Source: Chloroflexota bacterium (GTDB taxonomy: Bacteria > Chloroflexota > Anaerolineae > UBA4142). From it: a stretch of 64,000 bases of DNA. Shown here piece by piece: positions 1 to 64,000 of the stretch. Under the pieces are notes generated by a model. It had not been told where the DNA came from. It did not search any database and worked only from the letters and a program-made list of their open reading frames with translations. Numbering within the stretch: position 1 is the first letter of the stretch; each line of letters begins with the position of its first letter. The stretch is from the NCBI GenBank assembly GCA_016223105.1, contig JACRPR010000072.1, positions 7,982 through 71,981 of the forward strand, in the 5' to 3' direction. The translations under genes and the position numbers were made by a program.

Positions 1-16
1 GTCCTCATTCAAACGC

Positions 17-46
17 GCGACAAGGAAATCCTTGTCACGTTTTTTA
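17..46 (+). terminator. Terminator-like hairpin followed by a T-run, for a + strand gene ending upstream of the window
   Basis: GCGACAAGG-aaat-CCTTGTCAC followed by GTTTTTTATT. Confidence 0.45.
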
Positions 47-125
47 TTCAGGAATTATTCAGGCGCGCGCCAAATGCAGTGAGACATTTGTCATACAGGA
101 TTGAACACATCTCGGAGATAATCGC

Positions 126-187
126 TTGTAAGGGCGAAGCATTTTTTCGCTCTGCGCGCGGAGCGAAAAAATGCTTCGCCCTTACAA
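126..187. repeat. Perfect 27-bp-stem hairpin element
   Basis: TTGTAAGGGCGAAGCATTTTTTCGCTC (126-152), 8-nt loop, exact reverse complement at 161-187. Confidence 0.8.
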
Positions 188-190
188 ATA

Positions 191-310
191 CCCTCGCCAA
201 AATCTTCCCACGGATTCAAGGGAACACGGATGCTGAATAAAGTCTATGAAAATATCCGTGTTCTTTTGCATCTGTGGGAAAAAATTCATCCGCTCGAAGA
301 TTGGCGAAGG
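191..310 (+). repeat. MITE-like ~120-bp element, family T (copy 1 of 2)
   Basis: CCCTCGCCAAAATCTTCCCACGGATTCAAGGGAACACGGATG...GAAGATTGGCGAAGG. Closely similar to 9249-9373. Ends are inverted repeats and there is an internal GGAACACGGAT/ATCCGTGTTC hairpin. Confidence 0.75.
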
Positions 311-584
311 TATTGCCTTACGTGAATGTTATGAAAAAAAATTTTTCCGAACCGCGCACACCGCCGCCCGAAATTCCGGCGGATGAAAATAATTCAGATG
401 AACCACTCGAAATTATTTTTGCAGAAGAACTTTCACACGATTCCGCGGAGCAAGATACTGTGACGAAGCAGACATCATCCGTGCCGAGTGCGGACTCCGC
501 GCCCCAAGGAGGTGACCATCCCACACAGTAACTCGGCAATTGCGTATTCAAAAAAATTTCCATTTGATCACTCTGGAGGCAGAA

Positions 585-2573
585 ATGAAACAGTTAGCGA
601 TCGCGGTGCTTGCGCTCGCGACAATCCTGATGGTGGCATGCGGTGGTCAAGGCGCGGCGACGCCAGCCGCGACTGGTTTGACTTCGGACGCGGCGGCAGT
701 CGCGAAAGAACGCGAATTGAACGCGGATGATATTTATGCCGCGCTCAAAACGTTTACGCCATCCGGCAAACTCGATCCGTACATCATGTTTTCGTCCGGC
801 GGGCAATCGGGGCAGGTGCTGATTATCGGCGTGCCCTCGATGCGAATTCTCAAAGTGCTTGCCGTGTTCACGCCCGAATCCTGGCAAGGGTACGGCTTTG
901 GCGGCGGCGGCGAACAAGTTCTCGCCGGCGGATTTATGCCGAACAAGAAACCGATTCTCTGGGGCGACACACATCACCCCGGCTTGTCCGAAACCGCGGG
1001 CGAGTACGATGGTCAATTCCTTTTCATCAACGACAAAGCGAACGCGCGCGTCGCGGTAATTGACTTGCGCGATTTCAAAACGAAACAGATCATCAAAGCG
1101 CCGAACGCGATCAACGATCACGGTGGCGCGTTCGTTACGCCCAACACCGAGTACGTGATCGTCGGTCCGCAGTACGCCGCGCCGATCGGGTACGAGTACG
1201 CGCCGCTCGAACAGTACAAGGAAAAATATCGCGGCATTATCACGTTTTGGAAATTTGATCGCTCGAAGGGACGCATCGATCCCGCGCAATCGTTCCAGAT
1301 CGAATTGCCGCCGTACTGGCAAGACTTGTGCGACGCCGGTAAAAAAGTGAGCGACGGCTGGGTGTTCTGCAATTCGTTCAACACCGAAATGGCAACTGGC
1401 GGCGTCGAACTCGGCAATCCGCCGTTCGAAGCCGGCACGACCAAGAACGACACCGATTATCTCCACGTCTTCAATTGGAAAAAAGCGGAAGAGTTGTTCA
1501 AGGGCGGCAAAGCGGAAAAGATCAACGGAATGTCCGTGATTCGTTTAAAGACCGCGGCGGATGAAGGCGTGTTGCACTTTGTGCCAGAACCGAAATCCCC
1601 GCACGGCGCGGATGTTACGCCCGGCGGTGAGTTCGTCGTCGTCGGTGGTAAACTCGATCCGCACGTTACGATTTACTCGTTCGAAAAAATTCAGAACGCG
1701 ATCAAAGCCGGTGGATTGAGCAAGGATGCGTTCGGCGTGCCGGTGATTCCGCTCGACAAAGCGATGGAAGCGCAAGTCGAACTCGGCTTGGGACCTCTGC
1801 ACACAGTGTACGATGACAAGGGTTACGCGTACACATCCATGTTCCTCGATTCCGCCGTCGCGCGTTGGACGCTCGGTGGACCGTACGCGAGCAAACATCC
1901 CGAACCAGGTTGGAAACTCGTTCAGAAATTGCCGGTGCATTACAACATCGGGCACATCGCCGCCGCCGAAGGCGACACCGCGTCGCCCGATGGGCAGTTC
2001 GTCGTCGCGCTCAACAAGTGGAGCATTGATCGGTTCGCGAACATCGGACCCTTGCTCCCGCAAAATTTCCAACTCGTGGACATTACCAAGACCGGCGAAT
2101 CAATGAAATTGTTGTACGATATGCCGATTGGGATGGCGGAACCGCATTACGCGCAAATTATGAAAGCGGATAAACTAAAACCGTTCGAAGTGTATCCGCA
2201 GATCGGTTGGGATCCCGCGACGATGGCGGTGGATCCAAAATCAATCACGACCGAAAAAGAAGCGCGCGTCGAACGCAAAGGCAACAACGTCGAAATCTGG
2301 ATGTCGGTTGTGCGCTCGCACTTTTCGCCGGAACGCATCACGATCAAAAAAGGCGACAAGGTCACCTGGCACTTTACATCGCTCGAACGCCAGCGCGACG
2401 CGACGCACGGGTTTACGCTTTCCGGTTACAACATCAATCTTTCGCTCGAACCGGGAATGACGGAAACCATCGAGTTCGTCGCTGATCAAGCCGGCACGTA
2501 CACGTACTATTGCACCGAGTTCTGCTCGGCGTTGCACTTGGAGATGGTGGGCTATCTCTTGATCGAGCCCTAG
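585..2573 (+). CDS. nosZ: Nitrous-oxide reductase NosZ, Sec/lipoprotein-signal (clade II-like) type
   Basis: ORF 540..2573; ATG 585 preferred (GGAGG at 574-578). N-terminus MKQLAIAVLALATILMVAC is a signal peptide with a lipobox and no twin-Arg. WGDTHHP motif present. C-terminal CuA motif CTEFCSALHLEM (C-x2-FC-x3-H-x-EM). Confidence 0.92.
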   Translation: MKQLAIAVLALATILMVACGGQGAATPAATGLTSDAAAVAKERELNADDIYAALKTFTPSGKLDPYIMFSSGGQSGQVLIIGVPSMRILKVLAVFTPESWQGYGFGGGGEQVLAGGFMPNKKPILWGDTHHPGLSETAGEYDGQFLFINDKANARVAVIDLRDFKTKQIIKAPNAINDHGGAFVTPNTEYVIVGPQYAAPIGYEYAPLEQYKEKYRGIITFWKFDRSKGRIDPAQSFQIELPPYWQDLCDAGKKVSDGWVFCNSFNTEMATGGVELGNPPFEAGTTKNDTDYLHVFNWKKAEELFKGGKAEKINGMSVIRLKTAADEGVLHFVPEPKSPHGADVTPGGEFVVVGGKLDPHVTIYSFEKIQNAIKAGGLSKDAFGVPVIPLDKAMEAQVELGLGPLHTVYDDKGYAYTSMFLDSAVARWTLGGPYASKHPEPGWKLVQKLPVHYNIGHIAAAEGDTASPDGQFVVALNKWSIDRFANIGPLLPQNFQLVDITKTGESMKLLYDMPIGMAEPHYAQIMKADKLKPFEVYPQIGWDPATMAVDPKSITTEKEARVERKGNNVEIWMSVVRSHFSPERITIKKGDKVTWHFTSLERQRDATHGFTLSGYNINLSLEPGMTETIEFVADQAGTYTYYCTEFCSALHLEMVGYLLIEP

Positions 2574-2660
2574 GTCAGTAAACAGCAAGCAGTAAACAGT
2601 AAACAGTGATCAGTCGCGCGTTGACTGTTCACTGTTTACTGACCACTGATCACTGGTGAT
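2574..2660. repeat. Word-repeat hairpin (CAGTAAA/CAGTGAT words) between nosZ and the next gene
   Basis: CAGTAAACAGTGATCAGTC / GACTGTTCACTGTTTACTG, a 19-bp stem with 1 mismatch, flanked by further word copies. Confidence 0.75.
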
Positions 2661-2663
2661 ACG

Positions 2664-3344
2664 ATGAAATTTTCTCTTAACTTTGATTCCGACGTTCAAG
2701 TTCTTTTGCCGGATGGAAGCAAACGTTCGCTCATGTCCTTTCTGATTCCGAACGCGCTGTTGATGTTTGCCGCGCTCGTGTTGATGGTTTCGATGATGTT
2801 GCCGTACTGGAGTATGTCGCTCAAAGCACCGCAATACCCCAAAGGGCTCAAGGTCAACGTCTACGTCAATCATCTCGAAGGCGATGTGCGCGAGATTGAT
2901 TCGCTCAATCATTATTTGGGTATGCCGCCGCTTGATGAAGGCGGACGCTTTGAACGCTCGATCTCCATCGTCGCGATCGCGACCCTGGGTTTACTTTTGC
3001 TCGCCGGTGTGTTTGTGCATAATCAATTCGCGGCTCTGCTCGCCTTGCCCGCGCTCGGCTACCCCTTGATTTTTCTCGCGGACTTGTGGTACATTCTGTA
3101 CCAGTACGGGCACAGCATTGATCCCAAGTCTGCGCTCGGCGGCGCGATCAAACCATTCACGCCGCCGGTTTTTGGCGAAGGCAAAATCGGTCAGTTCGGC
3201 ACATTTGCCGCCCCTGAAATCGGTTTATACCTCGCGATTTTTTCCGCGCTGATCGTCCTCGCCGGCTTGTGGTTTCATCGCGCCGCGTACAAACCTCTTG
3301 TGGATGCGCGCAAACGCGTTCACGCTAGCAAGGCAACTGCATGA
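2664..3344 (+). CDS. Integral membrane protein in the nosB position (NosB-like)
   Basis: 226 aa, about 4 predicted TM helices with a periplasmic loop. Sits directly downstream of nosZ. Its stop overlaps the nosD start (ATGA at 3341-3344). The assignment rests on gene position in clade II nos clusters, not on a recognised motif. Confidence 0.45.
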   Translation: MKFSLNFDSDVQVLLPDGSKRSLMSFLIPNALLMFAALVLMVSMMLPYWSMSLKAPQYPKGLKVNVYVNHLEGDVREIDSLNHYLGMPPLDEGGRFERSISIVAIATLGLLLLAGVFVHNQFAALLALPALGYPLIFLADLWYILYQYGHSIDPKSALGGAIKPFTPPVFGEGKIGQFGTFAAPEIGLYLAIFSALIVLAGLWFHRAAYKPLVDARKRVHASKATA

Positions 3345-5650
3345 AATTGCGAATCGCGATCCTGGTTTTTAGCGCGCTCGCGTTGATCTCGATCAGCCGC
3401 GCGCACGCGCAAACCGCGAACCTCTCGCACGCGCCCGCGCTCGTCGTCTCGCCGACCGGTCCCTTCACCACGATTCAATCTGCGCTCGATGCCGCGCGCC
3501 CGGGCGATCACATTCGCGTCGAGCGCGGCGTGTACGCCGGTCCGATTATCGTCACCAAATCAGTTACGCTCGAAGGCGAGAATTTTCCGGTGATTGACAA
3601 CGGCGGCGATGGCACGGTCGTTACGCTCGACGCACCCGGCGCGATTTTGCGCGGCTTTGAATTGCGCGGCAGTGGCGTCGAACCGGATCGCGATCACTCC
3701 GGCATCGCAGTCAACGCGTCGCGCGTGATCGTCGAAAACAATCGCTTGCGCGAAGTATTGTTCGGAATTTTTGTCGCGAAGGCGAGTGATGTAATCGTGC
3801 GCGGGAACGATATTTCAAGCAAATCCGAGTACGACACCGGACGCCAGGGCGACGCGATTCGCTTGTGGTACAGCCCGCGCGCCGTCGTCGAAAATAATTA
3901 CGTGCATCACGCGCGCGATCTGATCGCGTGGTACGCGTCCGATGTGATCATTCGCAATAATCGCGTCGAGCATAGCCGCTACGGCGTGCATCTGATGTAC
4001 TGCGACCATGCGGTGATCGAACACAATCGCATCTTCGATAATTCGGTCGGCATTTACACAATGTACTCGAACGATATTCTTTTGCGCGAAAATTTTATTC
4101 GCGGCACGCGCGGACCGAGCGGTTACGCGCTCGGCTTCAAAGACGCGGACAATGTGCGCGCGACGAACAATGTGCTCGTGGACAATCGCGGCGGATTTTT
4201 TCTCGACAACACGCCGGTTACGCCGCAAGGCGAAGGATTGTTTCGCGACAACATTCTCGCGTTCAACGATGTCGGCGCGATTTTGATGCCGGCGGTGCGC
4301 GGCGCGAATTTTGAACACAACACCTTTTGGGAAAATGTCGAGCAGGTCGCGATTCAAGGAAGCGGCAAACTTGTCGGCAATCACTGGAACGAAAATTTTT
4401 GGAGCGATTATGCGGGCTACGACGCGAACGGTGACGGGCAAGGCGACCTGGCTTATCGGTCGGATCGTTTCTTTGAAGGAATGGCGGATCGCATCCCGAC
4501 ATTGCGCGCGCTGATTTACAGTCCGGTCGCGCAAGCGATTGAATTTGCCGGCTCCGCGTTCCCGATTGTGAAACCACAACCGAAAATGAGCGATCCAAAA
4601 CCGGCGATGCAAGCCGCGCCGATTCCTGGTTTTGCCTTGCCGACGCGCGATGGCGCGGGCGCGATGACCGGCGCGGCAATCGCGTTGTTATTGTTCGGCA
4701 TTGTGTCCGGCGCGTTTTCTGTCATTGCGAGCAAAGCGAAGCAATCCCCAACCGAGACCCGAAGGGTTTTCGGAAACCCTTCGGGTCTGTCCGCGTCCGT
4801 GCGCGTGGAAAATTTTTCCAAGCAGTACGGCAAGGTGCGCGCGATTGAAAACGTTTCGTTCGACGCGCGACCGGGCGAAGCATTGGCATTGTGGGGCGCA
4901 AACGGCGCGGGCAAAACAACTTTGCTCAAAGCAATCCTGGGATTGATTGATTATCGCGGCAAAATTCTGGTCGCCGATTTCGACGCGGCGCGCGCGGGAA
5001 AACAAGCGCGCGCGAACATCGGTTACGTGCCACAAGAAGCGACGTTCTACGATCTCAACGTACAAGCAACGCTCGAATTTTACGCGCGCCTCAAAAAAGC
5101 GGATCCCGCGCGCGTCCCGGTTTTGCTCGAACGCGTCGGACTCGCGGAACATGCGCGCAAACCGGTGCCCGCGTTATCGGGTGGACTCAAGCAACGACTC
5201 GCGCTCGCGGTCGCGCTGTTGAGCGATCCGCCGATTTTACTGCTCGACGAGCCGACCGCGAATCTCGACACACGCGCGCGGCGCGATTATCTCGCGCTCT
5301 TGTCCGCGTTGCATCACGAAGGCAAGACGTTGATCTTTGCGTCGCATCGCATCGAAGAAGTCGAAACGCTCGCGGATCGCGTGTTGATGATCGAAGCCGC
5401 GCAACTCGCCGAGATCATAACGCCGGAAGAATTGCGCGCGCGCCTCGCGACCGAAATCGAAATGACATTGTGGGTTGACGACGCGCAACGCGTCGCCGCG
5501 CGCGATTGTCTCGCGAATGCCGGGTTCGATCCGCGCGTCAACGGGCGCGGCACGGTGATTGTGCGCGTGCGCGCGGAACAAAAAATGCGCGCGTTCGATC
5601 TGCTGAATGAGTGCGGGGTCACGATCAAGAATTTCGAGATCGAGAATTAG
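3341..5650 (+). CDS. nosD-nosF: NosD::NosF fusion: periplasmic beta-helix Cu-maturation protein, TM helix, then ABC ATPase
   Basis: A single 769-codon frame. Signal peptide MKLRIAILVFSALALISISRAHA and a NosD-like repetitive beta-helix body. TM segment MTGAAIALLLFGIVSGAFSVIA. NosF-like ATPase with Walker A GANGAGKT, signature LSGGLKQR and Walker B LLLDEP. Confidence 0.85.
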   Translation: MKLRIAILVFSALALISISRAHAQTANLSHAPALVVSPTGPFTTIQSALDAARPGDHIRVERGVYAGPIIVTKSVTLEGENFPVIDNGGDGTVVTLDAPGAILRGFELRGSGVEPDRDHSGIAVNASRVIVENNRLREVLFGIFVAKASDVIVRGNDISSKSEYDTGRQGDAIRLWYSPRAVVENNYVHHARDLIAWYASDVIIRNNRVEHSRYGVHLMYCDHAVIEHNRIFDNSVGIYTMYSNDILLRENFIRGTRGPSGYALGFKDADNVRATNNVLVDNRGGFFLDNTPVTPQGEGLFRDNILAFNDVGAILMPAVRGANFEHNTFWENVEQVAIQGSGKLVGNHWNENFWSDYAGYDANGDGQGDLAYRSDRFFEGMADRIPTLRALIYSPVAQAIEFAGSAFPIVKPQPKMSDPKPAMQAAPIPGFALPTRDGAGAMTGAAIALLLFGIVSGAFSVIASKAKQSPTETRRVFGNPSGLSASVRVENFSKQYGKVRAIENVSFDARPGEALALWGANGAGKTTLLKAILGLIDYRGKILVADFDAARAGKQARANIGYVPQEATFYDLNVQATLEFYARLKKADPARVPVLLERVGLAEHARKPVPALSGGLKQRLALAVALLSDPPILLLDEPTANLDTRARRDYLALLSALHHEGKTLIFASHRIEEVETLADRVLMIEAAQLAEIITPEELRARLATEIEMTLWVDDAQRVAARDCLANAGFDPRVNGRGTVIVRVRAEQKMRAFDLLNECGVTIKNFEIEN
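4721..4749 (+). repeat. Family C half-element (GTCATTGCGAGCAAAGCGAAGCAATCCCC) inside the nosD::nosF linker
   Basis: Same motif as the left arm of the 79-bp element at 19355-19433. Translated here as VIASKAKQSP. Confidence 0.7.
4755..4788. repeat. Palindrome family P copy (AGACCCGAAGGGTTT-tcgg-AAACCCTTCGGGTCT), in frame in the nosD::nosF linker
   Basis: 15-bp perfect arms with a 4-nt loop. Translated as ETRRVFGNPSGL. Confidence 0.85.
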
Positions 5651-5727
5651 GGGTTGGAAGTTGGAAGTTGGAAATTAGAGATTGGATTGTCGCGCGAGGC
5701 GCATCCAGCATCCAACGTCCAACTTCA
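5651..5727. repeat. Word-repeat hairpin (GGAAGTT/GGATTGT words) between nosDF and nosY
   Basis: GGTTGGAAGTTGGAAGTTGGAAATTAGAGATTGGAT ... ATCCAGCATCCAACGTCCAACTTC. Confidence 0.7.
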
Positions 5728-5737
5728 AGGAATTACA

Positions 5738-6565
5738 ATGGAATGGCAACTCACCTGGACAATCGCGCAACGCGAATTGCGCGAGGCGTTGAAAAATAAA
5801 TGGTTGTGGTTTTACGCACTCGCGTTCGCGGGACTCGCGCTCGCGTTGTCGCAAGCCGGCGTGGCGTCGGCGGGGTACGCGGGCTTGGGCGGATTCGGGC
5901 GCACGGCGGCGAGTTTGATCAACGCGTTGTTGTTGTTCGTGCCGTTGATGGGCTTGAGCGTCGGCGCGGGCGCGCTCGCGGGAGATCGCGAACGCGGCAC
6001 CTTGTTGTACTTGCTCGCGCAACCGGTGAATCGCGCGGAAATTTTTTTCGGCAAAGCGCTCGGCGCGATGCTCGCGCTCTTCGCCGCGCTCGGGCTGGGA
6101 TTTGGATTCGCGGGGCTGGGTCTCGCATCGTCCGGCGATGGCAACGCGTTCGCGTATTTATCGCTCGCCGGCTATTCGCTTCTGCTCGCGCTCGTGTCAC
6201 TCGGACTCGGTTTCATCATCAGCGCGCTCACGCGCAAAGGCGCGACCGCGGCGGGCGCGGCATTGATCGCGTGGCTCGTCCTGGTTTTCTTTGGCGACCT
6301 CGGCGTGATGGGCGCGGCAGTTTCGTTTCGTCCGACCGCCAGCGCGTTGCTCGCGGTGATGCTCGTCAATCCCTTACAAGTATTCAAACTCGCGGCGATC
6401 TACAATTTGCGCGCGACGCTCGACACACTTGGCTCGGTGGGGCAATACGCGGATTATGAATTCGGCGCGGCGTTGCCGTTTATCTTGTTCGGTTTGCTCG
6501 CGACCTGGATCATCGCGAGTTTCGGCATCGCGTTCGCACTCTTCAATCGGCGCGGCGACCTATGA
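5738..6565 (+). CDS. nosY: NosY, ABC-2-type permease of the NosDFY complex
   Basis: ATG 5738 (AAGGA at 5727-5731); the longer 5654 start lies within the repeat hairpin. Polytopic membrane protein, MEWQLTWTIAQRELREALKNKW..., positioned after nosF. Confidence 0.8.
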   Translation: MEWQLTWTIAQRELREALKNKWLWFYALAFAGLALALSQAGVASAGYAGLGGFGRTAASLINALLLFVPLMGLSVGAGALAGDRERGTLLYLLAQPVNRAEIFFGKALGAMLALFAALGLGFGFAGLGLASSGDGNAFAYLSLAGYSLLLALVSLGLGFIISALTRKGATAAGAALIAWLVLVFFGDLGVMGAAVSFRPTASALLAVMLVNPLQVFKLAAIYNLRATLDTLGSVGQYADYEFGAALPFILFGLLATWIIASFGIAFALFNRRGDL

Positions 6566-7053
6566 GAAAATCCCAATTACCAATTACCAATTACCAATTA
6601 CTCCTGGGTTTGAGTTTGCTGATTGCGCTATTCCTGAGCGCGTGCGCGCAACCAACCGGCGAGCCGAAACCGCCGGACATTGTGTACAATCGCGATATGT
6701 GCGAAGCGTGCGGAATGATTATCAGCGATGCGCGCTTTGCCGCCGCGACGTTGACGACAGACGGACGATCGCTCAAGTTCGATGACGCGGGCGAAATGTT
6801 CGGTTATCACGCGCGCAATTCCCAGGTTCAAGTGCGCGCGTGGTTCGTCCACGATTACGATTCGCAAAAATGGATCAATGGCAAGGACGCGTTTTACGTG
6901 ATCGCGCGCGACATCAAATCGCCGATGGGCACCGGCGTCGCGACATTCGCAGAGCGCGCGAACGCGGAAACTTTGGCGAAACGCTTCAACGTCAATGTGT
7001 TGACCTTCGATCAAGCTTTCACGGCAATCAAGGAGGGCAAATCGGGAATGTAA
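6562..7053 (+). CDS. nosL: NosL copper-chaperone lipoprotein
   Basis: Start overlaps the nosY stop (ATGA). Lipobox LSAC. DMCEACGMII metal-binding motif typical of NosL. Confidence 0.85.
   Translation: MRKSQLPITNYQLLLGLSLLIALFLSACAQPTGEPKPPDIVYNRDMCEACGMIISDARFAAATLTTDGRSLKFDDAGEMFGYHARNSQVQVRAWFVHDYDSQKWINGKDAFYVIARDIKSPMGTGVATFAERANAETLAKRFNVNVLTFDQAFTAIKEGKSGM
6574..6601 (+). repeat. Tandem heptamer (CAATTAC)x4 inside the nosL 5' end
   Basis: Four exact 7-nt units, translated as PITNYQLL in the signal-peptide n-region. Related word runs at 33557-33611 and 48075-48102. Confidence 0.9.
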
Positions 7054-7104
7054 TCAGGTTGCATCGGACACCAATCACACATATAATTTATTTCGGAGGA
7101 AAAA

Positions 7105-7491
7105 ATGAAACTGCGAATGGTCTTACTCTTTTGCGTCATCGCGTTGGGCTTGACGATTGCCGCGTGCGGCGGTGGCGCGGGCGGCGCGCAACCCGCCGGC
7201 GACCGGAAGGGCGACGCGACGAAAGGCAAAACCAAGTTCGATGGAACGTGCGTCTCCTGCCACGGACCGGATGCCAAGGGCTTGCCCGGTCTCGGCAAGG
7301 ATATGACAACGAGCGCGTTCATCAAAGGTCAAACCGATCAGCAATTAGTTGATTTCGTCAAAAAGGGACGCACCGCAAATGATCCGGCGAACACGACCAA
7401 AGTGGATATGCCGGCAAAGGGCGGCAATCCCGCATTGACCGATTCAGATTTGTTCGATGTCATTGCGTACGTTCGAACGTTGATGAAGTAA
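7105..7491 (+). CDS. Monohaem c-type cytochrome lipoprotein, candidate electron donor to NosZ
   Basis: GGAGG RBS. Lipobox LTIAAC. A single CVSCH haem-binding motif. Distal Met candidate in VDMPAKG. Confidence 0.8.
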   Translation: MKLRMVLLFCVIALGLTIAACGGGAGGAQPAGDRKGDATKGKTKFDGTCVSCHGPDAKGLPGLGKDMTTSAFIKGQTDQQLVDFVKKGRTANDPANTTKVDMPAKGGNPALTDSDLFDVIAYVRTLMK

Positions 7492-7496
7492 GAACA

Positions 7497-7542
7497 AGAC
7501 CCGAAGGGTTCGCTTTGCGAAACCGCTTCGGGTCTCTTTTTT
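7497..7542. terminator. Family P palindrome (degenerate copy) acting as a convergent-gene terminator
   Basis: AGACCCGAAGGGTT-cgctttgcga-AACCGCTTCGGGTCT followed by CTTTTTTATTT. Lies between the cytochrome c stop (7491) and the stop of the minus-strand gene (7541). Confidence 0.7.
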
Positions 7543-9208
7543 ATTTCACGCGAAATTTGCCGCGTTGTGCGAAATGCGAATTGATGTAGAGTTCAATCGC
7601 GTACTCGCCGGGATCGAAAACGAATGTGTCCGTGTACCCCGGGCTCATCAAGCGATGCGCCGCGCCGGTCGCATCCAACTCCCAGGGCACGATCAGTCGC
7701 CACGACGGGTCCTCCGCGCCGTTGATGTACACTTTGAAAATGACCTGGTCGCCCTTTTTCATTCCCGCGTAATCGAACAACGCCGCGATCTCAACCGTGC
7801 CGTATTCAAATTCAGTGTCCTCCGCATAATCGGTAATGTTGCCTTTGGCGTCGTACTCCGGTTCGCCAAACGTAAACGCACCGATTTTCGCGGTGAGCGA
7901 TCCGACCGGCGGTTTGCCGGTGTACTCGAGCGCGACCGCAAGCCCTTTGAGTTGCGCGATCAGCGACTGCGCGATGGGGCGCGCGAGATCCGCGTTCGCG
8001 ATTTTTGCGCGCGGCGGTTCGCCTGTGCCGGTCGCGATCACTTGCAACAAATCATCCAGGTCAATCGCCGCGGTGTCGAGCGCCCACCACAAATTGTACG
8101 GCGGTTCTTTCCCGGCAGATTTGGCGTCCGCGACCTGGTTCGCGGCGGCGTTCATCCCTTCCACGTACGTCGCGGACGCGTCGGACGATTTGCCGGACGC
8201 GAGGAGCGCGAGCGCGAGATTGAAGCGAATCCATCCCTCGTTCGGATTTTCTTCGAGCGCGGCGCGATTCAAATCAATCGCGTTATCCAAGCGACCGAGC
8301 ATATAGTACGACCACGCGAGATTCCCGGCGATGTGCGCGCTCTTCGCATCCAACGCGCGCGCGCGTTCGTAACTCGGCACCGCCGCCGCGTAATCGCCCA
8401 ACTCGGCGTACGTATCCGCGCGATCCACGAGCGCGCTCGTGTAATCGGGCGCGGCTTGGATCGCGCGATCAAATTCCGCGATCGCTGGCTTGTGCAAACC
8501 TTGATGCGCGAGTCCGATGCCGCGCGCGTATGCCGGAATCGCGGCGCCGCGTTCGCGCAAATCCGGCACGGGTTGAATCAACAAAATGCCCGCCCACCCA
8601 ATCGCGACAAATGTAACGACAATGCCGGTCGCAGAAAAAATGACGCGCGCCGCCGCGCCGGAAATCAAGCCCGCCATACCGAGCAGAAACAACGCGACCG
8701 CGAGCAACGTGAGATGAATGATGTACGTGTTCGCTTTGTAATCCCACGCTTCTTTAACTGCGGTCGCGGCTTTGAATTTTTCGGTCAGTTCGGTGATCTC
8801 GACCAAGTACGTTTCGGCTTCGTACTTGGCAACGTTCAGATCGCCTTTCGCGCGATCAAAGTACGGCGGCGCGAGCAGGGGCGAAAGTTTTACGATTTTA
8901 TCGCGGAGCGCGGTGTACCGGCGCGCGGCATCCGGTTCGCCGCGTTTCGTCGCCGAGTCCGCGAGGATGCCGAGTTCGTACCATTGCTGATACGCTTTGT
9001 TGTAATCGTAATTCACGCGCGCGTCGCCGCTGACCTTGCGTCCGAACGCTTCGAGCGCGTAACGTTTGCTGTCACGATTCGCGCGATCATCGCGTTGCGC
9101 CGCGTCTGCTTGCAAGAACGCGATGATCGCCGCGAGCGCGGTGATCGTCGCGATCAAAACCGCGATGATTTGTTTGCCGCACCCGGTTTGGGAAGATGAT
9201 TGACTCAT
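7541..9208 (-). CDS. Membrane protein: TM, long helical region, 2 TM, TPR repeats, C-terminal beta-rich domain
   Basis: ATG 9208 (AAGGA upstream); the longer 9277 start is rejected. TPR-like repeats (AIAEFDRAIQAAPDYTSALVDRADTYAELGDYAAAVPSYERALDAK...). Function unknown. Confidence 0.6.
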   Translation of the reverse strand: MSQSSSQTGCGKQIIAVLIATITALAAIIAFLQADAAQRDDRANRDSKRYALEAFGRKVSGDARVNYDYNKAYQQWYELGILADSATKRGEPDAARRYTALRDKIVKLSPLLAPPYFDRAKGDLNVAKYEAETYLVEITELTEKFKAATAVKEAWDYKANTYIIHLTLLAVALFLLGMAGLISGAAARVIFSATGIVVTFVAIGWAGILLIQPVPDLRERGAAIPAYARGIGLAHQGLHKPAIAEFDRAIQAAPDYTSALVDRADTYAELGDYAAAVPSYERARALDAKSAHIAGNLAWSYYMLGRLDNAIDLNRAALEENPNEGWIRFNLALALLASGKSSDASATYVEGMNAAANQVADAKSAGKEPPYNLWWALDTAAIDLDDLLQVIATGTGEPPRAKIANADLARPIAQSLIAQLKGLAVALEYTGKPPVGSLTAKIGAFTFGEPEYDAKGNITDYAEDTEFEYGTVEIAALFDYAGMKKGDQVIFKVYINGAEDPSWRLIVPWELDATGAAHRLMSPGYTDTFVFDPGEYAIELYINSHFAQRGKFRVK

Positions 9209-9248
9209 TAAAATTATCCTTGCGAATTTTGAAATTCTAAATCCAATA

Positions 9249-9373
9249 CCTTCGCCAAAATCTTCCCACTGATTCAAAGGAACACGGATGAAGGAAAATA
9301 AATTGAAAATATCCGTGTTCTCGCGAAGCGTATCCGTGGGGAATTTTTTCGTTCGTGCAAGAATTGGCGAAGG
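9249..9373 (+). repeat. MITE-like element, family T (copy 2 of 2)
   Basis: CCTTCGCCAAAATCTTCCCACTGATTCAAAGGAACACGGATG...GAATTGGCGAAGG. Matches 191-310. Confidence 0.75.
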
Positions 9374-9407
9374 TTTTGTAAATCGGCAATGAATTTTTGC
9401 GCGAACT

Positions 9408-9498
9408 GGATTCGACCCCTTCGGCTTCGTTCAGGGCAATTGGCTTCAGCGCGCGGAGCGGTTTGTCCGGCCGAGCCACCGCGTAAACGCTCGACTCC
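9408..9498 (+). repeat. MITE-like element, family M, long form
   Basis: GGATTCGACCCCTTCGGCTTCGTTCAGGGCAATTGGCTTCAGCG...CCGCGTAAACGCTCGACTCC. Abuts the stop codon of gene 9500..10186. Confidence 0.8.
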
Positions 9499-9499
9499 A

Positions 9500-10186
9500 T
9501 TAGCGGATCACCAATTCGATCAGAATCGTTCCGGCAGTTCCAACGAACGTCAACACCGCGCCGAGCGCGAGCGGCGCGTAACGTAAACAGCCGCGCATCA
9601 CCTCGACTACCGTGAACGAGACCAAGCCGAACGAAAGCAGGACGACCATTCCCAACAAGCCGAGTGTTTTGCCGCGCAATTTTTCCGCGTCGTCGAATTG
9701 CGGTTCCGGGTTTAGATCTTTTTCGCGCGCGGCGTCCGCCCACATTTCGCCCAACTGTCTCTGCAGAGCGTACGTGCCATCGCGATTCAAAAAGCGATTC
9801 GGAAATAAATGTTGATTCGCGATCGCGAGATCGTGCGCTTCGAGCCGTTGTTGTTCGATCACGTTCGCGTCTTCGCCTTTGCCGGCTTGATCTTTTACCA
9901 TCATTTCGCCGAGTTGATCGTGGCGCAAGTACGCGGTGAACGCGCCGTAATTTTCGTACGCGTTCACAAAATTGAGCGCGCGCGTTTCTTCGACGTTCGT
10001 CATCGCGCGCAAGCCCGCGAAATCCGCGTCGCCCGCGGCATCCGCCGCGACCGACGCGCGCCACACCACGACCGCGCCGATCACAGTAACGAGCGCCATC
10101 AAAATCGCGATGACGGTTTGAAAACGATCATCGTTTTTTTCGACCGCGTTATTTTCGACGGCGGCAAAACTTTCGGGATTTTCCAT
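9500..10186 (-). CDS. Membrane protein (TM, ~170-aa helical region, 2 TM) with the same architecture as the N-terminal module of 7541..9208
   Basis: ATG 10186 with GGAGG RBS; the upstream extension to 10303 is repeat-encoded. Bracketed by two family M copies. Confidence 0.5.
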   Translation of the reverse strand: MENPESFAAVENNAVEKNDDRFQTVIAILMALVTVIGAVVVWRASVAADAAGDADFAGLRAMTNVEETRALNFVNAYENYGAFTAYLRHDQLGEMMVKDQAGKGEDANVIEQQRLEAHDLAIANQHLFPNRFLNRDGTYALQRQLGEMWADAAREKDLNPEPQFDDAEKLRGKTLGLLGMVVLLSFGLVSFTVVEVMRGCLRYAPLALGAVLTFVGTAGTILIELVIR

Positions 10187-10218
10187 TGCGCCTCCAAAAG
10201 GAATCGAACGACGTGACC

Positions 10219-10277
10219 GGACTCGACGCTTTAGCGGGTTGCTCGTCAAGCGAGTCACCGCGTAAACGCTCGACTCC
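10219..10277 (+). repeat. MITE-like element, family M, short form
   Basis: GGACTCGACGCTTTAGCGGGTTGCTCGTCAAGCGAGTCACCGCGTAAACGCTCGACTCC. Confidence 0.8.
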
Positions 10278-10365
10278 ATCATTTGTTCCTCATCTACGAT
10301 CAAGAATCGTCTTCAGGTAGGAATCGAATGTAGCATAGCGGAGTTGGGGTTGTCAAGGTGGGAAA

Positions 10366-10402
10366 CAAAAACCCGAAAGGTTTTCGAAAACCTTTCGGGT
10401 TT
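10366..10402 (-). terminator. Family P-like palindrome with U-tract, terminator of the FKBP gene
   Basis: AAACCCGAAAGGTTTTCGAAAACCTTTCGGGTTT, followed on the minus strand by TTTTGTTT. Lies 8 nt after the stop at 10410. Confidence 0.7.
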
Positions 10403-10409
10403 ATCGCTT

Positions 10410-10802
10410 TCATTTCACATCCAACAACTCGACTTCGAACACGAGCGTCGCGTTTGGTGGAATCACACCGCCCGCGCCGCGCGCGCCGTAACCCAGTTCC
10501 GGCGGAATCGTCAATTTGCGTTTGCCGCCGACTTTCATTCCGGCGACGCCTTGATCCCAGCCCTTGATCACTTGCCCCGCGCCCAGCACAAACGTGAATG
10601 GTTCTTTGCGATCATACGATGCATCGAATTGTTTGCCATCGGTCAATGTGCCGCGATAATGGACCGTAACGCGATTACCGACTTTCGCTTCCGCGCCGGT
10701 GCCGATTTGCAAATCCTGGATCACCAATTGATTTGGATTCGCCGGCGCGGAACACGCGACAACCGTGACCAGGATCGCGATCAATCCGAAGAATTTTTTC
10801 AT
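10410..10802 (-). CDS. FKBP-type peptidyl-prolyl cis-trans isomerase, lipoprotein
   Basis: [17 protein letters not shown] signal/lipobox. Complete FKBP domain ending ...[27 protein letters not shown]. Confidence 0.88.
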
Positions 10803-10836
10803 CGCGTTATCCAACCTCTAACAATTCGACTTCGAA

Positions 10837-11088
10837 CTAACCCAGCTCCGGCGGAATCGTCAGTTTGCGTTTGCCGCCGACCTTCATCCCGGCGACGCCT
10901 TGATCCCAGCCCTGGATCACTTGCCCCGCGCCAAGCGCAAACGCAAACGGTTGCATGCGATCGTACGACGCATCGAATTGTTTGCCGTTCGTCAACGTGC
11001 CGCGATAATGCACGGTGACGCGTTTGCCCGCGACCGCTTCCGCACCCGCGCCGATTTGCAAATCTTCAATTATAAGTTGGTTCGACAA
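10837..11088 (-). pseudogene. Truncated tandem FKBP duplicate (a 48-nt internal deletion creates a TAG)
   Basis: TTG start at 11088 after AAGGAG. Aligns with 10410..10802 up to PPELG, then TAG at 10837-10839. The in-frame remnant FEVELLEVG* follows. Confidence 0.65.
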
Positions 11089-11104
11089 TTTGATCTCCTT
11101 GGAA

Positions 11105-11180
11105 TTTAGATGTTGGAAATTGGAGGTTAGAAGTTGGAACGCGCAATCCAACTTCCAACTTCTAACATCCAACATCCAAT
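11105..11180. repeat. Word-repeat hairpin (GGAAGTT/GGATGTT words) downstream of metK
   Basis: GATGTTGGAAATTGGAGGTTAGAAGTTGGA-acgcgca-ATCCAACTTCCAACTTCTAACATCCAACATC. Confidence 0.75.
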
Positions 11181-11181
11181 T

Positions 11182-12387
11182 TTACAGACCCGCTTCCGCG
11201 CGAATCGCTTCCACCTTGTCCATCACTTCCCAGGGCGCGTCAATATCGTGGCGACCGAAATGTCCGTACGCCGCGGTCGGTTGAAAGATCGGTCGGCGCA
11301 AATTCAAATCGCGAATGATCGCCGCAGGGCGCAGATCGAAATGTTTGTTCGCGAGCTCGACGATTTTTTGATGCGGAATTTTTTCCGTGCCGAACGTTTC
11401 GACCATCACCGAGAGCGGGCGCGCGACGCCAATCGCGTATGCGACCTGGACTTCGAGGCGTTCCGCGAGTCCGGCGGCGACCAGGTTTTTCGCGACGTAA
11501 CGCGCCATATACGCGCCAGAGCGATCCACCTTCGTCGGGTCTTTGCCGGAGAACGCGCCGCCGCCGTGCCGCGCGATTCCGCCGTACGTGTCCACGATAA
11601 TCTTGCGCCCGGTCAACCCGGCATCGCCAACGGGACCGCCGATGTTGAATCGCCCGGTCGGGTTCACAAAGTATTTTGTTTTCGCGTCGAGCAGATGTGG
11701 CGGGATGATCATTTTCATCACTTGCTCGATCACATCGTCCTTGATTTTTTGTTGCGTGACATTGTCGAGATGCTGGGTCGAGATCAACACCGTGTCCACG
11801 CGCACCGGTCTGCCGTGCGCGTACTCGACCGTAACCTGGGATTTGCCATCGGGTCCGAGGTACGGCAACGCGCCGTTCTTGCGAACTTGCGCGAGTCGCT
11901 TGACGAGTTGATGCGCGAGCGAAATTGTGAGCGGCATATATTCCGCGGTTTCGTTGCACGCGAATCCGATCATCATGCCTTGATCGCCCGCGCCGATCTT
12001 GTCGATCGGATCGCCGCCGCCGTCGCGCACTTCGAGCGCGTCGTTCACGCCTTGTGCGATGTCGGGCGATTGCTTTTTGATCGCGGTTAAAATTCCGGCG
12101 GTCTTCCAATCGAGCCAGTATTTCGAATCGTTGTAGCCGATTTGTTCGAGCGTTTTTTGCACAACCTCGTACGGATTGAACGACGCGGTCGTCGTGATTT
12201 CGCCCATCACCGCGACCAAGCCGCCGCTCGCCGCCGCTTCGCACGCGACGCGCCCCATCGGGTCTTGCGTGTAAATCGCGTCGAGCACGCCGTCGGAAAT
12301 TTGATCGCACACTTTATCGGGATGCCCTTCCGTCACCGATTCCGAAGTCAAATACAATTGTGATGCGGACATGAAAGTAGTACTCAT
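11182..12387 (-). CDS. metK: S-adenosylmethionine synthetase
   Basis: [27 protein letters not shown] and [19 protein letters not shown] motifs. Confidence 0.96.
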
Positions 12388-12406
12388 TTATTTGCTCCTC
12401 ATTTTT

Positions 12407-12467
12407 GATTTCAAATTTCAAATTTCAGATTGATGAATCTGAAATCTGCAATCTGAAATCTGAAATT
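12407..12467. repeat. Word-repeat hairpin (GATTTCA/AATCTGA words) between ahcY and metK
   Basis: GATTTCAAATTTCAAATTTCAGATT-gatga-ATCTGAAATCTGCAATCTGAAATCTGAAAT. Confidence 0.8.
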
Positions 12468-12468
12468 C

Positions 12469-13764
<1,296 letters not shown>

Positions 13765-13794
13765 TTAGAAGTTGGATGTTGGAAGTTAGATGTT

Positions 13795-13879
13795 GGATTC
13801 GACCCCTTCGGCTTCGCTCAGGGCAATTGGCTTTAGCGGGTTGTTCGCTCGCGGAAAAACCGCGTAAACGCTCGACTCC
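13795..13879 (+). repeat. MITE-like element, family M, long form
   Basis: GGATTCGACCCCTTCGGCTTCGCTCAGGGCAATTGGCTTTAGCGGGTTGTTCGCTCGCGGAAAAACCGCGTAAACGCTCGACTCC. Confidence 0.85.
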
Positions 13880-13924
13880 CACTCGCGACTCAACATCTTT
13901 TGTGGAACAATTGATTTTTGAATT

Positions 13925-14506
13925 TTACAAACGACGCGAAATTTCGAAACGACACGCGGAATGATTTTGCGCGATGCACGCGCTTTCGCGCGCGTCCATT
14001 TCCACGTCGAACAAAAACGAAACGAGTCCGGCGATATAGCCGGCGAGCATCGCGCAACGCGGCATCAACTTGGCATCTTCGATTCGAGTCGCCGCGCCGC
14101 GCGCGGTGAATTTCGCGAGCGCGCCTTGCGCGAGAAATGAATTGTGCGCGATCACTGCGCCCGCGTGTTGCGCGTAATCGAGTTGGAAATCCAACTTTGC
14201 CCAACCGAGCGCGGCGTAAAAATCGGCGTAAAATTTTTCGAGTGCGGGTTTATCGGCAACGTCAATCTTGTTCGCGTTCGCGAGCGCGGCGGCGGTGCGT
14301 TTGCCGGCGCGCTTGCCGCCGAGATACAAACGCGCGTCCACAAACTTTTCGCCAAGCACGAGATAGAAATCGTCCATCACGTCGGCAATCGTGGACGCAC
14401 TCATCACAAACGCGCGCACGCCGATAAATTTGAGCGCGGCATCGTGATCGAATTGGAGTGTGCCGCTCAATTTGTACAAGTTCGACCCAGCATCGGGCGT
14501 TGCCAT
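13925..14506 (-). CDS. Stand-alone V4R (4-vinyl-reductase-like) small-molecule-binding domain protein
   Basis: ATG 14506 with GGAGG RBS; the longer ORF start lies in a repeat. C-terminal pattern CAMLAGYIAGLVSFLF...ESACIAQNHSACRFEI is typical of V4R domains. Confidence 0.55.
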   Translation of the reverse strand: MATPDAGSNLYKLSGTLQFDHDAALKFIGVRAFVMSASTIADVMDDFYLVLGEKFVDARLYLGGKRAGKRTAAALANANKIDVADKPALEKFYADFYAALGWAKLDFQLDYAQHAGAVIAHNSFLAQGALAKFTARGAATRIEDAKLMPRCAMLAGYIAGLVSFLFDVEMDARESACIAQNHSACRFEISRRL

Positions 14507-14530
14507 TGTCAGACCTCCGTCAGTCTGCGT

Positions 14531-14564
14531 AGACCCGAAGGGTTTTCGAAAACCCTTCGAGTCT
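14531..14564. repeat. Palindrome family P copy, intercistronic
   Basis: AGACCCGAAGGGTTTTCGAAAACCCTTCGAGTCT, between the kinase stop (14568) and the V4R start (14506). Confidence 0.85.
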
Positions 14565-14567
14565 GGT

Positions 14568-15512
14568 TCACAAGTCCGGCGCGCTCCCAAACGCGTCGCG
14601 ATAACGCGCGGCAAATTCTTGCAAAGTGTATTTGTGATTCTGCGTGCCGTACTCTTCGAGCGCGTACGTCGCGGCAAGACTACCCAAGCGACCGGTATTT
14701 TCCCACGCCGATTTTTTCAAATAGCCCTTGATGATCCCGGCGCGATACGCGTCGCCGACGCCGGTCGGATCGGCTTGGCGACGCGCCGACACAATCGGCA
14801 CCGTGATCATTTTGCCGTCCGCGTGGATGCGCGATCCCTTGTCGCCGAGCGTAATGATCAGCGTTTGCGTTTCGTGCGCGACCTGGTCATCGTTCCAGCC
14901 GGTTTTATTTTTCAGCATTTCAAATTCGTACTCGTTGACAATCGTCAGCGCGGAACCGCGCACGCCGTCCGCAAGTTCGTCGCCGCTCAAGCGAATGATC
15001 TGCTGGCTCGGATCGTAAATGTACGGCAGATTCAATTCTTTGCACTCGCGCGCGTACTGCACCATTGCGCGCGGATCGTTCGGTGAAATCACGACGAGAT
15101 CAATTTCGCCGGGCGCGTGTTGCTTGAACGAAAGCGTGTGCGCGTGCGCCATCGCGCCGGTGTAAAACATCGCGATCTGATTTTGCGTGCCGTCGGTACT
15201 GACGAAAAACGACGCGGTGAAATCGTCTGCGATTTCGATGATCGCGCGCGTGTCAATGTTATTCGCTTCGAGCCACGCGCGATAATCGGAAAAATCTTGA
15301 CCGACCGTCGCCATAATCCTGGGGCGCTCGCCGAGCAGAGCGAGATTGTACGCGATGTTCGTCGCGACGCCGCCGCGCTGTTTCTTCATCGAGTCCACGA
15401 GAAACGAGACGGACAAGGTTGCGATTTTTTCCGGCAAGATGTGATCTTTGAAATAGCCGGGAAATTGCATAATGTAATCGTAGGCAATCGAGCCGGTAAT
15501 GAGGACGCTCAT
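14568..15512 (-). CDS. PfkB-family sugar/nucleoside kinase, probable adenosine kinase
   Basis: 314 aa, ribokinase-like fold, C-terminal DPTGVGDAYRAG anion-hole motif. The adenosine-kinase call is inferred from the ahcY/metK/mtnA context. Confidence 0.7.
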   Translation of the reverse strand: MSVLITGSIAYDYIMQFPGYFKDHILPEKIATLSVSFLVDSMKKQRGGVATNIAYNLALLGERPRIMATVGQDFSDYRAWLEANNIDTRAIIEIADDFTASFFVSTDGTQNQIAMFYTGAMAHAHTLSFKQHAPGEIDLVVISPNDPRAMVQYARECKELNLPYIYDPSQQIIRLSGDELADGVRGSALTIVNEYEFEMLKNKTGWNDDQVAHETQTLIITLGDKGSRIHADGKMITVPIVSARRQADPTGVGDAYRAGIIKGYLKKSAWENTGRLGSLAATYALEEYGTQNHKYTLQEFAARYRDAFGSAPDL

Positions 15513-15589
15513 TCGAACTCCAGTAAATAGTGATCAGTGAACAGTGGACAGTGAACAGTGAACAGGTTTATTCTTCCACGATAAATGCC

Positions 15590-16066
15590 TTATAATTTGA
15601 ATCGCCGCGCAAACTCGGCGGGTGTCAAAATCGGGATTCGCTGAAATGATTTGAGTACGGTCAGATCGCGATCGCCGGAGACGATGTAATCCGCATCGCC
15701 TTCAACCGCGCAAGCGAGAATTGCTACATCTTTGGGATCACGCAACGCGCTTACCGGTTTTTTAATGCCAGGCGTGATCACCGCGCTCGTCACCAAGAAA
15801 TCTACCAACGCGTCGCCGCGCTCTGCCACCTGTGCGTATTTTTTAGTGATATGTGGTCGGCGGATGGTAGTTTGATATTCCTCGATCAAGTAGCGTGAGG
15901 TGAGTAGCATGATCTGACCATTCCGCGCCGCTTGAAAAATCCGCGCGGAAGGACTGAGCGTTACGATGCTCGCACTGACCAGGACATTGGTGTCAATGAC
16001 GACTCGGGGCAAATTTCTCCGCGCGAATTTCGTGAACCACGCGATTAACATCCGCCATAACTTCAT
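15590..16066 (-). CDS. PIN-domain toxin (VapC-like)
   Basis: RVVIDTNVLVSA N-terminal acidic motif and later D residues (GDADYIVSGDRDL). The start is ambiguous (ATG 16066, ATG 16051 or an internal TTG). Overlaps the antitoxin 3' end. Confidence 0.7.
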   Translation of the reverse strand: MKLWRMLIAWFTKFARRNLPRVVIDTNVLVSASIVTLSPSARIFQAARNGQIMLLTSRYLIEEYQTTIRRPHITKKYAQVAERGDALVDFLVTSAVITPGIKKPVSALRDPKDVAILACAVEGDADYIVSGDRDLTVLKSFQRIPILTPAEFARRFKL

Positions 16067-16247
16067 CTTCCGTGACTCCCGGATTGGCTTCGCGAATCGC
16101 TTGCAGGGCTTCGTCCAAGCGTTGATTCATCCGTTCACGCACATCATCGCTTAGCAATGCGCGCAAGCGCAATTTTTCCTCAAATGGCAATTGACGAATT
16201 GCCTCTAATAATTGATCAACGGTCAAATGTAAAGTTACCGTTGCCAT
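15993..16247 (-). CDS. Putative antitoxin (helical addiction-module component)
   Basis: 84 aa, immediately upstream of and overlapping the PIN gene. TVDQLLEAIRQLPFEEKLRLRALL resembles addiction-module antidote N-termini. Confidence 0.55.
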   Translation of the reverse strand: MATVTLHLTVDQLLEAIRQLPFEEKLRLRALLSDDVRERMNQRLDEALQAIREANPGVTEDEVMADVNRVVHEIRAEKFAPSRH

Positions 16248-16255
16248 GTTTCACC

Positions 16256-17293
16256 TCACTTGACTGCCCGCATCACCCGCGCTAGATTTTCTACAAACGG
16301 CGGACGCACGACGCCGCGTTCCGTTACGAGCGCGGTGATGTACTTGTGCGGCGTTACATCGAACGCGGGATTGCCGACGCGCACACCATCGGGCGCGATC
16401 GGCACGCCTTCGATGTGCGTTACTTCGCGCGCGTCGCGTTCTTCGATTTCGATCAGATCACCGTGCGCCAAATTCAGATCAATCGTCGAAGTTGGCATCA
16501 CCGCGTAAAATGGAATCCCATTTTCATGCGCGACGACCGCGACCTTGTACGTGCCGATCTTGTTCGCGACATCGCCGTTCGCCGCGACGCGATCCGATCC
16601 GACGAAACATTTTTTGACGACGCCTTTGCGAAGATAATGCCCCGCGGCATTGTCCGCGATCAACGTCATCGGCACGCCGTATTGCATCAATTCCCACGCG
16701 GTCAACCGCGCGCCTTGTAAACGCGGACGCGTTTCATCCACGAGGACGTGCACGCGCTTGCCTTGCCGATGCGCTTGAATGATGCAACCGAGCGCAGTGC
16801 CAACGTCAACGGTCGCGAGTGGTCCCGTGTTGCAGTGATGCAAAATCGTATCGCCGTCTTCGATCAATGCCGCGCCGTTCTGCGCCATCGCGGTATTGAT
16901 CGCGACATCTTCTTCCGCGATCGTTTGCGCGAGCGCGACGACGAAATCGCGCAAGCCGTGCGCGTCGAGATTCTGCGCGCGCGTCGCGTTCATCACGCGA
17001 TCCAACGCCCACATCAAATTGACCGCGGTCGGACGCGTGGCGCGCAAAATTTTTTCGGCGGCATCGAGATCGCGCAAAAATTCTTCGCGCGAAGTTGCGC
17101 GCGCTTCAATCGCCGCGAGCGCGAGACCGAACGCCGCCGCCGCGCCAATCGCCGGCGCGCCGCGAATCGTCATATCCTTGATCGCGTGTGCGACCGCGCG
17201 ATAATCGCGGCACTCGACGATTTCAAATTGGCGCGGCAGTTTGCGCTGGTCAATCATCTTGACGACATCACCGATCATTTCAATCGTTCGCAT
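16256..17293 (-). CDS. mtnA: S-methyl-5-thioribose-1-phosphate isomerase
   Basis: ATG 17293 (GGAGAG RBS). eIF-2B alpha/beta/delta family: [23 protein letters not shown] ... [19 protein letters not shown]. Confidence 0.85.
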
Positions 17294-17307
17294 CAATCTC
17301 TCCGAGC

Positions 17308-17535
17308 AAAAAAAAATCTCTCCGCGCAAGAGAGAGAACGTCAAAACACGCGTCTCATCTCCCAAGCCAAAGCACAGCGGCTTGCCGGAATTGGCACCGA
17401 TTTAGTTGGATAGTTGATTAGTTGGATAGTTGGTTAGTTGAATGTCAACTATCCAACTATGAAACTATATAACTATTGCACTACCGGTTGCCGAGGTTTC
17501 ACAGGGCCGATCCCTCCACCTCTCTGGATGAGTGT
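17308..17535 (-). promoter_or_regulatory. SAM-I (S-box) riboswitch with an intrinsic terminator, 5' of mtnA
   Basis: Minus-strand RNA: CUCAUCCAGAGAGGUGGAGGGAUCGGCCCUGUGAAACCUCGGCAACC-[~95-nt P3]-GGUGCCAAUUCCGGCAAGC...GGGAGAUGAG. This is followed by UCUCUC-uugcgcg-GAGAGA and U9. Confidence 0.88.
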
Positions 17536-17559
17536 CCAGTGGTATTTGATTGCGGAGAG

Positions 17560-17588
17560 TTTATAGCACAAGCGAAATGTTTTGTCAA
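17560..17588 (-). promoter_or_regulatory. Sigma-70-like promoter for the riboswitch-mtnA unit
   Basis: Minus strand TTGACA (17583-17588), 17-nt spacer, TATAAA (17560-17565). Confidence 0.5.
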
Positions 17589-19903
17589 TTTGAAATTTGA
17601 ATCGTGGTGAGCGTGATGTGATCGTCATTGTTCACCGGCAAACGCGCGCCGCCATTCGCGCGATACACGCCGACAAAAATTTTATACGCGCCGGGTGAAA
17701 GATCGCGCGGGATAATCAACGCGTACTCGTCCGCGACAATTTCGCCCGCGTCCCACAATGAAGTTGGATACGCGCCGCTCTGCGGCTGATCATCTTTTTG
17801 CGCGATGATTTTGCCGGTCGCGTCAACGAGATGCATGAACACGGTGTACTCTTGATCTATCGCGCCGCGCGCTTGCCAAAATAATTTCACGCGCAATGAT
17901 TCGCCATCGCGCGCGACCGAATGTCCGACAAGCGCGAGTTGATCCGCGAATTCATAGCGCGCCGGATTTTCGATTTGCACACGCGCTTGCCCAGCGATTT
18001 TGAAGCGCGCGAGCGTCGGCGTGATCGCGTTCCTGCGCGGATCGCGCGCGACCAGGTTTTCGAGCGGCACGCGGCGATAGAGCGTTACGTCAATCCGTCC
18101 GCCGCCCGGTCCGCGCGCGTCGCGCGATAACGGCACGCGATATTCGTCCGCGATAATTTCGCCGACCTGCCACAATCGCGTCGGATACAAACCGCGACCG
18201 GGGAACGCATCCCAGCGTCCGATCACATCACCACGCGCGTCGAGCAAGCGAAGCCCCACCGAAAAATCTTCCGCGATGCGTTCACGCGCGCGCCAATAAA
18301 TCGTGATCGGCAATTCGCCACCGGGCGCAACCGATTTTTGCGCGAGCGCGTAACCGATCAATTCGATCTGATCGTCGAAAATAATTTGCGTCGGATTTGG
18401 CACGCGCGCTTCATCGGAAAAACGCGCGGGCAAAGTGTACGTGGGCGCGATGAGCGTGAAAGGGGCGAGCGCGGCAAAAGTTAAAAGTAAAAAGGTAAAA
18501 ATAAAAAGTAATCCGTAATGCGTGATGCGTAAAATCTGAAATCTGAAATGTGAAATCTGAAATCCGCTCAGCCCGTAGACAAACAAAACTGCCACCGCGC
18601 TGATTGCCGGAAAAATCAGACGACCTTGCGATGCCATCGTGAGCCACGTCCAACGCACCAGCGAGAGATTGATCAGAATGAACCACAGCGCGGGCAACGC
18701 GATCAAACCGGGCAACGCGCGGCGAAAAATTCCGATCACCAAACCAATCAACGCGATCAGCGTGAACGCATCGAGAAGTGTGTACACAATTTCCGGCGCG
18801 ATGATGTTGACGCCGCCGAAATTGCCCCAAAACGAAATGCGAAATCCTTGCAGTTCGCCGAGCAAACTCGCGAACGAAACCGGCGTCGCGCGCCCACCAG
18901 CAATCGCGACCCAAACATTGAACGCTAGCGGATCGTCGTACAGCATCCAGTTGCGCGCGTACCACCAGAACGCGAGCGCGACGACGAGCGCGGCGCAAAC
19001 AAAACTGCCCTTGATAATTTCGAGTGGGTGAGCGGGTGAGTGGGTGAGTGGGAGAATTGCTCCCCCTCTCCCTCTCTTCCCCTCTCCCACTCGGTTTCGC
19101 CATAATAGATACGCGAACACAATCGCCGCGACACCGAGCAAACCCAGGTTACTAATTTTCGTGAGCGCGCCGAGACCCAGCACGATCCCAAGAATGACAA
19201 ACCGTTGCATCGTCGCACCACGCGTAACAAGTCGCGTCATCAGCAACAGCGCGAGCGTCGCGAGCATCGTCGCGAGGTTGTCATTGTTCACCGACGCGCT
19301 GATGAAAATAAACATCGGATTGCACGCGACCAGCGCGGCGGCGAATGCGGGAATGTCATTGCGAGCGAAGCGAAGCAATCCCCACCGCGCGGTGGAGATT
19401 GCTTCGTCGCCAAGGTCGCTCCTCGCAATGACAATTTCGCGCGCGAGCGCGTAGGTCAGCGCGACGGTGAGCGCGGAAAATATAATCGAGAGGAACCGGA
19501 TGAGGTGAACCGCGAGCGCGGTATTATGCCACGGAAAACTTTCCGCGTTCGTGTGGACGATCAAATTCTTGTTGCCAAAAACCAGGGGGATGCCAATTTT
19601 CGCATGCGGGTTGAGCCACACGCGCTCCGGCAAATCGCGCGCGTCAATCCAAAATGTCGCGAGCGCGCTGATCGCATAATACAGCGGTGGCTGTCCGCCC
19701 TCTTGCTCCCACAACGTTTTCACATTCGGGTCTTGGATCGGCAATCCATTCCCGGTCGCGAGATGTTGGATGAACGGATAATGCCAAATCTCATCGCCCG
19801 CTTCAAAAATCGGCGTGAGGATCGAGTACGTGATCGCAAGCGCGAGGAACGCGACCAGGATCAAAATCAGCGCGCGATTATTTGCCCACATAGATCGTTT
19901 CAA
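17585..19903 (-). CDS. GT-C fold membrane glycosyltransferase (GT39/ArnT/PMT-like), paralog 1, with two C-terminal beta-sandwich repeats
   Basis: 772 aa, more than 10 TM helices, first-loop EAGDEIWHYP acidic motif. The C-terminus carries two ~130-aa repeats (YWRA...DFSV / FWQA...EYTVFMHLVD...). Contains several in-frame repeat-derived segments. Confidence 0.7.
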   Translation of the reverse strand: MKRSMWANNRALILILVAFLALAITYSILTPIFEAGDEIWHYPFIQHLATGNGLPIQDPNVKTLWEQEGGQPPLYYAISALATFWIDARDLPERVWLNPHAKIGIPLVFGNKNLIVHTNAESFPWHNTALAVHLIRFLSIIFSALTVALTYALAREIVIARSDLGDEAISTARWGLLRFARNDIPAFAAALVACNPMFIFISASVNNDNLATMLATLALLLMTRLVTRGATMQRFVILGIVLGLGALTKISNLGLLGVAAIVFAYLLWRNRVGEGKRGRGGAILPLTHSPAHPLEIIKGSFVCAALVVALAFWWYARNWMLYDDPLAFNVWVAIAGGRATPVSFASLLGELQGFRISFWGNFGGVNIIAPEIVYTLLDAFTLIALIGLVIGIFRRALPGLIALPALWFILINLSLVRWTWLTMASQGRLIFPAISAVAVLFVYGLSGFQISHFRFQILRITHYGLLFIFTFLLLTFAALAPFTLIAPTYTLPARFSDEARVPNPTQIIFDDQIELIGYALAQKSVAPGGELPITIYWRARERIAEDFSVGLRLLDARGDVIGRWDAFPGRGLYPTRLWQVGEIIADEYRVPLSRDARGPGGGRIDVTLYRRVPLENLVARDPRRNAITPTLARFKIAGQARVQIENPARYEFADQLALVGHSVARDGESLRVKLFWQARGAIDQEYTVFMHLVDATGKIIAQKDDQPQSGAYPTSLWDAGEIVADEYALIIPRDLSPGAYKIFVGVYRANGGARLPVNNDDHITLTTIQISN
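18481..18565. repeat. Word-repeat segment (AAAAGTA, GATGCGT and AATCTGA words) inside GT-C paralog 1
   Basis: TTAAAAGTAAAAAGGTAAAAATAAAAAGTAATCCGTAATGCGTGATGCGTAAAATCTGAAATCTGAAATGTGAAATCTGAAATCC, translated as FQISHFRFQILRITHYGLLFIFTFLLLT. Confidence 0.7.
19022..19093. repeat. Word-repeat hairpin (GGGTGAG / CCCTCTC) inside GT-C paralog 1
   Basis: GAGTGGGTGAGCGGGTGAGTGGGTGAGTGGGAGAATTGCTCCCCCTCTCCCTCTCTTCCCCTCTCCCACTC, translated as GEGKRGRGGAILPLTHSPAHPL. Confidence 0.7.
19355..19433. repeat. Family C 79-bp hairpin element inside GT-C paralog 1
   Basis: GTCATTGCGAGCGAAGCGAAGCAATCCCCACCGCGCGGTGGAGATTGCTTCGTCGCCAAGGTCGCTCCTCGCAATGAC, translated as ...SDLGDEAISTARWGLLRFARNDI. Confidence 0.85.
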
Positions 19904-21674
19904 TTGTCACCGCGTCGCCAAACGACTGACCATTGGCGTCAACCATGGGCAAACGTTCCCCCGTTGCGCGATCATAAAAACCAACGCGGATCGCATAATT
20001 CCCCGGCGGCGTGTTCGCGTCAATCGGCAACACCGCGCCGTGCTTCCATTGGTCGCTCGCGCGCAAGCTACGCGTCGCCATTTGCGCGTCCGCGCCGGCG
20101 ATTTGATTACCGGCGGCATCAACGAGGTGGACAAAAATCGTATAGTCCCGATCGGTGTTTTCCAAACTCTGGAGATAAAAAATCGCCGCGAGATATTCGC
20201 CGGGTTGCACGCGCGCGCTTGCCAGATCGAAACGCGCCAATTGAATCGCGGCATTGAAATTTACCGGGAGCGGCGGCGCGGCGCGCGCATCGAACGTCGG
20301 CGCGACCGGGATTTCAATCGGACGCTCTTGTTCGTCGAGATAAATAATTAGCGGATGCGGATGCGCGCGCAAATCGGGACTGACATGCGATTGCACACTT
20401 CCGACCGCGATCGTTTTGCCGTACCGCCCCAGAAACATTCCTTCGAGACTGTCAATGTACGTGTTGATGAAATAGATGTACGTGCCGGGCGGGAACGTGG
20501 GATGGCGTTGGCGAATCGCGCGAAAGACCGCGCGCTCGTCGAGCGACATGGACGCGTATAGCGCGGCGGCTTCGTCAATTCGCAATCCATTGCCGATCAA
20601 AAAAAGCGCGACGAGCAACCCGATGCTCCACACCGCAACGCGCCGCCGATTTTGCGCGAGCCACACCACGAGCATCGCCGCGGCAATTGCGAACGCGAGC
20701 GCGGGCGCATACAAATAGCGCGATTGCGGTTTGGGAAACGGGATCACCGGGAGCAAGGTAACCAACGCGACCAATCCCAGGAATACCAGCGCGCGATTTT
20801 TTTTGCGCCACGCGCTCCATCCCGCGAACGCATAAATGCCGAGCGCGAGAATTTGATCCGCGACCGGGTTAATGCTCCACGGCACAACCAGTTCCGTCAA
20901 GTATTTGATCAAATTGGGCGCGAGGTGACTGCCCGCGCTATAACCGACCTGGCGCGTGCTAACGCCGTAGGTAATCGAGCGCAAGTCGAACGCGATCAAC
21001 GTCAGCCCGGCGAAACCGAACAGCGCGTAGCGCCGGAATAAATCGAACACGCGGAACGGTCGGCGCAACAAAATGATCTCGATGCCAAGCAGAACTGCCG
21101 GCAGAACAATGCTCGTCTCTTTGGTCATCAACGCAAGACAATAAAACAACAGGGCGCGCAAATAATCGCGCGCGCGCGCGCGTTCGAGATACGCGATCCA
21201 AAACCAGGTCGCGGCGAGCGCGAACGCGGTCGCCTCGTTTTGCGGCTCGATGGGCCACATCGCGACCCAACTGATTGTCGGCAGAGTCACAAAAAATAAC
21301 GCGGACAATAACGCGAGCCACGGATGGTGGGACAGCCGGCGCACAAGCGCGAACAACAACAAGCCGTTCAGCAAATGCAGTAACATCCAAACAACGTGAA
21401 AGCCAAACGGATCCGCGCCGAACAAGGTGTATTCGGCTAACCACATCACTCCAAACATCGGACGATACCAAATGAATTGGACGCGCGGATCGAAAAAGAA
21501 ACGCAGATACTCGCCGAGATCGAGTTTCACCAACAGCGTGATGAACGACCAATCGTCCCACAAAAAACCAATCCGCAAGCCGGGCGCGAAAAAAATCGCG
21601 ACGACCGCGCTGATCAGTAAAACGCATAACGCGGTGGAAAATTTTTCAATGGCTTTGATTTTTGAACTGGTCAT
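19878..21674 (-). CDS. GT-C fold membrane glycosyltransferase (PMT/TMTC-like), paralog 2
   Basis: ATG 21674. First-loop GFLWDDWSF motif. Polytopic N-terminal domain plus a C-terminal domain (FYLQSLENTDRDYTIFVHLVDAAGNQIAGAD...). Confidence 0.65.
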   Translation of the reverse strand: MTSSKIKAIEKFSTALCVLLISAVVAIFFAPGLRIGFLWDDWSFITLLVKLDLGEYLRFFFDPRVQFIWYRPMFGVMWLAEYTLFGADPFGFHVVWMLLHLLNGLLLFALVRRLSHHPWLALLSALFFVTLPTISWVAMWPIEPQNEATAFALAATWFWIAYLERARARDYLRALLFYCLALMTKETSIVLPAVLLGIEIILLRRPFRVFDLFRRYALFGFAGLTLIAFDLRSITYGVSTRQVGYSAGSHLAPNLIKYLTELVVPWSINPVADQILALGIYAFAGWSAWRKKNRALVFLGLVALVTLLPVIPFPKPQSRYLYAPALAFAIAAAMLVVWLAQNRRRVAVWSIGLLVALFLIGNGLRIDEAAALYASMSLDERAVFRAIRQRHPTFPPGTYIYFINTYIDSLEGMFLGRYGKTIAVGSVQSHVSPDLRAHPHPLIIYLDEQERPIEIPVAPTFDARAAPPLPVNFNAAIQLARFDLASARVQPGEYLAAIFYLQSLENTDRDYTIFVHLVDAAGNQIAGADAQMATRSLRASDQWKHGAVLPIDANTPPGNYAIRVGFYDRATGERLPMVDANGQSFGDAVTIETIYVGK

Positions 21675-21690
21675 CTGCGCTAGTCCAATT

Positions 21691-23589
21691 TTACGGTTGG
21701 CATTGACACACATTATTCGCGCTGGTCGCGCAATGGCTGGTCACGCGAATGGATTTGAGCGCGATTTCGGCGGGCGCGTCGGTCGGATCGAAACGGAGTT
21801 GTTCGATCTGATCGCCGAAAAATAATTTGCCGCTCGCGCCAAGGTTGACGCGATAGGTGCGCCATTCGCCGTCGGCTTGAATCGGGAACGCCTCGCTAAT
21901 GCCCGGGAAAAAATCGGCTTGATCGGTTGCGCGCCAAAATAGTTCGCCGCGCGTCGTCGGCGTCGCGGCGCGCGCGCGGAGCGTGATCTCGACAGCGGCA
22001 ATCGCAAGCGCGGGCATGTTGATTGGCGGACTCGCCAGGATCGGATCGTTGCCGAGGACGCGCAGTCCACGCGCGTCGTCGGGCGCGTCCATCTCGGCGA
22101 GATCGTTCCAGGTCGCCCATTCGCGCAAGCCCTGCGCGACCGTCCACTCGATTGCCGGGCGCGCGTGTCCCAAGCATTGCGCGCGCGCGCTCAACGCGTC
22201 GCGCACAGCGGGATGTTCGATCAAACGTCGCCGCGCGTACTCGATGAAAAAGATATTCGCGCGCGGCGCATCCACAATCGGAAATTTTGCGCCGAGCGTC
22301 GCATCCACCGCGCTCCGGTGGGAAATACCGAGCGCCATTTTCAAATTCAAATCGTCGAGAATCACCGGCACACCCCGCGCCATTGTGGGAATGCCGATAA
22401 AATAAAAACGCGTGCCCGGCGGAATTTGCGGAAATAGCCGCTCCATTTCTTGAACCACGCTTCCCGCGATATTTCCCGCCGTCGCCCAATTCTCGACGCG
22501 CCCGTTCAAGCCCATCGCGTACGCGCCGATGAAAAACACGGACAGCGCAAAACGCGCGACGCGCGCCCCCCGCATCGTTTGCGGAAACGGTTGCGCCACG
22601 ATTGCCGCGAGCGCGATCACAAATCCGGCGGAGGGTGTGTACGCGAGGCGCGGCGCGGGATACGCGACGGAGAGCGAAGGCATCAACGAAATGATCGTCC
22701 ACGCAATTCCCAACCACACAGTTTTGCGCCGACGATAAATCAACGCGAGGAGCGCGAACACGCCCAGCAAGGTCCAATACATCTCGACGCTGAGATCGGC
22801 AAAAAAGGGCTGGACGAATGTGATCGTATAATAATGCGCGAACAAGTTGATCACAATGTCGAGCGATTGCGTACTTTGATACAAGGATGGCGGCGCGAGA
22901 AAGGTGAAACGAATTAGGGCGTAACCGGCGAGCGCGCTCCACATCACGATTTGCGCGCGCGCGATGCGCCAGCGCAGGGTTGGAAAATGAAATAGCAGAT
23001 CATAAACGAGCAACACTGCCGGGAGCGCGAGCGTATTCTCTTTGGTCAAGTTCGCGCAGAGCATCGCGATTAACGCGACACCTAAATACAATCGTTTGGC
23101 GCGCGTGCGGAATAACCCAAAAAAAGTTGCGGACAGTAAATAGAAAAACGCGCTCAAGACATCGGTGCGATCCGAAATCCACGCGACCGATTCCGCGTGA
23201 TACGGATGCAACGCGAACAACGCGCCGGCGATAATGCCGATCCAGCGTTGGCGCGTTGTGAATCGCGTCAACACATACACGAGAAATGAACTGAGCGCGT
23301 GAAGCAGGACATTCGTCGCGTGATAGCCGAATGGCGCGCGCCCCCACATTGCGAAATCAATCAACCACAGCCATTGCACAAACGGACGCAGGAAAACAAT
23401 GCCATAGTACGTGAACAACCATTCCAGCAATCCGTGACCTTGCAGGTACGCGTCGGCATTGTCAATCAAATGCGTCATATACGAATTGTCGTCAATCAGA
23501 AAAAAACCGGACAAGCCGGGCGCGTACGCGGCAAAGCTAATGCAGATCAATCCGACGAAGATAAATCGTGAACTATGTTTCGCGATCAT
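21691..23589 (-). CDS. GT-C fold membrane glycosyltransferase (PMT/TMTC-like), paralog 3, with a divergent C-terminal domain
   Basis: ATG 23589. First-loop FFLIDDNSY motif. Polytopic. The C-terminal ~230 aa is unlike the other four paralogs. Confidence 0.6.
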   Translation of the reverse strand: MIAKHSSRFIFVGLICISFAAYAPGLSGFFLIDDNSYMTHLIDNADAYLQGHGLLEWLFTYYGIVFLRPFVQWLWLIDFAMWGRAPFGYHATNVLLHALSSFLVYVLTRFTTRQRWIGIIAGALFALHPYHAESVAWISDRTDVLSAFFYLLSATFFGLFRTRAKRLYLGVALIAMLCANLTKENTLALPAVLLVYDLLFHFPTLRWRIARAQIVMWSALAGYALIRFTFLAPPSLYQSTQSLDIVINLFAHYYTITFVQPFFADLSVEMYWTLLGVFALLALIYRRRKTVWLGIAWTIISLMPSLSVAYPAPRLAYTPSAGFVIALAAIVAQPFPQTMRGARVARFALSVFFIGAYAMGLNGRVENWATAGNIAGSVVQEMERLFPQIPPGTRFYFIGIPTMARGVPVILDDLNLKMALGISHRSAVDATLGAKFPIVDAPRANIFFIEYARRRLIEHPAVRDALSARAQCLGHARPAIEWTVAQGLREWATWNDLAEMDAPDDARGLRVLGNDPILASPPINMPALAIAAVEITLRARAATPTTRGELFWRATDQADFFPGISEAFPIQADGEWRTYRVNLGASGKLFFGDQIEQLRFDPTDAPAEIALKSIRVTSHCATSANNVCQCQP

Positions 23590-23602
23590 TGAGCGACTCG
23601 CA

Positions 23603-25408
23603 TCATTCCGCAATTACAATCGGGTCAATGCTGATTTTTTCCGGCAAAGTCGTGATGCTGATTTCGAGCCGATACGAACCCGGTTCGACCTCGAGCGGCA
23701 ATTGAAACGGGGCGATGGTCAACTCGCCTAACTTTCCCAGCCCGGCAATAATTTTTTGAGCGGACGCGACCGCGCGTCCATCCGGCGCGATCAGACGCGC
23801 CTCCGCGTGAATCACCCGTTCAAAATGATCGGTCACGCGCAAATACAGCAAGCCCAAAACCGGCTCGCCGCGTTTCAGATTCGCGCGCACGAGCTCGTAG
23901 CCGGCGAGTTGGATCAAGCCGGTGGATGGCGTGGGCGCGGGCGACATGCGCGCGGCGATGTCTTTTTCGACGCGTTGCTCTTTTTGATTGTCTTGCGCGT
24001 CCCAGTAAATCACAAACGCGTTCGCGCGCGCGCGCAAATTCGCCGGGCGTCCGTCATCGGTCGCGCGCGCGGAGACGCGCGCGCCATAATACCACAACAT
24101 CATCCCGGACAAATTTGCGCCCGGCACCGGCGGATTGAAAAAATAAAAATACGTGTCGTCCGGCAACGTCGGATGCGCTTGGCGGATGTTGCGAAACGGC
24201 ACGCGCGCGACGCGCCCATTTTCCGCGAACTCGCTCGCGGCACGCGCGATGTTCACGCTTCCAAACAGCGCGACGCCAACGATCAGCGCAAACGCGCTCC
24301 AAACGCGCGGCACACGTCCCGCGATGCGATCAATTCCGAGTGCGAGCAAAATCGCGGACGCGACGAGCGGCAAGTACAGAAAACGATTCGCGACAAACGG
24401 AAATGGCGCGACCGGCAAAATCGCGAGCGCCGCGCCGACAAGCGCGGGCAACAGCGCGTACCATTTTTTCGCGACGATCAAATACGCGAGCAATCCCGCG
24501 CCAAGCGCGAGCGCGATATAATTGAACGGCGGTGACGCGATCCACGGAAACGCGAGCGTGCCAAGATAATCCGCAAGGTTCTGCGCGATTTGGATCCCCG
24601 GATCATAGCCCTCGCGATTGACGAACACGCTTCGCCGCGTAACGATGTACTCGATCCACGCGTACGGCACAAGCACAAGCGCGAACGGCGCGTACCGTTT
24701 TGCCAATTGCGCGCGCGTCGCCGGTTGCGCGACGATGAAACGATCCATCAAGAAAAGTGTGATCGGCAACGTAACGCCAATCTCTTTTGAAAACAACGCG
24801 AACAAAAACGCGAGGAACGCGGCGACCGGCAAGATCGGACTCGACCCCTTCGGCTTTCGCTCAGGGCAATTGGCTTTAGCGGGTTGTTTAGCTGAACCGT
24901 CTACCGCGTCAACGCTCGACTCCCGATCTCTGCGCGCGGATAAATGCTCGAACCAAAACCAGGTCGCGAGCAAATAGAAAAATGTTTCGAGCGTGTCCAC
25001 CACGCCGGGCCAAAAAACGGCGAGCGCGGCAGTCGGGAGCGTTGCGAAAATCAGCGCGGCGAAAAACGCGGCGCGCGCGTTGCGCGTGATCCGGCGCACG
25101 AGCGCGAGAATCAAAAATGAATTCGCGAGATGAAGCAGAACGTTGACGAGATGATAGCCGAGCGGATTCGTTCCAAAAATTGTATTGCCGACGCGCCACA
25201 ACATGCCTTGCACCGGGCGATACCACGCGGTCTGCGCGCCGGGATCGAAATACTTTACAAGATACTCGGACAAATTCAAACGCCCGGCGAGATCGTAAAA
25301 AATCCAATCGTCGCCGTAGAAACCGAGCGCGAGCGCGGGAAAATACGCGAGCAAAACCGCCGCGCTAATGATCCCAAATTCGAGCGTAATTTTTTTTCGG
25401 TCGTTCAT
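23603..25408 (-). CDS. GT-C fold membrane glycosyltransferase (PMT/TMTC-like), paralog 4
   Basis: ATG 25408 overlaps the stop of paralog 5 (ATGA). First-loop GFYGDDWIF motif. Carries an 87-bp family M insertion in frame. Confidence 0.65.
   Translation of the reverse strand: MNDRKKITLEFGIISAAVLLAYFPALALGFYGDDWIFYDLAGRLNLSEYLVKYFDPGAQTAWYRPVQGMLWRVGNTIFGTNPLGYHLVNVLLHLANSFLILALVRRITRNARAAFFAALIFATLPTAALAVFWPGVVDTLETFFYLLATWFWFEHLSARRDRESSVDAVDGSAKQPAKANCPERKPKGSSPILPVAAFLAFLFALFSKEIGVTLPITLFLMDRFIVAQPATRAQLAKRYAPFALVLVPYAWIEYIVTRRSVFVNREGYDPGIQIAQNLADYLGTLAFPWIASPPFNYIALALGAGLLAYLIVAKKWYALLPALVGAALAILPVAPFPFVANRFLYLPLVASAILLALGIDRIAGRVPRVWSAFALIVGVALFGSVNIARAASEFAENGRVARVPFRNIRQAHPTLPDDTYFYFFNPPVPGANLSGMMLWYYGARVSARATDDGRPANLRARANAFVIYWDAQDNQKEQRVEKDIAARMSPAPTPSTGLIQLAGYELVRANLKRGEPVLGLLYLRVTDHFERVIHAEARLIAPDGRAVASAQKIIAGLGKLGELTIAPFQLPLEVEPGSYRLEISITTLPEKISIDPIVIAE
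24837..24923 (+). repeat. MITE-like element, family M, long form, in frame inside GT-C paralog 4
   Basis: 87 bp (29 codons), translated as ESSVDAVDGSAKQPAKANCPERKPKGSS. Paralogs 2 and 5 lack these residues at the aligned loop (WFWIAYLERARARDYL... / WFWITYLEKNSWQSYV...). Confidence 0.85.
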
Positions 25409-27216
25409 TCCACAATCTGAAACGGCGCAAGCGAAATCGAATCGCGGGTGGGCGCACCGATCACCGGCACGCGTGCGCCGGTCGTCGCGTCGTACAAACC
25501 GATTTGAATTTTGTATGCGTTGCCCAGCGGCGCGTCGCCGGGCACATTCAAAACGATCGCGTCCACGACGAGCCGCCGCGTTTCCCATTGCGTCGTCGGC
25601 AGTTTGCCCTTGCGCGGCGCGCTATCGGATTGCGCGATCACTTTGCCGTCCGGCGCGAGCAAATGCGCGAACACGGTGTAATCAGTTTCGATCCGATCCG
25701 TCGCGCGCCAATACAACATCAGCACAAGCGGCGCGCCGGGTTTGAGCGTCGCGCGCGCGATCTCGAATCCTTCGAGTTGGATCGACGCGGCGAATTGGAT
25801 CGGCAGATCGGGCGCACTGCGCGTCGCGATATTTTTTTCGACCGGAATTTCGACCGCGCGGCGCGCGGCATCGAACAAGTACACAAACGCGTTTTGATGC
25901 GCGCGCAGATTCGCGTAATCGTCCCAGCCGCCGACCGTAACCCCGCGACCATACCGCCCAAAAAACATTCCCGATAATCCGCCGGTGACCGGCGTGATCG
26001 GGTCGATAAAATAGAGATGCGTGTCCGGCGGAAACGTCGGATGCGCGCGTTCGATATCGCGGAACGGCACGCGCAATTGGCGCGCCCACTCCGCCGCCGC
26101 GATTGCGGAATCGTTCAGCGCGAACGCGTTGCCGAGCGCGAGCAAGGCGAGCGCGCTCGCGGCAGTCGCGCGCAAATTCAAGCGCGCGCGCGCGGAATCG
26201 AACAACGCGCCAAGAAAAATCGCGCCGGCGAACAGCGGCAAGTACAAATAGCGATGTTCGAGAAATGGGAACGGCAAAACCGGGATGAGCGTGATCAGCG
26301 CGAACACGCAGAGCAACACGAGCGCGCGACTGCGTTTACGAATGATCACGGTCGCGAGCAAAATCAGCGCGAGCGTCGTCCACGCGTAGGTGATGAACGT
26401 CCCGGTAACTTCGGGATTGAGATCAATCGAGGGAAAATCGCCCCAGGGGAAAAAGAACAGGACGAGGTATTGCGAAAAAATGTACGCCATCTTTGCGCCG
26501 ACGTGCCAACCGAACACGCCGACGAATGTGTGCGTGCTTTGGCTCGTGGATTGGATCAGCAAAAAGATGCCGCCGAAAATCGCGAACAGTGCGTACTCGC
26601 GCATCAGCCGCGCGAGCACAATCGGTTTGTGCATCAACCACCACTCGATCAAAAATAAAATCGGCGGTAGTGTGATCGCGGTTTGCTTTGCCATCAACGC
26701 GAGGACGAACATCGTAACCGCAAGTACGTAACTCTGCCAGGAATTTTTTTCGAGATACGTGATCCAAAACCAAATGCACGCGAGGTACGGCATCGTCGCG
26801 AGCGGATCAACAATGCCAACCCAGTTGACGCCGGAAATGTAGACGGTGAAGGTCGCGTAGAAAAACGCGCTCGCGAAGCCGACGCGCCATTTGCGCGTAA
26901 CGCGCGCGACGAGCGCGTAGAGCAAGAGCGCGTTGATCGCGTGAAAGCCATTATTGACGATGTGATACGCGTTCGGATTATTTCCAAAAATTTGCCACTC
27001 GATAAACCATTGAATCGCCTGGAGCGGACGATACCACACCGTCCACACGCGCGGATCGAAAATCGCGACGAGCGCGTTCGACCAATCGGTGCGCCCGGCG
27101 CGTTCGACGTAAATCCAATCGTCGAGATAAAAGCCCATTCGCAGATTAGGGTGATAGGAAATCAAAACGATCGCGCCGATAACGAGCGCGCCGATCAGAG
27201 GAATTTTGCGCGACAT
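25405..27216 (-). CDS. GT-C fold membrane glycosyltransferase (PMT/TMTC-like), paralog 5
   Basis: 603 aa. First-loop GFYLDDWIY motif. C-terminal domain LYWRATDRIETDYTVFAHLLAPDGKVIAQSD... Confidence 0.65.
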   Translation of the reverse strand: MSRKIPLIGALVIGAIVLISYHPNLRMGFYLDDWIYVERAGRTDWSNALVAIFDPRVWTVWYRPLQAIQWFIEWQIFGNNPNAYHIVNNGFHAINALLLYALVARVTRKWRVGFASAFFYATFTVYISGVNWVGIVDPLATMPYLACIWFWITYLEKNSWQSYVLAVTMFVLALMAKQTAITLPPILFLIEWWLMHKPIVLARLMREYALFAIFGGIFLLIQSTSQSTHTFVGVFGWHVGAKMAYIFSQYLVLFFFPWGDFPSIDLNPEVTGTFITYAWTTLALILLATVIIRKRSRALVLLCVFALITLIPVLPFPFLEHRYLYLPLFAGAIFLGALFDSARARLNLRATAASALALLALGNAFALNDSAIAAAEWARQLRVPFRDIERAHPTFPPDTHLYFIDPITPVTGGLSGMFFGRYGRGVTVGGWDDYANLRAHQNAFVYLFDAARRAVEIPVEKNIATRSAPDLPIQFAASIQLEGFEIARATLKPGAPLVLMLYWRATDRIETDYTVFAHLLAPDGKVIAQSDSAPRKGKLPTTQWETRRLVVDAIVLNVPGDAPLGNAYKIQIGLYDATTGARVPVIGAPTRDSISLAPFQIVE

Positions 27217-27246
27217 CGGCGCGGAGTATAGCAGAATTTACGCGCG

Positions 27247-27275
27247 ATGACAAAACCGGCAAACGCGGTTATACT
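27247..27275 (+). promoter_or_regulatory. Sigma-70-like promoter for the MBL-fold gene
   Basis: ATGACA (27247-27252), 17-nt spacer, TATACT (27270-27275). Confidence 0.4.
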
Positions 27276-27346
27276 TTGCGGGGCAAAGAAAAATCCCAAA
27301 AACCAAATTCCAAATTTCAAATCTGAAATTACCGAAAGGAGGCGCG

Positions 27347-27964
27347 ATGGAGGAAAACATTTTTTGGCTGGGGCACGATAGTTTTCGCTTGCGCGGCGAA
27401 AAAATTGTTTACATTGATCCGTGGAAACTCGCGGCGGACGCGGAAAAAGCGGACGTGATTTTGGTAACGCACGATCATCGCGATCATTTTTCCAAAGCTG
27501 ACATCGCAAAAATTTCAAAACCGGATACGGTCATCGTCGCGCCGGAATCGGTCACGAAACAATTGAGCAACGCGATCACGGTCAAGCCGGGCGATGCGAT
27601 CACGGCGAATGGCATCGCGATCCAGGTTGTGCCGGCGTACAATCCGAACAAGAAATTTCATCCGAAAGCGTCCGGGTTTGTCGGCTATATTGTAACTCTG
27701 CGCGGCAAACAGATTTATCACGCGGGCGACACCGATTTGATCTCGGAGATGACGCAGATGCAATGCGACATCGCGCTGTTGCCGGTGAGCGGGACGTACG
27801 TAATGACCGCGCTGGAAGCCGCCGAAGCCGCGCACACGCTCAAGCCCGCGCTCGCGATTCCGATGCACTGGGGCGATCCGACCGTCGTCGGCACGCGCGC
27901 GGACGCGGACGAATTCAAACGAGTGGCTAAAGTGCCGGTGAAAATTTTGGAGAAATCGAAATAG
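27347..27964 (+). CDS. Metallo-beta-lactamase-fold hydrolase
   Basis: AAGGAGG RBS. THDHRDH metal-binding motif. 205 aa. Confidence 0.75.
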   Translation: MEENIFWLGHDSFRLRGEKIVYIDPWKLAADAEKADVILVTHDHRDHFSKADIAKISKPDTVIVAPESVTKQLSNAITVKPGDAITANGIAIQVVPAYNPNKKFHPKASGFVGYIVTLRGKQIYHAGDTDLISEMTQMQCDIALLPVSGTYVMTALEAAEAAHTLKPALAIPMHWGDPTVVGTRADADEFKRVAKVPVKILEKSK

Positions 27965-27978
27965 CGCGCGAAAAAATT

Positions 27979-28144
27979 ATCCGCGAATCACGCGAATCGC
28001 GCGAATAAAATTTTCAGTACCGCCGGATTCGACGCTTCAGCGGGTTGCTCGTCCTTACGCACCACCGCGTAAACGCTCGAATCCAGACAATTGCCGAATT
28101 TGAAAATCAATAATTGTTCGCGGCGATTCGCGTGATTCGCGGAT
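27979..28144. repeat. Long-range word hairpin (CGCGAATC words) with a family M element in its loop
   Basis: ATCCGCGAATCACGCGAATCGCGCGAA (27979-28005) pairs with TTCGCGGCGATTCGCGTGATTCGCGGAT (28117-28144). Confidence 0.7.
28025..28084 (+). repeat. MITE-like element, family M, short form
   Basis: GGATTCGACGCTTCAGCGGGTTGCTCGTCCTTACGCACCACCGCGTAAACGCTCGAATCC. Confidence 0.85.
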
Positions 28145-28186
28145 AAAAAATCTTGCGAAGGTTTTGGCTTCGCAAGATTTTTTTTA
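28145..28186. terminator. Bidirectional Rho-independent terminator between the MBL gene (+) and lgt (-)
   Basis: AAAAAA-TCTTGCGAAG-gttttgg-CTTCGCAAGA-TTTTTTTT. Confidence 0.8.
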
Positions 28187-29107
28187 CGCTTGAGGTGGTT
28201 GGGGTTGTTGTGGTGGTTGCGGGCGCGGGCGACGCCGTTGGCGCGCGCGCGTCGCGGCGACCTCGGCTTTGCTCGGTCCGGTGTGGCGGTACATCAGGAT
28301 CACGCCGCAGACGACCACCAGGATCAACCCGATGATCTGCGCGGTAGCAATCCCGCTAATTAACCAGGCATCGGGGCGTTGAAACTCGGTGAGGAAGCGA
28401 ACGACGCCGTAAAAAATTCCCCAGAGCAAAAGCAGATCGCCCGCTTTCGCGTTTTGCCAGCGCCGACCAATCAGCAACAACACTCCCGCCGTGATCAACA
28501 TCGCGAGCGATTCGTAGAGAAACGTCGGATGAAAGCGCGTCGTCTCGACCGGGTACGTCGCGAGATCGGCAAAGAGGGGTAGGCGATGCGCGGCGTCAAT
28601 CGGCAGACCCCAGGGCAAATCGGTGGGATAGCCGTACAATTCCTGGTTGAAAAAATTGCCCCAGCGTCCAATCGCTTGCCCGATGGCTAAACCCGGCATC
28701 GCGATATCGATCAATGTGAGCAAATTTAATTTGGCATAGCGCGCGTACACATACGCGCCGAGTAAACCGCCGGCGACTGCGCCGTAAATGCCCAGCCCGC
28801 CCGAACGAAAATTCAAAATCTCAATCGGGTTTTGCATGTAATAATCGAACCCGACATTCGTGCCGCTCGGCGTCGAGATGACGTGATACAACCGCGCGCC
28901 GATCACGCCAAGGATCAACACGACGAGCAACGCGTTCCAAACATGATCCACGTCAATGTTGTGGCGTTTGGCTTCGACAGTGCTGAGATACGCACCCGCG
29001 AGCGCGCCGACCACAATCAAAATGCCGTACCAATAAATCGGAAAAACATTGCCGTCGGGAAGCGGAATGTTGAATGCAACCGGTGAAGGAAAGAAATTCA
29101 CTGCCAC
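28184..29107 (-). CDS. lgt: Prolipoprotein diacylglyceryl transferase
   Basis: IYWYGILIVVG, GGLGIYGAV and GRWGNFFNQELYG motifs. The start is GTG 29107, or more likely GTG 29101 after GGAG. Confidence 0.9.
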   Translation of the reverse strand: MAVNFFPSPVAFNIPLPDGNVFPIYWYGILIVVGALAGAYLSTVEAKRHNIDVDHVWNALLVVLILGVIGARLYHVISTPSGTNVGFDYYMQNPIEILNFRSGGLGIYGAVAGGLLGAYVYARYAKLNLLTLIDIAMPGLAIGQAIGRWGNFFNQELYGYPTDLPWGLPIDAAHRLPLFADLATYPVETTRFHPTFLYESLAMLITAGVLLLIGRRWQNAKAGDLLLLWGIFYGVVRFLTEFQRPDAWLISGIATAQIIGLILVVVCGVILMYRHTGPSKAEVAATRARQRRRPRPQPPQQPQPPQA

Positions 29108-29151
29108 TCCTTTGTTTTGAAAATTTCGTGGCGATTATACCACAGGTTAGG

Positions 29152-29194
29152 GAAATGACAAATGACAAATGGGCAAATGACAAATGTGATAAAT
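29152..29194 (+). repeat. Tandem (AAATGAC)-type word run downstream of rnhB
   Basis: GAAATGACAAATGACAAATGGGCAAATGACAAATGTGATAAAT. Confidence 0.7.
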
Positions 29195-29841
29195 TATTCG
29201 CGTTCGTCCGCGTTACTTTGTCGCCAATTTTTCACCGGCGCGAACGTGCGGCGATGTTCGCGCGATACGCCGCGCGCTTTTAACGCCGCGCGATGTTGCG
29301 CGGTGCCGTACCCTTTGTGTTGCGCGAACGCATAACCGGGAATTTGTGCGTCGAGATCGCGCATCAGTTGATCGCGCGTCGTTTTCGCGAGGATGGACGC
29401 GCACGCGATTGAAAGCGATTGTTGATCGCCGCGAATGATCGCGTTTTGCGGGAGCACGCGCGCGGGCAAGTTCAGCGCGTCGATCAGCAACGCGTCCGGC
29501 GCGATGCCGAGCGCGTCCAACGCGCGCATCATCGCGAGGCGCGTCGCGGGGACGATGCCGAGCGTATCAATTTCGTCGCATGTCGCCAAGCCAGTCGCGC
29601 ACGCCAGCGCGTGCGCGCGAATCGGCGCGACGAGTTCTTCGCGTTGCGCGGGCGTGAGCAATTTCGAATCGTGCACGCCGGCGAGCGCGCGGCGCGCCAC
29701 ATCGCGCGGCAAAATCACCGCGCCCGCGACGACGGGACCCGCCCACGCGCCGCGCCCCACTTCGTCCAGACCGGCGACGCGCGTTAACTCGCGCGACCAA
29801 AATTGTTTTTCAAATTTGAGCGAAGGCACCGGTTCAGCCAT
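29194..29841 (-). CDS. rnhB: Ribonuclease HII
   Basis: ATG 29841. GLDEVGRGAWAGPVVAGAV catalytic motif. DSKLLT present. Confidence 0.85.
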   Translation of the reverse strand: MAEPVPSLKFEKQFWSRELTRVAGLDEVGRGAWAGPVVAGAVILPRDVARRALAGVHDSKLLTPAQREELVAPIRAHALACATGLATCDEIDTLGIVPATRLAMMRALDALGIAPDALLIDALNLPARVLPQNAIIRGDQQSLSIACASILAKTTRDQLMRDLDAQIPGYAFAQHKGYGTAQHRAALKARGVSREHRRTFAPVKNWRQSNADERE

Positions 29842-30484
29842 TTTGATCCAAACCAATCTCGCGCGCGAGCGCGGTGTAAAACGCGCGCTTGGCGGCAAGT
29901 CGTTCGCGCGCCCATTCACGCGTCGGCGCGAAATAAAATTGCGCGATGAACAATTCGTCGCCGTCCACTTTATCGAAACCGTGTTGTGCGATCGTCGCGA
30001 ATGTGTTGGGCTTGTGCGGAAACGCGGGATTGCCCGCGAGAAACATCACGATTTCAAGCGCGCCAACTTTGCCCACCTTGTCCGCGTCCCACAACACGCG
30101 CGCGTCGGGCGCGTCATCCGGCAACGCGCCCGGCGCGCGCGAATGATTCGCGACTGCGAAAATCACGCGCGCGATTTTTTCCGGCGGAAATCCGTACGCC
30201 GCGAGATTTGCGCGCGCCCACTCGCCCGCGCGCGCGGCGTGATGGTCGCCGATGTGCTGTGGCTTGAAGCGGTCGTGAAGCCAAACCGATGCTAACACAA
30301 CATCGCGATCACCACCGACCCGATCGAGCAAGCGCAACGCGTCGCGCTCGACCTGGCGAACGTGTTCGAGCCGATAGTTGAAATACGGCGGCGCGCCATC
30401 GGGCACGCCGCGCCAAATTACGCGCGCGGCATCGGTCGTGATCGCGATCAAATCGTCGCGCAAACGCGCAAGCCAATCGGTCAT
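29834..30484 (-). CDS. HD-domain phosphohydrolase
   Basis: ATG 30484. H...HD signature (VWLHDRFKP) and a later DADKVG. Confidence 0.6.
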   Translation of the reverse strand: MTDWLARLRDDLIAITTDAARVIWRGVPDGAPPYFNYRLEHVRQVERDALRLLDRVGGDRDVVLASVWLHDRFKPQHIGDHHAARAGEWARANLAAYGFPPEKIARVIFAVANHSRAPGALPDDAPDARVLWDADKVGKVGALEIVMFLAGNPAFPHKPNTFATIAQHGFDKVDGDELFIAQFYFAPTREWARERLAAKRAFYTALAREIGLDQNG

Positions 30485-30558
30485 TGCATCACTCCTCAAA
30501 ACAAAATACCGCAAAATTCACTGGCGAGTGAATTTTGCGGTACCGCATCAAAGTAGAT

Positions 30559-30954
30559 TTAGGATTCTGCGGGTGTCGCGGCGGCGTCTGCCGCTGGCGC
30601 GGCTTCGACCGTGCGTTTCTCGCGCAAGCGCGCGGCTTTGCCGGTGCGACCGCGCAAATAGTACAACTGCGCGCGGCGAACATGCGTGTGCCCTTGCACT
30701 TCGACTTTTTCAACGCGCGGCGATTGAAGCAAGAACGTGCGCTCGACGCCGATGCCGTGCGTCGCGATGCGGCGCACCGTGAAGGATGCGTTCGCGCCGC
30801 CTTTGCGAAGGCGCATCACCGTGCCGTGAAAAACCTGCACGCGTTCGCGGTCGCCTTCGACAATGCGCGTGTGCACACGCACACGGTCGCCCGGTTCGAG
30901 ACGCGGGATATTCGGATTGCGTTCGCGTTTGCCAATTGCGGCTACCAAGTTCAT
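30559..30954 (-). CDS. rplS: 50S ribosomal protein L19
   Basis: PGDRVRVHTRIVEGDRERVQVFHGTV...RRAQLYYLRGRTGKAARL. Ala/Pro-rich C-terminal tail. Confidence 0.95.
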   Translation of the reverse strand: MNLVAAIGKRERNPNIPRLEPGDRVRVHTRIVEGDRERVQVFHGTVMRLRKGGANASFTVRRIATHGIGVERTFLLQSPRVEKVEVQGHTHVRRAQLYYLRGRTGKAARLREKRTVEAAPAADAAATPAES

Positions 30955-30970
30955 CGTCCACCACCCTCTA

Positions 30971-31013
30971 TGATTTCAAAATTTCGATTTCAAATTTCAG
31001 ATTGCCAATTTGA
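30971..31013 (+). repeat. One-armed word run (GATTTCA words) upstream of rplS
   Basis: GATTTCAAAATTTCGATTTCAAATTTCAGATTGCCAATTTGAG. Confidence 0.6.
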
Positions 31014-31090
31014 GAACGGGCGGGATTATAGCACGGTTGGCAGAATCGCGCAAATTGTAACCCGGTTTCACACGCCCCGAATAAAATGGG

Positions 31091-31642
31091 CTAGCCATCG
31101 AGCAAAATTTTTTCGAGCGTTTCGTATTCGTGCGCGCCGGTTTGTCGCGTGAGATCCACGCGCGTGACGCGCAAAGTGAGATTGATGCAAGTGCCGAGCG
31201 GCAGACCCGCGGAAACTTGCGCCGGAAAGCGCGCGAGCAAAATATGCGGAACCCAATCATCGAGCGTCAAACCGCGATTGCTCAATCCGCAGTGCCGCGC
31301 GATCCCGGCGAGATCGGAATGAATCGCGCGAAGCGTGGCGTCTTTCTCCAACGTCAACCACAAACTGCCGACATTCACATTCAGCAATTTGTCCGCGCGC
31401 ACATCGAACGCGCCAAGCGTCGCGCCATAACGCACGAGTTCGGATCGAAACGGTTCCACGTTTGCCAAACCGCTCAAGTACACCAGCGAGCAATGCAACG
31501 CGTCCACCGGCACACCGCCGCGTTGCGATGCTTCGAACGCGCGCGTCTCGACCGCGGCGAGCGCGTCGTCGCGATCAAATTTTGCCAACACGAATGCGCG
31601 ATGTTCATCGGCGGAAAATGGGGCGACGCGAACCGGATCCAT
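31091..31642 (-). CDS. 2H-phosphoesterase (LigT-like) superfamily protein with a degenerate second motif
   Basis: First motif H-C-S-L (ALHCSLVYL). Second motif PHILLARF (H-x-L instead of H-x-T/S). 183 aa. Confidence 0.4.
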   Translation of the reverse strand: MDPVRVAPFSADEHRAFVLAKFDRDDALAAVETRAFEASQRGGVPVDALHCSLVYLSGLANVEPFRSELVRYGATLGAFDVRADKLLNVNVGSLWLTLEKDATLRAIHSDLAGIARHCGLSNRGLTLDDWVPHILLARFPAQVSAGLPLGTCINLTLRVTRVDLTRQTGAHEYETLEKILLDG

Positions 31643-31645
31643 TAC

Positions 31646-31969
31646 TTATGCTGATCCTGGTTTTTGCCACGCCGCCGGTTCGGGAAAAAGCGCGTCAAAT
31701 TCATTGCCGTTGCCACGCCGTTCGCACGACGCGAGATAAACTGCTTTCCACATTTTGAAATGCGCGGTCTCTAAATGCGCGTTGCGCGCCTGCTCGTCGC
31801 GATACACTTCAAACAAACTGAAATGCGTCGGCTCGGCTTTGTCGCGAAAAACATCAAACCGAATCACGCCCGGTTCTTGAATCGTGAGGCGCGCGTTTTC
31901 CATCGTCGCGGCGAGATATGCTTCGACCTGGTCGGGCTTGATGTAATGGTGCACTTGAAAGATAAACAT
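31646..31969 (-). CDS. ABM (antibiotic-biosynthesis-monooxygenase-like) domain protein
   Basis: ATG 31969 with GGAGG RBS. ~107 aa ferredoxin-like pattern ...FSLFEVYRDEQARNAHLETAHFKMW. Confidence 0.6.
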   Translation of the reverse strand: MFIFQVHHYIKPDQVEAYLAATMENARLTIQEPGVIRFDVFRDKAEPTHFSLFEVYRDEQARNAHLETAHFKMWKAVYLASCERRGNGNEFDALFPEPAAWQKPGSA

Positions 31970-31979
31970 CGCCCCTCCT

Positions 31980-33680
31980 TCAGGGTGAGACCGCAAGTTC
32001 AACCGGCAATTTTCCCCGCGCACTCGCTTTGCCGGTCAACACCTCCGCGAGCGCGTCGATCATCGGCGGATTCGCGCCATAGATTGCGAGGTACGTCGGC
32101 GCGTTTGGAAACGCGAGCAGATCATACGGCGAACGCGTCGCGATCACAATCGTCGGCGCGTTCAGCTTGAGCAACGCGTTCACCAAATCGGCTTGCGCGC
32201 GATTTTTCGCGGCGTCGCTTGTCGCGACGATCACCACGCGACCATCTTCCGCGATTTTCAACACGGACGCGATTTCGCTCTGCGTCGGTTGTGCTTTCAC
32301 TTGCATCGTGGTCGCGCCGAGCAATTTGCCGATCCCAAAATTTCCGGTTTCGATCACAAGCAATTTCGCGTCGAGCTTGAGCGGAACGCGATTCGCGTAA
32401 TCGCGCACGAGCGTAACCGCTTGGTGCGCGACCGCGCGCGAGATTGCTTTCATTTCCGGTGAACCGACGCGAGAGAGTGCGTCTTTCGACTCCGCTTCGC
32501 TCCGCTCAGGACGCGGATTCAAAATTCCGAATTGTTGTTTCGCGCGTAAAATTCGCGCAACGGCTTGATCCAATCGCGTCTGCGAAATCACACCGCGTTG
32601 AACGTGATCCAAAAGTTGCGCGTGCACTTGGCGATGCATCGCGTATCCGGTTTGAAACAGCAAAATGTCCGCACCCGCGCGCAACGCGGCGGACGCGGCT
32701 TGCGGCGCGGGATAGCCGCTTTTCGCGATTGCGCCCATCGTCAACTCGTCCGTCATCACGAGACCGTCGTAGTGCATTTCGTCGCGCAATAATCCGGTCA
32801 ACACATTTGGCGAAAGCGTCCCGGCGAGACCTGGTGTCGGATCAATCGCGGGAAACGTGATGTGCGCGGACATTATCCCGGCGACGTTCGCGCGCATCGC
32901 GGCTTTGAACGGCACGAACTCGATTGATTCGAGTCGCGCGCGGTCATGCGGCACGGACGATAACGCGACATGCGAATCAACCGCGGTGTCGCCGTGTCCG
33001 GGAAAATGTTTTCCAATCGCGATCATCCCCGCGCTTTGCATTGCTTCGATGTACGCGACGCCGTACTCGGCGACGCGCGCGGGATCGGAACTGAACGCGC
33101 GCGTGCCGATGATCGGATTGTTCGCGTTGTTGTTCACGTCGAGGTCGGGCGTCAAATCCATATTAAATCCGAGCGCGCGCATCTCCGCGCTGATCGCCTG
33201 CGCGATGCGCCGCGCGTTCGCGAGATCGTTCGTCGCGGCGACCGCCATTTGGCTGGGAAATTCGGTGAACCCTTTTTCTTCTTTCAGCCGCGCGACGATG
33301 CCGCCCTCCTGATCAATCGTGATCAAGAGCGCGGGATCGCCGTTCGCGCGCATCGCGTTTTGCAAATCCGCATTGAGTTGCGCGACCTGGTTTGGCGATG
33401 CGACGTTGCGATCATAAAAAATCACGCCGCCGATGTGCAGTTGCGTGATCCCTTCGCGCAATTCTGGCGTGAGCGTCGTGCCGTCGAAACCGATCAACAT
33501 CAGTTGACCGATTTTTTGTTCGAGGGAGAGCGAATCGAGAGATTGAGAGAGTGAGCGATTGGGTATTGGCATTGGGGTAATTGGTAAATGGTCAGTGGTA
33601 ATTGGGGTTGGCGCGGGCGCGCAACGGACGAGCGCGACAAGCCATAGGAAAAATGTAATGATGAAAATAAATTTGTTCAT
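31980..33680 (-). CDS. Glycoside hydrolase family 3 (NagZ-like beta-N-acetylhexosaminidase) lipoprotein
   Basis: Signal/lipobox LVALVRC. LEQKIGQLMLIGF, IDQEGGIVARL and KHFPGHGDTAVDSH motifs. Has an extra C-terminal alpha/beta domain. Confidence 0.8.
   Translation of the reverse strand: MNKFIFIITFFLWLVALVRCAPAPTPITTDHLPITPMPIPNRSLSQSLDSLSLEQKIGQLMLIGFDGTTLTPELREGITQLHIGGVIFYDRNVASPNQVAQLNADLQNAMRANGDPALLITIDQEGGIVARLKEEKGFTEFPSQMAVAATNDLANARRIAQAISAEMRALGFNMDLTPDLDVNNNANNPIIGTRAFSSDPARVAEYGVAYIEAMQSAGMIAIGKHFPGHGDTAVDSHVALSSVPHDRARLESIEFVPFKAAMRANVAGIMSAHITFPAIDPTPGLAGTLSPNVLTGLLRDEMHYDGLVMTDELTMGAIAKSGYPAPQAASAALRAGADILLFQTGYAMHRQVHAQLLDHVQRGVISQTRLDQAVARILRAKQQFGILNPRPERSEAESKDALSRVGSPEMKAISRAVAHQAVTLVRDYANRVPLKLDAKLLVIETGNFGIGKLLGATTMQVKAQPTQSEIASVLKIAEDGRVVIVATSDAAKNRAQADLVNALLKLNAPTIVIATRSPYDLLAFPNAPTYLAIYGANPPMIDALAEVLTGKASARGKLPVELAVSP
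32486..32511 (+). repeat. Short repeat TCGACTCCGCTTCGCTCCGCTCAGGA inside the GH3 gene
   Basis: The reverse complement is found at 58387-58412 inside the E2 gene. Translated here as ERSEAESK. Confidence 0.75.
33557..33611 (-). repeat. CAATTAC-type word run inside the GH3 N-terminal tether
   Basis: GATTGGGTATTGGCATTGGGGTAATTGGTAAATGGTCAGTGGTAATTGGGGTTGG, translated as PITTDHLPITPMPIP just after the lipobox. Confidence 0.7.
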
Positions 33681-33719
33681 GATGCCGCGCCCAGTCCAAA
33701 CTACATATTTACACGATCT

Positions 33720-33779
33720 GGATTCGACGCTTCAGCGGGTTGTTTACCTGCGCGAGCAACCGCGTAAACGCTCGATTCC
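33720..33779 (+). repeat. MITE-like element, family M, short form
   Basis: GGATTCGACGCTTCAGCGGGTTGTTTACCTGCGCGAGCAACCGCGTAAACGCTCGATTCC. Confidence 0.85.
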
Positions 33780-33814
33780 AAAAGCACAATCAATGATCGC
33801 GATCGGTTTAGGTT

Positions 33815-33855
33815 TCACGCATCACGCATTACGTTTTACGCATTACGTTTTACGC
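33815..33855 (-). repeat. ACGTTTT/GATGCGT composite element abutting the GT2 stop codon
   Basis: TCACGCATCACGCATTACGTTTTACGCATTACGTTTTACGC. The gene stop (33850-33852) lies inside it. Confidence 0.7.
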
Positions 33856-34803
33856 TTCCTCATCGCGCGGTTTCGGCGGGGCTTCACTCACGATGTAAAG
33901 CGGACGATTTTTCACCTCGTCGTAAATCCGTCCCAGGTATTCGCCGATGATGCCGAGGAAAATTAATTGCACGCCGCCGAGAAACAGAATCGCGATGATC
34001 GAAGTCGCTTCGCCATAAAACGCATTGTTGCCGGAAAGCCGCAGAGCGATGACGACCGGAATGGTAAGGAGCGCGATGCCGGAAATCCAAAAGCCAATCG
34101 TCGTCGCGAGTTGAAGCGGGATGTACGAAAAGCCGGTGATCGCGTCGGTCGCGAATTTGAGCATTTTGCGAAACGGATATTGCGTCGTGCCGGCAAAACG
34201 TTCCTGGCGCACGTACTGAATCCCGGTTTGTTTGAATCCAACCCACACCGACAAGCCGCGCATAAAGCGATGATGCTCGCGCAATTTTCGCATCGCCAAA
34301 ACAACCTTGCGATCAATCAAGCGAAAATCGCCGGTGTCCGGCGGAATATCAATCGAAGAAAGTTTGCGAATCAGCCGATAAAAAATCGAAGCGGTGAAAA
34401 GTTTGAACCAGGTTTCGCCTTCGCGCTTGGCGCGTTGCGCGTACACCAACTCGAATCCGGTTTTCCATTTCGCGATCATTTCTAAAATCACTTCGGGCGG
34501 GTCTTGCAAATCGGAATCTATGATCGCGACGGCATCGCCTTCCGCGTAATCAATCCCGGCGGTGATCGCGATCTGGTGCGAAAAGTTGCGCGAGAAGACG
34601 ACGCACTTGACGCGCGGATCGTACGCGTGCAGTTCGCGCCCAATCGCCGGCGAACGATCGCGACTGCCGTCAAAAACCAGGACGAGTTCGCACGCGCCGT
34701 CAAGTTGATCCATCACCGCGCGCGTGCGGCGATAAAATTCCGGGAGCGTGGCTTCCTCATTAAAGACGGGCGCGACAATGGAGTAACGAGGTCGGTTTGG
34801 CAT
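33850..34803 (-). CDS. GT2 polyprenol-phosphate glycosyltransferase (Ppm1/GtrB/ArnC-like)
   Basis: [16 protein letters not shown] and [10 protein letters not shown] (DxD) motifs. Two C-terminal TM helices. Confidence 0.8.
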
Positions 34804-34810
34804 AGGTCGT

Positions 34811-34957
34811 TTGGAAATTGGAAATTAGAAATTGGAAGTTGGAAGACGTGATACGTGATGCGTGATAATCTCACGCATCACGCATCACGTTTTACGTTTT
34901 ACGTTTTACGTTTTACGTTTTACGTTTTACGTTTTACGCTTTACGCTTTACGTTTTA
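34811..34957 (-). repeat. Composite intercistronic element: (ACGTTTT)x10 tandem, a GATGCGT-word hairpin and TTGGAAA words
   Basis: Ten 7-nt units at 34887-34956. Hairpin ACGTGATACGTGATGCGTGA-taatc-TCACGCATCACGCATCACGT at 34846-34890. TTGGAAATTGGAAATTAGAAATTGGAAGTTGGAAG at 34811-34845. The substrate-binding-protein stop at 34955 lies within it. Confidence 0.85.
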
Positions 34958-36889
34958 CTTGATCGTCCAACTTTCCGCGTAGAACGGAATGTATTTGCCT
35001 TCGTTCACATCATAGTACGTGAACGGCGGATAGAGCGCATTGCTCAAGACCGCGCCGCTTGCCATGATGTTGTCCGTCGAATAGAGATTGTAATTCGCTT
35101 TCGGTGGTTGCACGTACGGGTACGAGGTCTTGAATTCTTTCGCGCGATTCGTCGCGCTCGGTTTGAGTTGACCGCTCAAGAGCTGGCGCGCGACCGGCGA
35201 ATTGTTCTGATTGTTTTTGTAAATCTTGTCGTCCACCGGCAACCAACCGGTCACCCGCGTCTTGGTGTCAATCGGATCGGTGAGGTAGCGTTCGAACATC
35301 ATCAAGACGGGCAAACTGTCGTTGAAGAACGATGCGACATCGGCGATGTAGGGTTTTTGTTTTTCCGCGTCAAACCCTTCCGCCATCTTGTCCACCCATT
35401 CCTTGATGTTGATCTCTTTGCCATCCGCGGTTTTTTGCTTGAACGGCAAGTTGATGCCGCGTTCGCCTTCGTTGCCTTCGGGATTGTTTTTCCAACCCGC
35501 GCTCACCACACCCGGGCGCAAGTTGTAATCGAAGGAAACGTACGGGTGAAAGTACGTAAAGCGGAAACCAATGTCCATCGAAATTTGATACTTGCCGGCT
35601 TTGTGGAGGTTGGTGCGTTCGGACGATTGGTACGGCTTGACCGTGATCTTGATGCCGAACTTGGTTAATTGTTGCGCGACGTTTTCGGACGACGCGAGGT
35701 ATTCGGTGAAATCGGCGGGCACGCTCAATTCAAATTCCAGTTTCTTGCCCTTGTCATCCACCCAAATGCCATCCGCGCCTTTTTTGAAATTGAGCCCAGT
35801 CAACAACGCTTCGGCTTTTTTCACATCCGCATCGTACGTGTTGAGTTTGGCAAGTTGCGCGGCGGAAAGCCAGGTCGGCACTGCGGCATCGGTAAAGCCG
35901 GCTTCGTACTTGACCGGGCGGCACGCATCGCCGAACGCAACCTTGCAATTTTCAACGCGATCAATCGCGTACGCGAATGCCTGGCGCACTTCTTTTTTGT
36001 TCAGCGGATAGACATCGTTGTTAAAGTACATCCCGGGTCCGTTCGTCCCAGGTCCGCCGAGCACGACCATGTGATTGCCGACCGCGCGAATCGCTTGCAA
36101 ATTCGCGGGGCTGTACGCGTTCGAGGAATAGTCCATATCGTTCGAGAGATACAATGGCATATCCTGAACGGTGTCGCCCCAGTACACGGTAACTTTGTCG
36201 AAATCAATCTTGTCCGCGTTGAACCCGGACGCGTTCTTGACCATCGTGAATTGCGCTTCGGTAACTTGTTTCGGATCAATGTTGAACGGACCGTAGACGA
36301 TCGCGCTCGGCGGGCGGAACGCGTTCATTTCGTCGAGCGTTTTGGTTACGTCCGCGCTTTTGCGGTCAGTGTTATTTTTGCGAAAACCGGCGGCGGCGTC
36401 CATCCATTTGCCGTACTGCGCGTACGGACGCGTGACGGTCGCGCGCACAATCGTGTCGAGAATCGCGGGACCGGGGGTTTTGATCGTGAACTCGACGGTC
36501 GCGTCATCTTTCGCGACGACATCGTTCAGCGCGTTCCAGGTCGAGCTGGTTTGCATCCACAAAATGTTGTACGTGCCGACGACATCTTTCGAGCTGAACG
36601 CGGAGCCGTCGCTCCATTTCATGCCCTTGCGAAGATTGATCGTGATCGTTGTAACGCCGGGCGCGGCGGGTTTAGTTGGCTCTGCCGGTTTCGTGGCAAC
36701 CGGCGCGGTCGTCGCCGCGGGCTTGGTGGGTTCCGGTGCTTTGGTTGCCGGCACCGCGGTCGGCGGCACCGCCGCCGTTGGTTTCGGCGCGTCGGTCGGT
36801 TTAGGCGCGGGCGTCGGCGTTGGCGCGGCGCACGCGACGAGCGCGACAAGCGCGATCAGCAATGTGAGCGCGAGCAAAATCTTTTTCAT
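34955..36889 (-). CDS. ABC transporter substrate-binding lipoprotein, family 5 (peptide/nickel/oligosaccharide type)
   Basis: Lipobox LVAC followed by a ~60-aa Pro/Thr/Ala tether. Family-5 body (INLRKGMKWSDGSAFSSKDVV...). Confidence 0.8.
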   Translation of the reverse strand: MKKILLALTLLIALVALVACAAPTPTPAPKPTDAPKPTAAVPPTAVPATKAPEPTKPAATTAPVATKPAEPTKPAAPGVTTITINLRKGMKWSDGSAFSSKDVVGTYNILWMQTSSTWNALNDVVAKDDATVEFTIKTPGPAILDTIVRATVTRPYAQYGKWMDAAAGFRKNNTDRKSADVTKTLDEMNAFRPPSAIVYGPFNIDPKQVTEAQFTMVKNASGFNADKIDFDKVTVYWGDTVQDMPLYLSNDMDYSSNAYSPANLQAIRAVGNHMVVLGGPGTNGPGMYFNNDVYPLNKKEVRQAFAYAIDRVENCKVAFGDACRPVKYEAGFTDAAVPTWLSAAQLAKLNTYDADVKKAEALLTGLNFKKGADGIWVDDKGKKLEFELSVPADFTEYLASSENVAQQLTKFGIKITVKPYQSSERTNLHKAGKYQISMDIGFRFTYFHPYVSFDYNLRPGVVSAGWKNNPEGNEGERGINLPFKQKTADGKEINIKEWVDKMAEGFDAEKQKPYIADVASFFNDSLPVLMMFERYLTDPIDTKTRVTGWLPVDDKIYKNNQNNSPVARQLLSGQLKPSATNRAKEFKTSYPYVQPPKANYNLYSTDNIMASGAVLSNALYPPFTYYDVNEGKYIPFYAESWTIK

Positions 36890-36905
36890 TTTCTTCTCCT
36901 CCGAA

Positions 36906-36960
36906 TTAGTTGGATAGTTGAATTGTTGAATTGTTGGATAGTTGGATAGTTGTTGGTTGA
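36906..36960 (+). repeat. One-armed word run (GGATAGTT/GAATTGTT words)
   Basis: TTAGTTGGATAGTTGAATTGTTGAATTGTTGGATAGTTGGATAGTTGTTGGTTGA. Confidence 0.7.
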
Positions 36961-36983
36961 ATCACCTCCTTGTGATTTATTTT

Positions 36984-37166
36984 TTACCGATTCGACCACC
37001 GCACGACCAGCGCGATGATCGCGATAAAGCCGATGCCAATTATAAGCGACGTTACGCTAATGACAAATTCTGCCGTGCCGGGCGCGACAAAAAATAGCAA
37101 GCCGCCGGACGTGAGTGTAAAAAAAAGCGCGATGCGAAACCATGCCAAGCCAAGTTCTGGGTTCAT
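36984..37166 (-). CDS. Possible small two-TM membrane protein
   Basis: 60 aa with two hydrophobic helices. No convincing RBS. Only its position within the operon supports it. Confidence 0.3.
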   Translation of the reverse strand: MNPELGLAWFRIALFFTLTSGGLLFFVAPGTAEFVISVTSLIIGIGFIAIIALVVRWSNR

Positions 37167-37172
37167 TGTTGC

Positions 37173-37227
37173 TGATGCGTGATGCGTGAAAATTATTCAC
37201 GCATCACGTTTTACGTTTTGCGATTTA
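37173..37227 (-). repeat. ACGTTTT/GATGCGT composite element abutting the ATPase stop codon
   Basis: TGATGCGTGATGCGTGAA-aatta-TTCACGCATCACG followed by TTTTACGTTTTGCGATTTA. The stop at 37211-37213 lies inside it. Confidence 0.8.
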
Positions 37228-38203
37228 CCAAGTGACACGCGACACGCGCGCCATTCGCCTCGAGCAATCCCGGCACATTCTGCTCGCACACCGCGCCGAT
37301 GAATTGCGGACAGCGCGGATGAAACGCGCAACCCGTCGGCAGACGCAAGAGACTCGGCACATCCATACTGCGTAGTTCGATGTGCTTTTTGCGCCGCGTC
37401 ACTTCGGGGTCGGCTTCCGGGATCGCGGAAAGCAAAACCTGGGTGTACGGATGTTGCGGTCGTTCGACCAGGTCGCGCGCCGGCGCGAGTTCGACGAGTC
37501 GTCCCAGGTACATTACGCCGATGCGCCCTTCCCACGCAAAGTATTTCGCGAGCGCGAGATCGTGCGTGATGAACAATACCGCCAGCCCCATCGCGTCTTT
37601 GAGTTTCGTCAACGTGTTGAGCAAACTGATCCGAATCGAAACATCCACCATCGAAACGGCTTCGTCCGCGATGATGAACGACGGCGCGACCGTGAGCGCG
37701 CGCGCGATCGAAACGCGTTGGCGTTGTCCGCCGGAAAGTTGATGCGGAAATTTTTCGAGGTAATCGTCCGGCGGCGTGAGGTCAACGCGCGCGAGCAATT
37801 CGCGCACGCGTTCGCGCGTCGCCGCGTCGCCGCGCGTGAAACCGTGATGGCGCAGTGGCGCGGCGATAATATCGGCAATCGTGTGCGTCGGATTCAGCGA
37901 GGCGTACGGATCCTGGTGAATCATTTGCACGCCAAGCCGGTATTGTTTGCGATCATCGCCGCGCAAGTTCGCGATGTTTTGATTGCGAAACAAAATTTCG
38001 CCGGACGATACCGGCAAAACGCCCGCGATCATTTTGCCGGTCGTCGTTTTGCCGCATCCCGATTCGCCGACGAGACACACAATCTCGCCTTCGCGAATCG
38101 CGAGCGACACATCGTCCACCGCCTTGATCGTTTGGCGTTTGACGGCGAACGTGCGCGTAACGTGGTTGAGGGTGAGAATGGGGTTGGACATTGGATTATG
38201 CAA
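37211..38203 (-). CDS. ABC transporter ATP-binding protein (OppF/DppF-like)
   Basis: Walker A GESGCGKTT, signature LSGGQRQR, Walker B IIADEAVS, C-terminal oligopeptide-type extension. The start is TTG 38203 or ATG 38191. Confidence 0.85.
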   Translation of the reverse strand: MHNPMSNPILTLNHVTRTFAVKRQTIKAVDDVSLAIREGEIVCLVGESGCGKTTTGKMIAGVLPVSSGEILFRNQNIANLRGDDRKQYRLGVQMIHQDPYASLNPTHTIADIIAAPLRHHGFTRGDAATRERVRELLARVDLTPPDDYLEKFPHQLSGGQRQRVSIARALTVAPSFIIADEAVSMVDVSIRISLLNTLTKLKDAMGLAVLFITHDLALAKYFAWEGRIGVMYLGRLVELAPARDLVERPQHPYTQVLLSAIPEADPEVTRRKKHIELRSMDVPSLLRLPTGCAFHPRCPQFIGAVCEQNVPGLLEANGARVACHLVNRKT

Positions 38204-38555
38204 GAACCATCGGCAAGGGTTTTAATTCGCGCCGCAACGGATCCAACGCCAACCCAAGCGATTCAAGCGTGAACGCGCCCAAAAGTTCGCTGTCGCCGGC
38301 TTCACCAAAAATCACATCCGCGCCACCAATCCGTTCGCCGTATTTGAAGATCGCAACGCCTTTTTTACGCGCGATGGTTGTGCCATCCGCCAAGCGAAAT
38401 TTTTCTGTCGTCAACGGTTTGATGCCCAGTTTTTCCAGAATGGGCGTCGGCACGACCGAATAGATCGCGCCCGAGTCAACGAGGAACTCGATGGTTTCAG
38501 TTATTTCAGGATTCGCGACATTTGCAACTTGAACACTCAAAACAGCCAGTCCCAT
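38196..38555 (-). CDS. Retropepsin-like (clan AA) aspartic protease domain protein
   Basis: ATG 38555 (GGGAGAGG upstream). FLVDSGAIYSVV D-S-G active-site motif. 119 aa single domain. Confidence 0.6.
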   Translation of the reverse strand: MGLAVLSVQVANVANPEITETIEFLVDSGAIYSVVPTPILEKLGIKPLTTEKFRLADGTTIARKKGVAIFKYGERIGGADVIFGEAGDSELLGAFTLESLGLALDPLRRELKPLPMVLA

Positions 38556-38576
38556 TTTTGCCTCTCCCGAAAATAA

Positions 38577-38630
38577 GTTTGTAGGGCGCGCTTGCGCGTT
38601 CTGAACGGCGATGAATCGCCGACTACAAAC
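38577..38630. repeat. Hairpin element GTTTGTAG...CTACAAAC between the RHH and protease genes
   Basis: GTTTGTAGGGCGCGCTTGCGCGTTCTGAACGGCGATGAATCGCCGACTACAAAC, with outer 8-bp arms and two inner hairpins. Confidence 0.7.
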
Positions 38631-38662
38631 AATCAATTGTCCTTTCAAAATATAATCGCGGA

Positions 38663-38890
38663 TCAATAGCGATCGTGCTCGGTAGAAAGATCAGGCAAGC
38701 CGGAGTGAAAACGTCCGGCGGCGGCAAGCGCGCGGCGTTTGCGTTCCGCGCGATCTAACGCGCCGCGCGCGCGTAACATTTGATCTACCGCTTGGCGAAT
38801 CAAATCCGCCGGTTTTTTTTTCTGCGCCGCCGCGAGCGATTTCAACGCGCGCGCTTGCGCTTCACTCAGTTCAATTTGAGTTCTGACCAT
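38663..38890 (-). CDS. Ribbon-helix-helix (CopG/VapB-like) antitoxin-type protein
   Basis: GGAGG RBS. N-terminus MVRTQIELSEAQARALKSLA is an RHH pattern. The C-terminus ...FHSGLPDLSTEHDRY is typical of VapB-like RHH antitoxins. Confidence 0.6.
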   Translation of the reverse strand: MVRTQIELSEAQARALKSLAAAQKKKPADLIRQAVDQMLRARGALDRAERKRRALAAAGRFHSGLPDLSTEHDRY

Positions 38891-38902
38891 CGTTCCTCCT
38901 AT

Positions 38903-39880
38903 TCATGTCGTACGCCAATTCCAACACGCGACGCGATGCCCGCTCGCAATCTCTTCCAGTTCCGGCTCATCGCGTTTGCACCGCGCGTCCGCGCGCGGAC
39001 AGCGCGGATGAAATTTACACCCGCTTGGCAATTCGATCAAGTCCGGCGGCGAACCTGGGATCGAAGTCAAATCTTCTTTCGCGCCTTGAAGCGTCGGCAC
39101 CGCGTTGATCAAGCCAATCGTGTACGGATGCGCGGGCGTTTTGAACGTCGTCGTAACATCTGCAAATTCGACGATTTTGCCGGCGTACACCGTCGCGACA
39201 CGATCGGCGAGTTCGGCGGCGAGCGACAAATCGTGCGAAATAAAAATCAACGAGAAATCGAGTTTGCCGCGCAATTCTTTCAGCACGTCCATAATATTGC
39301 GTTGCGTCAGAATGTCGAGCGCGGTCGTCGGCTCATCGAGAATCAAGAGTTGCGGTTCGAGCAGTAAGCCGAGCGCGATCAGCACGCGTTGCCGCATGCC
39401 GCCGGACAATTCGTGCGGAAACGATTTCCACACGCGTTCCGGATCGAGCCGGACGAGCGTGAGCAAATGTTCCGCGCGTTCTTTCAGCGCGCGCCCTTGC
39501 AAATAGTTATGCGCGCGCGCCGTGTCGCCGAATTGATCCGCGATGCGTAAAACCGGGTTGAGCGAGTTGAGCGCGGATTGAAACACCATCGCGCACTCTT
39601 TCCAACGAAACTCGCGGAGGGCTTTGCCCTTCAGCGTGAGCGCGTCAATCGTTTTATTGTCGCGATGATACAGCGCATTGCCCTGCGTGATCTTCGCGGT
39701 ACTCGGAAGCAATTGCACCACGCCCAAGCCGAGCGTCGTTTTGCCGGAACCGCTTTCGCCGATCAGCGCGAGCGCATCGCCACGCGCAACGTCGAAGGAC
39801 ACGTTGCGAATCGCGCGCACCTTGCCGCGCCGCGCGGCGTATTCGATGGATAAATTTTGAACAGATAAAGTTGGAGGCAT
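38903..39880 (-). CDS. ABC transporter ATP-binding protein (OppD/DppD-like)
   Basis: ATG 39880; the upstream extension is repeat-encoded. Walker A GESGSGKTT, signature LSGGMRQR, Walker B LILDEPTT. Confidence 0.85.
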   Translation of the reverse strand: MPPTLSVQNLSIEYAARRGKVRAIRNVSFDVARGDALALIGESGSGKTTLGLGVVQLLPSTAKITQGNALYHRDNKTIDALTLKGKALREFRWKECAMVFQSALNSLNPVLRIADQFGDTARAHNYLQGRALKERAEHLLTLVRLDPERVWKSFPHELSGGMRQRVLIALGLLLEPQLLILDEPTTALDILTQRNIMDVLKELRGKLDFSLIFISHDLSLAAELADRVATVYAGKIVEFADVTTTFKTPAHPYTIGLINAVPTLQGAKEDLTSIPGSPPDLIELPSGCKFHPRCPRADARCKRDEPELEEIASGHRVACWNWRTT

Positions 39881-39968
39881 AGTTGGATGGTTGGATAGTT
39901 GGGTAGTTGGGTAGTTGAATAGTTGCGTGGTTGGAAGAATTATCCAACTATCCAACTATTCAACTATC
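39880..39968. repeat. Word-repeat hairpin (GGATAGTT/GGGTAGTT words)
   Basis: ATAGTTGGATGGTTGGATAGTTGGGTAGTTGGGTAGTTGAATAGTTG ... TTATCCAACTATCCAACTATTCAACTATC. Confidence 0.75.
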
Positions 39969-39971
39969 TAA

Positions 39972-40085
39972 TTTGACAATGTCAGATTAGCCACAGAATC
40001 ACACAGAAACACACAGAATAAGAAAAAATTTCTGTGAAATTCTGTGTGTTTCTGTGGCAGAAAAAGGAAATCTGACATTGCCAAA
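39972..40085. repeat. Nested two-level hairpin (outer GACAATGTCAGATT, inner CACAGAA words)
   Basis: TTTGACAATGTCAGATT-[AGCCACAGAATCACACAGAAACACACAGAA ... TTCTGTGAAATTCTGTGTGTTTCTGTGGC]-AATCTGACATTGCCAAA. Confidence 0.8.
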
Positions 40086-40976
40086 CTAAACACTTGTGCG
40101 TAACCTGGGATTGAAAACTTCTTCGAGCGAACGCGCGAACGAGATGAGCGCGAGTTGAAACAGCACGATCGCGCCAATCGGCGCAATAATGCTCCACGAC
40201 GCGGCGGCGGTGTACAGCACGCCGCGCCGCTCCGCCGCGGAAATCATCACGCCCCAATTTGCGCCCGAGTACGGCACGATGCCGAGAAAGACCAAACCGG
40301 TCTGTTGATAAATCGCGAACGTCATGGTGAAAATCGTCGAGACCGCGATGAACGACATCATATTCGGCAAAATCTCGCGGAAAATAATTTGGCGCGTGCC
40401 GAGATCGAGCATCGTCGCGGCTTCGATGTAATCGCGTTTCTTGAGCGACAACACCTGGGCGCGCACCTGACGCGACAAGCCGGGCCAATCCAGGAACGCC
40501 ATCAAAAGCGAAAGCGTAACGGGATCGTTTAATTTGATGACGGTCGCGATCACCGCGAGCAGAGGAAATTTTGGAATCGTCATCCAGATATTGACGAGTT
40601 CCATCAACGCACTATCCACGCGTCCGCCGACGAACGCGCTGAACGCGCCGACCGTTACCGCGAGCAAGGTCGCGATGATGCCGGTCAGAAACGCGGTAAT
40701 CACAATGTCTTTGCCGCCATTGATCACCTTGCGTAAATTATCCTGTCCTTGAAAATCGGTGCCAAGAAAATGTTTTTCCGACGGACCCTGATTAATGTCC
40801 GCGACGTTCGCCGAAGTTTCGGGTTGCCAAATGATCGGACCGACAAACGAGAGCAGGACGATGACGAGCGTCATCACAAAACCGAACAAGCCCATCTTGT
40901 TGCGCGCGAGCAGTTTGAATGTTTTGATCGTCTCGCGCGCAAAACCGCCGATCCCATCGCGTAACGCGTTCATCAA
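40086..40976 (-). CDS. ABC transporter permease (OppC/DppC-like)
   Basis: 296 aa, 6 TM, binding-protein-dependent transport inner-membrane signature region (..AATMLDLGTRQIIFREILPN..). Confidence 0.85.
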   Translation of the reverse strand: MMNALRDGIGGFARETIKTFKLLARNKMGLFGFVMTLVIVLLSFVGPIIWQPETSANVADINQGPSEKHFLGTDFQGQDNLRKVINGGKDIVITAFLTGIIATLLAVTVGAFSAFVGGRVDSALMELVNIWMTIPKFPLLAVIATVIKLNDPVTLSLLMAFLDWPGLSRQVRAQVLSLKKRDYIEAATMLDLGTRQIIFREILPNMMSFIAVSTIFTMTFAIYQQTGLVFLGIVPYSGANWGVMISAAERRGVLYTAAASWSIIAPIGAIVLFQLALISFARSLEEVFNPRLRTSV

Positions 40977-42046
40977 TTGCCCCCTCCCGCGATGCGGATG
41001 CGCGGATCGAGCCAGCCGTACAGAAAATCGGCGATCAAGTTGGAAAAGACGACCGCGAACGTGATGACCAAAAACACGCCTTGCATCACCGGATAATCGC
41101 GATTGCCGAGACTATCCGCCAACAAAAATCCGACGCCGCGATACGCAAACAAGCGTTCGAGCAACAGCGAGCCGCCGACTGCGAACCCGATCGAAATCGC
41201 GAGCCGCGTGAACAAGGGCAGGGTCGCGTTGCGTCCGACGTACGCGGTGAGGATGCGAAAATCGCTCAAGCCGCGCGCGCGCGCGGCGGTAACGTAATCT
41301 TCGCCGAGCGTCGCGATCGTGTTGCTCTTCATAATCAAAATCCACGAGCCAACTGACGCCAGGACATACACGAGCAAAAGCACTTTGACGTGACTGAACG
41401 CATCCGCGAAAAATTCGAGCGAAAATTCCGGTTGGATCCCGGGCGATAACGCGCCGCGCATTTCGCTAAACGGAATAATTTTCCACGTTACGCCGAGCAA
41501 TAAAATTGCGAGCAAGCCGATCAGGTACGGCGACACGGCGTCGAGCGTCGCGGCGATGTTGCTGATCAGATGATCGAACCAGGTGTCGCGCGCGTACGCA
41601 ATGAGCGCGCCGAGCGCGATGCCGATGATGAACGTGATCGCGAGCGACAAGCCGACGCTGAACAAGGTCCAGGGCAGAACTTGCGCGATCATATCCGCCA
41701 CGTTGAGCCCGCGCGAGCGGTACGATTTGCCGAAATCGCCGCGCACGACGTTCGCGAGATAATCGAGATATTGCTCGTGCGCCGGCTGATTGAGATCAAT
41801 GCCCATGAGCGACGCGGCTTGATTGAGCGCTTCGTCCGCGGAGAATCCTTGCGCGGTGAGGTCTTGGATCAAAATGTCCACCGCGTTGCCCGGCATTGCG
41901 CGCACCACAAAGAACGTGATCGTCACGACCACCCAAATTGTGAACATTGCTTTGACGATGCGGCGCAGGACATAGTTCGATGTGATGCGTTCGATCCGCG
42001 CGAGCAGTGAAAATGTTTGTGGCTGGGTTTGAGAAGTTACTGCCAT
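40973..42046 (-). CDS. ABC transporter permease (OppB/DppB-like)
   Basis: 357 aa. ...YVTAARARGLSDFRILTAYVGRNATLP EAA-loop region. Overlaps the next permease gene by 4 nt. Confidence 0.85.
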   Translation of the reverse strand: MAVTSQTQPQTFSLLARIERITSNYVLRRIVKAMFTIWVVVTITFFVVRAMPGNAVDILIQDLTAQGFSADEALNQAASLMGIDLNQPAHEQYLDYLANVVRGDFGKSYRSRGLNVADMIAQVLPWTLFSVGLSLAITFIIGIALGALIAYARDTWFDHLISNIAATLDAVSPYLIGLLAILLLGVTWKIIPFSEMRGALSPGIQPEFSLEFFADAFSHVKVLLLVYVLASVGSWILIMKSNTIATLGEDYVTAARARGLSDFRILTAYVGRNATLPLFTRLAISIGFAVGGSLLLERLFAYRGVGFLLADSLGNRDYPVMQGVFLVITFAVVFSNLIADFLYGWLDPRIRIAGGGN

Positions 42047-42074
42047 AAATAACCTCGAAGGTTGTGCGGCAAAT

Positions 42075-42545
42075 TTATAAATTTGCCATACGTTTCCAAA
42101 ATATCAACTCGCTCACACCTTGTATCACATAATCATCCAATTTGCCAACTTGATGATAACCGAGCCGCGCGTAAAATTTTTGCGCGTCCGTGTTGAAATC
42201 GGAAACCAGGAGAAAAATGTCGCGCGCTTGCGCGTGCGTTTCCGCAAACTGCATCAACGCGCGACCGACGCCGCCCGCGCGCGCGTCCGGTCTGATGCCG
42301 ATCAGTTGGATGTACGCACTCCGGTTGAACGCGCCGCGCGCGACAAGCCACACAAAACCGATCACATCATCCCCGCGCGTCGCGACAAAAATCGTCGCGC
42401 CGGTCGCGAGCCCGTCCGCTAAACGCGCGGCGAAACCGGCTTCAGTTACATTGTAACGTTGCCACAACGGTGTCGCCGCGACCCAGCGCGCGATGCCGGG
42501 AATGTCGGCGCGCGCAAGCGGGCGGAAGGTGAGTGAGTCGGTCAT
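42075..42545 (-). CDS. GNAT-family N-acetyltransferase
   Basis: 156 aa. QLIGIRPDARAGGVGRALM acetyl-CoA-binding motif (R/Q-x-x-G-x-G/A). Confidence 0.7.
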   Translation of the reverse strand: MTDSLTFRPLARADIPGIARWVAATPLWQRYNVTEAGFAARLADGLATGATIFVATRGDDVIGFVWLVARGAFNRSAYIQLIGIRPDARAGGVGRALMQFAETHAQARDIFLLVSDFNTDAQKFYARLGYHQVGKLDDYVIQGVSELIFWKRMANL

Positions 42546-42549
42546 TTTT

Positions 42550-42625
42550 TATGGGACGCGGATGAGCGCGGAGGAACGCGGATAAAAAAGAATAATCCGC
42601 GTTCGTCCGCGTTTGTCCGCGTCCA
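42550..42625. repeat. Family R ~76-bp hairpin element (copy 1 of 3)
   Basis: TATGGGACGCGGATGAGCGCGGAGGAACGCGGATAAAAAAGAATAATCCGCGTTCGTCCGCGTTTGTCCGCGTCCA. Confidence 0.85.
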
Positions 42626-42627
42626 AT

Positions 42628-43470
42628 TTACATTCGCAAACGCGGATCGAGCGCGTCGCGCAAACCGTCGCCGAGTAAGTTGAAACCCAGCACACCGAGC
42701 ATAATCGCCAGCCCCGGCGAAATCGCCATCCACGGCGCGATCTCCATCATCCGCCGGCTCTCGCTCAACATACTGCCCCAGGATGGTTGCGGCGGTTGCG
42801 TGCCGAGACCCAGGAACGACAACGCGGCTTCGGTCAACATCGCCCACGAGAGCGCGAGCGAAACCTGGACGATGATCGGCGCGACCATATTCGGTAAAAT
42901 GTGGCGCGTCAAAATTTGCAAATGATTCGAGCCGACACACCGCGCCGCCGCGACAAATTCCATTTCTTTGATCGCGAGCACGGGACCGCGCGCGACGCGC
43001 GCAAAGATCGGCGTGTAGACGACGGCAATCGCGAGAATCGTGTTCGTCGCGCCCGGACCGAGCGCGGCGACAATCGAAAGCGCGAGCAAGATCGCCGGGA
43101 ACGCGAAAAATAAATCCATCACGCGCATAATCGCATTGTCCGCGATGCCGCCCGCGTAACCGGACAACATTCCAATCGCGGTGCCGATCAATGTCGCCAA
43201 GCCAACCGCGAAAAGCGCGATGCGAAGCGAACTCGACGCGCCGTGCATCAAGCGGCTGAGAATGTCGCGCCCAAATTCATCCGTGCCGAAAAGATGGTGC
43301 GCGCCCGGCTCTTGCAAACGATCCGCCGCGCGTTGCTCAATCGGCGAGTACGGCGCGAGCACACCGGCAAACACCGCGACGATCAAATAGATCGCGACGA
43401 GCAGTAAGCCAATGTTTGCCGCCGGGTAACGGAGGAGGCGCGGGAGTTTTCTTCGCAAAGTTGATTTCAT
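42628..43470 (-). CDS. ABC transporter permease (DppC-like), second system
   Basis: ATG 43470. 6 TM. EAA-loop region EFVAAARCVGSNHLQILTRHILPN. Confidence 0.85.
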   Translation of the reverse strand: MKSTLRRKLPRLLRYPAANIGLLLVAIYLIVAVFAGVLAPYSPIEQRAADRLQEPGAHHLFGTDEFGRDILSRLMHGASSSLRIALFAVGLATLIGTAIGMLSGYAGGIADNAIMRVMDLFFAFPAILLALSIVAALGPGATNTILAIAVVYTPIFARVARGPVLAIKEMEFVAAARCVGSNHLQILTRHILPNMVAPIIVQVSLALSWAMLTEAALSFLGLGTQPPQPSWGSMLSESRRMMEIAPWMAISPGLAIMLGVLGFNLLGDGLRDALDPRLRM

Positions 43471-43530
43471 AGCGATGTGGCGCGGGCGGCTCGCCCGCAA
43501 ACGCGCGGCGGGCGAGCCGCCCGCGGCAGA

Positions 43531-44484
43531 TTACTCGTACCGGATTCGCGGATTCACAAACGCGTACGCGAGATCGGCGAGCAGATTGATGATCACAAAA
43601 TTGAACGCGATAAAAATCACCGCGCCTTGCACGACCGCGTAATCGCGTTGGCTGATGCCGTTGAGCAACAAGCGCCCGACGCCGGGCAACGCGTACACTT
43701 CTTCGACGACAATCGCGCCGCCGAGCAAATAGCCCATCTCGACGCCGACGAGCGTGATCACCGGGATCAACGCGTTCTTCAAACAATGTCCCACGATCAC
43801 CGCTTGCTCGCGCAAACCTTTGCCGCGCGCGGTGCGCGCGTAATCCTGAAACAATTCTTCGAGCAAGGATGATCGCGTCGCGCGCATCACCGACGCGGAA
43901 AACGCGAGACCGAGCGTGATCGCGGGAAATAAAATTTGTTGCAAATTCAAAAGCGGGTTTTGCGTAAACTCGACATAGTTGCCCGAGTTGGGCAAAATTC
44001 CAAGATAAAGCGACAAGACCAGGATGATGATCGTGCCGAGCCAAAAATTTGGAAGCGCGAGACCGACGAGCGAAAATAATCGTCCGAACAAATCGAGAAA
44101 CGAATCGCGTTTGACCGCGGACAAAATTCCAACCGGCAAACCGATCAGCAAACCGACGATCACCGCGCCGAGCGCGAGTTCGAGCGTGAGCGGAAAGCGA
44201 TTGAGAATTTCGCCCAACACCGGTTGTCCACTGCGAACCGAAAATCCAAAATTGCCTTGCAGTGCGTTCGTGATCCAAATCCAGTACTGTTCCGGCAAAG
44301 ATTTATCCAAACCAAAATACGCGCGCAGAGACGCGGCTTGCACTTCAGTTAATTTGTATTGCGTGCCGATCATCGCGCTGATCGTGTCGCCGGGAATTAG
44401 TCGCATCACCAGAAACACAATGATCGAAATACCAAACAGAGTCGGCACAAGCGCGACGAGACGTTGTAAGATAAAGCGTTGCAT
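43531..44484 (-). CDS. ABC transporter permease (DppB-like), second system
   Basis: 317 aa. DYARTARGKGLREQAVIVGHCLKNALIP EAA-loop region. Confidence 0.85.
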   Translation of the reverse strand: MQRFILQRLVALVPTLFGISIIVFLVMRLIPGDTISAMIGTQYKLTEVQAASLRAYFGLDKSLPEQYWIWITNALQGNFGFSVRSGQPVLGEILNRFPLTLELALGAVIVGLLIGLPVGILSAVKRDSFLDLFGRLFSLVGLALPNFWLGTIIILVLSLYLGILPNSGNYVEFTQNPLLNLQQILFPAITLGLAFSASVMRATRSSLLEELFQDYARTARGKGLREQAVIVGHCLKNALIPVITLVGVEMGYLLGGAIVVEEVYALPGVGRLLLNGISQRDYAVVQGAVIFIAFNFVIINLLADLAYAFVNPRIRYE

Positions 44485-44496
44485 AGTTCGAGTGGG

Positions 44497-44557
44497 TAGT
44501 AAACAGTGAACAGTCTACGCACGACTGATCACTGTTTACTGTTTACTGTTGACTGAC
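44497..44557. repeat. Word-repeat hairpin (CAGTAAA/CAGTGAA words)
   Basis: GTAGTAAACAGTGAACAGTC-tacgcac-GACTGATCACTGTTTACTGTTTACTGTTGACTGAC. Confidence 0.75.
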
Positions 44558-46212
44558 TATTTGTCGAGCCAGGTTTCGCGCAGGTACGTGTTCGCGCCGT
44601 TCGCCAGCGGCACAAAGCCCTTGACGTACGATTGCATCACACGATACTCGTAGCCGACGTACAGCCACACCCAGGGCACGGCGTCCGCAAGTTTCTTTTG
44701 AATGTTGTCGTAAATCTCTTTGCGTTTCGCCGGGTCAGCGGTGACGCGACCTTGTTCCAACAACTTGTCAATTTCCGGGTCTTTGTAATTCGCGACCAGG
44801 TTCAAGTTGCCGGTGCTGTGCCAATAGCGGAAGAACATGATGTCGGGATCGGGATTGCCACCGTTGAGCGCGACCGTCGCATCGAAATCGCCCTTGAGCC
44901 AGCGATCCACATACACGCCCAGCTCGAGCGATTCGATTTCCGATTCGATGCCGATCTTTTTCAATTGCGCTTGAATGTTTTGCGCTTCGGCGAGCGCGGT
45001 CGGCGGTTCAGCATTCGCCGCCATAATTTTGAATTTCACGGTTGGATTACCGGCATCCGCCAACAATTTTTTCGCGCGATCCATGTCTTTGGTGTAGCAG
45101 AACAAATCTTTTTGCGCGGTGCGATAGAACGGCGGCGTCGCGGGCGAAGTAACTTCACCTTCACCGAGCGACGCGACATCGAGAACTTCTTGACGATCAA
45201 TCGCGCACGACACGGCTTGGCGCACCTTAACATCTTCGAACATCGCGCGCGACGCGTTCAATTGCAAAACGTGATACGCGAGAGCGGGCGCGCGCGTGAT
45301 CGTAAGACCGCTTCCGCCTGCGCCGGCGCGAATGCCGACGCGCGGATCGTTGATCAACGCCCAGTCAATCGTTTTCGCGCGCAAGCCGGCGAGAATGCTC
45401 GCTTCATCTGGGATTGTGCGGAACTCGATGCCCGCGAGACGCGGTTGACCTGGGATCCAATAATCCTTGTTCGCGTCGAGTTTCAAAATTTTGTCCGGTT
45501 GCCAATCCGCGATCTTGAACGCGCCGGTGCCATTCGAAACTTTTGCCGGGTCTTGTCCGCCGCTCACTGCTTTGCGCGAAAGGATCGCGCTGTTGAGCAA
45601 CGTCATCGACGCGGGCAACGCGCCGTTCGCGGTTTTCAGCGTGAACACGACCGTGCTCGCGTCCGGCGTTTCGATCTTGTCAATCAGCGCGTAATTCGCG
45701 CGCGCCGCCGCGCCGGTTTTTTCATCGAGGATGCGCTCGAATGAAAATTTCACATCGTCCGAAGTCATCGCATCGCCGTTGTGAAATTTCACATTCTTGC
45801 GAAGCGTCATCGTGAGCGTCTTGCCATCTTCGGACCACTTCCACGATTCGGCGAGATGCGGAACGACTTTCATATCTTTGTCGAGCGTCACGAGCGGATC
45901 ATAAATCAACTCGAGCACGCGGAACGACGCGAACGCGGTTTGTTTGTGCGGGTCTAGCCCGGTCATATCCGTCGCGCGCGCCGCGAACAGGATGCCGCCG
46001 GTTTTCGGCGCGGCAGTCGGCGCGGGCGTAACCGTAACAACTTTTTCGACGACTTTGGTTTGTTCGACGACCGTCGTCGCTTGCACGACGCGCGTTTGTT
46101 CGACAACTTTGGTTTGCACGACCGGCGCGGGCGCGGTCGGCGCGGCGCACGCGATCAACATTATCGCGGCAAGCGCGAGCAGAGAAACGATCAGTGTGAT
46201 TTTGCGTAACAT
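44557..46212 (-). CDS. ABC transporter substrate-binding lipoprotein, family 5, second system
   Basis: ATG 46212 with GGAGGAG RBS. Lipobox LIAC. Repetitive tether QTKVVEQTRVVQATTVVEQTKVVEKVV. Family-5 body. Confidence 0.8.
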   Translation of the reverse strand: MLRKITLIVSLLALAAIMLIACAAPTAPAPVVQTKVVEQTRVVQATTVVEQTKVVEKVVTVTPAPTAAPKTGGILFAARATDMTGLDPHKQTAFASFRVLELIYDPLVTLDKDMKVVPHLAESWKWSEDGKTLTMTLRKNVKFHNGDAMTSDDVKFSFERILDEKTGAAARANYALIDKIETPDASTVVFTLKTANGALPASMTLLNSAILSRKAVSGGQDPAKVSNGTGAFKIADWQPDKILKLDANKDYWIPGQPRLAGIEFRTIPDEASILAGLRAKTIDWALINDPRVGIRAGAGGSGLTITRAPALAYHVLQLNASRAMFEDVKVRQAVSCAIDRQEVLDVASLGEGEVTSPATPPFYRTAQKDLFCYTKDMDRAKKLLADAGNPTVKFKIMAANAEPPTALAEAQNIQAQLKKIGIESEIESLELGVYVDRWLKGDFDATVALNGGNPDPDIMFFRYWHSTGNLNLVANYKDPEIDKLLEQGRVTADPAKRKEIYDNIQKKLADAVPWVWLYVGYEYRVMQSYVKGFVPLANGANTYLRETWLDK

Positions 46213-46353
46213 TTTATCTCCTCCTGGAATCCAATCTGAACGATTGACCGAGCAAAGGTCGGGGTAGCCATCCTCCTTTCGATTTTTTATCCGCGAACCC
46301 TGGCACTTGCGTTCCCGCCAGGGCAAGTGTAACGCGAATCTCCGCGAATTTTT

Positions 46354-46430
46354 TATGGGACGTAGATGAACGCAGATGAACGCAGATTTTTTCTTCTTAT
46401 CCGCGTTCGTCCGCGTTTGTCCGCGTCCCA
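46354..46430. repeat. Family R hairpin element (copy 2 of 3)
   Basis: TATGGGACGTAGATGAACGCAGATGAACGCAGATTTTTTCTTCTTATCCGCGTTCGTCCGCGTTTGTCCGCGTCCCA. Confidence 0.85.
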
Positions 46431-46633
46431 GAACTACCGATTTCTTCCGCGAGCGGCGCGAGCAATTCCAACTTCCACGGTTCGACGCGCGGCGCGACGG
46501 AACACGCGGTACTCAAAATATATCCGCCGCCGATTTTGCCGATGTTAATTCGTTCGCCTGCTTCCGCGATCACTTGATCGCGCGTTTCATAATCGAGCAA
46601 CGCGACCGAGTTCAAGTTTCCTTTGATGAACAA
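46397..46633 (-). pseudogene. C-terminal remnant of a URO-D/MtaA-family (uroporphyrinogen-decarboxylase-like) gene
   Basis: Only ~80 codons (…AEAKRRIGAKLFIKGNLNSVALLDYETRDQVIAEAGERINIGKIGGGYILSTACSVAP…) survive. No N-terminal ~250 aa. Both ends run into repeat elements. Confidence 0.45.
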
Positions 46634-46670
46634 CTTTGCGCCGATGCGTCGTTTCGCTTCTGCGAGTAAA

Positions 46671-46726
46671 GGATGAGGGATGAAGGATGAAGGATGAAAA
46701 TTCAGGCGGAGCGTTCATCCTTCACC
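46671..46726. repeat. Word-repeat hairpin (GGATGAA words)
   Basis: GGATGAGGGATGAAGGATGAAGGATGAAAATTCAGGCGGAGCGTTCATCCTTCACC. Confidence 0.7.
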
Positions 46727-46729
46727 CGT

Positions 46730-47884
46730 TCAATACAGCAAGTATTTTTTTCTGATCAGATCAAACCGCGCGAGATCGGCGTCCCACGCGCGCGTGATAG
46801 TTTCGATGGAATGATTCGCGATCAACCCTTCGCGCACGCGCACATCGCCGGTGAGCAAATCGAAATGCGGTGGGCGACCTTCCCAACTCGTTTGCAAAAA
46901 CTCGAATTGATTTGGCGCGAGCGCGCGGCAAGTCGCGATAACATGCAAGCCGGTCGGAATCGCGCGGAACGCGTTGCGGTCGGTGATGTGCAATTGCGCG
47001 CCGAAACATTCGACGCCCGCGTGTTTGCTCGAACACGGCGTGAATGCAATCGGACGAAAAATCACGCCGGCGAGTTTCAACGCGTTGAGCGATTCCGCGA
47101 GCGCGTAGCCATCGAGAAACGGCGCGCCGACAATTTCAAACGGGAACGGCGTGCCGCGCCCTTCGGAAAGATTTGTGCCTTCGATGAAACACATTCCCGG
47201 GTACGGAATCGTCGTCGCGAAATTTGGAATGCCGGGCGATGGCGTAACCCAGGTCAAGCCGGTTTCATCGAACCACATTGCGCGATCCCAGTCGCGCATT
47301 TCAATCACGCGCAAATCCGCGTTGATGTTCAACTCGCGATTGTAGAATCGCGCGAGTTCGCCGAGCGTCATTCCGAATCGAATCGGGAGCGCGCCGTGCC
47401 CGATGAACGATTGCAAACCTGGGTCGAGCAGTGCGCCTTCGATGATTCTGCCGGTGATTGGATTCGGGCGATCCAAAACGATGAGCGGTTTTTGATTTTC
47501 CGCGCAGGATTCGAGCGCGAGTCCGAGTGTCGCGGTGTAGGTGTAAAAGCGCGCGCCGACATCTTGCAGATCGAAAAGCAAAATGTCCACATCCGTGAGC
47601 ATTGCGCGCGTCGGCTTGCGAATCTTACCATAGAGCGAATAGACCGGCAACCCCGTGCGCGCATCGCGCCCCGATTCGACTGCCGCGCCGTCCGCCGCAG
47701 ACGCGCTGAATCCGTGTTCGGGTCCGAATAGCGCGACGAGATGCACGCCCGCGTCGCGCAACGCGTCCACGTTCGAACGCAGATCGCGCGTAACGCCGGT
47801 TGGGTTCGTGATCAGACCGACGCGTTGGTTACAAAGCACATCCAATTTTTCGGTGAGTAAAATTTCGAGACCGGTTTGAATCAT
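46730..47884 (-). CDS. DUF1343 family protein (NamZ-like exo-beta-N-acetylmuramidase candidate)
   Basis: 384 aa. RVGLITNPTGV, LFGPEHGF and DLQDVGARFYTY motifs characteristic of DUF1343. Confidence 0.8.
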   Translation of the reverse strand: MIQTGLEILLTEKLDVLCNQRVGLITNPTGVTRDLRSNVDALRDAGVHLVALFGPEHGFSASAADGAAVESGRDARTGLPVYSLYGKIRKPTRAMLTDVDILLFDLQDVGARFYTYTATLGLALESCAENQKPLIVLDRPNPITGRIIEGALLDPGLQSFIGHGALPIRFGMTLGELARFYNRELNINADLRVIEMRDWDRAMWFDETGLTWVTPSPGIPNFATTIPYPGMCFIEGTNLSEGRGTPFPFEIVGAPFLDGYALAESLNALKLAGVIFRPIAFTPCSSKHAGVECFGAQLHITDRNAFRAIPTGLHVIATCRALAPNQFEFLQTSWEGRPPHFDLLTGDVRVREGLIANHSIETITRAWDADLARFDLIRKKYLLY

Positions 47885-47899
47885 AGTCGAATACTCTTT

Positions 47900-48072
47900 G
47901 GAGTCGAGCGTTTACGCGGTAACTTGACAAAGGAGATTGATCGAGAATTCGCGTCAACGAATCGCTTCGCGCAACGAATAAACGAATCGCGGGCGGTGTC
48001 AGCATATTCGTTTATTCGTTCAAAATTCCTAGACGCGGAATTTCCAATGCAACCCGCTAAAGCGTCGAATCC
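47900..48072 (-). repeat. Family M element in inverse orientation with a ~110-bp insert replacing the variable core
   Basis: Ends are GGAGTCGAGCGTTTACGCGGT... and ...CAACCCGCTAAAGCGTCGAATCC. The interior contains its own hairpin GAACGAATAAACGAAT/ATTCGTTTATTCGTTC. Confidence 0.7.
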
Positions 48073-48074
48073 AG

Positions 48075-48102
48075 AATTGCCAATTACCAATTACCGATTG
48101 CC
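48075..48102 (+). repeat. CAATTAC-type word run supplying the stop codon of anmK::murQ
   Basis: GAATTGCCAATTACCAATTACCGATTGCC. On the minus strand it reads ...GGC AAT CGG TAA (GNR*). Confidence 0.7.
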
Positions 48103-50151
48103 CAACGCGCCGCGCACCGAACCACCCGCCGCGCGCAAACGTCGCCGCGCGTCGTCCGCCGAAACACGCGCGAGCGCGATCACAATCGCGGTCTTCACTT
48201 CGCCGTCCGCGCGCGCGAGCAATTGCTCCGCCTCGTCCTCCGCGATGCGCGCCGCGGTCGCGACGATGCGCCGCGCGCGGTCGCGCAGTTTCACATTCGT
48301 CGCTTGCACATCCACCATCAAATTGCCGAACGTTTTGCCAAGCCGGATCATTACGCCGGTGCTGAGTTTGTTCAGCACCAATTTTTGCGCGGTGCCGGAT
48401 TTCATCCGCGTCGAACCGGCGATCACTTCGGGCCCGACGAGCGGCGCGATGTTGATCTGCGCGACATCCTGGATCGGCGCGGGGCGATTGCACGCGACCG
48501 AGATCGTCAGCGCGCCGCGCGCGTGCGCTTCGATCAACGCGCCGATCACATACGGCGTGCGCCCGCTCGCCGCGAGCCCGACGACCGAATCGCGCGCGGA
48601 CACATTCAAATTCGCGAGATCGAGTTTGCCTTGCTCCGCGTCATCCTCCGCGCCTTCAATCGAACGCGTGATCGCCGCGTTGCCGCCCGCGATGATCGCG
48701 ATCACTTGATCGGGGCGCGTGCTAAATGTCGGCGGCATTTCCGACGCGTCGAGCACACCGAGCCGCCCCGACGTGCCTGCGCCGATGTAAATCAACCGAC
48801 CACCCGCGCGCATCCGTTCCGCAATCGCGTCCACCGCTTGCGCGATGTGCGGCAGTTCAACCGCAACCGCGTGCGCGACGCGTTGATCTTCCGCGTTGAT
48901 GCGCCGCAACATTTCGAGCGTGGACAACGTATCAATCTCCGCTGTCGCGGGGTTGTGCGCTTCGGTGAAGTTGGAGGTTGGATGTTCGATGTTGGAAGTT
49001 GGACGCGCGCCGGGGGTGATGTTGCCGAGAATGACCGGATGCCGCGCGCCGGTTGCCGCGGGGACATTGCCGGCGCGCTGAAACCAGGTCTCGTGCGCGA
49101 GAATCGCGAACGCGAGCGCTTCTTTCGCTTCGCTCGCGACGCCCAGCTCATCAATAGCGATCACGCGCGCGGGCGCGAGCAAATCGCGCAGAATTTGCAT
49201 CAAGGTTCGATTCAACGCGCCGCCGCCGGAAACGATCACCTCGTCCACGCGCGTCGGCAGAAAATCGCGATACGCTTGCGCGATCGAGTGCGCGGTGAAC
49301 GCGGTGAGCGTCGCGATAATGTCGTGATCGGAAATGCCGCGCGCTTTTGCGCGCTCCCACACCGGCGCGCCGAATTGCGCGCCGAACAATTCGCGCCCGG
49401 TTGTTTTTGGCGGCGATTGTTGCAAGTACGGTTCGTTCATCAACTCGCGCAAGAGTTGATCATTCACGCGACCTTGCGCGGCGAGCGCGCCATCGCGATC
49501 AAATGTTTGCGCGCCATTCGTCGCGCGTTGCGTCGCGTAATCAATCAGCATATTGCCGGGACCGGTGTCGAACGCGAATGGCGGTAGGGGCGACGCATGC
49601 GTCGCCCCTACCGGCGGCAAATACGTCACATTCCCAATGCCGCCAATGTTCTGCGCGGCGCGCGTCAAAACGGGATGCGCGAACAATATCACGTCGAGGT
49701 GCGGCACGAGCGGCGCGCCTTGTCCGCCCGCCGCCATATCGCGCGTGCGAAAATTTGAAATCGTCGTGATGCCAGTGCGCTCCGCGATCACCGCCGGTTC
49801 GCCGAGTTGCATTGTGGACGCGTCCTTGCCTTCGGGAATATGCCACAGCGTTTGACCGTGACTGCCGATGAGATCGACCTGGTCCGGTTGCAGTTGCGCG
49901 CGCGCGATCACATCGAGCGCGGCGCGCGCGAACGCTTCGCCGAGTTGAAAGTTGAGCGCGCACAAACGATCCACCGTGCCGTGCGCGGGGCGAAAGCACG
50001 CGAGAATTTCGTCGCGCAACGCGGGATCGAAATGCGCGTGATGATGCGCGCGCAGTTTCCATTCGAGCGCGGGCGGTGCGCCGGTAATTTCGACGACGAC
50101 GGCATCAATGCCATCTGCGGATGTGCCTGAAATCATTCCAACGACAAGCAT
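48091..50151 (-). CDS. anmK-murQ: AnmK::MurQ fusion: anhydro-N-acetylmuramic acid kinase fused to N-acetylmuramic acid-6-phosphate etherase
   Basis: A single 686-codon frame. N-terminus [18 protein letters not shown] (AnmK). C-terminal SIS domain [25 protein letters not shown] (MurQ). The linker is repeat-encoded. Confidence 0.85.
48967..49003 (+). repeat. GGAAGTT/GGATGTT word run forming the AnmK-MurQ linker
   Basis: GAAGTTGGAGGTTGGATGTTCGATGTTGGAAGTTGGA, translated on the minus strand as [13 protein letters not shown]. Confidence 0.8.
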
Positions 50152-50162
50152 AATTTAATCCT

Positions 50163-50262
50163 GGGGGTTGGAAGAGTGTCATTCCGAACGAAGTGAGGAA
50201 TCTCCTGTTCGTCACGCGAGACACTTTGCTTTTCCAACTTCCAACATCTAATTCCCGACTTC
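50163..50262. repeat. Nested hairpin (outer GGAAGTT words, inner GTCATTCCGAACGAAGTGAGGAATCTCC element) between the GntR gene and anmK::murQ
   Basis: GGGGGTTGGAAG-AGTGTCATTCCGAACGAAGTGAGGAATCTCCTGTTCGTCACGCGAGACACT-TTGCTTTTCCAACTTCCAAC. Confidence 0.7.
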
Positions 50263-50985
50263 CAACGTCGAGTGGAATTTGTAACGGTCGCCGCGATAGA
50301 TTGAATGAACGTGTTCGATCAAGATGCCTTGGTCGGTATACGTCACGCGTTCCATTTTGAGCACCGGCGCGGGCAAGTCCAATCGCAACAATGTGGCTTG
50401 GCGCGCGTCGGCGAGCCCGGCTTCGATCGTTTGTTCCGCGCGCGTGAGTCGAAAACCGTACTCGTGTTCAAGCACCGCGTAAAGCGATTCGGTTGCGAAA
50501 TCGTGCCGAAGCAAATTTGGAACGCGCGCGTGCGGAATGTGGACGGTTTCAATCGCGAGCGGTATTTTGTCGGCGATGCGGAGACGCGCGAGCAAAACGG
50601 TTTCGGAATTGGGGAGAATGTTCAACCGTTGCGCGAGCGCGTCATCCGCGCGCACGATCCGCGCTTTGAGTACGCGCGATGCGGGGTGACTACCGCGCGC
50701 TTGGACATCCTGGCTAAAGCCGGAGAGCGTTTTGAGTTCCTGATCAATTTTGGGCGTGTTCGCGAACGTGCCTTTGCCGATGCGACTGTAGATCAAACCT
50801 TCGCGCGTGAGATCGAGCAATGCCTGCCGCACGGTCATACGACTGACGCGAAAACGCGCGCACAGATCGCGTTCGGAGGGAAGTTGCTGGTGCGCGCGCA
50901 ATTTGCCGGCAAGAATGTCGGCACGGAGTGAATCTTTAAGTTGGGCGTACAACGGGAGGGGGTGGTTGCGGTTCAGACGCGCCAT
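50248..50985 (-). CDS. GntR/HutC-family transcriptional regulator (UTRA effector domain)
   Basis: ATG 50985. wHTH region LPSERDLCARFRVSRMTVRQALLDL. C-terminal UTRA-like region. Confidence 0.85.
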   Translation of the reverse strand: MARLNRNHPLPLYAQLKDSLRADILAGKLRAHQQLPSERDLCARFRVSRMTVRQALLDLTREGLIYSRIGKGTFANTPKIDQELKTLSGFSQDVQARGSHPASRVLKARIVRADDALAQRLNILPNSETVLLARLRIADKIPLAIETVHIPHARVPNLLRHDFATESLYAVLEHEYGFRLTRAEQTIEAGLADARQATLLRLDLPAPVLKMERVTYTDQGILIEHVHSIYRGDRYKFHSTLEVGN

Positions 50986-51000
50986 TGCGACTCCAATCAA

Positions 51001-51024
51001 CTGGTTATAACCGGTATAGACCAG
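51001..51024. promoter_or_regulatory. Candidate GntR/HutC operator (dre-like inverted repeat)
   Basis: CTGGTTATAACC|GGTATAGACCAG, imperfect dyad, 16 nt upstream of the regulator start codon. Confidence 0.45.
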
Positions 51025-51175
51025 TTTGGATTATAGCGAATATGTCGGCGCGTGTCAAAAACGAATTTTACAGCCCAAAGCGAATCGCCTTCTCTCTTCG
51101 CACGGGAGAAGGCGATTCATTCTTGCGGAAGATGTCTCGTACGCGAATTAGCAATCGTGGCGGAGAGAATGATTC

Positions 51176-51619
51176 CTATGCTTTCGCTTGCGCTTTCGGA
51201 TAAACATAGTCTACCATCCACTGCACGCCGAACTTGTCCGTGAAACTTCCATAGTAATCGCCCCAGGGCGCATCGGCGATAGGTTGCTCGATCACGCCGC
51301 CCGCGGACAGGGCGTGAAAGATCCGGTCCGCTTCGGCTTTGCTGTCCGGCTGGATTGATATGCGGACATTGTTGCCCGGCATCAATTTTTGCCCAAATGC
51401 TTCAAGCGTATCGGACGCCATCAAGACATCCTCTTTGCCGATTGGCAAGCCGATGTGCATAATTTTATTCGCGTGCTCATTGGGAATATTCATCCCTTCC
51501 ATCGGCATATCCTTGAAGCGGGTCAGCGAGGTGAACTCGCCGCCAAAAACGGACTTGAAAAAGTTGAACACTTGCTCGGTGTTGCCCGCAAAGTTGAGAT
51601 AGATGTTCAGTTTTGTCAT
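51176..51619 (-). CDS. VOC (glyoxalase/PhnB-like) family protein
   Basis: 147 aa. ...PWGDYYGSFTDKFGVQWMV C-terminal pattern of PhnB/3-demethylubiquinone methyltransferase-like VOC proteins. Confidence 0.6.
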   Translation of the reverse strand: MTKLNIYLNFAGNTEQVFNFFKSVFGGEFTSLTRFKDMPMEGMNIPNEHANKIMHIGLPIGKEDVLMASDTLEAFGQKLMPGNNVRISIQPDSKAEADRIFHALSAGGVIEQPIADAPWGDYYGSFTDKFGVQWMVDYVYPKAQAKA

Positions 51620-51624
51620 ACCGA

Positions 51625-52572
51625 TTATCTCCTTTCGCCCTTGAATGCTTGCTCTAATTTCGCAATGTCGTATTTCTTCATCGGCAAGAACGCTTGGGTC
51701 ACGCGATCAATTTGTTCTGGAGTGCCGCGGCTCATCATCGCGTCCATCGCGGTGGGAGCAATCTGCCAGGAGAGACCATATTGATCTTTGAGCCAACCAC
51801 ACTGTTCCGCCTCGGCAACCGCAGAGAGTTTTTCCCAGTAATAATCAATTTCATTTTGATTATCACAGCGCACGATGAAAGAGATGGCTTCATTGAAGGC
51901 AAAGTTATGTTCGTGGGCACTGTCCATCGCGGCAAACCATTGACCCTCAAGCATGAAATCGGAAAACATGATCGTTCCTTCTTTGTCTGGTTCCTGCCCC
52001 TTGCCATAGCGGAGGACATTGCCGGGTTTTACATTCTTAAACACGGAACGATAGAAATGTGCCGCTTCCTCCGCCTTTCCGCATACCTTGCCGACGAACA
52101 TAAGGAAAGGCGCGATAAAAGCACGTTCCTCGCCGGCAAAGGGACGTTCCGCGTCGGCGGGGTTTGACAAAATCAGTTGCCATGAAAGCCCGTATTTGTC
52201 CGCGACCCAGCCAAAGCGATCACTGAACGGATACTTGTCAAGCGGCATCAGCGCGGTGCCGCCGTCGGATAATTTCTCCCACAGTGCGTCGAGATTCTTG
52301 CGCGCGGTCTTGTCCCGCGATGAGTCAAAGTTGACGATGAACGACACGGACGGATTGAATTTGAAAAGTGGTCCTGCGCTGATCGCCATAAACGGCTGAC
52401 CGGCAAGTTCAAACGAAACAATGTCCACATCGCCTGATGGCGTATCGCGCAGTGTCGTGATGTTTGTGATCTTCGAGCCGTTCCCAAAAGCGGAGACATA
52501 GAATTCGCCCGCCTCCCGCGCGTGTTTGTCAAACCACAAGTTGGGTGTAATTTTGTGATTGAAGATGGTCAT
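51625..52572 (-). CDS. Two-domain VOC (PhnB/YjdN-like) family protein
   Basis: 315 aa with two repeats each ending in ...(R/Q)(F/Y)G(W/L)(V/S)...YGLSWQ(L/I). Confidence 0.6.
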
Positions 52573-52703
52573 ACTTGTTCCTCCTTACTTGACCTCATTT
52601 AGATGACTCGTATCACCGCTCCATTGGTAAGTATAGAACATTTGTCCGCTAAAATATACCACGAAAATACGGACGCGTGCATCAAGATTTCGTTTGAAAA
52701 AGT

Positions 52704-52740
52704 AAAAACCCGAAGGGTCTGAGAGACCCTTCGGGTTTTT
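52704..52740 (-). terminator. Family P-like palindrome with flanking A/T runs, terminator of the liv operon
   Basis: AAAAACCCGAAGGGTCTGAGAGACCCTTCGGGTTTTT, 7 nt after the stop at 52747. Confidence 0.8.
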
Positions 52741-52746
52741 ATTCCA

Positions 52747-53457
52747 TCACAATCCCAGGTACGCCTTGCGCACACTTTCCATCTCGCGCACCTGTTTCGC
52801 TTCGCCCTCCGTTTCGATGCGTCCGTTTGCCATCACGTACGCGTAATCACTCACGGCGAGCGCCATTTGCACATTCTGTTCGACCAGGAGCATCGTATAT
52901 CCTTCGGCTTTCAACTTGCGAATCACTTCGAACAGATTCAACACGAGGAGCGGCGAAAGACCGAGCGAGAGTTCATCGAACATGAGAATCTTGGGCTTGC
53001 CCATCAACCCGCGCGCGATCGCGAGCATTTGTTGTTCGCCGCCGGAAAGCGTGCCGGAAACTTGCGCGCGGCGTTCTTTCAAACGCGGCAAAAGTTCAAA
53101 GACCCATTCGAGATTTTTTTTGTACTCGCCGCGCGCGCTTCCCGGCGTCGCGCCCATTTCCAAATTTTCTTGCACGGTCATATCGGTAAAGAGTTGGCGA
53201 CCTTCTGGCACGAGCACCAACCCCATCTGCGCTTTGTCGTGCGGCGAAAGTTTGGTTACGTCGCGGCTATCGAAATGCACACTGCCTTGCATCGCCGGCA
53301 GTAAACCCATCACCGTGCGGAGAAGCGTCGTTTTGCCTGCGCCATTCGAGCCGACGAGCGAAGTCAATTTCCCCGGTTGCAATTTCAGCGAAACGCCCCA
53401 CAGGATTTGCACTTGCCCGTATCCCGATTCAACGTTTTTGATTTCAAGCGTAGCCAT
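52747..53457 (-). CDS. livF: Branched-chain amino-acid ABC transporter ATP-binding protein
   Basis: Walker A GSNGAGKTT, signature LSGGEQQM, Walker B MFDELSLGL. Confidence 0.85.
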   Translation of the reverse strand: MATLEIKNVESGYGQVQILWGVSLKLQPGKLTSLVGSNGAGKTTLLRTVMGLLPAMQGSVHFDSRDVTKLSPHDKAQMGLVLVPEGRQLFTDMTVQENLEMGATPGSARGEYKKNLEWVFELLPRLKERRAQVSGTLSGGEQQMLAIARGLMGKPKILMFDELSLGLSPLLVLNLFEVIRKLKAEGYTMLLVEQNVQMALAVSDYAYVMANGRIETEGEAKQVREMESVRKAYLGL

Positions 53458-54203
53458 TATCCGCCCTCCAGAAATCTTTGCGCGACTTTGGGATCGCCGA
53501 GGTACGCTTCGATGACGCGCTCATTCGCCGACACTTCTGCCGGCGTGCCTTCCGCGATTTTCGCGCCGTAATCCAACACGACGACGCGATCCGAAAGATT
53601 CATCACCGCGTGCATCAAGTGTTCGATCATCATAATCGTTACACCCTGCCCGCGCACCTTGCGAATCACGGCGACCATCCCGGCGACTTCTTGCTCATTC
53701 AATCCGGCAAGCACTTCGTCAAGCAAAATCAAAATCGGTTTTTGCGCGAGCGCGCGCGCGAGCTCGAGCCGTTTCTTTTGCGCGACGTTGAGTTTCGCGG
53801 CAAGCATCTCGGCGCGATCCTTCAGTCCGACGAACTCGAGCACTTCGTCCGCGATTTTGGATGCCGCGTCCAAGCCATGTTTTTCGCGACCGAAACACGC
53901 GCCGACCGTTACATTTTCGCGCACGGTCAACTCGTTGAGCGGGCGCACGATTTGATGCGTGCGCGACATGCCCATTTGCGCGAGCGCGAACGGCGGCTTG
54001 CCGGTCATATCCGCGCCGCGAAAAATGACGCGTCCCTCGGTCGGCGGAAACACGCCGTTGACCGCGTTGAACAAGGTCGTCTTGCCCGCGCCGTTCGGTC
54101 CGATCAATCCCAGGATTTCATTTTCTTTGACGGTGAAGGACACTTTGTCGAGCGCGAGCAAACCCCCAAAGCGTCGGCTCACGTTTTGGATTTCGAGAAT
54201 CAT
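53457..54203 (-). CDS. livG: Branched-chain amino-acid ABC transporter ATP-binding protein
   Basis: ATG 54203 overlaps the livM stop (ATGA). Walker A GPNGAGKTT. LivG-type C-terminal extension. Confidence 0.85.
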   Translation of the reverse strand: MILEIQNVSRRFGGLLALDKVSFTVKENEILGLIGPNGAGKTTLFNAVNGVFPPTEGRVIFRGADMTGKPPFALAQMGMSRTHQIVRPLNELTVRENVTVGACFGREKHGLDAASKIADEVLEFVGLKDRAEMLAAKLNVAQKKRLELARALAQKPILILLDEVLAGLNEQEVAGMVAVIRKVRGQGVTIMMIEHLMHAVMNLSDRVVVLDYGAKIAEGTPAEVSANERVIEAYLGDPKVAQRFLEGG

Positions 54204-55168
54204 TCCAAATACCTCCGCAGAACCGGCGATTGTTGGCGCAACCAACCGATCACCCCAGCCGTAACGAACAAGACGATGATGAGCAGTAACGCGCCGGAGA
54301 TAACGAGGTGCGCGTTGCTGAACGTAGGATCGGTGATCAAGAAACCGCGCAAGCGTTCGTACACGAACGCGCCGATGATTGGACCGGTGACCGTGCCGAA
54401 TCCGCCGAGCATCACCATCACGAGCGCTTCAATCGAACGATGCAGTTCGAACGCGGGACCGGGTTCGATGTTGCCGTTCTTGAAGAAAAAGAGCGCGCCC
54501 GCGAGCGCGGGAAAGAACGCCGAGATCGCGTACGTCATTACTTTGGCGCGCGCCGGGTCAATGCCCAATACCATCGCGGTATCCTGGTCTTCGCGAATTG
54601 CCATCAACGCCAAACCGAATTTCGATTTCTTGATCATGAAACTCGCGGTGATCGTCAACAGCGCGACCAGGATGATTCCATAGTACGCGAGTTGCGACGC
54701 CTCTTTCGCGCCGCCGTACGCATCGTACACCGAAAATTGCAACAGCATCCCCACCGCGCCGCCGAGTTGATCAATGTTGGTCACCAGGGTGCGAAATGCT
54801 TCGTTGATGCCGATGGTCGCGAGCGCAAAGTACGCGCCGCGCAAACGCAGAACCGGCATGCCCATCAAAAACGCGATCAGACTCGCGACGCCGCCGCCGA
54901 TGAGCGCGGCGAGCGCGACGTGCATTTGCAAAGTCTGCACCAGGAAGAAACCGGTGTAACCGCCGATGCCGAAGAAAACAATGTGTCCGAAACTCACATA
55001 GCCGGTGTAACCCATAATGATGTTGACGCTAGAGGCGAGTATGATGAGCATCAACAGGACAAAGAGTTCTTCGCGCAACGCCGGCAAGTTCGCGATCATT
55101 GGAATTAACGCGACGGCGAGGACAACGAGCAAAACGATCCAGAGCGAGGGACTGGTTAATACTTTCAT
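54200..55168 (-). CDS. livM: Branched-chain amino-acid ABC transporter permease
   Basis: 322 aa polytopic. GYTGYVSFGH motif. Confidence 0.85.
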   Translation of the reverse strand: MKVLTSPSLWIVLLVVLAVALIPMIANLPALREELFVLLMLIILASSVNIIMGYTGYVSFGHIVFFGIGGYTGFFLVQTLQMHVALAALIGGGVASLIAFLMGMPVLRLRGAYFALATIGINEAFRTLVTNIDQLGGAVGMLLQFSVYDAYGGAKEASQLAYYGIILVALLTITASFMIKKSKFGLALMAIREDQDTAMVLGIDPARAKVMTYAISAFFPALAGALFFFKNGNIEPGPAFELHRSIEALVMVMLGGFGTVTGPIIGAFVYERLRGFLITDPTFSNAHLVISGALLLIIVLFVTAGVIGWLRQQSPVLRRYLE

Positions 55169-55169
55169 T

Positions 55170-56036
55170 TTAGCGCGCTCCCAGGATCCCGTTCGGACGG
55201 AACAACAGAATCAAAATGAACACGACGAACTCGAACACCGGCACATAACTGACCGGCATAAAAATCGTCGTGATACTTTCGAGCAAGCCGATGATGATGC
55301 CGCCGAGCAGTGCGCCGGTCGGATTGCCCAAGCCGCCGAGCACGACGATCACAAAACTTTTTGTTTCGAGTCCGCCGCCGGAGAGAACGGTGAAACCAAA
55401 GAGGGTTGCGAGGAGCGAACCGGCAACCATCGCCAGCACGGTGCCGATGCCGAAACTCAACGCGAGAATCCAGGATGAGTTGATGCCCATCAATTCCGCG
55501 GCGGCGCGATTGTTCGCGACCGCGCGAATGGATTTGCCGGTGTGCGTGCGATAGAGGAACGCGTAGAGCGCGCCGGTAACGAGCGAAGCGATCAACACCG
55601 CGACGACGCGCGTGCCGAGAACCGTGATCGTGCCGGCGCGAAACGAAGGCAGTTCGAGCGATAGCCCGCGCGGGCTGGTCGTAAACAAAATCGTCAGCGC
55701 GCCGATCAGCATCATATTCACGGAGAACGTCGCGAGCAGAGTCGTCAATTCCGGCGCGTTGATGACGCGATGCACCGCGACAAAGTACGTTACGATGCCG
55801 GTCACAAGTCCCAGCACAATGACAATCGGCAAAGCAACGTACGGATTAATGCCCAGGTTTTGACTCAACACCAGGACGGCGAACATGCCCATCACGATAA
55901 ACGGTCCGTGACCGAGATTGATCACTTTCATTACGCCAAAGATCAGCGTGAGCCCCATCGCCATCAAGCCAAAGACAAACCCGAGCGTCAACCCATCAAT
56001 GGACGAAGCGATCAAGACTTCAAAGTTCATTGTCAC
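55170..56036 (-). CDS. livH: Branched-chain amino-acid ABC transporter permease
   Basis: 288 aa polytopic. VINLGHGPF motif. Confidence 0.85.
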   Translation of the reverse strand: MTMNFEVLIASSIDGLTLGFVFGLMAMGLTLIFGVMKVINLGHGPFIVMGMFAVLVLSQNLGINPYVALPIVIVLGLVTGIVTYFVAVHRVINAPELTTLLATFSVNMMLIGALTILFTTSPRGLSLELPSFRAGTITVLGTRVVAVLIASLVTGALYAFLYRTHTGKSIRAVANNRAAAELMGINSSWILALSFGIGTVLAMVAGSLLATLFGFTVLSGGGLETKSFVIVVLGGLGNPTGALLGGIIIGLLESITTIFMPVSYVPVFEFVVFILILLFRPNGILGAR

Positions 56037-56059
56037 CTCTGTAGTTGCATAGTGAAATA

Positions 56060-56119
56060 GTTCGATAGTGCGATAGTTAAAAACTATCGCACTATCGAAC
56101 TAGGAAACTATCGCACTAT
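56060..56119. repeat. Word-repeat hairpin (CGATAGTG words) between the liv substrate-binding-protein gene and livH
   Basis: GTTCGATAGTGCGATAGTT-aaaa-AACTATCGCACTATCGAAC followed by TAGGAAACTATCGCACTAT. Confidence 0.8.
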
Positions 56120-57507
56120 TTGCGAAGTTGTCCGTCCGCCGATTTGGCTTCGAGCGGCCAAACGATGTTCGTGATCAATTTGCCGGCAGAATCTTTCTGC
56201 CACTGCATATAAACCATATCGTGCGCGGTCTGCTTGCCGTGCGTCTTGGCATCGGTGCTGAATTTGACGACGCCGTAGAACGTCATCAAGTTCATCTTGT
56301 CGAGCGCGGCGACAATTTTCGCGGGATCAACACTGTCCGCATCTTCAATCGCTTTTTGGAGAATCAAACCCTGAGCGTAACCGCCGGCGGAGTGGTACGA
56401 CGGCGTATCTTTGTATTTCGCGACGTACGCGTCGGTGAACGCTTTGACACTCACACCATAGTAGGGGATGTTCGCGGCTTTGGCGGATTCCGCGCTGTAC
56501 GTCACTTGGGGTTCCCACTGGCTGGGTCCGATGATGTACTGCGCGGCATCGCCGATATCTTTAAAGGTCGGTTCCGGCGGCGCGACGAGCAAAGAGACAA
56601 AGCGCACCGGAATCTTTTTCTCGTAAAGTTGTTTGGCGAAGGTCGTGCCATCGGCAAAGTGACCGCCGCCCAAAATCGCGTCGGGGTTGGTCGCGCTGAT
56701 CTTGTTGATGAACGGAGAGAAATCGGTCGCGCCGGTATCGTACCCCTCGAACATCACGACGTTCAACCCTTTGCTTTCCGCGTACGGTTTCAGCGCGTTC
56801 GCGACCGAGGTCGAGAAGGCATCTTTTTCGTACACGATCGCGATCTTTTTCGCGGTCGGGTCAATCTTCATCAACATATCTGCCGCGCCGGTGAGATAGC
56901 GACTCGCGGGCGTGTACAATTGGAACGTGTTCTTGAAACCTTGTTCCATCGTTACATCGTCCGCCGCGCCGGCGGTGATCATCACTTTGCCGTTCTGTTC
57001 ACCGACGACTGCCGCGGCGCGCGCGAGACCGCTACTGTATGGGCTGAGGAGGAAATCGGCTTTGTCTTCGTTGATGAGTTTGGCGTAGAGCGCTTGCACG
57101 CGATCGGTCTTACTCTCATCATCGTAGAATTTCATTTCCGGCATATAGACCGTGCCGTCTTTCAACTTGATGCCGCCGGCTTTCGCCACATCATCAAGCC
57201 ACAACTGTAAACCTTCGACCTGTTTCTTTGAAGCGACTTGTTGCGCGCCGGTCTGGGATGCGGTGAAACCGATCAAAAGTTTCTTTGCCGCGACGGGTGG
57301 TTTAGTCGCGGCGGCGGGCGGCTTGGTTGCTTCAGGCGCTTTGGTCGCGGCGGCGGGCGCAGAAGTCGCGGCGACCGGCGCGGTCGTTGGCGCGGGCGCT
57401 TTGGTGGGGGGCGCGGATGTGGGTGCCGCCGTCGGCGCGGCGCACGCGGTCAGGATCAGCGCAGTCAATAGAACGCCGATCCACAACAATCGGGGAAACT
57501 TGCTCAT
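56116..57507 (-). CDS. Type-1 periplasmic-binding-fold (LivJ/K-like) substrate-binding lipoprotein
   Basis: ATG 57507 (GGAG upstream). Lipobox LTAC followed by a ~55-aa Pro/Thr/Ala tether. Confidence 0.8.
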   Translation of the reverse strand: MSKFPRLLWIGVLLTALILTACAAPTAAPTSAPPTKAPAPTTAPVAATSAPAAATKAPEATKPPAAATKPPVAAKKLLIGFTASQTGAQQVASKKQVEGLQLWLDDVAKAGGIKLKDGTVYMPEMKFYDDESKTDRVQALYAKLINEDKADFLLSPYSSGLARAAAVVGEQNGKVMITAGAADDVTMEQGFKNTFQLYTPASRYLTGAADMLMKIDPTAKKIAIVYEKDAFSTSVANALKPYAESKGLNVVMFEGYDTGATDFSPFINKISATNPDAILGGGHFADGTTFAKQLYEKKIPVRFVSLLVAPPEPTFKDIGDAAQYIIGPSQWEPQVTYSAESAKAANIPYYGVSVKAFTDAYVAKYKDTPSYHSAGGYAQGLILQKAIEDADSVDPAKIVAALDKMNLMTFYGVVKFSTDAKTHGKQTAHDMVYMQWQKDSAGKLITNIVWPLEAKSADGQLRK

Positions 57508-57673
57508 CGTCTTCTTCTCCTTTTTCTTTTCGCGCATCTTGGCGATTTTTGGAAATTCATTCCATTGGCACAGGCATTGGGTTGCGAACCCGCGTGTGGC
57601 GCAATCATCACCTCGCTGTGATTAAATTTGCAAGGAAGGCAGTGGAGACGAAAGGTTAAAATATCTTAATGCG

Positions 57674-57702
57674 ATTATATCCGCTAGATTCAAATAAATC
57701 AA
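57674..57702 (-). promoter_or_regulatory. Sigma-70-like promoter of the liv operon
   Basis: Minus strand TTGATT (57697-57702), 17-nt spacer, TATAAT (57674-57679). Implies a ~160-nt leader. Confidence 0.5.
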
Positions 57703-57707
57703 ATTCA

Positions 57708-58988
57708 TTACGCCAACAACGCGAATGGCTCTTCAATCAGATTCGCGAGCGCGTCGAGAAATTGCGCGGCGCGCGCGCCATCCACAACACGATGATCGCT
57801 CGAAAGCGTGAGCGTCAGCATCGGGCGCACGGCGGGCTGACCCTTGATCGCGATCACGCGCTCCGCGATGCGTCCGACCGCGAGGATCGCGGCTTGCGGC
57901 GCGTTGATGATCGCGCTGAACGCGTCCACGTTGTACATTCCCAGGTTCGTCAGCGTGAATGTGCCGCCCGCGATGTCCGCCGGTTTCAACTTGTTCGCGC
58001 CCGCGCGTTCCACAATATCTTTGCGGCGCGTCGCGATTTCACCAATCGCAAGCGCGTCCGCGCGATGCACAACCGGCACGATCAAGCCATCCTCAAGCGC
58101 GGTCGCGATGCCGATGTTGATCGCGTCGTTGAGTTTGATTGTGTTGTCCATCCAGCTCGCGTTCACGCGCGGATGATCACGCAACGCGATCGCGATCAGC
58201 TTGACGAGCAAATCCGTGTACGTCGGTTTGACGCCGGAGCGTTTCGCGATGATCGGCGCGATCCGCGCGCGCAATTCGACGAGCGCGGTCGCGTCCACAT
58301 CGCGCGTGAGAAAAAAGTGTGGCACGGTTGTCCAACTTGTCGTCATTCGTTCCGCCATCACGCGCCAGACGGTGGAGATGTCAGCATCCTGAGCGGAGCG
58401 AAGCGGAGTCGAAGGATGCGGTGATCCGGCGCGAGCAGGGGCGAGGGTGTAAGTCGCCGACATGTTTAACACATCATTCGCGATGATTGCGCCGTCGGGA
58501 CCAGAGCCGCGCAACGTTGCAAGATCAATGCCGCGTTCACTCGCGAGACGACGCGCTTTGGGTGACGCGGGGACGAGACCCGAAGGGTTTGGCAAACCCT
58601 TCGGGTCTTTGTTTAGGTACGCGATCACATCCGCCTTCTCAATTCGTCCGCCGGTCGGCTTCACGCGCGCGAGATCAACGCGATGCTCCTCCGCGATTTT
58701 GCGCGCGACCGGCGACGCGCTCAGACCCGAAGGGTTTACAAAACCCTTCGGGTCTTCAACAATCAGCGCGATCGTTTGCCCGACCGGGATCACATCCCCT
58801 TCGCGTGCGGTGCCGTTCGAAAGTACACCGCTCGTGGTCGCTTCGATCTCGACGGTAACTTTGTCCGTCTCGATCTCCATAATCGGCTCGCCCTTGATGA
58901 CCTGGGCACCTTCGCTTTTGAGCCAGCGTAAAATTTTTCCGGTATCCTGCGCCATTTCGAGAGCAGGCATGATGAATTCGGTAGTCAT
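57708..58988 (-). CDS. Dihydrolipoamide acyltransferase (E2) of a 2-oxoacid dehydrogenase complex, with two peripheral-subunit-binding domains
   Basis: ATG 58988. Lipoyl domain IETDKVTVEIE. Two PSBDs (PVARKIAEEHRVDL..., SPKARRLASERGIDL...). Catalytic domain with DHRVVDG. Confidence 0.88.
   Translation of the reverse strand: MTTEFIMPALEMAQDTGKILRWLKSEGAQVIKGEPIMEIETDKVTVEIEATTSGVLSNGTAREGDVIPVGQTIALIVEDPKGFVNPSGLSASPVARKIAEEHRVDLARVKPTGGRIEKADVIAYLNKDPKGLPNPSGLVPASPKARRLASERGIDLATLRGSGPDGAIIANDVLNMSATYTLAPARAGSPHPSTPLRSAQDADISTVWRVMAERMTTSWTTVPHFFLTRDVDATALVELRARIAPIIAKRSGVKPTYTDLLVKLIAIALRDHPRVNASWMDNTIKLNDAINIGIATALEDGLIVPVVHRADALAIGEIATRRKDIVERAGANKLKPADIAGGTFTLTNLGMYNVDAFSAIINAPQAAILAVGRIAERVIAIKGQPAVRPMLTLTLSSDHRVVDGARAAQFLDALANLIEEPFALLA
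58387..58412 (-). repeat. Short repeat (reverse complement of 32486-32511) inside the E2 linker
   Basis: TCCTGAGCGGAGCGAAGCGGAGTCGA, translated as STPLRSAQD. Confidence 0.75.
58576..58608. repeat. Palindrome family P copy, in frame in an E2 linker
   Basis: AGACCCGAAGGGTTTGGCAAACCCTTCGGGTCT, translated as KDPKGLPNPSGL. Confidence 0.88.
58723..58755. repeat. Palindrome family P copy, in frame in an E2 linker
   Basis: AGACCCGAAGGGTTTACAAAACCCTTCGGGTCT, translated as EDPKGFVNPSGL. Confidence 0.88.
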
Positions 58989-59002
58989 CCAAGTGAGTTC
59001 CT

Positions 59003-59060
59003 TTATTTCCCTTATTTCCCTCATTTCCGTATCGGGAAATGAGGGAAATGAAGGAAATTA
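59003..59060. repeat. Word-repeat hairpin (GGAAATGA words) between the M24 and E2 genes
   Basis: ATTTCCCTTATTTCCCTCATTTCC-gtatc-GGGAAATGAGGGAAATGAAGGAAAT. Confidence 0.8.
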
Positions 59061-60383
59061 TCCGCGCACTGCCGCGACCATTTTCTTCACATCCTCACTC
59101 GGTTCGGGATCGTGCACGCGCGTTGTCGGCAGAGGACCGGTCGCGGTGTAATAGTGATGACCGGCAACCATCAAATCGTTCGCCGGAAAACGCGTGATGA
59201 TTTCGTGCCCGGTTTCGGTAACGACAATTTCCTCTTCGATGCGCGCCGCGCTCCAACCATCGGTCGAGGGCCAAAAGGTTTCGAGCGCGAACACCATCCC
59301 AGGTTTCAATTCGGTGGGATGCTCGAGCGAGACGAGACGGCTGATCACCGGCTTTTCCCAAATCGCGAGACCGACGCCGTGCCCGTACTGCAACGCGAAC
59401 GCGGCTTCTTCATTCGCGAATCCAAACTCGGTGGCTTTAGGCCACACGGACGCGACTTCGCCGGTGGTGCGCCCAGGTCGAATCAATTCGATTGCCGCGT
59501 CGAGATAATCGCGGCAACGTTTGTACGCGTCCACCATCGCGCGCGACGCGTAGCCAATCGTAAAGCAACGATAGTAGCAAGTGCGATAGCCCATATACGA
59601 TTGTAATACATCGTAATACACTGGATCGCCGGGGCGCAACATTCGATCCGAAAAAACGTGCGGGTGTGGATTGCAACGTTCGCCGGAAATCGCGTTCACC
59701 GCTTCGACGTATTCCGATCCCAGGTCGTACAACACTTTACTCACGATGCCGACCGCTTCGTTCTCGCGCATCCCAGGTTTCATCGCGCGATAGAGTTCGT
59801 CGTACGCGGCATCCACTTGCGCGGCGGCGTGCGTGAGAAGCGCGATCTCGTCTACTGTTTTGATCAAGCGCGCGTCGGACATCAATTGTTGACCGTCAAC
59901 GATTTTTAATCCCTTGTTCTGCAACGCGAACAGAACCGGCACTTCGGCAATGTCCACGCCGACCGGTTCGTTTTCGAGTCCGCGCTCTTTCAACTCGACC
60001 CAGATTTTGTTCGCGACATCTTCCGCGCGTCCCATCTCCGGCGACATTGCGCCGCGCAAAAGCGAAATGCCGGGACGCGAGCGTTTTTCGCCGAGCCAGG
60101 GCGCGTAGAGTTGATGATGCTTTGCCGCCGAACCAAAATCCCACAGAATCGGCTCGTCGTCCTGCGGCAACAACGTAAAGCGATTCATTTTATCTTGCGC
60201 CCAAGTGCCGATGTGCGTCGCGGTGAGATAACGGACATTGTTCATATCGAAACACAACAGCGCACCCATCTCGGATTCTTTCAATAATTTTTTCGCGCGC
60301 GCCAATCGTTCGCGGCGCAAGCGATCAAAATCAATGCGCTGTTCCCAATCCACTTGCATTGTGCCGTAGGTTTTGATTGCCAT
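59058..60383 (-). CDS. M24-family metallopeptidase-fold protein (creatinase/prolidase-like, with a creatinase-N-type domain)
   Basis: ATG 60383 (AAGGAG RBS). Pita-bread C-terminal domain (..HGVGLAIWEKP.., ..GMVFALETF.., ..EEEIVVTETG..). Substrate not inferable. Confidence 0.7.
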   Translation of the reverse strand: MAIKTYGTMQVDWEQRIDFDRLRRERLARAKKLLKESEMGALLCFDMNNVRYLTATHIGTWAQDKMNRFTLLPQDDEPILWDFGSAAKHHQLYAPWLGEKRSRPGISLLRGAMSPEMGRAEDVANKIWVELKERGLENEPVGVDIAEVPVLFALQNKGLKIVDGQQLMSDARLIKTVDEIALLTHAAAQVDAAYDELYRAMKPGMRENEAVGIVSKVLYDLGSEYVEAVNAISGERCNPHPHVFSDRMLRPGDPVYYDVLQSYMGYRTCYYRCFTIGYASRAMVDAYKRCRDYLDAAIELIRPGRTTGEVASVWPKATEFGFANEEAAFALQYGHGVGLAIWEKPVISRLVSLEHPTELKPGMVFALETFWPSTDGWSAARIEEEIVVTETGHEIITRFPANDLMVAGHHYYTATGPLPTTRVHDPEPSEDVKKMVAAVRG

Positions 60384-60393
60384 TGTAAACTCC

Positions 60394-60750
60394 TTATCGT
60401 ATTTCTGCTTTATGGAAATAGAATGGTTTGCAAACATTCAAGAGTTGTTGAACTTGGTGTGTCGAGACAAAAACAATATCGAGGTGTTCGTGTGTCCCGA
60501 ACATTGAACTAAAAATTTTCCAGATTTGTTTTGCGATTTCCTCATCAGCACCGGTCGGGACATCCAAACACAAAGCGATGCTGTACGTTTTTGCATCATC
60601 GTACGAGACAATAGCGAGAAACGCTGTCTTTATTTTATCATTCTTTTTGAACAAATTGATGAACTTGGTCTTTAATTGGCGTTCTGGAACACCATCTTGC
60701 TCACCTAAAAATTGGATTTGTGGAACATTAAAATTGTCTAACGGTGACAT
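60394..60750 (-). CDS. Hypothetical protein, conspicuously AT-rich ORF (possibly SseB-C-like)
   Basis: ATG 60750 with AAGGAG RBS. 118 aa. By eye it is much more AT-rich than its neighbours. The pattern KTAFLAIVSYDD...YSIALCLDV...LDIVFV...CKPFY is weakly reminiscent of SseB C-terminal domains. Confidence 0.4.
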   Translation of the reverse strand: MSPLDNFNVPQIQFLGEQDGVPERQLKTKFINLFKKNDKIKTAFLAIVSYDDAKTYSIALCLDVPTGADEEIAKQIWKIFSSMFGTHEHLDIVFVSTHQVQQLLNVCKPFYFHKAEIR

Positions 60751-60757
60751 TGGATTT

Positions 60758-61195
60758 TTACTCCTTGACTTTTTCCCACACCAATTGCCCCACTGCTTCC
60801 GCGCCGGCAAGGATCAATGGCGACGTTCGCAACGTGAGACGATTGCCGGAAAATTCGTAAAAACGCACCAGGTCAATGCCGACCCAGTTCGGATGCCACG
60901 CGCCTTCGATGTGATGCGTTACCGTGTGTTTATCCGCGTCAAGCGTGTACGTGCCAAAGTAACCGAGGTAGCCGCGAAACGCGGTCTGAGTCTCGTGCGG
61001 CGCACCACTCAAACGATCGCCGGTCGCAAACAGCGGACGATCACGGCGCATAATTTGCACCGCCATATTTCCATCCGCATCGTAAATAATCCGCCCGGTT
61101 GGATTCACGCCGTACATATCAATAACCTCGCCGTTCGCGCGACGATAATCGGCGGAAATCAATTTCCAGGTTCCGATAAATTTATCGTTCGACAT
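60758..61195 (-). CDS. Lipocalin-like domain protein
   Basis: ATG 61195. FIGTWKLIS...NPTGRIIYDADGNMAVQIM...YLGYFGTYTLD pattern of bacterial lipocalin-like domains. Confidence 0.6.
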   Translation of the reverse strand: MSNDKFIGTWKLISADYRRANGEVIDMYGVNPTGRIIYDADGNMAVQIMRRDRPLFATGDRLSGAPHETQTAFRGYLGYFGTYTLDADKHTVTHHIEGAWHPNWVGIDLVRFYEFSGNRLTLRTSPLILAGAEAVGQLVWEKVKE

Positions 61196-61210
61196 TCGCA
61201 ACTCCAATTG

Positions 61211-61285
61211 TAATGCGTGATGCGTGATGCGTGATGCGTGAACCTCACGAATCACGCATCACGTTTTACGTTTTACGTTTTACGA
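61211..61285 (-). repeat. ACGTTTT/GATGCGT composite element abutting the E1-beta stop codon
   Basis: TAATGCGTGATGCGTGATGCGTGATGCGTGA-acc-TCACGAATCACGCATCACG followed by (TTTTACG)x3. The stop at 61280-61282 lies inside it. Confidence 0.85.
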
Positions 61286-62266
61286 TTTCCCGCAGAGCAT
61301 ACGCGCCATTTCAAAAACTGTTTGCTCCGTCGGCACCGTTACATCTTCGAGCGTGGGCGAAAATGGCACCGGCACATTCAGTGCACCCATTCGTTTGACC
61401 GGCGCGTCGAGATAGTAAAACGCGCCTTCCGCGATGACCGACGCGATTTCGGCGGTGACACCGTACTGCTCGTACCCTTCGTCAATCACAATCGCGCGCG
61501 AAGTTTTTTTCGCGGACTCGATACAAGTTTTTTTATCGAGCGGCAACGTCGTGCGCGGATCGATCACCTCCGCGCCGATACCGATTTGCGCGAGCATCTC
61601 CGCCGCGCCGAGCGCGACCTGCACCATCGAACTTGTCGCGACGAGCGTGATGTCACTGCCCGCGCGTTTCACATCGGCAACGCCGAACGGAATCGTGTAA
61701 TCATCCGTCGGTACAACACCTTTCATTTTGAACATCATCTTGTCTTCAAAAAAAACGACCGGGTTGTTATCGCGAATCGCGGTTTTCAGCAAACCCTTGG
61801 CATCGTACGGCGTTGATGGAATCGCGACTTTCAACCCAGGAATGTGGCTGACCCACGCGTGCAAACTTTGCGAGTGTTGCGCCGCCGAGCGTCGCGTCGC
61901 GCCCATCGTCGTGCGAAACACCATCGGCACATTCAGTTTGCCGCCGGACATGTAATGCACTTTGGCGGCTTGGTTCGCGATTTGATCCATCGCCAGTGTG
62001 AGAAAATCGCCGAACATTAAATCCACAACCGGGCGCATCCCGGTCATCGCCGCGCCAACGCCGATGCCGGAAAAACCAGGTTCAGAAATCGGCGTGTCAA
62101 TCACGCGCGCTGTGCCAAACTCTTCGACCAAGCCGGATAAAACTTTGAACGGCGTTCCCGCTTCGGCGACATCTTCGCCGAAGATGAACACGCGCGCATC
62201 GCGCCGCATCTCCTCCGCGAGCGCTTCGCGGATCGCTTCGGCAAACGTGATTTCGCGATCAGACAT
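61280..62266 (-). CDS. 2-oxoacid dehydrogenase E1 component, beta subunit
   Basis: 328 aa. VFIFGEDV...GTARVIDTPISEPGFSGIGVGAAMTGMRPVV transketolase-like pyrimidine-binding domain. Confidence 0.9.
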   Translation of the reverse strand: MSDREITFAEAIREALAEEMRRDARVFIFGEDVAEAGTPFKVLSGLVEEFGTARVIDTPISEPGFSGIGVGAAMTGMRPVVDLMFGDFLTLAMDQIANQAAKVHYMSGGKLNVPMVFRTTMGATRRSAAQHSQSLHAWVSHIPGLKVAIPSTPYDAKGLLKTAIRDNNPVVFFEDKMMFKMKGVVPTDDYTIPFGVADVKRAGSDITLVATSSMVQVALGAAEMLAQIGIGAEVIDPRTTLPLDKKTCIESAKKTSRAIVIDEGYEQYGVTAEIASVIAEGAFYYLDAPVKRMGALNVPVPFSPTLEDVTVPTEQTVFEMARMLCGKS

Positions 62267-62288
62267 TGCGTTCTCCAGACAACGGATT

Positions 62289-62364
62289 TATGGGACGCGG
62301 ACAAACGCGGATGAACGCGGATAATTTTCTCTTGTCCATGTTTGTCCGTGTTAATCCGCGTCCA
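62289..62364. repeat. Family R hairpin element (copy 3 of 3) between E1 alpha and E1 beta
   Basis: TATGGGACGCGGACAAACGCGGATGAACGCGGATAATTTTCTCTTGTCCATGTTTGTCCGTGTTAATCCGCGTCCA. Confidence 0.85.
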
Positions 62365-62373
62365 ATTTTATTT

Positions 62374-63345
62374 TTACGCATACACATCTTCATCCACCTC
62401 GCGCGCATCCGGGAACGGCGCATCGAGCGCGAACGCGACGCCGGCTTCGACTTCCGCGTTCACATCCGCTTCAATGCGTTCAAGCACGCTTGCATCGGTC
62501 AGTTTTTGCGCGATAAGACGCGTCGAGAGAATTTTAAGCGGGTCGCGATTCGTCATCCATTCGCGTTCTTCTTCTTTCGCGCGATAGTACGCGCGATTAA
62601 TGTCGCCGACGTGATGTCCATAATAGCGATACGTGTCGCACTGCAAAAACGCCGGACCTTCACCGCGCCGCGCGCGTTCGACGAGCTTTTGCATCGCCAT
62701 GAAAACCGCGTGCACATCTTGACCGTCCACGATTTCCGCGCGCATCCCAAACGTTTGCGCGCGCGCGATAAATTCACCGGCGGCAGTTTCGGTGTGATGC
62801 GTGTACTCGCCGTACAAATTATTTTCGCAGACGTAAATCACCGGCAATTTCCACAACGCCGCCATGTTCGCAACTTCGTAAAACAATCCTTGCCCCAACG
62901 CGCCATCGCCAAAAAAGCATACGGCGACCTGCCCACTGCGCCGCATCTTTGCCGACATTGCCGCGCCCGTCGCGATGCCCATGCTTCCACCGACAATCGC
63001 GTTCGCGCCCAGGTTGCCGGAATCTGGGTCGGCGATGTGCATCGAGCCGCCCTTGCCGCGACAATAGCCGGCTTCTTTGCCGAGCAATTCCGCGAACATG
63101 CGATCCACGCGCGCGCCTTTCGCGAGACAGTGCCCATGCCCGCGATGTGTGCTGGTGATGTAATCGTCGCGATCGAGTGCCTCGCACACGCCGACGGCAA
63201 CCGCTTCCTCGCCGGAATACAGATGCGCGAGTCCCGGCATTTTCGCGCTCTTGTACAGTTCGTTCACTTTTTCTTCAAACGCGCGAATCTTTGCCATTTG
63301 TTGATACATCTGCAAAGATTGTTCGAGGTCTATGTGTTCGGTCAT
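62374..63345 (-). CDS. 2-oxoacid dehydrogenase E1 component, alpha subunit (TPP-binding)
   Basis: 323 aa. YSGEEAVAVG...HRGHGH...GDGALGQGLFYEVANMAALWKLPVIYVCENN TPP motif. Confidence 0.9.
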   Translation of the reverse strand: MTEHIDLEQSLQMYQQMAKIRAFEEKVNELYKSAKMPGLAHLYSGEEAVAVGVCEALDRDDYITSTHRGHGHCLAKGARVDRMFAELLGKEAGYCRGKGGSMHIADPDSGNLGANAIVGGSMGIATGAAMSAKMRRSGQVAVCFFGDGALGQGLFYEVANMAALWKLPVIYVCENNLYGEYTHHTETAAGEFIARAQTFGMRAEIVDGQDVHAVFMAMQKLVERARRGEGPAFLQCDTYRYYGHHVGDINRAYYRAKEEEREWMTNRDPLKILSTRLIAQKLTDASVLERIEADVNAEVEAGVAFALDAPFPDAREVDEDVYA

Positions 63346-63356
63346 TCGTTGACTCC

Positions 63357-63410
63357 AAAACGTAAAGCGTAAAACGTGAAACGTAATTGCGCTTTACGTT
63401 TTACGTTTTA
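63357..63410 (-). repeat. ACGTTTT-word hairpin abutting the stop codon of the dehydrogenase gene
   Basis: AAAACGTAAAGCGTAAAACGTGAAACGTAA-ttgc-GCTTTACGTTTTACGTTTTAT. The stop at 63408-63410 lies inside it. Confidence 0.8.
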
Positions 63411-64000
63411 TTCTACTCCGCTCATTTTCGCTAACGCCCGAAACATCACCGCGAAATCTTCTTTCGCAAACCCCATCCCGCGCGCGGTCGTGAGCATTTC
63501 GTTCGTCGCCGCGGTCGTCGGCAGTGGCACGTCGAGTTGGCGACCCAGTTCGAGCGCGAGCAACAAATCTTTTTGCATCATATTCACATCGAACCACGCT
63601 TCGTCCGGCAATTTCAAAACGAACGGTCCGCGATATTTCACCATCGGCGAGGCGATCACGCTGTTGAGCAACACTTCAACGGCGGTCGCGCGTTTGATCC
63701 CGGCTTTTTCCGCGATCAAAACGCCTTCGCTGAACGCAAGCATTTGCACCGCGAGCGATAAATTCGTCGCGATCTTCATCGTTACCGCGAGCCCGTTCGC
63801 GCCGACGTAATTTACTTTCGGACCGATCGCGAGCAGAACCGGTTTTATCTTTTCGAACGTGGCTGGATCGCCCGCGACCATCAGCGACACATTGCCTTGT
63901 TCGAGTGTGATGACACTGCCGGAGACCGGACAATCGAGCATTTGCGCGCCGCGCGCCGCGACAGACTTTGCGATTTCGCGCGATGCCGCCGGGCTGACCG
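63408..64000 (-). CDS. 3-hydroxyisobutyrate / 6-phosphogluconate-dehydrogenase-like NAD(P)-dependent oxidoreductase (5' end outside the window)
   Basis: C-terminal all-helical domain ...GANGLAVTMKIATNLSLAVQMLAFSEGVLIAEKAG...MMQKDLLLALE. The reading frame is open to the window edge. Confidence 0.75.
   Translation of the reverse strand, partial: VSPAASREIAKSVAARGAQMLDCPVSGSVITLEQGNVSLMVAGDPATFEKIKPVLLAIGPKVNYVGANGLAVTMKIATNLSLAVQMLAFSEGVLIAEKAGIKRATAVEVLLNSVIASPMVKYRGPFVLKLPDEAWFDVNMMQKDLLLALELGRQLDVPLPTTAATNEMLTTARGMGFAKEDFAVMFRALAKMSGVE

Follow-up and report, generated by a model that had tools for sequence, protein, structure and literature searches.

An AnmK-MurQ fusion protein with a tandem-repeat linker in a Chloroflexota bacterium

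One reading frame for a complete AnmK and a complete MurQ

The window analyzed here, a stretch of 64,000 nucleotides from a Chloroflexota bacterium, carries on its reverse strand a long ORF in which a 1,6-anhydro-MurNAc kinase (AnmK) is followed by a MurNAc-6-phosphate etherase (MurQ) (Table 1). The preliminary description of this DNA had proposed that a single frame of 686 codons joins the two enzymes in complete form, and the ORF list and full-length HMM matches bear this out. The AnmK half matches Pfam family PF03702 over aa 2-380 (model positions 2-366 of 367, 362.9 bits against a cut-off of 24) and NCBIfam family NF007148 over aa 1-381 (9-385 of 386, 497.6 bits, cut-off 387), and aligns to residues 5-362 of the 371 in Pseudomonas aeruginosa AnmK (3qbw). 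The MurQ half matches NF003915 over aa 394-684 (6-296 of 300, 413 bits, cut-off 168) and TIGR00274 over aa 396-683 (3-290 of 291, 372.3 bits, cut-off 302), and residues 13-302 of the 303 in Haemophilus influenzae MurQ (4lzj) align to it without a gap. The ORF is a genuine AnmK-MurQ fusion, and both enzymes are complete.

Table 1. Features of the anmK-murQ locus (window positions).
Feature	Position	Strand	Basis
GntR/UTRA-family transcriptional regulator, upstream	50248..51000	(-)	PF00392 and PF07702; synteny kept in relatives
gntR/anmK-murQ intergenic region with eroded GTTGGAA-array hairpin	50152..50266	(-)	Fold z = -2.7
Bifunctional AnmK-MurQ ORF, 686 codons	48091..50151	(-)	ORF list, ATG start, Pfam and NCBIfam matches
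AnmK domain, aa 1-380, 1,6-anhydro-MurNAc kinase, ASKHA fold	49012..50151	(-)	PF03702, NF007148
Hypervariable AnmK surface loop, aa 181-192	49576..49611	(-)	Length variation, pLDDT, structure alignment
Inter-domain linker, aa 381-395, 15 residues	48967..49011	(-)	Between the ends of both HMM matches
Five tandem heptamers, CCAACTT, CCAACAT, CGAACAT, CCAACCT, CCAACTT (coding strand)	48968..49002	(-)	Sequence, TRF
MurQ domain, aa 396-684, MurNAc-6-phosphate etherase, SIS fold	48100..48966	(-)	NF003915, TIGR00274
GGTAATT-family heptamer array with the TAA stop and the last three codons (G-N-R)	48075..48102	(-)	Sequence, TRF 48075-48099
NamZ exo-beta-N-acetylmuramidase, downstream	46730..47884	(-)	PF07075 and PF20732; synteny kept in relatives

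The AnmK half has the phosphate-binding motif (G-x-M-S-G-T-S-x-D-G type) at aa 5-14. Its Asp195, in the sequence FDTGPGN (a motif of the D-T/C-G-P-G-N type), aligns with D182 of 3qbw, which we take to be the catalytic base, with Asp195 as its counterpart. Across 37 relatives there is no variation at S8, G9, S11, D13, G14 and D195-N200, nor at Glu471 (in an LDASE motif) and Glu502 (in a GAEDD motif) of the MurQ half. The latter two align with residues 89 and 120 of 4lzj, presumably the catalytic glutamates of the H. influenzae enzyme, equivalent to Glu83 and Glu114 in Escherichia coli. An AlphaFold2 model of the fusion has a mean pLDDT of 82.9 and falls below 50 in just four segments, among them aa 184-188, in a repeat-bearing loop of AnmK, and aa 379-394, at the linker. 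We looked for an internal start of MurQ: ahead of the conserved T396-E397-x-x-N-P segment there is neither an ATG nor a GVG accompanied by a Shine-Dalgarno sequence, and the closest candidate, a GGAG followed by TTG, would cost the protein invariant residues.

We infer both enzyme activities from family membership and gene context. In a structure-sequence search with the AnmK half, a fungal levoglucosan kinase (4zxz, 283 bits) scored above a bacterial AnmK (3cqy, 234 bits), and the assignment of anhMurNAc as the substrate therefore depends on the NCBIfam equivalog and on the context. The MurQ partner and the NamZ neighbor favor anhMurNAc over levoglucosan, and the conserved order of the cluster is GntR/UTRA regulator, fusion, NamZ, solute-binding protein and permeases. 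The AnmK domain would thus open and phosphorylate 1,6-anhydro-MurNAc to give MurNAc-6-P, from which the MurQ domain would remove the D-lactyl ether to yield GlcNAc-6-P.

The linker is a tandem array of heptamers

The linker repeat had been placed at 48967-49003, which is right to within 3 nt: TRF reports period 7, 4.9 copies and a score of 47 at 48970-49003, and the five heptamers are listed in Table 1. The word GTTGGAAGTTGG, with up to two mismatches, has 29 matches in the window, four of them in the linker, compared to 3.2 ± 1.8 in shuffled sequences, indicating that the linker heptamers are not due to chance. By its consensus unit and by this enrichment the linker belongs to the GTTGGAA/TTCCAAC family of heptamer word arrays, the family of a hairpin about 1.2 kb upstream, and the proposal that linker and nearby intergenic arrays share a word family thus holds. 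The array is free of stop codons in all registers on both strands and encodes a peptide of the type P-T-S-N-F/I-Q/E. Its five units comprise four different sequences, the only two identical copies being non-adjacent. It is also single-armed. It has no inverted partner array, and as RNA it is no more stable than shuffled sequence (z = +1.24, with 180 of 200 shuffles equal to it or better); a role as a hairpin arm was rejected. In a greedy gene map, which overcounts internal arrays because it includes TTG-extended ORFs and GC-rich coding repeats, the linker array is the sole unambiguous AT-rich word array deep within a verified domain architecture.

Two other parts of the ORF are marked by repeats. 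As had been noticed before, its stop codon lies in a repeat array: the TAA at 48091-48093 falls within the units GGCAATC, GGTAATT, GGTAATT and GGCAATT. Since 7 is not a multiple of 3, the TAA-bearing GGTAATT unit stops every frame within 21 nt. The C-terminal tails of the fusion differ among relatives. The hypervariable loop of AnmK carries a perfect 26-nt palindrome (49585-49610), single-copy in the window, with a predicted 14-bp hairpin (z = -3.7). This loop ranges from 4 to 68 aa in 121 relatives, and the solved AnmK structures are 6-7 residues shorter there.

Elsewhere in the window we found arrays of the GTTGGAA, GGTAATT, ACGTTTT and other word families. Upstream of the fusion, a GTTGGAA array (50232-50266 by TRF, 50234-50266 by word matches) extends into the 3' end of the regulator gene, covering its final codons and its TAG stop. 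Five intercistronic hairpins had been listed for the linker's word family. Hairpins made of an array and an inverted array were confirmed at 5651 (z = -5.4) and 11105 (z = -8.8); the one at 50163 is weak and eroded in the window (z = -2.7), with a clear array/inverted-array hairpin in its place in three relatives (L081, L084 and L167); and the arrays at 13750 and 34811 are single-armed, with no inverted partner. A nosD::nosF fusion (3341..5650) had been named as the other case of genes fused across repeat DNA. One ORF does span both genes, and its linker does hold a repeat, but this repeat is a dispersed palindrome with 15-nt arms and not a heptamer array. The genome-wide repeat system is more unusual than the fusion itself.

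The fusion is conserved among relatives and its linker is not

The survey of anmK and murQ arrangements that had been suggested yielded at least 120 non-redundant full-length AnmK-MurQ proteins with 59-90% identity to the query. The best 120 homologues are all fused, 117 of them covering 99-100% of the query, and they carry the names Anaerolineae, Anaerolineales, Anaerolineaceae, Longilinea and Thermoflexales. Database entries such as CAG0944952.1, MBP7355289.1 and HNR45543.1 (674-769 aa, 59-90% identity) have the same domain order and the same neighborhood (GntR/UTRA regulator, fusion, NamZ, solute-binding protein), and only the linker and two loops differ. The closest relatives, at 90% identity, come from JGI/ENA metagenome contigs. 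Identical fused proteins recur there in independent assemblies of different samples (P0001 on 3 contigs, P0002 on 7), and all 10 contigs are in frame across the junction. The exact 686-aa protein had no match in public assemblies, so the junction in the window is supported by one assembly. The dN/dS ratio per half was 0.08-0.24 against L081, 0.15-0.19 against L084 and 0.13-0.38 against L167 and L169; both the AnmK and the MurQ half are under purifying selection.

The linker is another matter. Among 121 relatives it measures 10-47 aa and falls into 28 length classes, while control segments are constant in length, and the frequency of the majority residue is 0.26 in the linker compared to 0.77 in the domains. 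Clear short tandem arrays were present in the linker DNA of 8 of 11 fused relatives, from the families CCAACTT/CCAATTT, TCAGCCN, AAATTTC, GACGAAG, GAATCAGC and TCCAAAA; in the other three (69-73% identity) the linker keeps just decayed traces of period 7. Two relatives that are about 90% identical have five (L084) and eight (L081) units, a three-unit difference that preserves the frame, and four of the copies in L084 are perfect CCAACTT. Two fused proteins with 99% identity differ solely by a linker indel of 9 aa (27 nt). We considered changes by a single unit, and the differences observed (five against eight units, and the 27-nt indel) all preserve the frame. Linker-type repeats also occur in the intradomain loop of AnmK and in a lid loop of MurQ, sites which were never intergenic, and hairpin elements are found in the AnmK loop of L081, L088 and L167. 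The linker array matches a neighboring intergenic array, located upstream in the window, L081, L084 and L167 and downstream in L172.

Unfused relatives and the ancestral state

All 60 bootstrap trees place six unfused relatives inside the fused clade, and outside it anmK and murQ are adjacent yet separate. The Fitch state at the common ancestor of the clade is fused in 59 of 60 bootstrap trees, for a neighbor-joining tree of a MAFFT alignment (650 columns, short internal branches) and parsimony with equal costs, a call that is driven by the basal position of the fused L091. A metagenome motif search, dominated by the generic pattern FDTGPGNM, returned few fused relatives but was of use in finding unfused ones; a search of genome contigs with MurQ-wide motifs had three Chloroflexota loci among the matches listed. 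In three of the six, nothing but a single in-frame stop codon separates anmK from murQ. Spacers of this kind, short and free of tandem arrays, were seen in L001 and L087; for Ca. Aquidulcis the array-free spacer is 30 nt long. By contrast, the separate genes of L093 are some 260-290 nt apart, and this spacer is full of stop-bearing heptamer arrays.

Haemophilus, Vibrio, Gastranaerophilales, Planctomycetota and Ca. Aquidulcis have the same two enzymes in the same order and on the same strand, with 0-100 nt between the genes, and in several cases a lone stop codon interrupts what is otherwise a common frame. Two polypeptides are made in these systems, MurQ having its own start codon and retaining some 12 residues at its N-terminus. 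Our representatives library also contained fusions in the reverse order, MurQ-AnmK (P0124 and P0148), as well as other clusters in the AnmK-MurQ order, with 38-49% identity, indicating that the pair fuses readily. As in Rosetta-stone fusions generally, consecutive pathway steps lie on one chain, the etherase acting on the product of the kinase, and nothing is mechanistically distinctive. The locus reveals no new mechanism of gene fusion. Our literature search found no paper describing an AnmK-MurQ fusion, and PMC13198582 merely lists anmK and murQ as two separate genes. A search on heptanucleotide tandem repeats in Chloroflexi returned nothing relevant.

The linker repeat as a probable passenger

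In our view the protein is most probably an ordinary bifunctional enzyme of MurNAc and peptidoglycan salvage, whose linker repeat is a passenger and not the cause of the fusion. We infer a single early fusion in an Anaerolineae-type branch of the Chloroflexota, the likely route being that anmK and murQ, closely packed and in the same orientation, lost the stop codon that kept them apart. Arrays would have arisen in the connector, or spread into it, and then turned over there. In these genomes intergenic DNA is saturated with tandem arrays of 7-10-nt words, and the connector, being disordered and free of sequence constraint, may behave likewise. Selection would act on it as a filter, admitting arrays that are single-armed, free of stops in the reading direction and altered in frame-preserving steps (three heptamers make 21 nt). 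In the window, the CCAACTT array would supply the spacer peptide between the domains.

A bolder reading makes the pervasive 7-10-nt word arrays an active, locally spreading system that writes and rewrites linkers and surface loops and switches genes between fused and split states. Translation would then pass through the stop-free families (CCAACTT, CAGCCAT, AAATTTC, GACGAAG) as spacer peptide, keeping anmK-murQ fused; stop-bearing ones (GGTAATT, GGGATAA) would close all three frames within 21 nt and split or end genes; and the matches between linkers and intergenic arrays would reflect short-range copying. We regard this as unlikely.

The preliminary description had the two genes fused across repeat DNA. 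The repeat does occupy the junction; the causal part of the claim was not supported, given a fused state that is probably ancestral and linker repeats that vary among relatives. It would have required a heptamer array between separate anmK and murQ genes, where loss of a stop or a deletion within the array led to read-through, so that the repeat made the fusion in a recurrent process with nosD::nosF as its second product. In its favor, the linker takes the exact place of such a spacer, just the first 12 or so residues of a free-standing MurQ being replaced, and most sampled linkers are array DNA. The repeat-like linkers of all sampled relatives would also fit a continually refreshed relic of an ancestral repeat-bearing spacer, and there is some small chance that the very first fusion arose across a repeat of this kind. 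The GTTGGAA family is among the few here that are stop-free on both strands, which makes read-through possible; a dispersed repeat is present in the nosD::nosF linker as well; and L093 provides an example of separate genes with a heptamer-filled spacer of about 260-290 nt. However, the fused state is common to at least 120 relatives, the repeat family differs from linker to linker while the fusion stays constant, and AnmK intradomain loops hold the same repeats as the linkers. The spacer array of L093 bears stops, and L093 itself is nested in the fused clade, while L001 and L087 indicate that a repeat is not needed for fusion: one in-frame stop, in a short spacer without a tandem array, separates their genes. 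A fusion made by the repeat thus appears quite improbable to us.

Another reading has the repeat act as a contingency switch, in which slippage by one or two heptamers toggles the MurQ half, or fused and AnmK-only forms alternate, in a phase-variable manner. With a 7-nt unit, any gain or loss that does not come in threes does shift the frame; L084 has its four perfect copies; and fused and split states alternate in the tree. Against this, the tract is short, and the five heterogeneous units of the window, with only two identical and these non-adjacent, are a poor substrate for slippage. The two closest relatives have an intact frame in each of their 10 contigs, and the enzyme is a cytoplasmic housekeeping salvage enzyme and no surface antigen. 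Phase-variable loci combine a homogeneous tract with out-of-frame alleles in populations; the tract of the window is not homogeneous, no out-of-frame allele is present among these 10 contigs, and we consider such a switch very improbable. Hardly credible at all is an assembly or consensus error in the repeat (a collapsed or mis-counted heptamer) that conceals two genes: the assembly of short tandem repeats is prone to error, no match to the exact protein is on record and in a few relatives a stop does interrupt the junction, but both domains are in frame with an array length that fits, as in every close relative, identical fused proteins come from independent assemblies of different samples, and conserved T396, E397, N400 and P401 follow directly after the linker with no evident MurQ start or ribosome-binding site.

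Comparison with known repeat systems

The short tandemly repeated repetitive sequences (STRRs) of cyanobacteria are genome-wide families of tandem 7-nt words, mostly intergenic. STRRs are not known to form hairpins of an array and its inverted copy at almost all gene boundaries, or to serve as translated inter-domain linkers. The likeness to the arrays of the window is in kind only, as the words differ and so does the phylum (Chloroflexota here). These heptanucleotide repeats were reportedly described by Mazel et al. in 1990. They are used for fingerprinting (e.g. PMC5088731).

Rickettsia palindromic elements (RPEs), like some other selfish or neutral repeats, lie in frame within ORFs at permissive surface sites and are translated as additional peptide (reviewed in PMC10969869). 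The linker and the loop segment at aa 184-188 resemble them in being translated, low in pLDDT (below 50) and flanked by confident domains. RPEs, however, are elements of 100-150 bp with a conserved peptide (PMC10969869), whereas the linker is a 35-nt single-armed tandem array of a 7-nt word with copy steps of 21 nt. Close analogues of RPEs occur here in the AnmK loop, as the 26-nt palindrome of the window and as hairpin elements in L081, L088 and L167.

Implications

A whole branch of the Chloroflexota has its anhMurNAc kinase and its MurNAc-6-P etherase joined in a single polypeptide, encoded next to NamZ, a transporter and a GntR/UTRA regulator. The fused proteins go by the name of one half, kinase or etherase, in public records, and a pathway reconstruction based on such annotation can wrongly call a step absent. 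Substrate channelling between the kinase and etherase steps could readily be tested on the fusion. The locus also offers the study of genome evolution a clean natural experiment, with two conserved domains around a repeat-tolerant connector. Since this connector tolerates any stop-free short tandem repeat, alignments directly show copy-number steps, the turnover of repeat families and what stop-bearing units cost.

The AnmK-MurQ gene

The preliminary description had proposed a one-gene anmK::murQ fusion with both enzymes complete, and this was borne out: a single ORF carries full-length matches to AnmK (1,6-anhydro-MurNAc kinase) and MurQ (MurNAc-6-phosphate etherase). In a profile search of the ORF, residues 2-380 matched Pfam AnmK (362.9 bits), and NF007148, the NCBIfam anhydro-MurNAc-kinase equivalog, scored 497.6 bits against a cut-off of 387, with positions 9-385 of the 386 in the model covered. 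Residues 394-684 matched MurQ over approximately the full model length (NF003915, 413 bits; TIGR00274, 372 bits against a cut-off of 302). Residues 5-362 of 371 of P. aeruginosa AnmK (3qbw) align with the N-terminal half, with Asp195 on Asp182, and residues 13-302 of 303 of H. influenzae MurQ (4lzj) align without gaps with the C-terminal half, where Glu471 and Glu502 pair with residues 89 and 120. An alignment of 37 relatives shows no variation at Asp195, Glu471 or Glu502, which we take to be the catalytic residues. Since the model and structure matches are near full length and these residues are invariant, both enzymes are complete; the connector stands in for only about the first 12 residues of a free-standing MurQ. 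In four comparisons, dN/dS was 0.08-0.38 in AnmK 1-178, AnmK 193-380 and MurQ 396-684. We regard this as a genuine gene for a bifunctional AnmK-MurQ, part of a MurNAc-salvage cluster.

An AlphaFold2 model built from the 37-sequence alignment had a mean pLDDT of 82.9, with values below 50 in only four segments, including 184-188 and 379-394; the relative orientation of the two domains is undefined, because pTM was 0.52. Compared with structures, the AnmK half scored higher with the fungal levoglucosan kinase 4zxz (283 bits) than with the proteobacterial AnmK structures 3cqy (234) and 3qbw (222). We infer the substrate specificity of the kinase half from the NCBIfam equivalog and the context only.

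Features and their positions (L-numbers denote loci of relatives)
Feature	Locus	Position	Strand	Remarks
AnmK-MurQ ORF	window	48091-50151	-	ATG start, 686 codons, one frame
Inter-domain connector	window	48967-49011	-	aa 381-395, between AnmK and MurQ matches
Linker heptamers	window	48968-49002	-	CCAACTT CCAACAT CGAACAT CCAACCT CCAACTT (coding strand)
Stop TAA	window	48091-48093	-	within GGCAATC GGTAATT GGTAATT GGCAATT
Palindrome TAGGGGCGACGCATGCGTCGCCCCTA	window	49585-49610		perfect, 26 nt; within AnmK loop, translated in frame
Linker	L084			CCAACTT x4 + CCAGCTT, 5 units
Linker	L081			CCAATTT/CCAACTT alternating, 8 units
Linkers	L167, L168, L169			69-73% identity; CCAACTT-type word, decayed traces
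Linker	L003			TCAGCCN heptamers
Linker	L170			AAATTTC heptamers
Linker	L172			GACGAAG heptamers
Linker	L171			GAATCAGC octamers + short AATCTCC-type run
Linker	L002			GAATCAGC octamers + TCCAAAA heptamers
Split genes	L001 (Ca. Aquidulcis)	5164-5200		shared frame, one stop between; short spacer without tandem arrays
Split genes	L087	2631-2650		shared frame, one stop; short array-free spacer (...ITP, stop, 12 nt, MHEPRPMPTTETRNP)
Split genes	L089	1737-1830		shared frame, one stop between
Split genes	L090, L094			short anmK-murQ spacers
Split genes	L093	2670-2930		spacer ~260-290 nt; dense GGGAAAC, GGGATAA, GAGATAA heptamers, TAA-bearing
Boundary arrays (examples)	window	2576-2655, 5645-5723, 11099-11180, 12408-12466, 17402-17476, 34811-34958, 36903-36952, 39879-40056, 42556-42622, 46360-46426, 56057-56119, 58998-59058, 61213-61288, 62295-62352, 63357-63410
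Recurrent word ACGCGGATGA/TCCGCGTTCG	window	42556, 46360, 62295
Recurrent word TAGTTGGA	window	17403, 36907, 39879
Recurrent word ACGTTTT	window	34887, 37206, 61261, 63357
nosD::nosF ORF	window	3341-5650	+	769 aa; NosD at 168-359, ABC_tran at 503-640
AGACCCGAAGGGTTT/AAACCCTTCGGGTCT palindrome family	window	4755, 7497, 10369, 14531, 52706, 58576, 58723		7 copies
PMT_2 ORF	window	17585-19903	-	772 aa; glycosyltransferase domain aa 184-269
GH3 (NagZ-like) longest ORF	window	31980-33680	-	arrays 33537-33605
nosL longest ORF	window	6562-7053	+	array 6573-6601

Distribution and history of the fusion

When 5.8 billion proteins were searched with the fusion, the best 120 matches listed were all fused (613-769 aa, 59-90% identity), and 117 of them span 99-100% of the query. 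Their source names are Anaerolineae, Anaerolineales, Anaerolineaceae, Longilinea sp., Thermoflexales and Thermoflexia, and their database labels always name the kinase alone or the etherase alone. At the level of the clade the fusion is thus a shared trait that the databases hold under wrong labels, and these entries are themselves the closest relatives of the window's fusion; no paper on an AnmK-MurQ fusion was found in the literature searched. Each of the two closest (~90% identity) was recovered in several independent assemblies (3 and 7 contigs, from different samples), and they have a common neighbourhood of GntR/UTRA, fusion, NamZ (exo-beta-N-acetylmuramidase), solute-binding protein and permease. 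At least 11 further AnmK-MurQ clusters have 38-49% identity (50%-cluster level), among them the representatives-library matches P0125-P0127, P0130, P0140, P0147, P0151, P0159, P0160 and P0221. The same library holds two proteins of reverse order, MurQ-AnmK, with AnmK at residues 300-676 (P0124) and 356-720 (P0148). The reverse-order proteins and the further clusters indicate that the pair was probably fused more than once.

The survey of anmK and murQ arrangement proposed in the preliminary description found, beside these fused matches, adjacent, co-oriented and separate genes outside the clade (Haemophilus, Vibrio, Gastranaerophilales, Planctomycetota and others) and separate genes in six relatives of 55-63% identity. 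A crude neighbour-joining tree was built from the joined domain sequences of 77 taxa (650 columns). All 60 of its bootstrap replicates nested the six unfused relatives within the clade that the fused proteins span, and in 59 of the 60 equal-cost parsimony, at 4-5 changes, made the clade ancestor fused. Given this crude tree and the age and spread of the fusion, the simplest reading is that one early fusion was followed by fissions. The single-stop splits of L001, L087 and L089 may be genuine fissions, cases of read-through or sequencing errors.

The linker and stop-codon arrays

The window has 29 matches to the family word GTTGGAAGTTGG at two or fewer mismatches, versus 3.2 +/- 1.8 in shuffles, and four of the 29 lie in the linker, which thus belongs to the word family of other window arrays, as had been claimed. 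TRF assigned the linker a period of 7 and 4.9 copies; this array is single-armed and unstructured (fold z = +1.2). Of five sites described as hairpins of this family, 5651 (z = -5.4) and 11105 (z = -8.8) are strong hairpins of an array and its inverted array, 13750 and 34811 proved to be single arms, and the hairpin at 50163 is eroded in the window (z = -2.7) but complete at the same position in relatives. The stop codon of the fusion does come from a word array, of GGTAATT-type heptamers, as seen in the sequence and by TRF. As 7 cannot be divided by 3, each unit of a heptamer array passes through the three registers every 21 nt, and a TAA-containing unit therefore stops every frame. CCAACTT/AAGTTGG has no stop in any register of either strand (stop-free test).

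Across 121 fused proteins, the Pro380-Thr396 segment is 10 to 47 residues long, with 28 length classes, and two control segments of equal size never vary in length; the majority-residue frequency, 0.77 in the domains, is down to 0.26 in the linker. Linker DNA was obtained from 11 fused relatives. The difference in unit count among the window and its two closest relatives is exactly three (21 nt), and one pair of 99%-identical fused proteins differs solely by a 27-nt linker indel. Judged from these sequences, the linker is the fast-evolving part of the fusion and repeat-built in many relatives. Its family is also that of the upstream gntR-fusion spacer hairpin (GTTGGAA) in the window, L081, L084 and L167, and in L172 that of the adjoining downstream array (GACGAAG, 3660-3720); this sharing between linker and flanking intergenic array in five loci hints at short-range array copying.

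Repeats within the domains

Among relatives, the AnmK loop at aa 181-192, three residues ahead of the strand with the catalytic Asp, is anywhere from 4 to 68 residues long. Its palindrome TAGGGGCGACGCATGCGTCGCCCCTA has one copy in the window and folds into a 14-bp RNA hairpin. At this loop, relatives carry other repeats: VETQH...SLQ-type palindromes, heptamer arrays (CACACGC x3 in L084; CAGCCAT x7.9, of the linker's own family, in L003) or whole hairpin elements; in L081, L088 and L167 a complete array/inverted-array element is read as RRDAEG...LRLRGE. The MurQ lid loop, at about aa 635, is a third and rarer repeat site. Since the same repeats occupy sites that were never intergenic, repeat DNA at a site is no proof of an intergenic past; it shows only structural permissiveness.

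Other arrays in the window

At nearly every gene boundary in the window there is a tandem array of an AT-rich word of 7-10 nt, often followed by an inverted array to form a long hairpin. Word families are many, and some recur at several sites. The GntR/UTRA gene terminates within the GTTGGAA array, an observation that covers the window (50232-50266) and the upstream regions of L081, L084 and L167. The window tail is ...LEVGN then TAG; its L081 counterpart, from the variant unit GTTAGAA, ends ...LGVGS then TAG. Genes next to arrays thus also take C-terminal residues and stop codons from them. nosD::nosF, also described earlier as fused, is indeed a single ORF; its inter-domain palindrome (4755-4788) has perfect 15-nt arms AGACCCGAAGGGTTT/AAACCCTTCGGGTCT, translated as TETRRVFGNPSGL. 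Deep in the PMT_2 ORF lie arrays (18476-18564 and 19022-19092) of AAAAGTA, GTAATGC, AAATCTG, GAGTGGGT and CTCCCCCT; either these are again translated or the ORF caller has joined two genes. The GH3 and nosL arrays fall in the first ~50 codons, where the annotated-style starts are probably too far upstream, or else the arrays encode N-terminal leader residues.

Discussion

Of known systems, the cyanobacterial STRR repeats come closest to the genome-wide heptamer words; the window arrays differ from them in words, phylum and paired-hairpin layout. STRR repeats have been used for fingerprinting (PMC5088731). For translated repeats, the closest mechanistic precedent is the Rickettsia palindromic elements and other MITE-like in-frame insertions (PMC10969869). 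No published description of such word arrays in Chloroflexota was found in the literature searched.

The preliminary description had the two genes fused across repeat DNA. For the original event this is a possible but unlikely route. Repeat-mediated fusion is unnecessary, because there are in-frame anmK/murQ neighbours separated by a single stop, and it is at odds with how fused and split states are distributed; a stop-bearing array looks more like a means of breaking the fusion than of making it. For AnmK-MurQ, the activities of the two enzymes, channelling between them and an effect of linker length are all presumptive. The best account of the heptamer array is that of a tolerated, fast-turnover occupant of a disordered tether, where arrays would be filtered for the absence of stops and hairpins and for keeping the frame.
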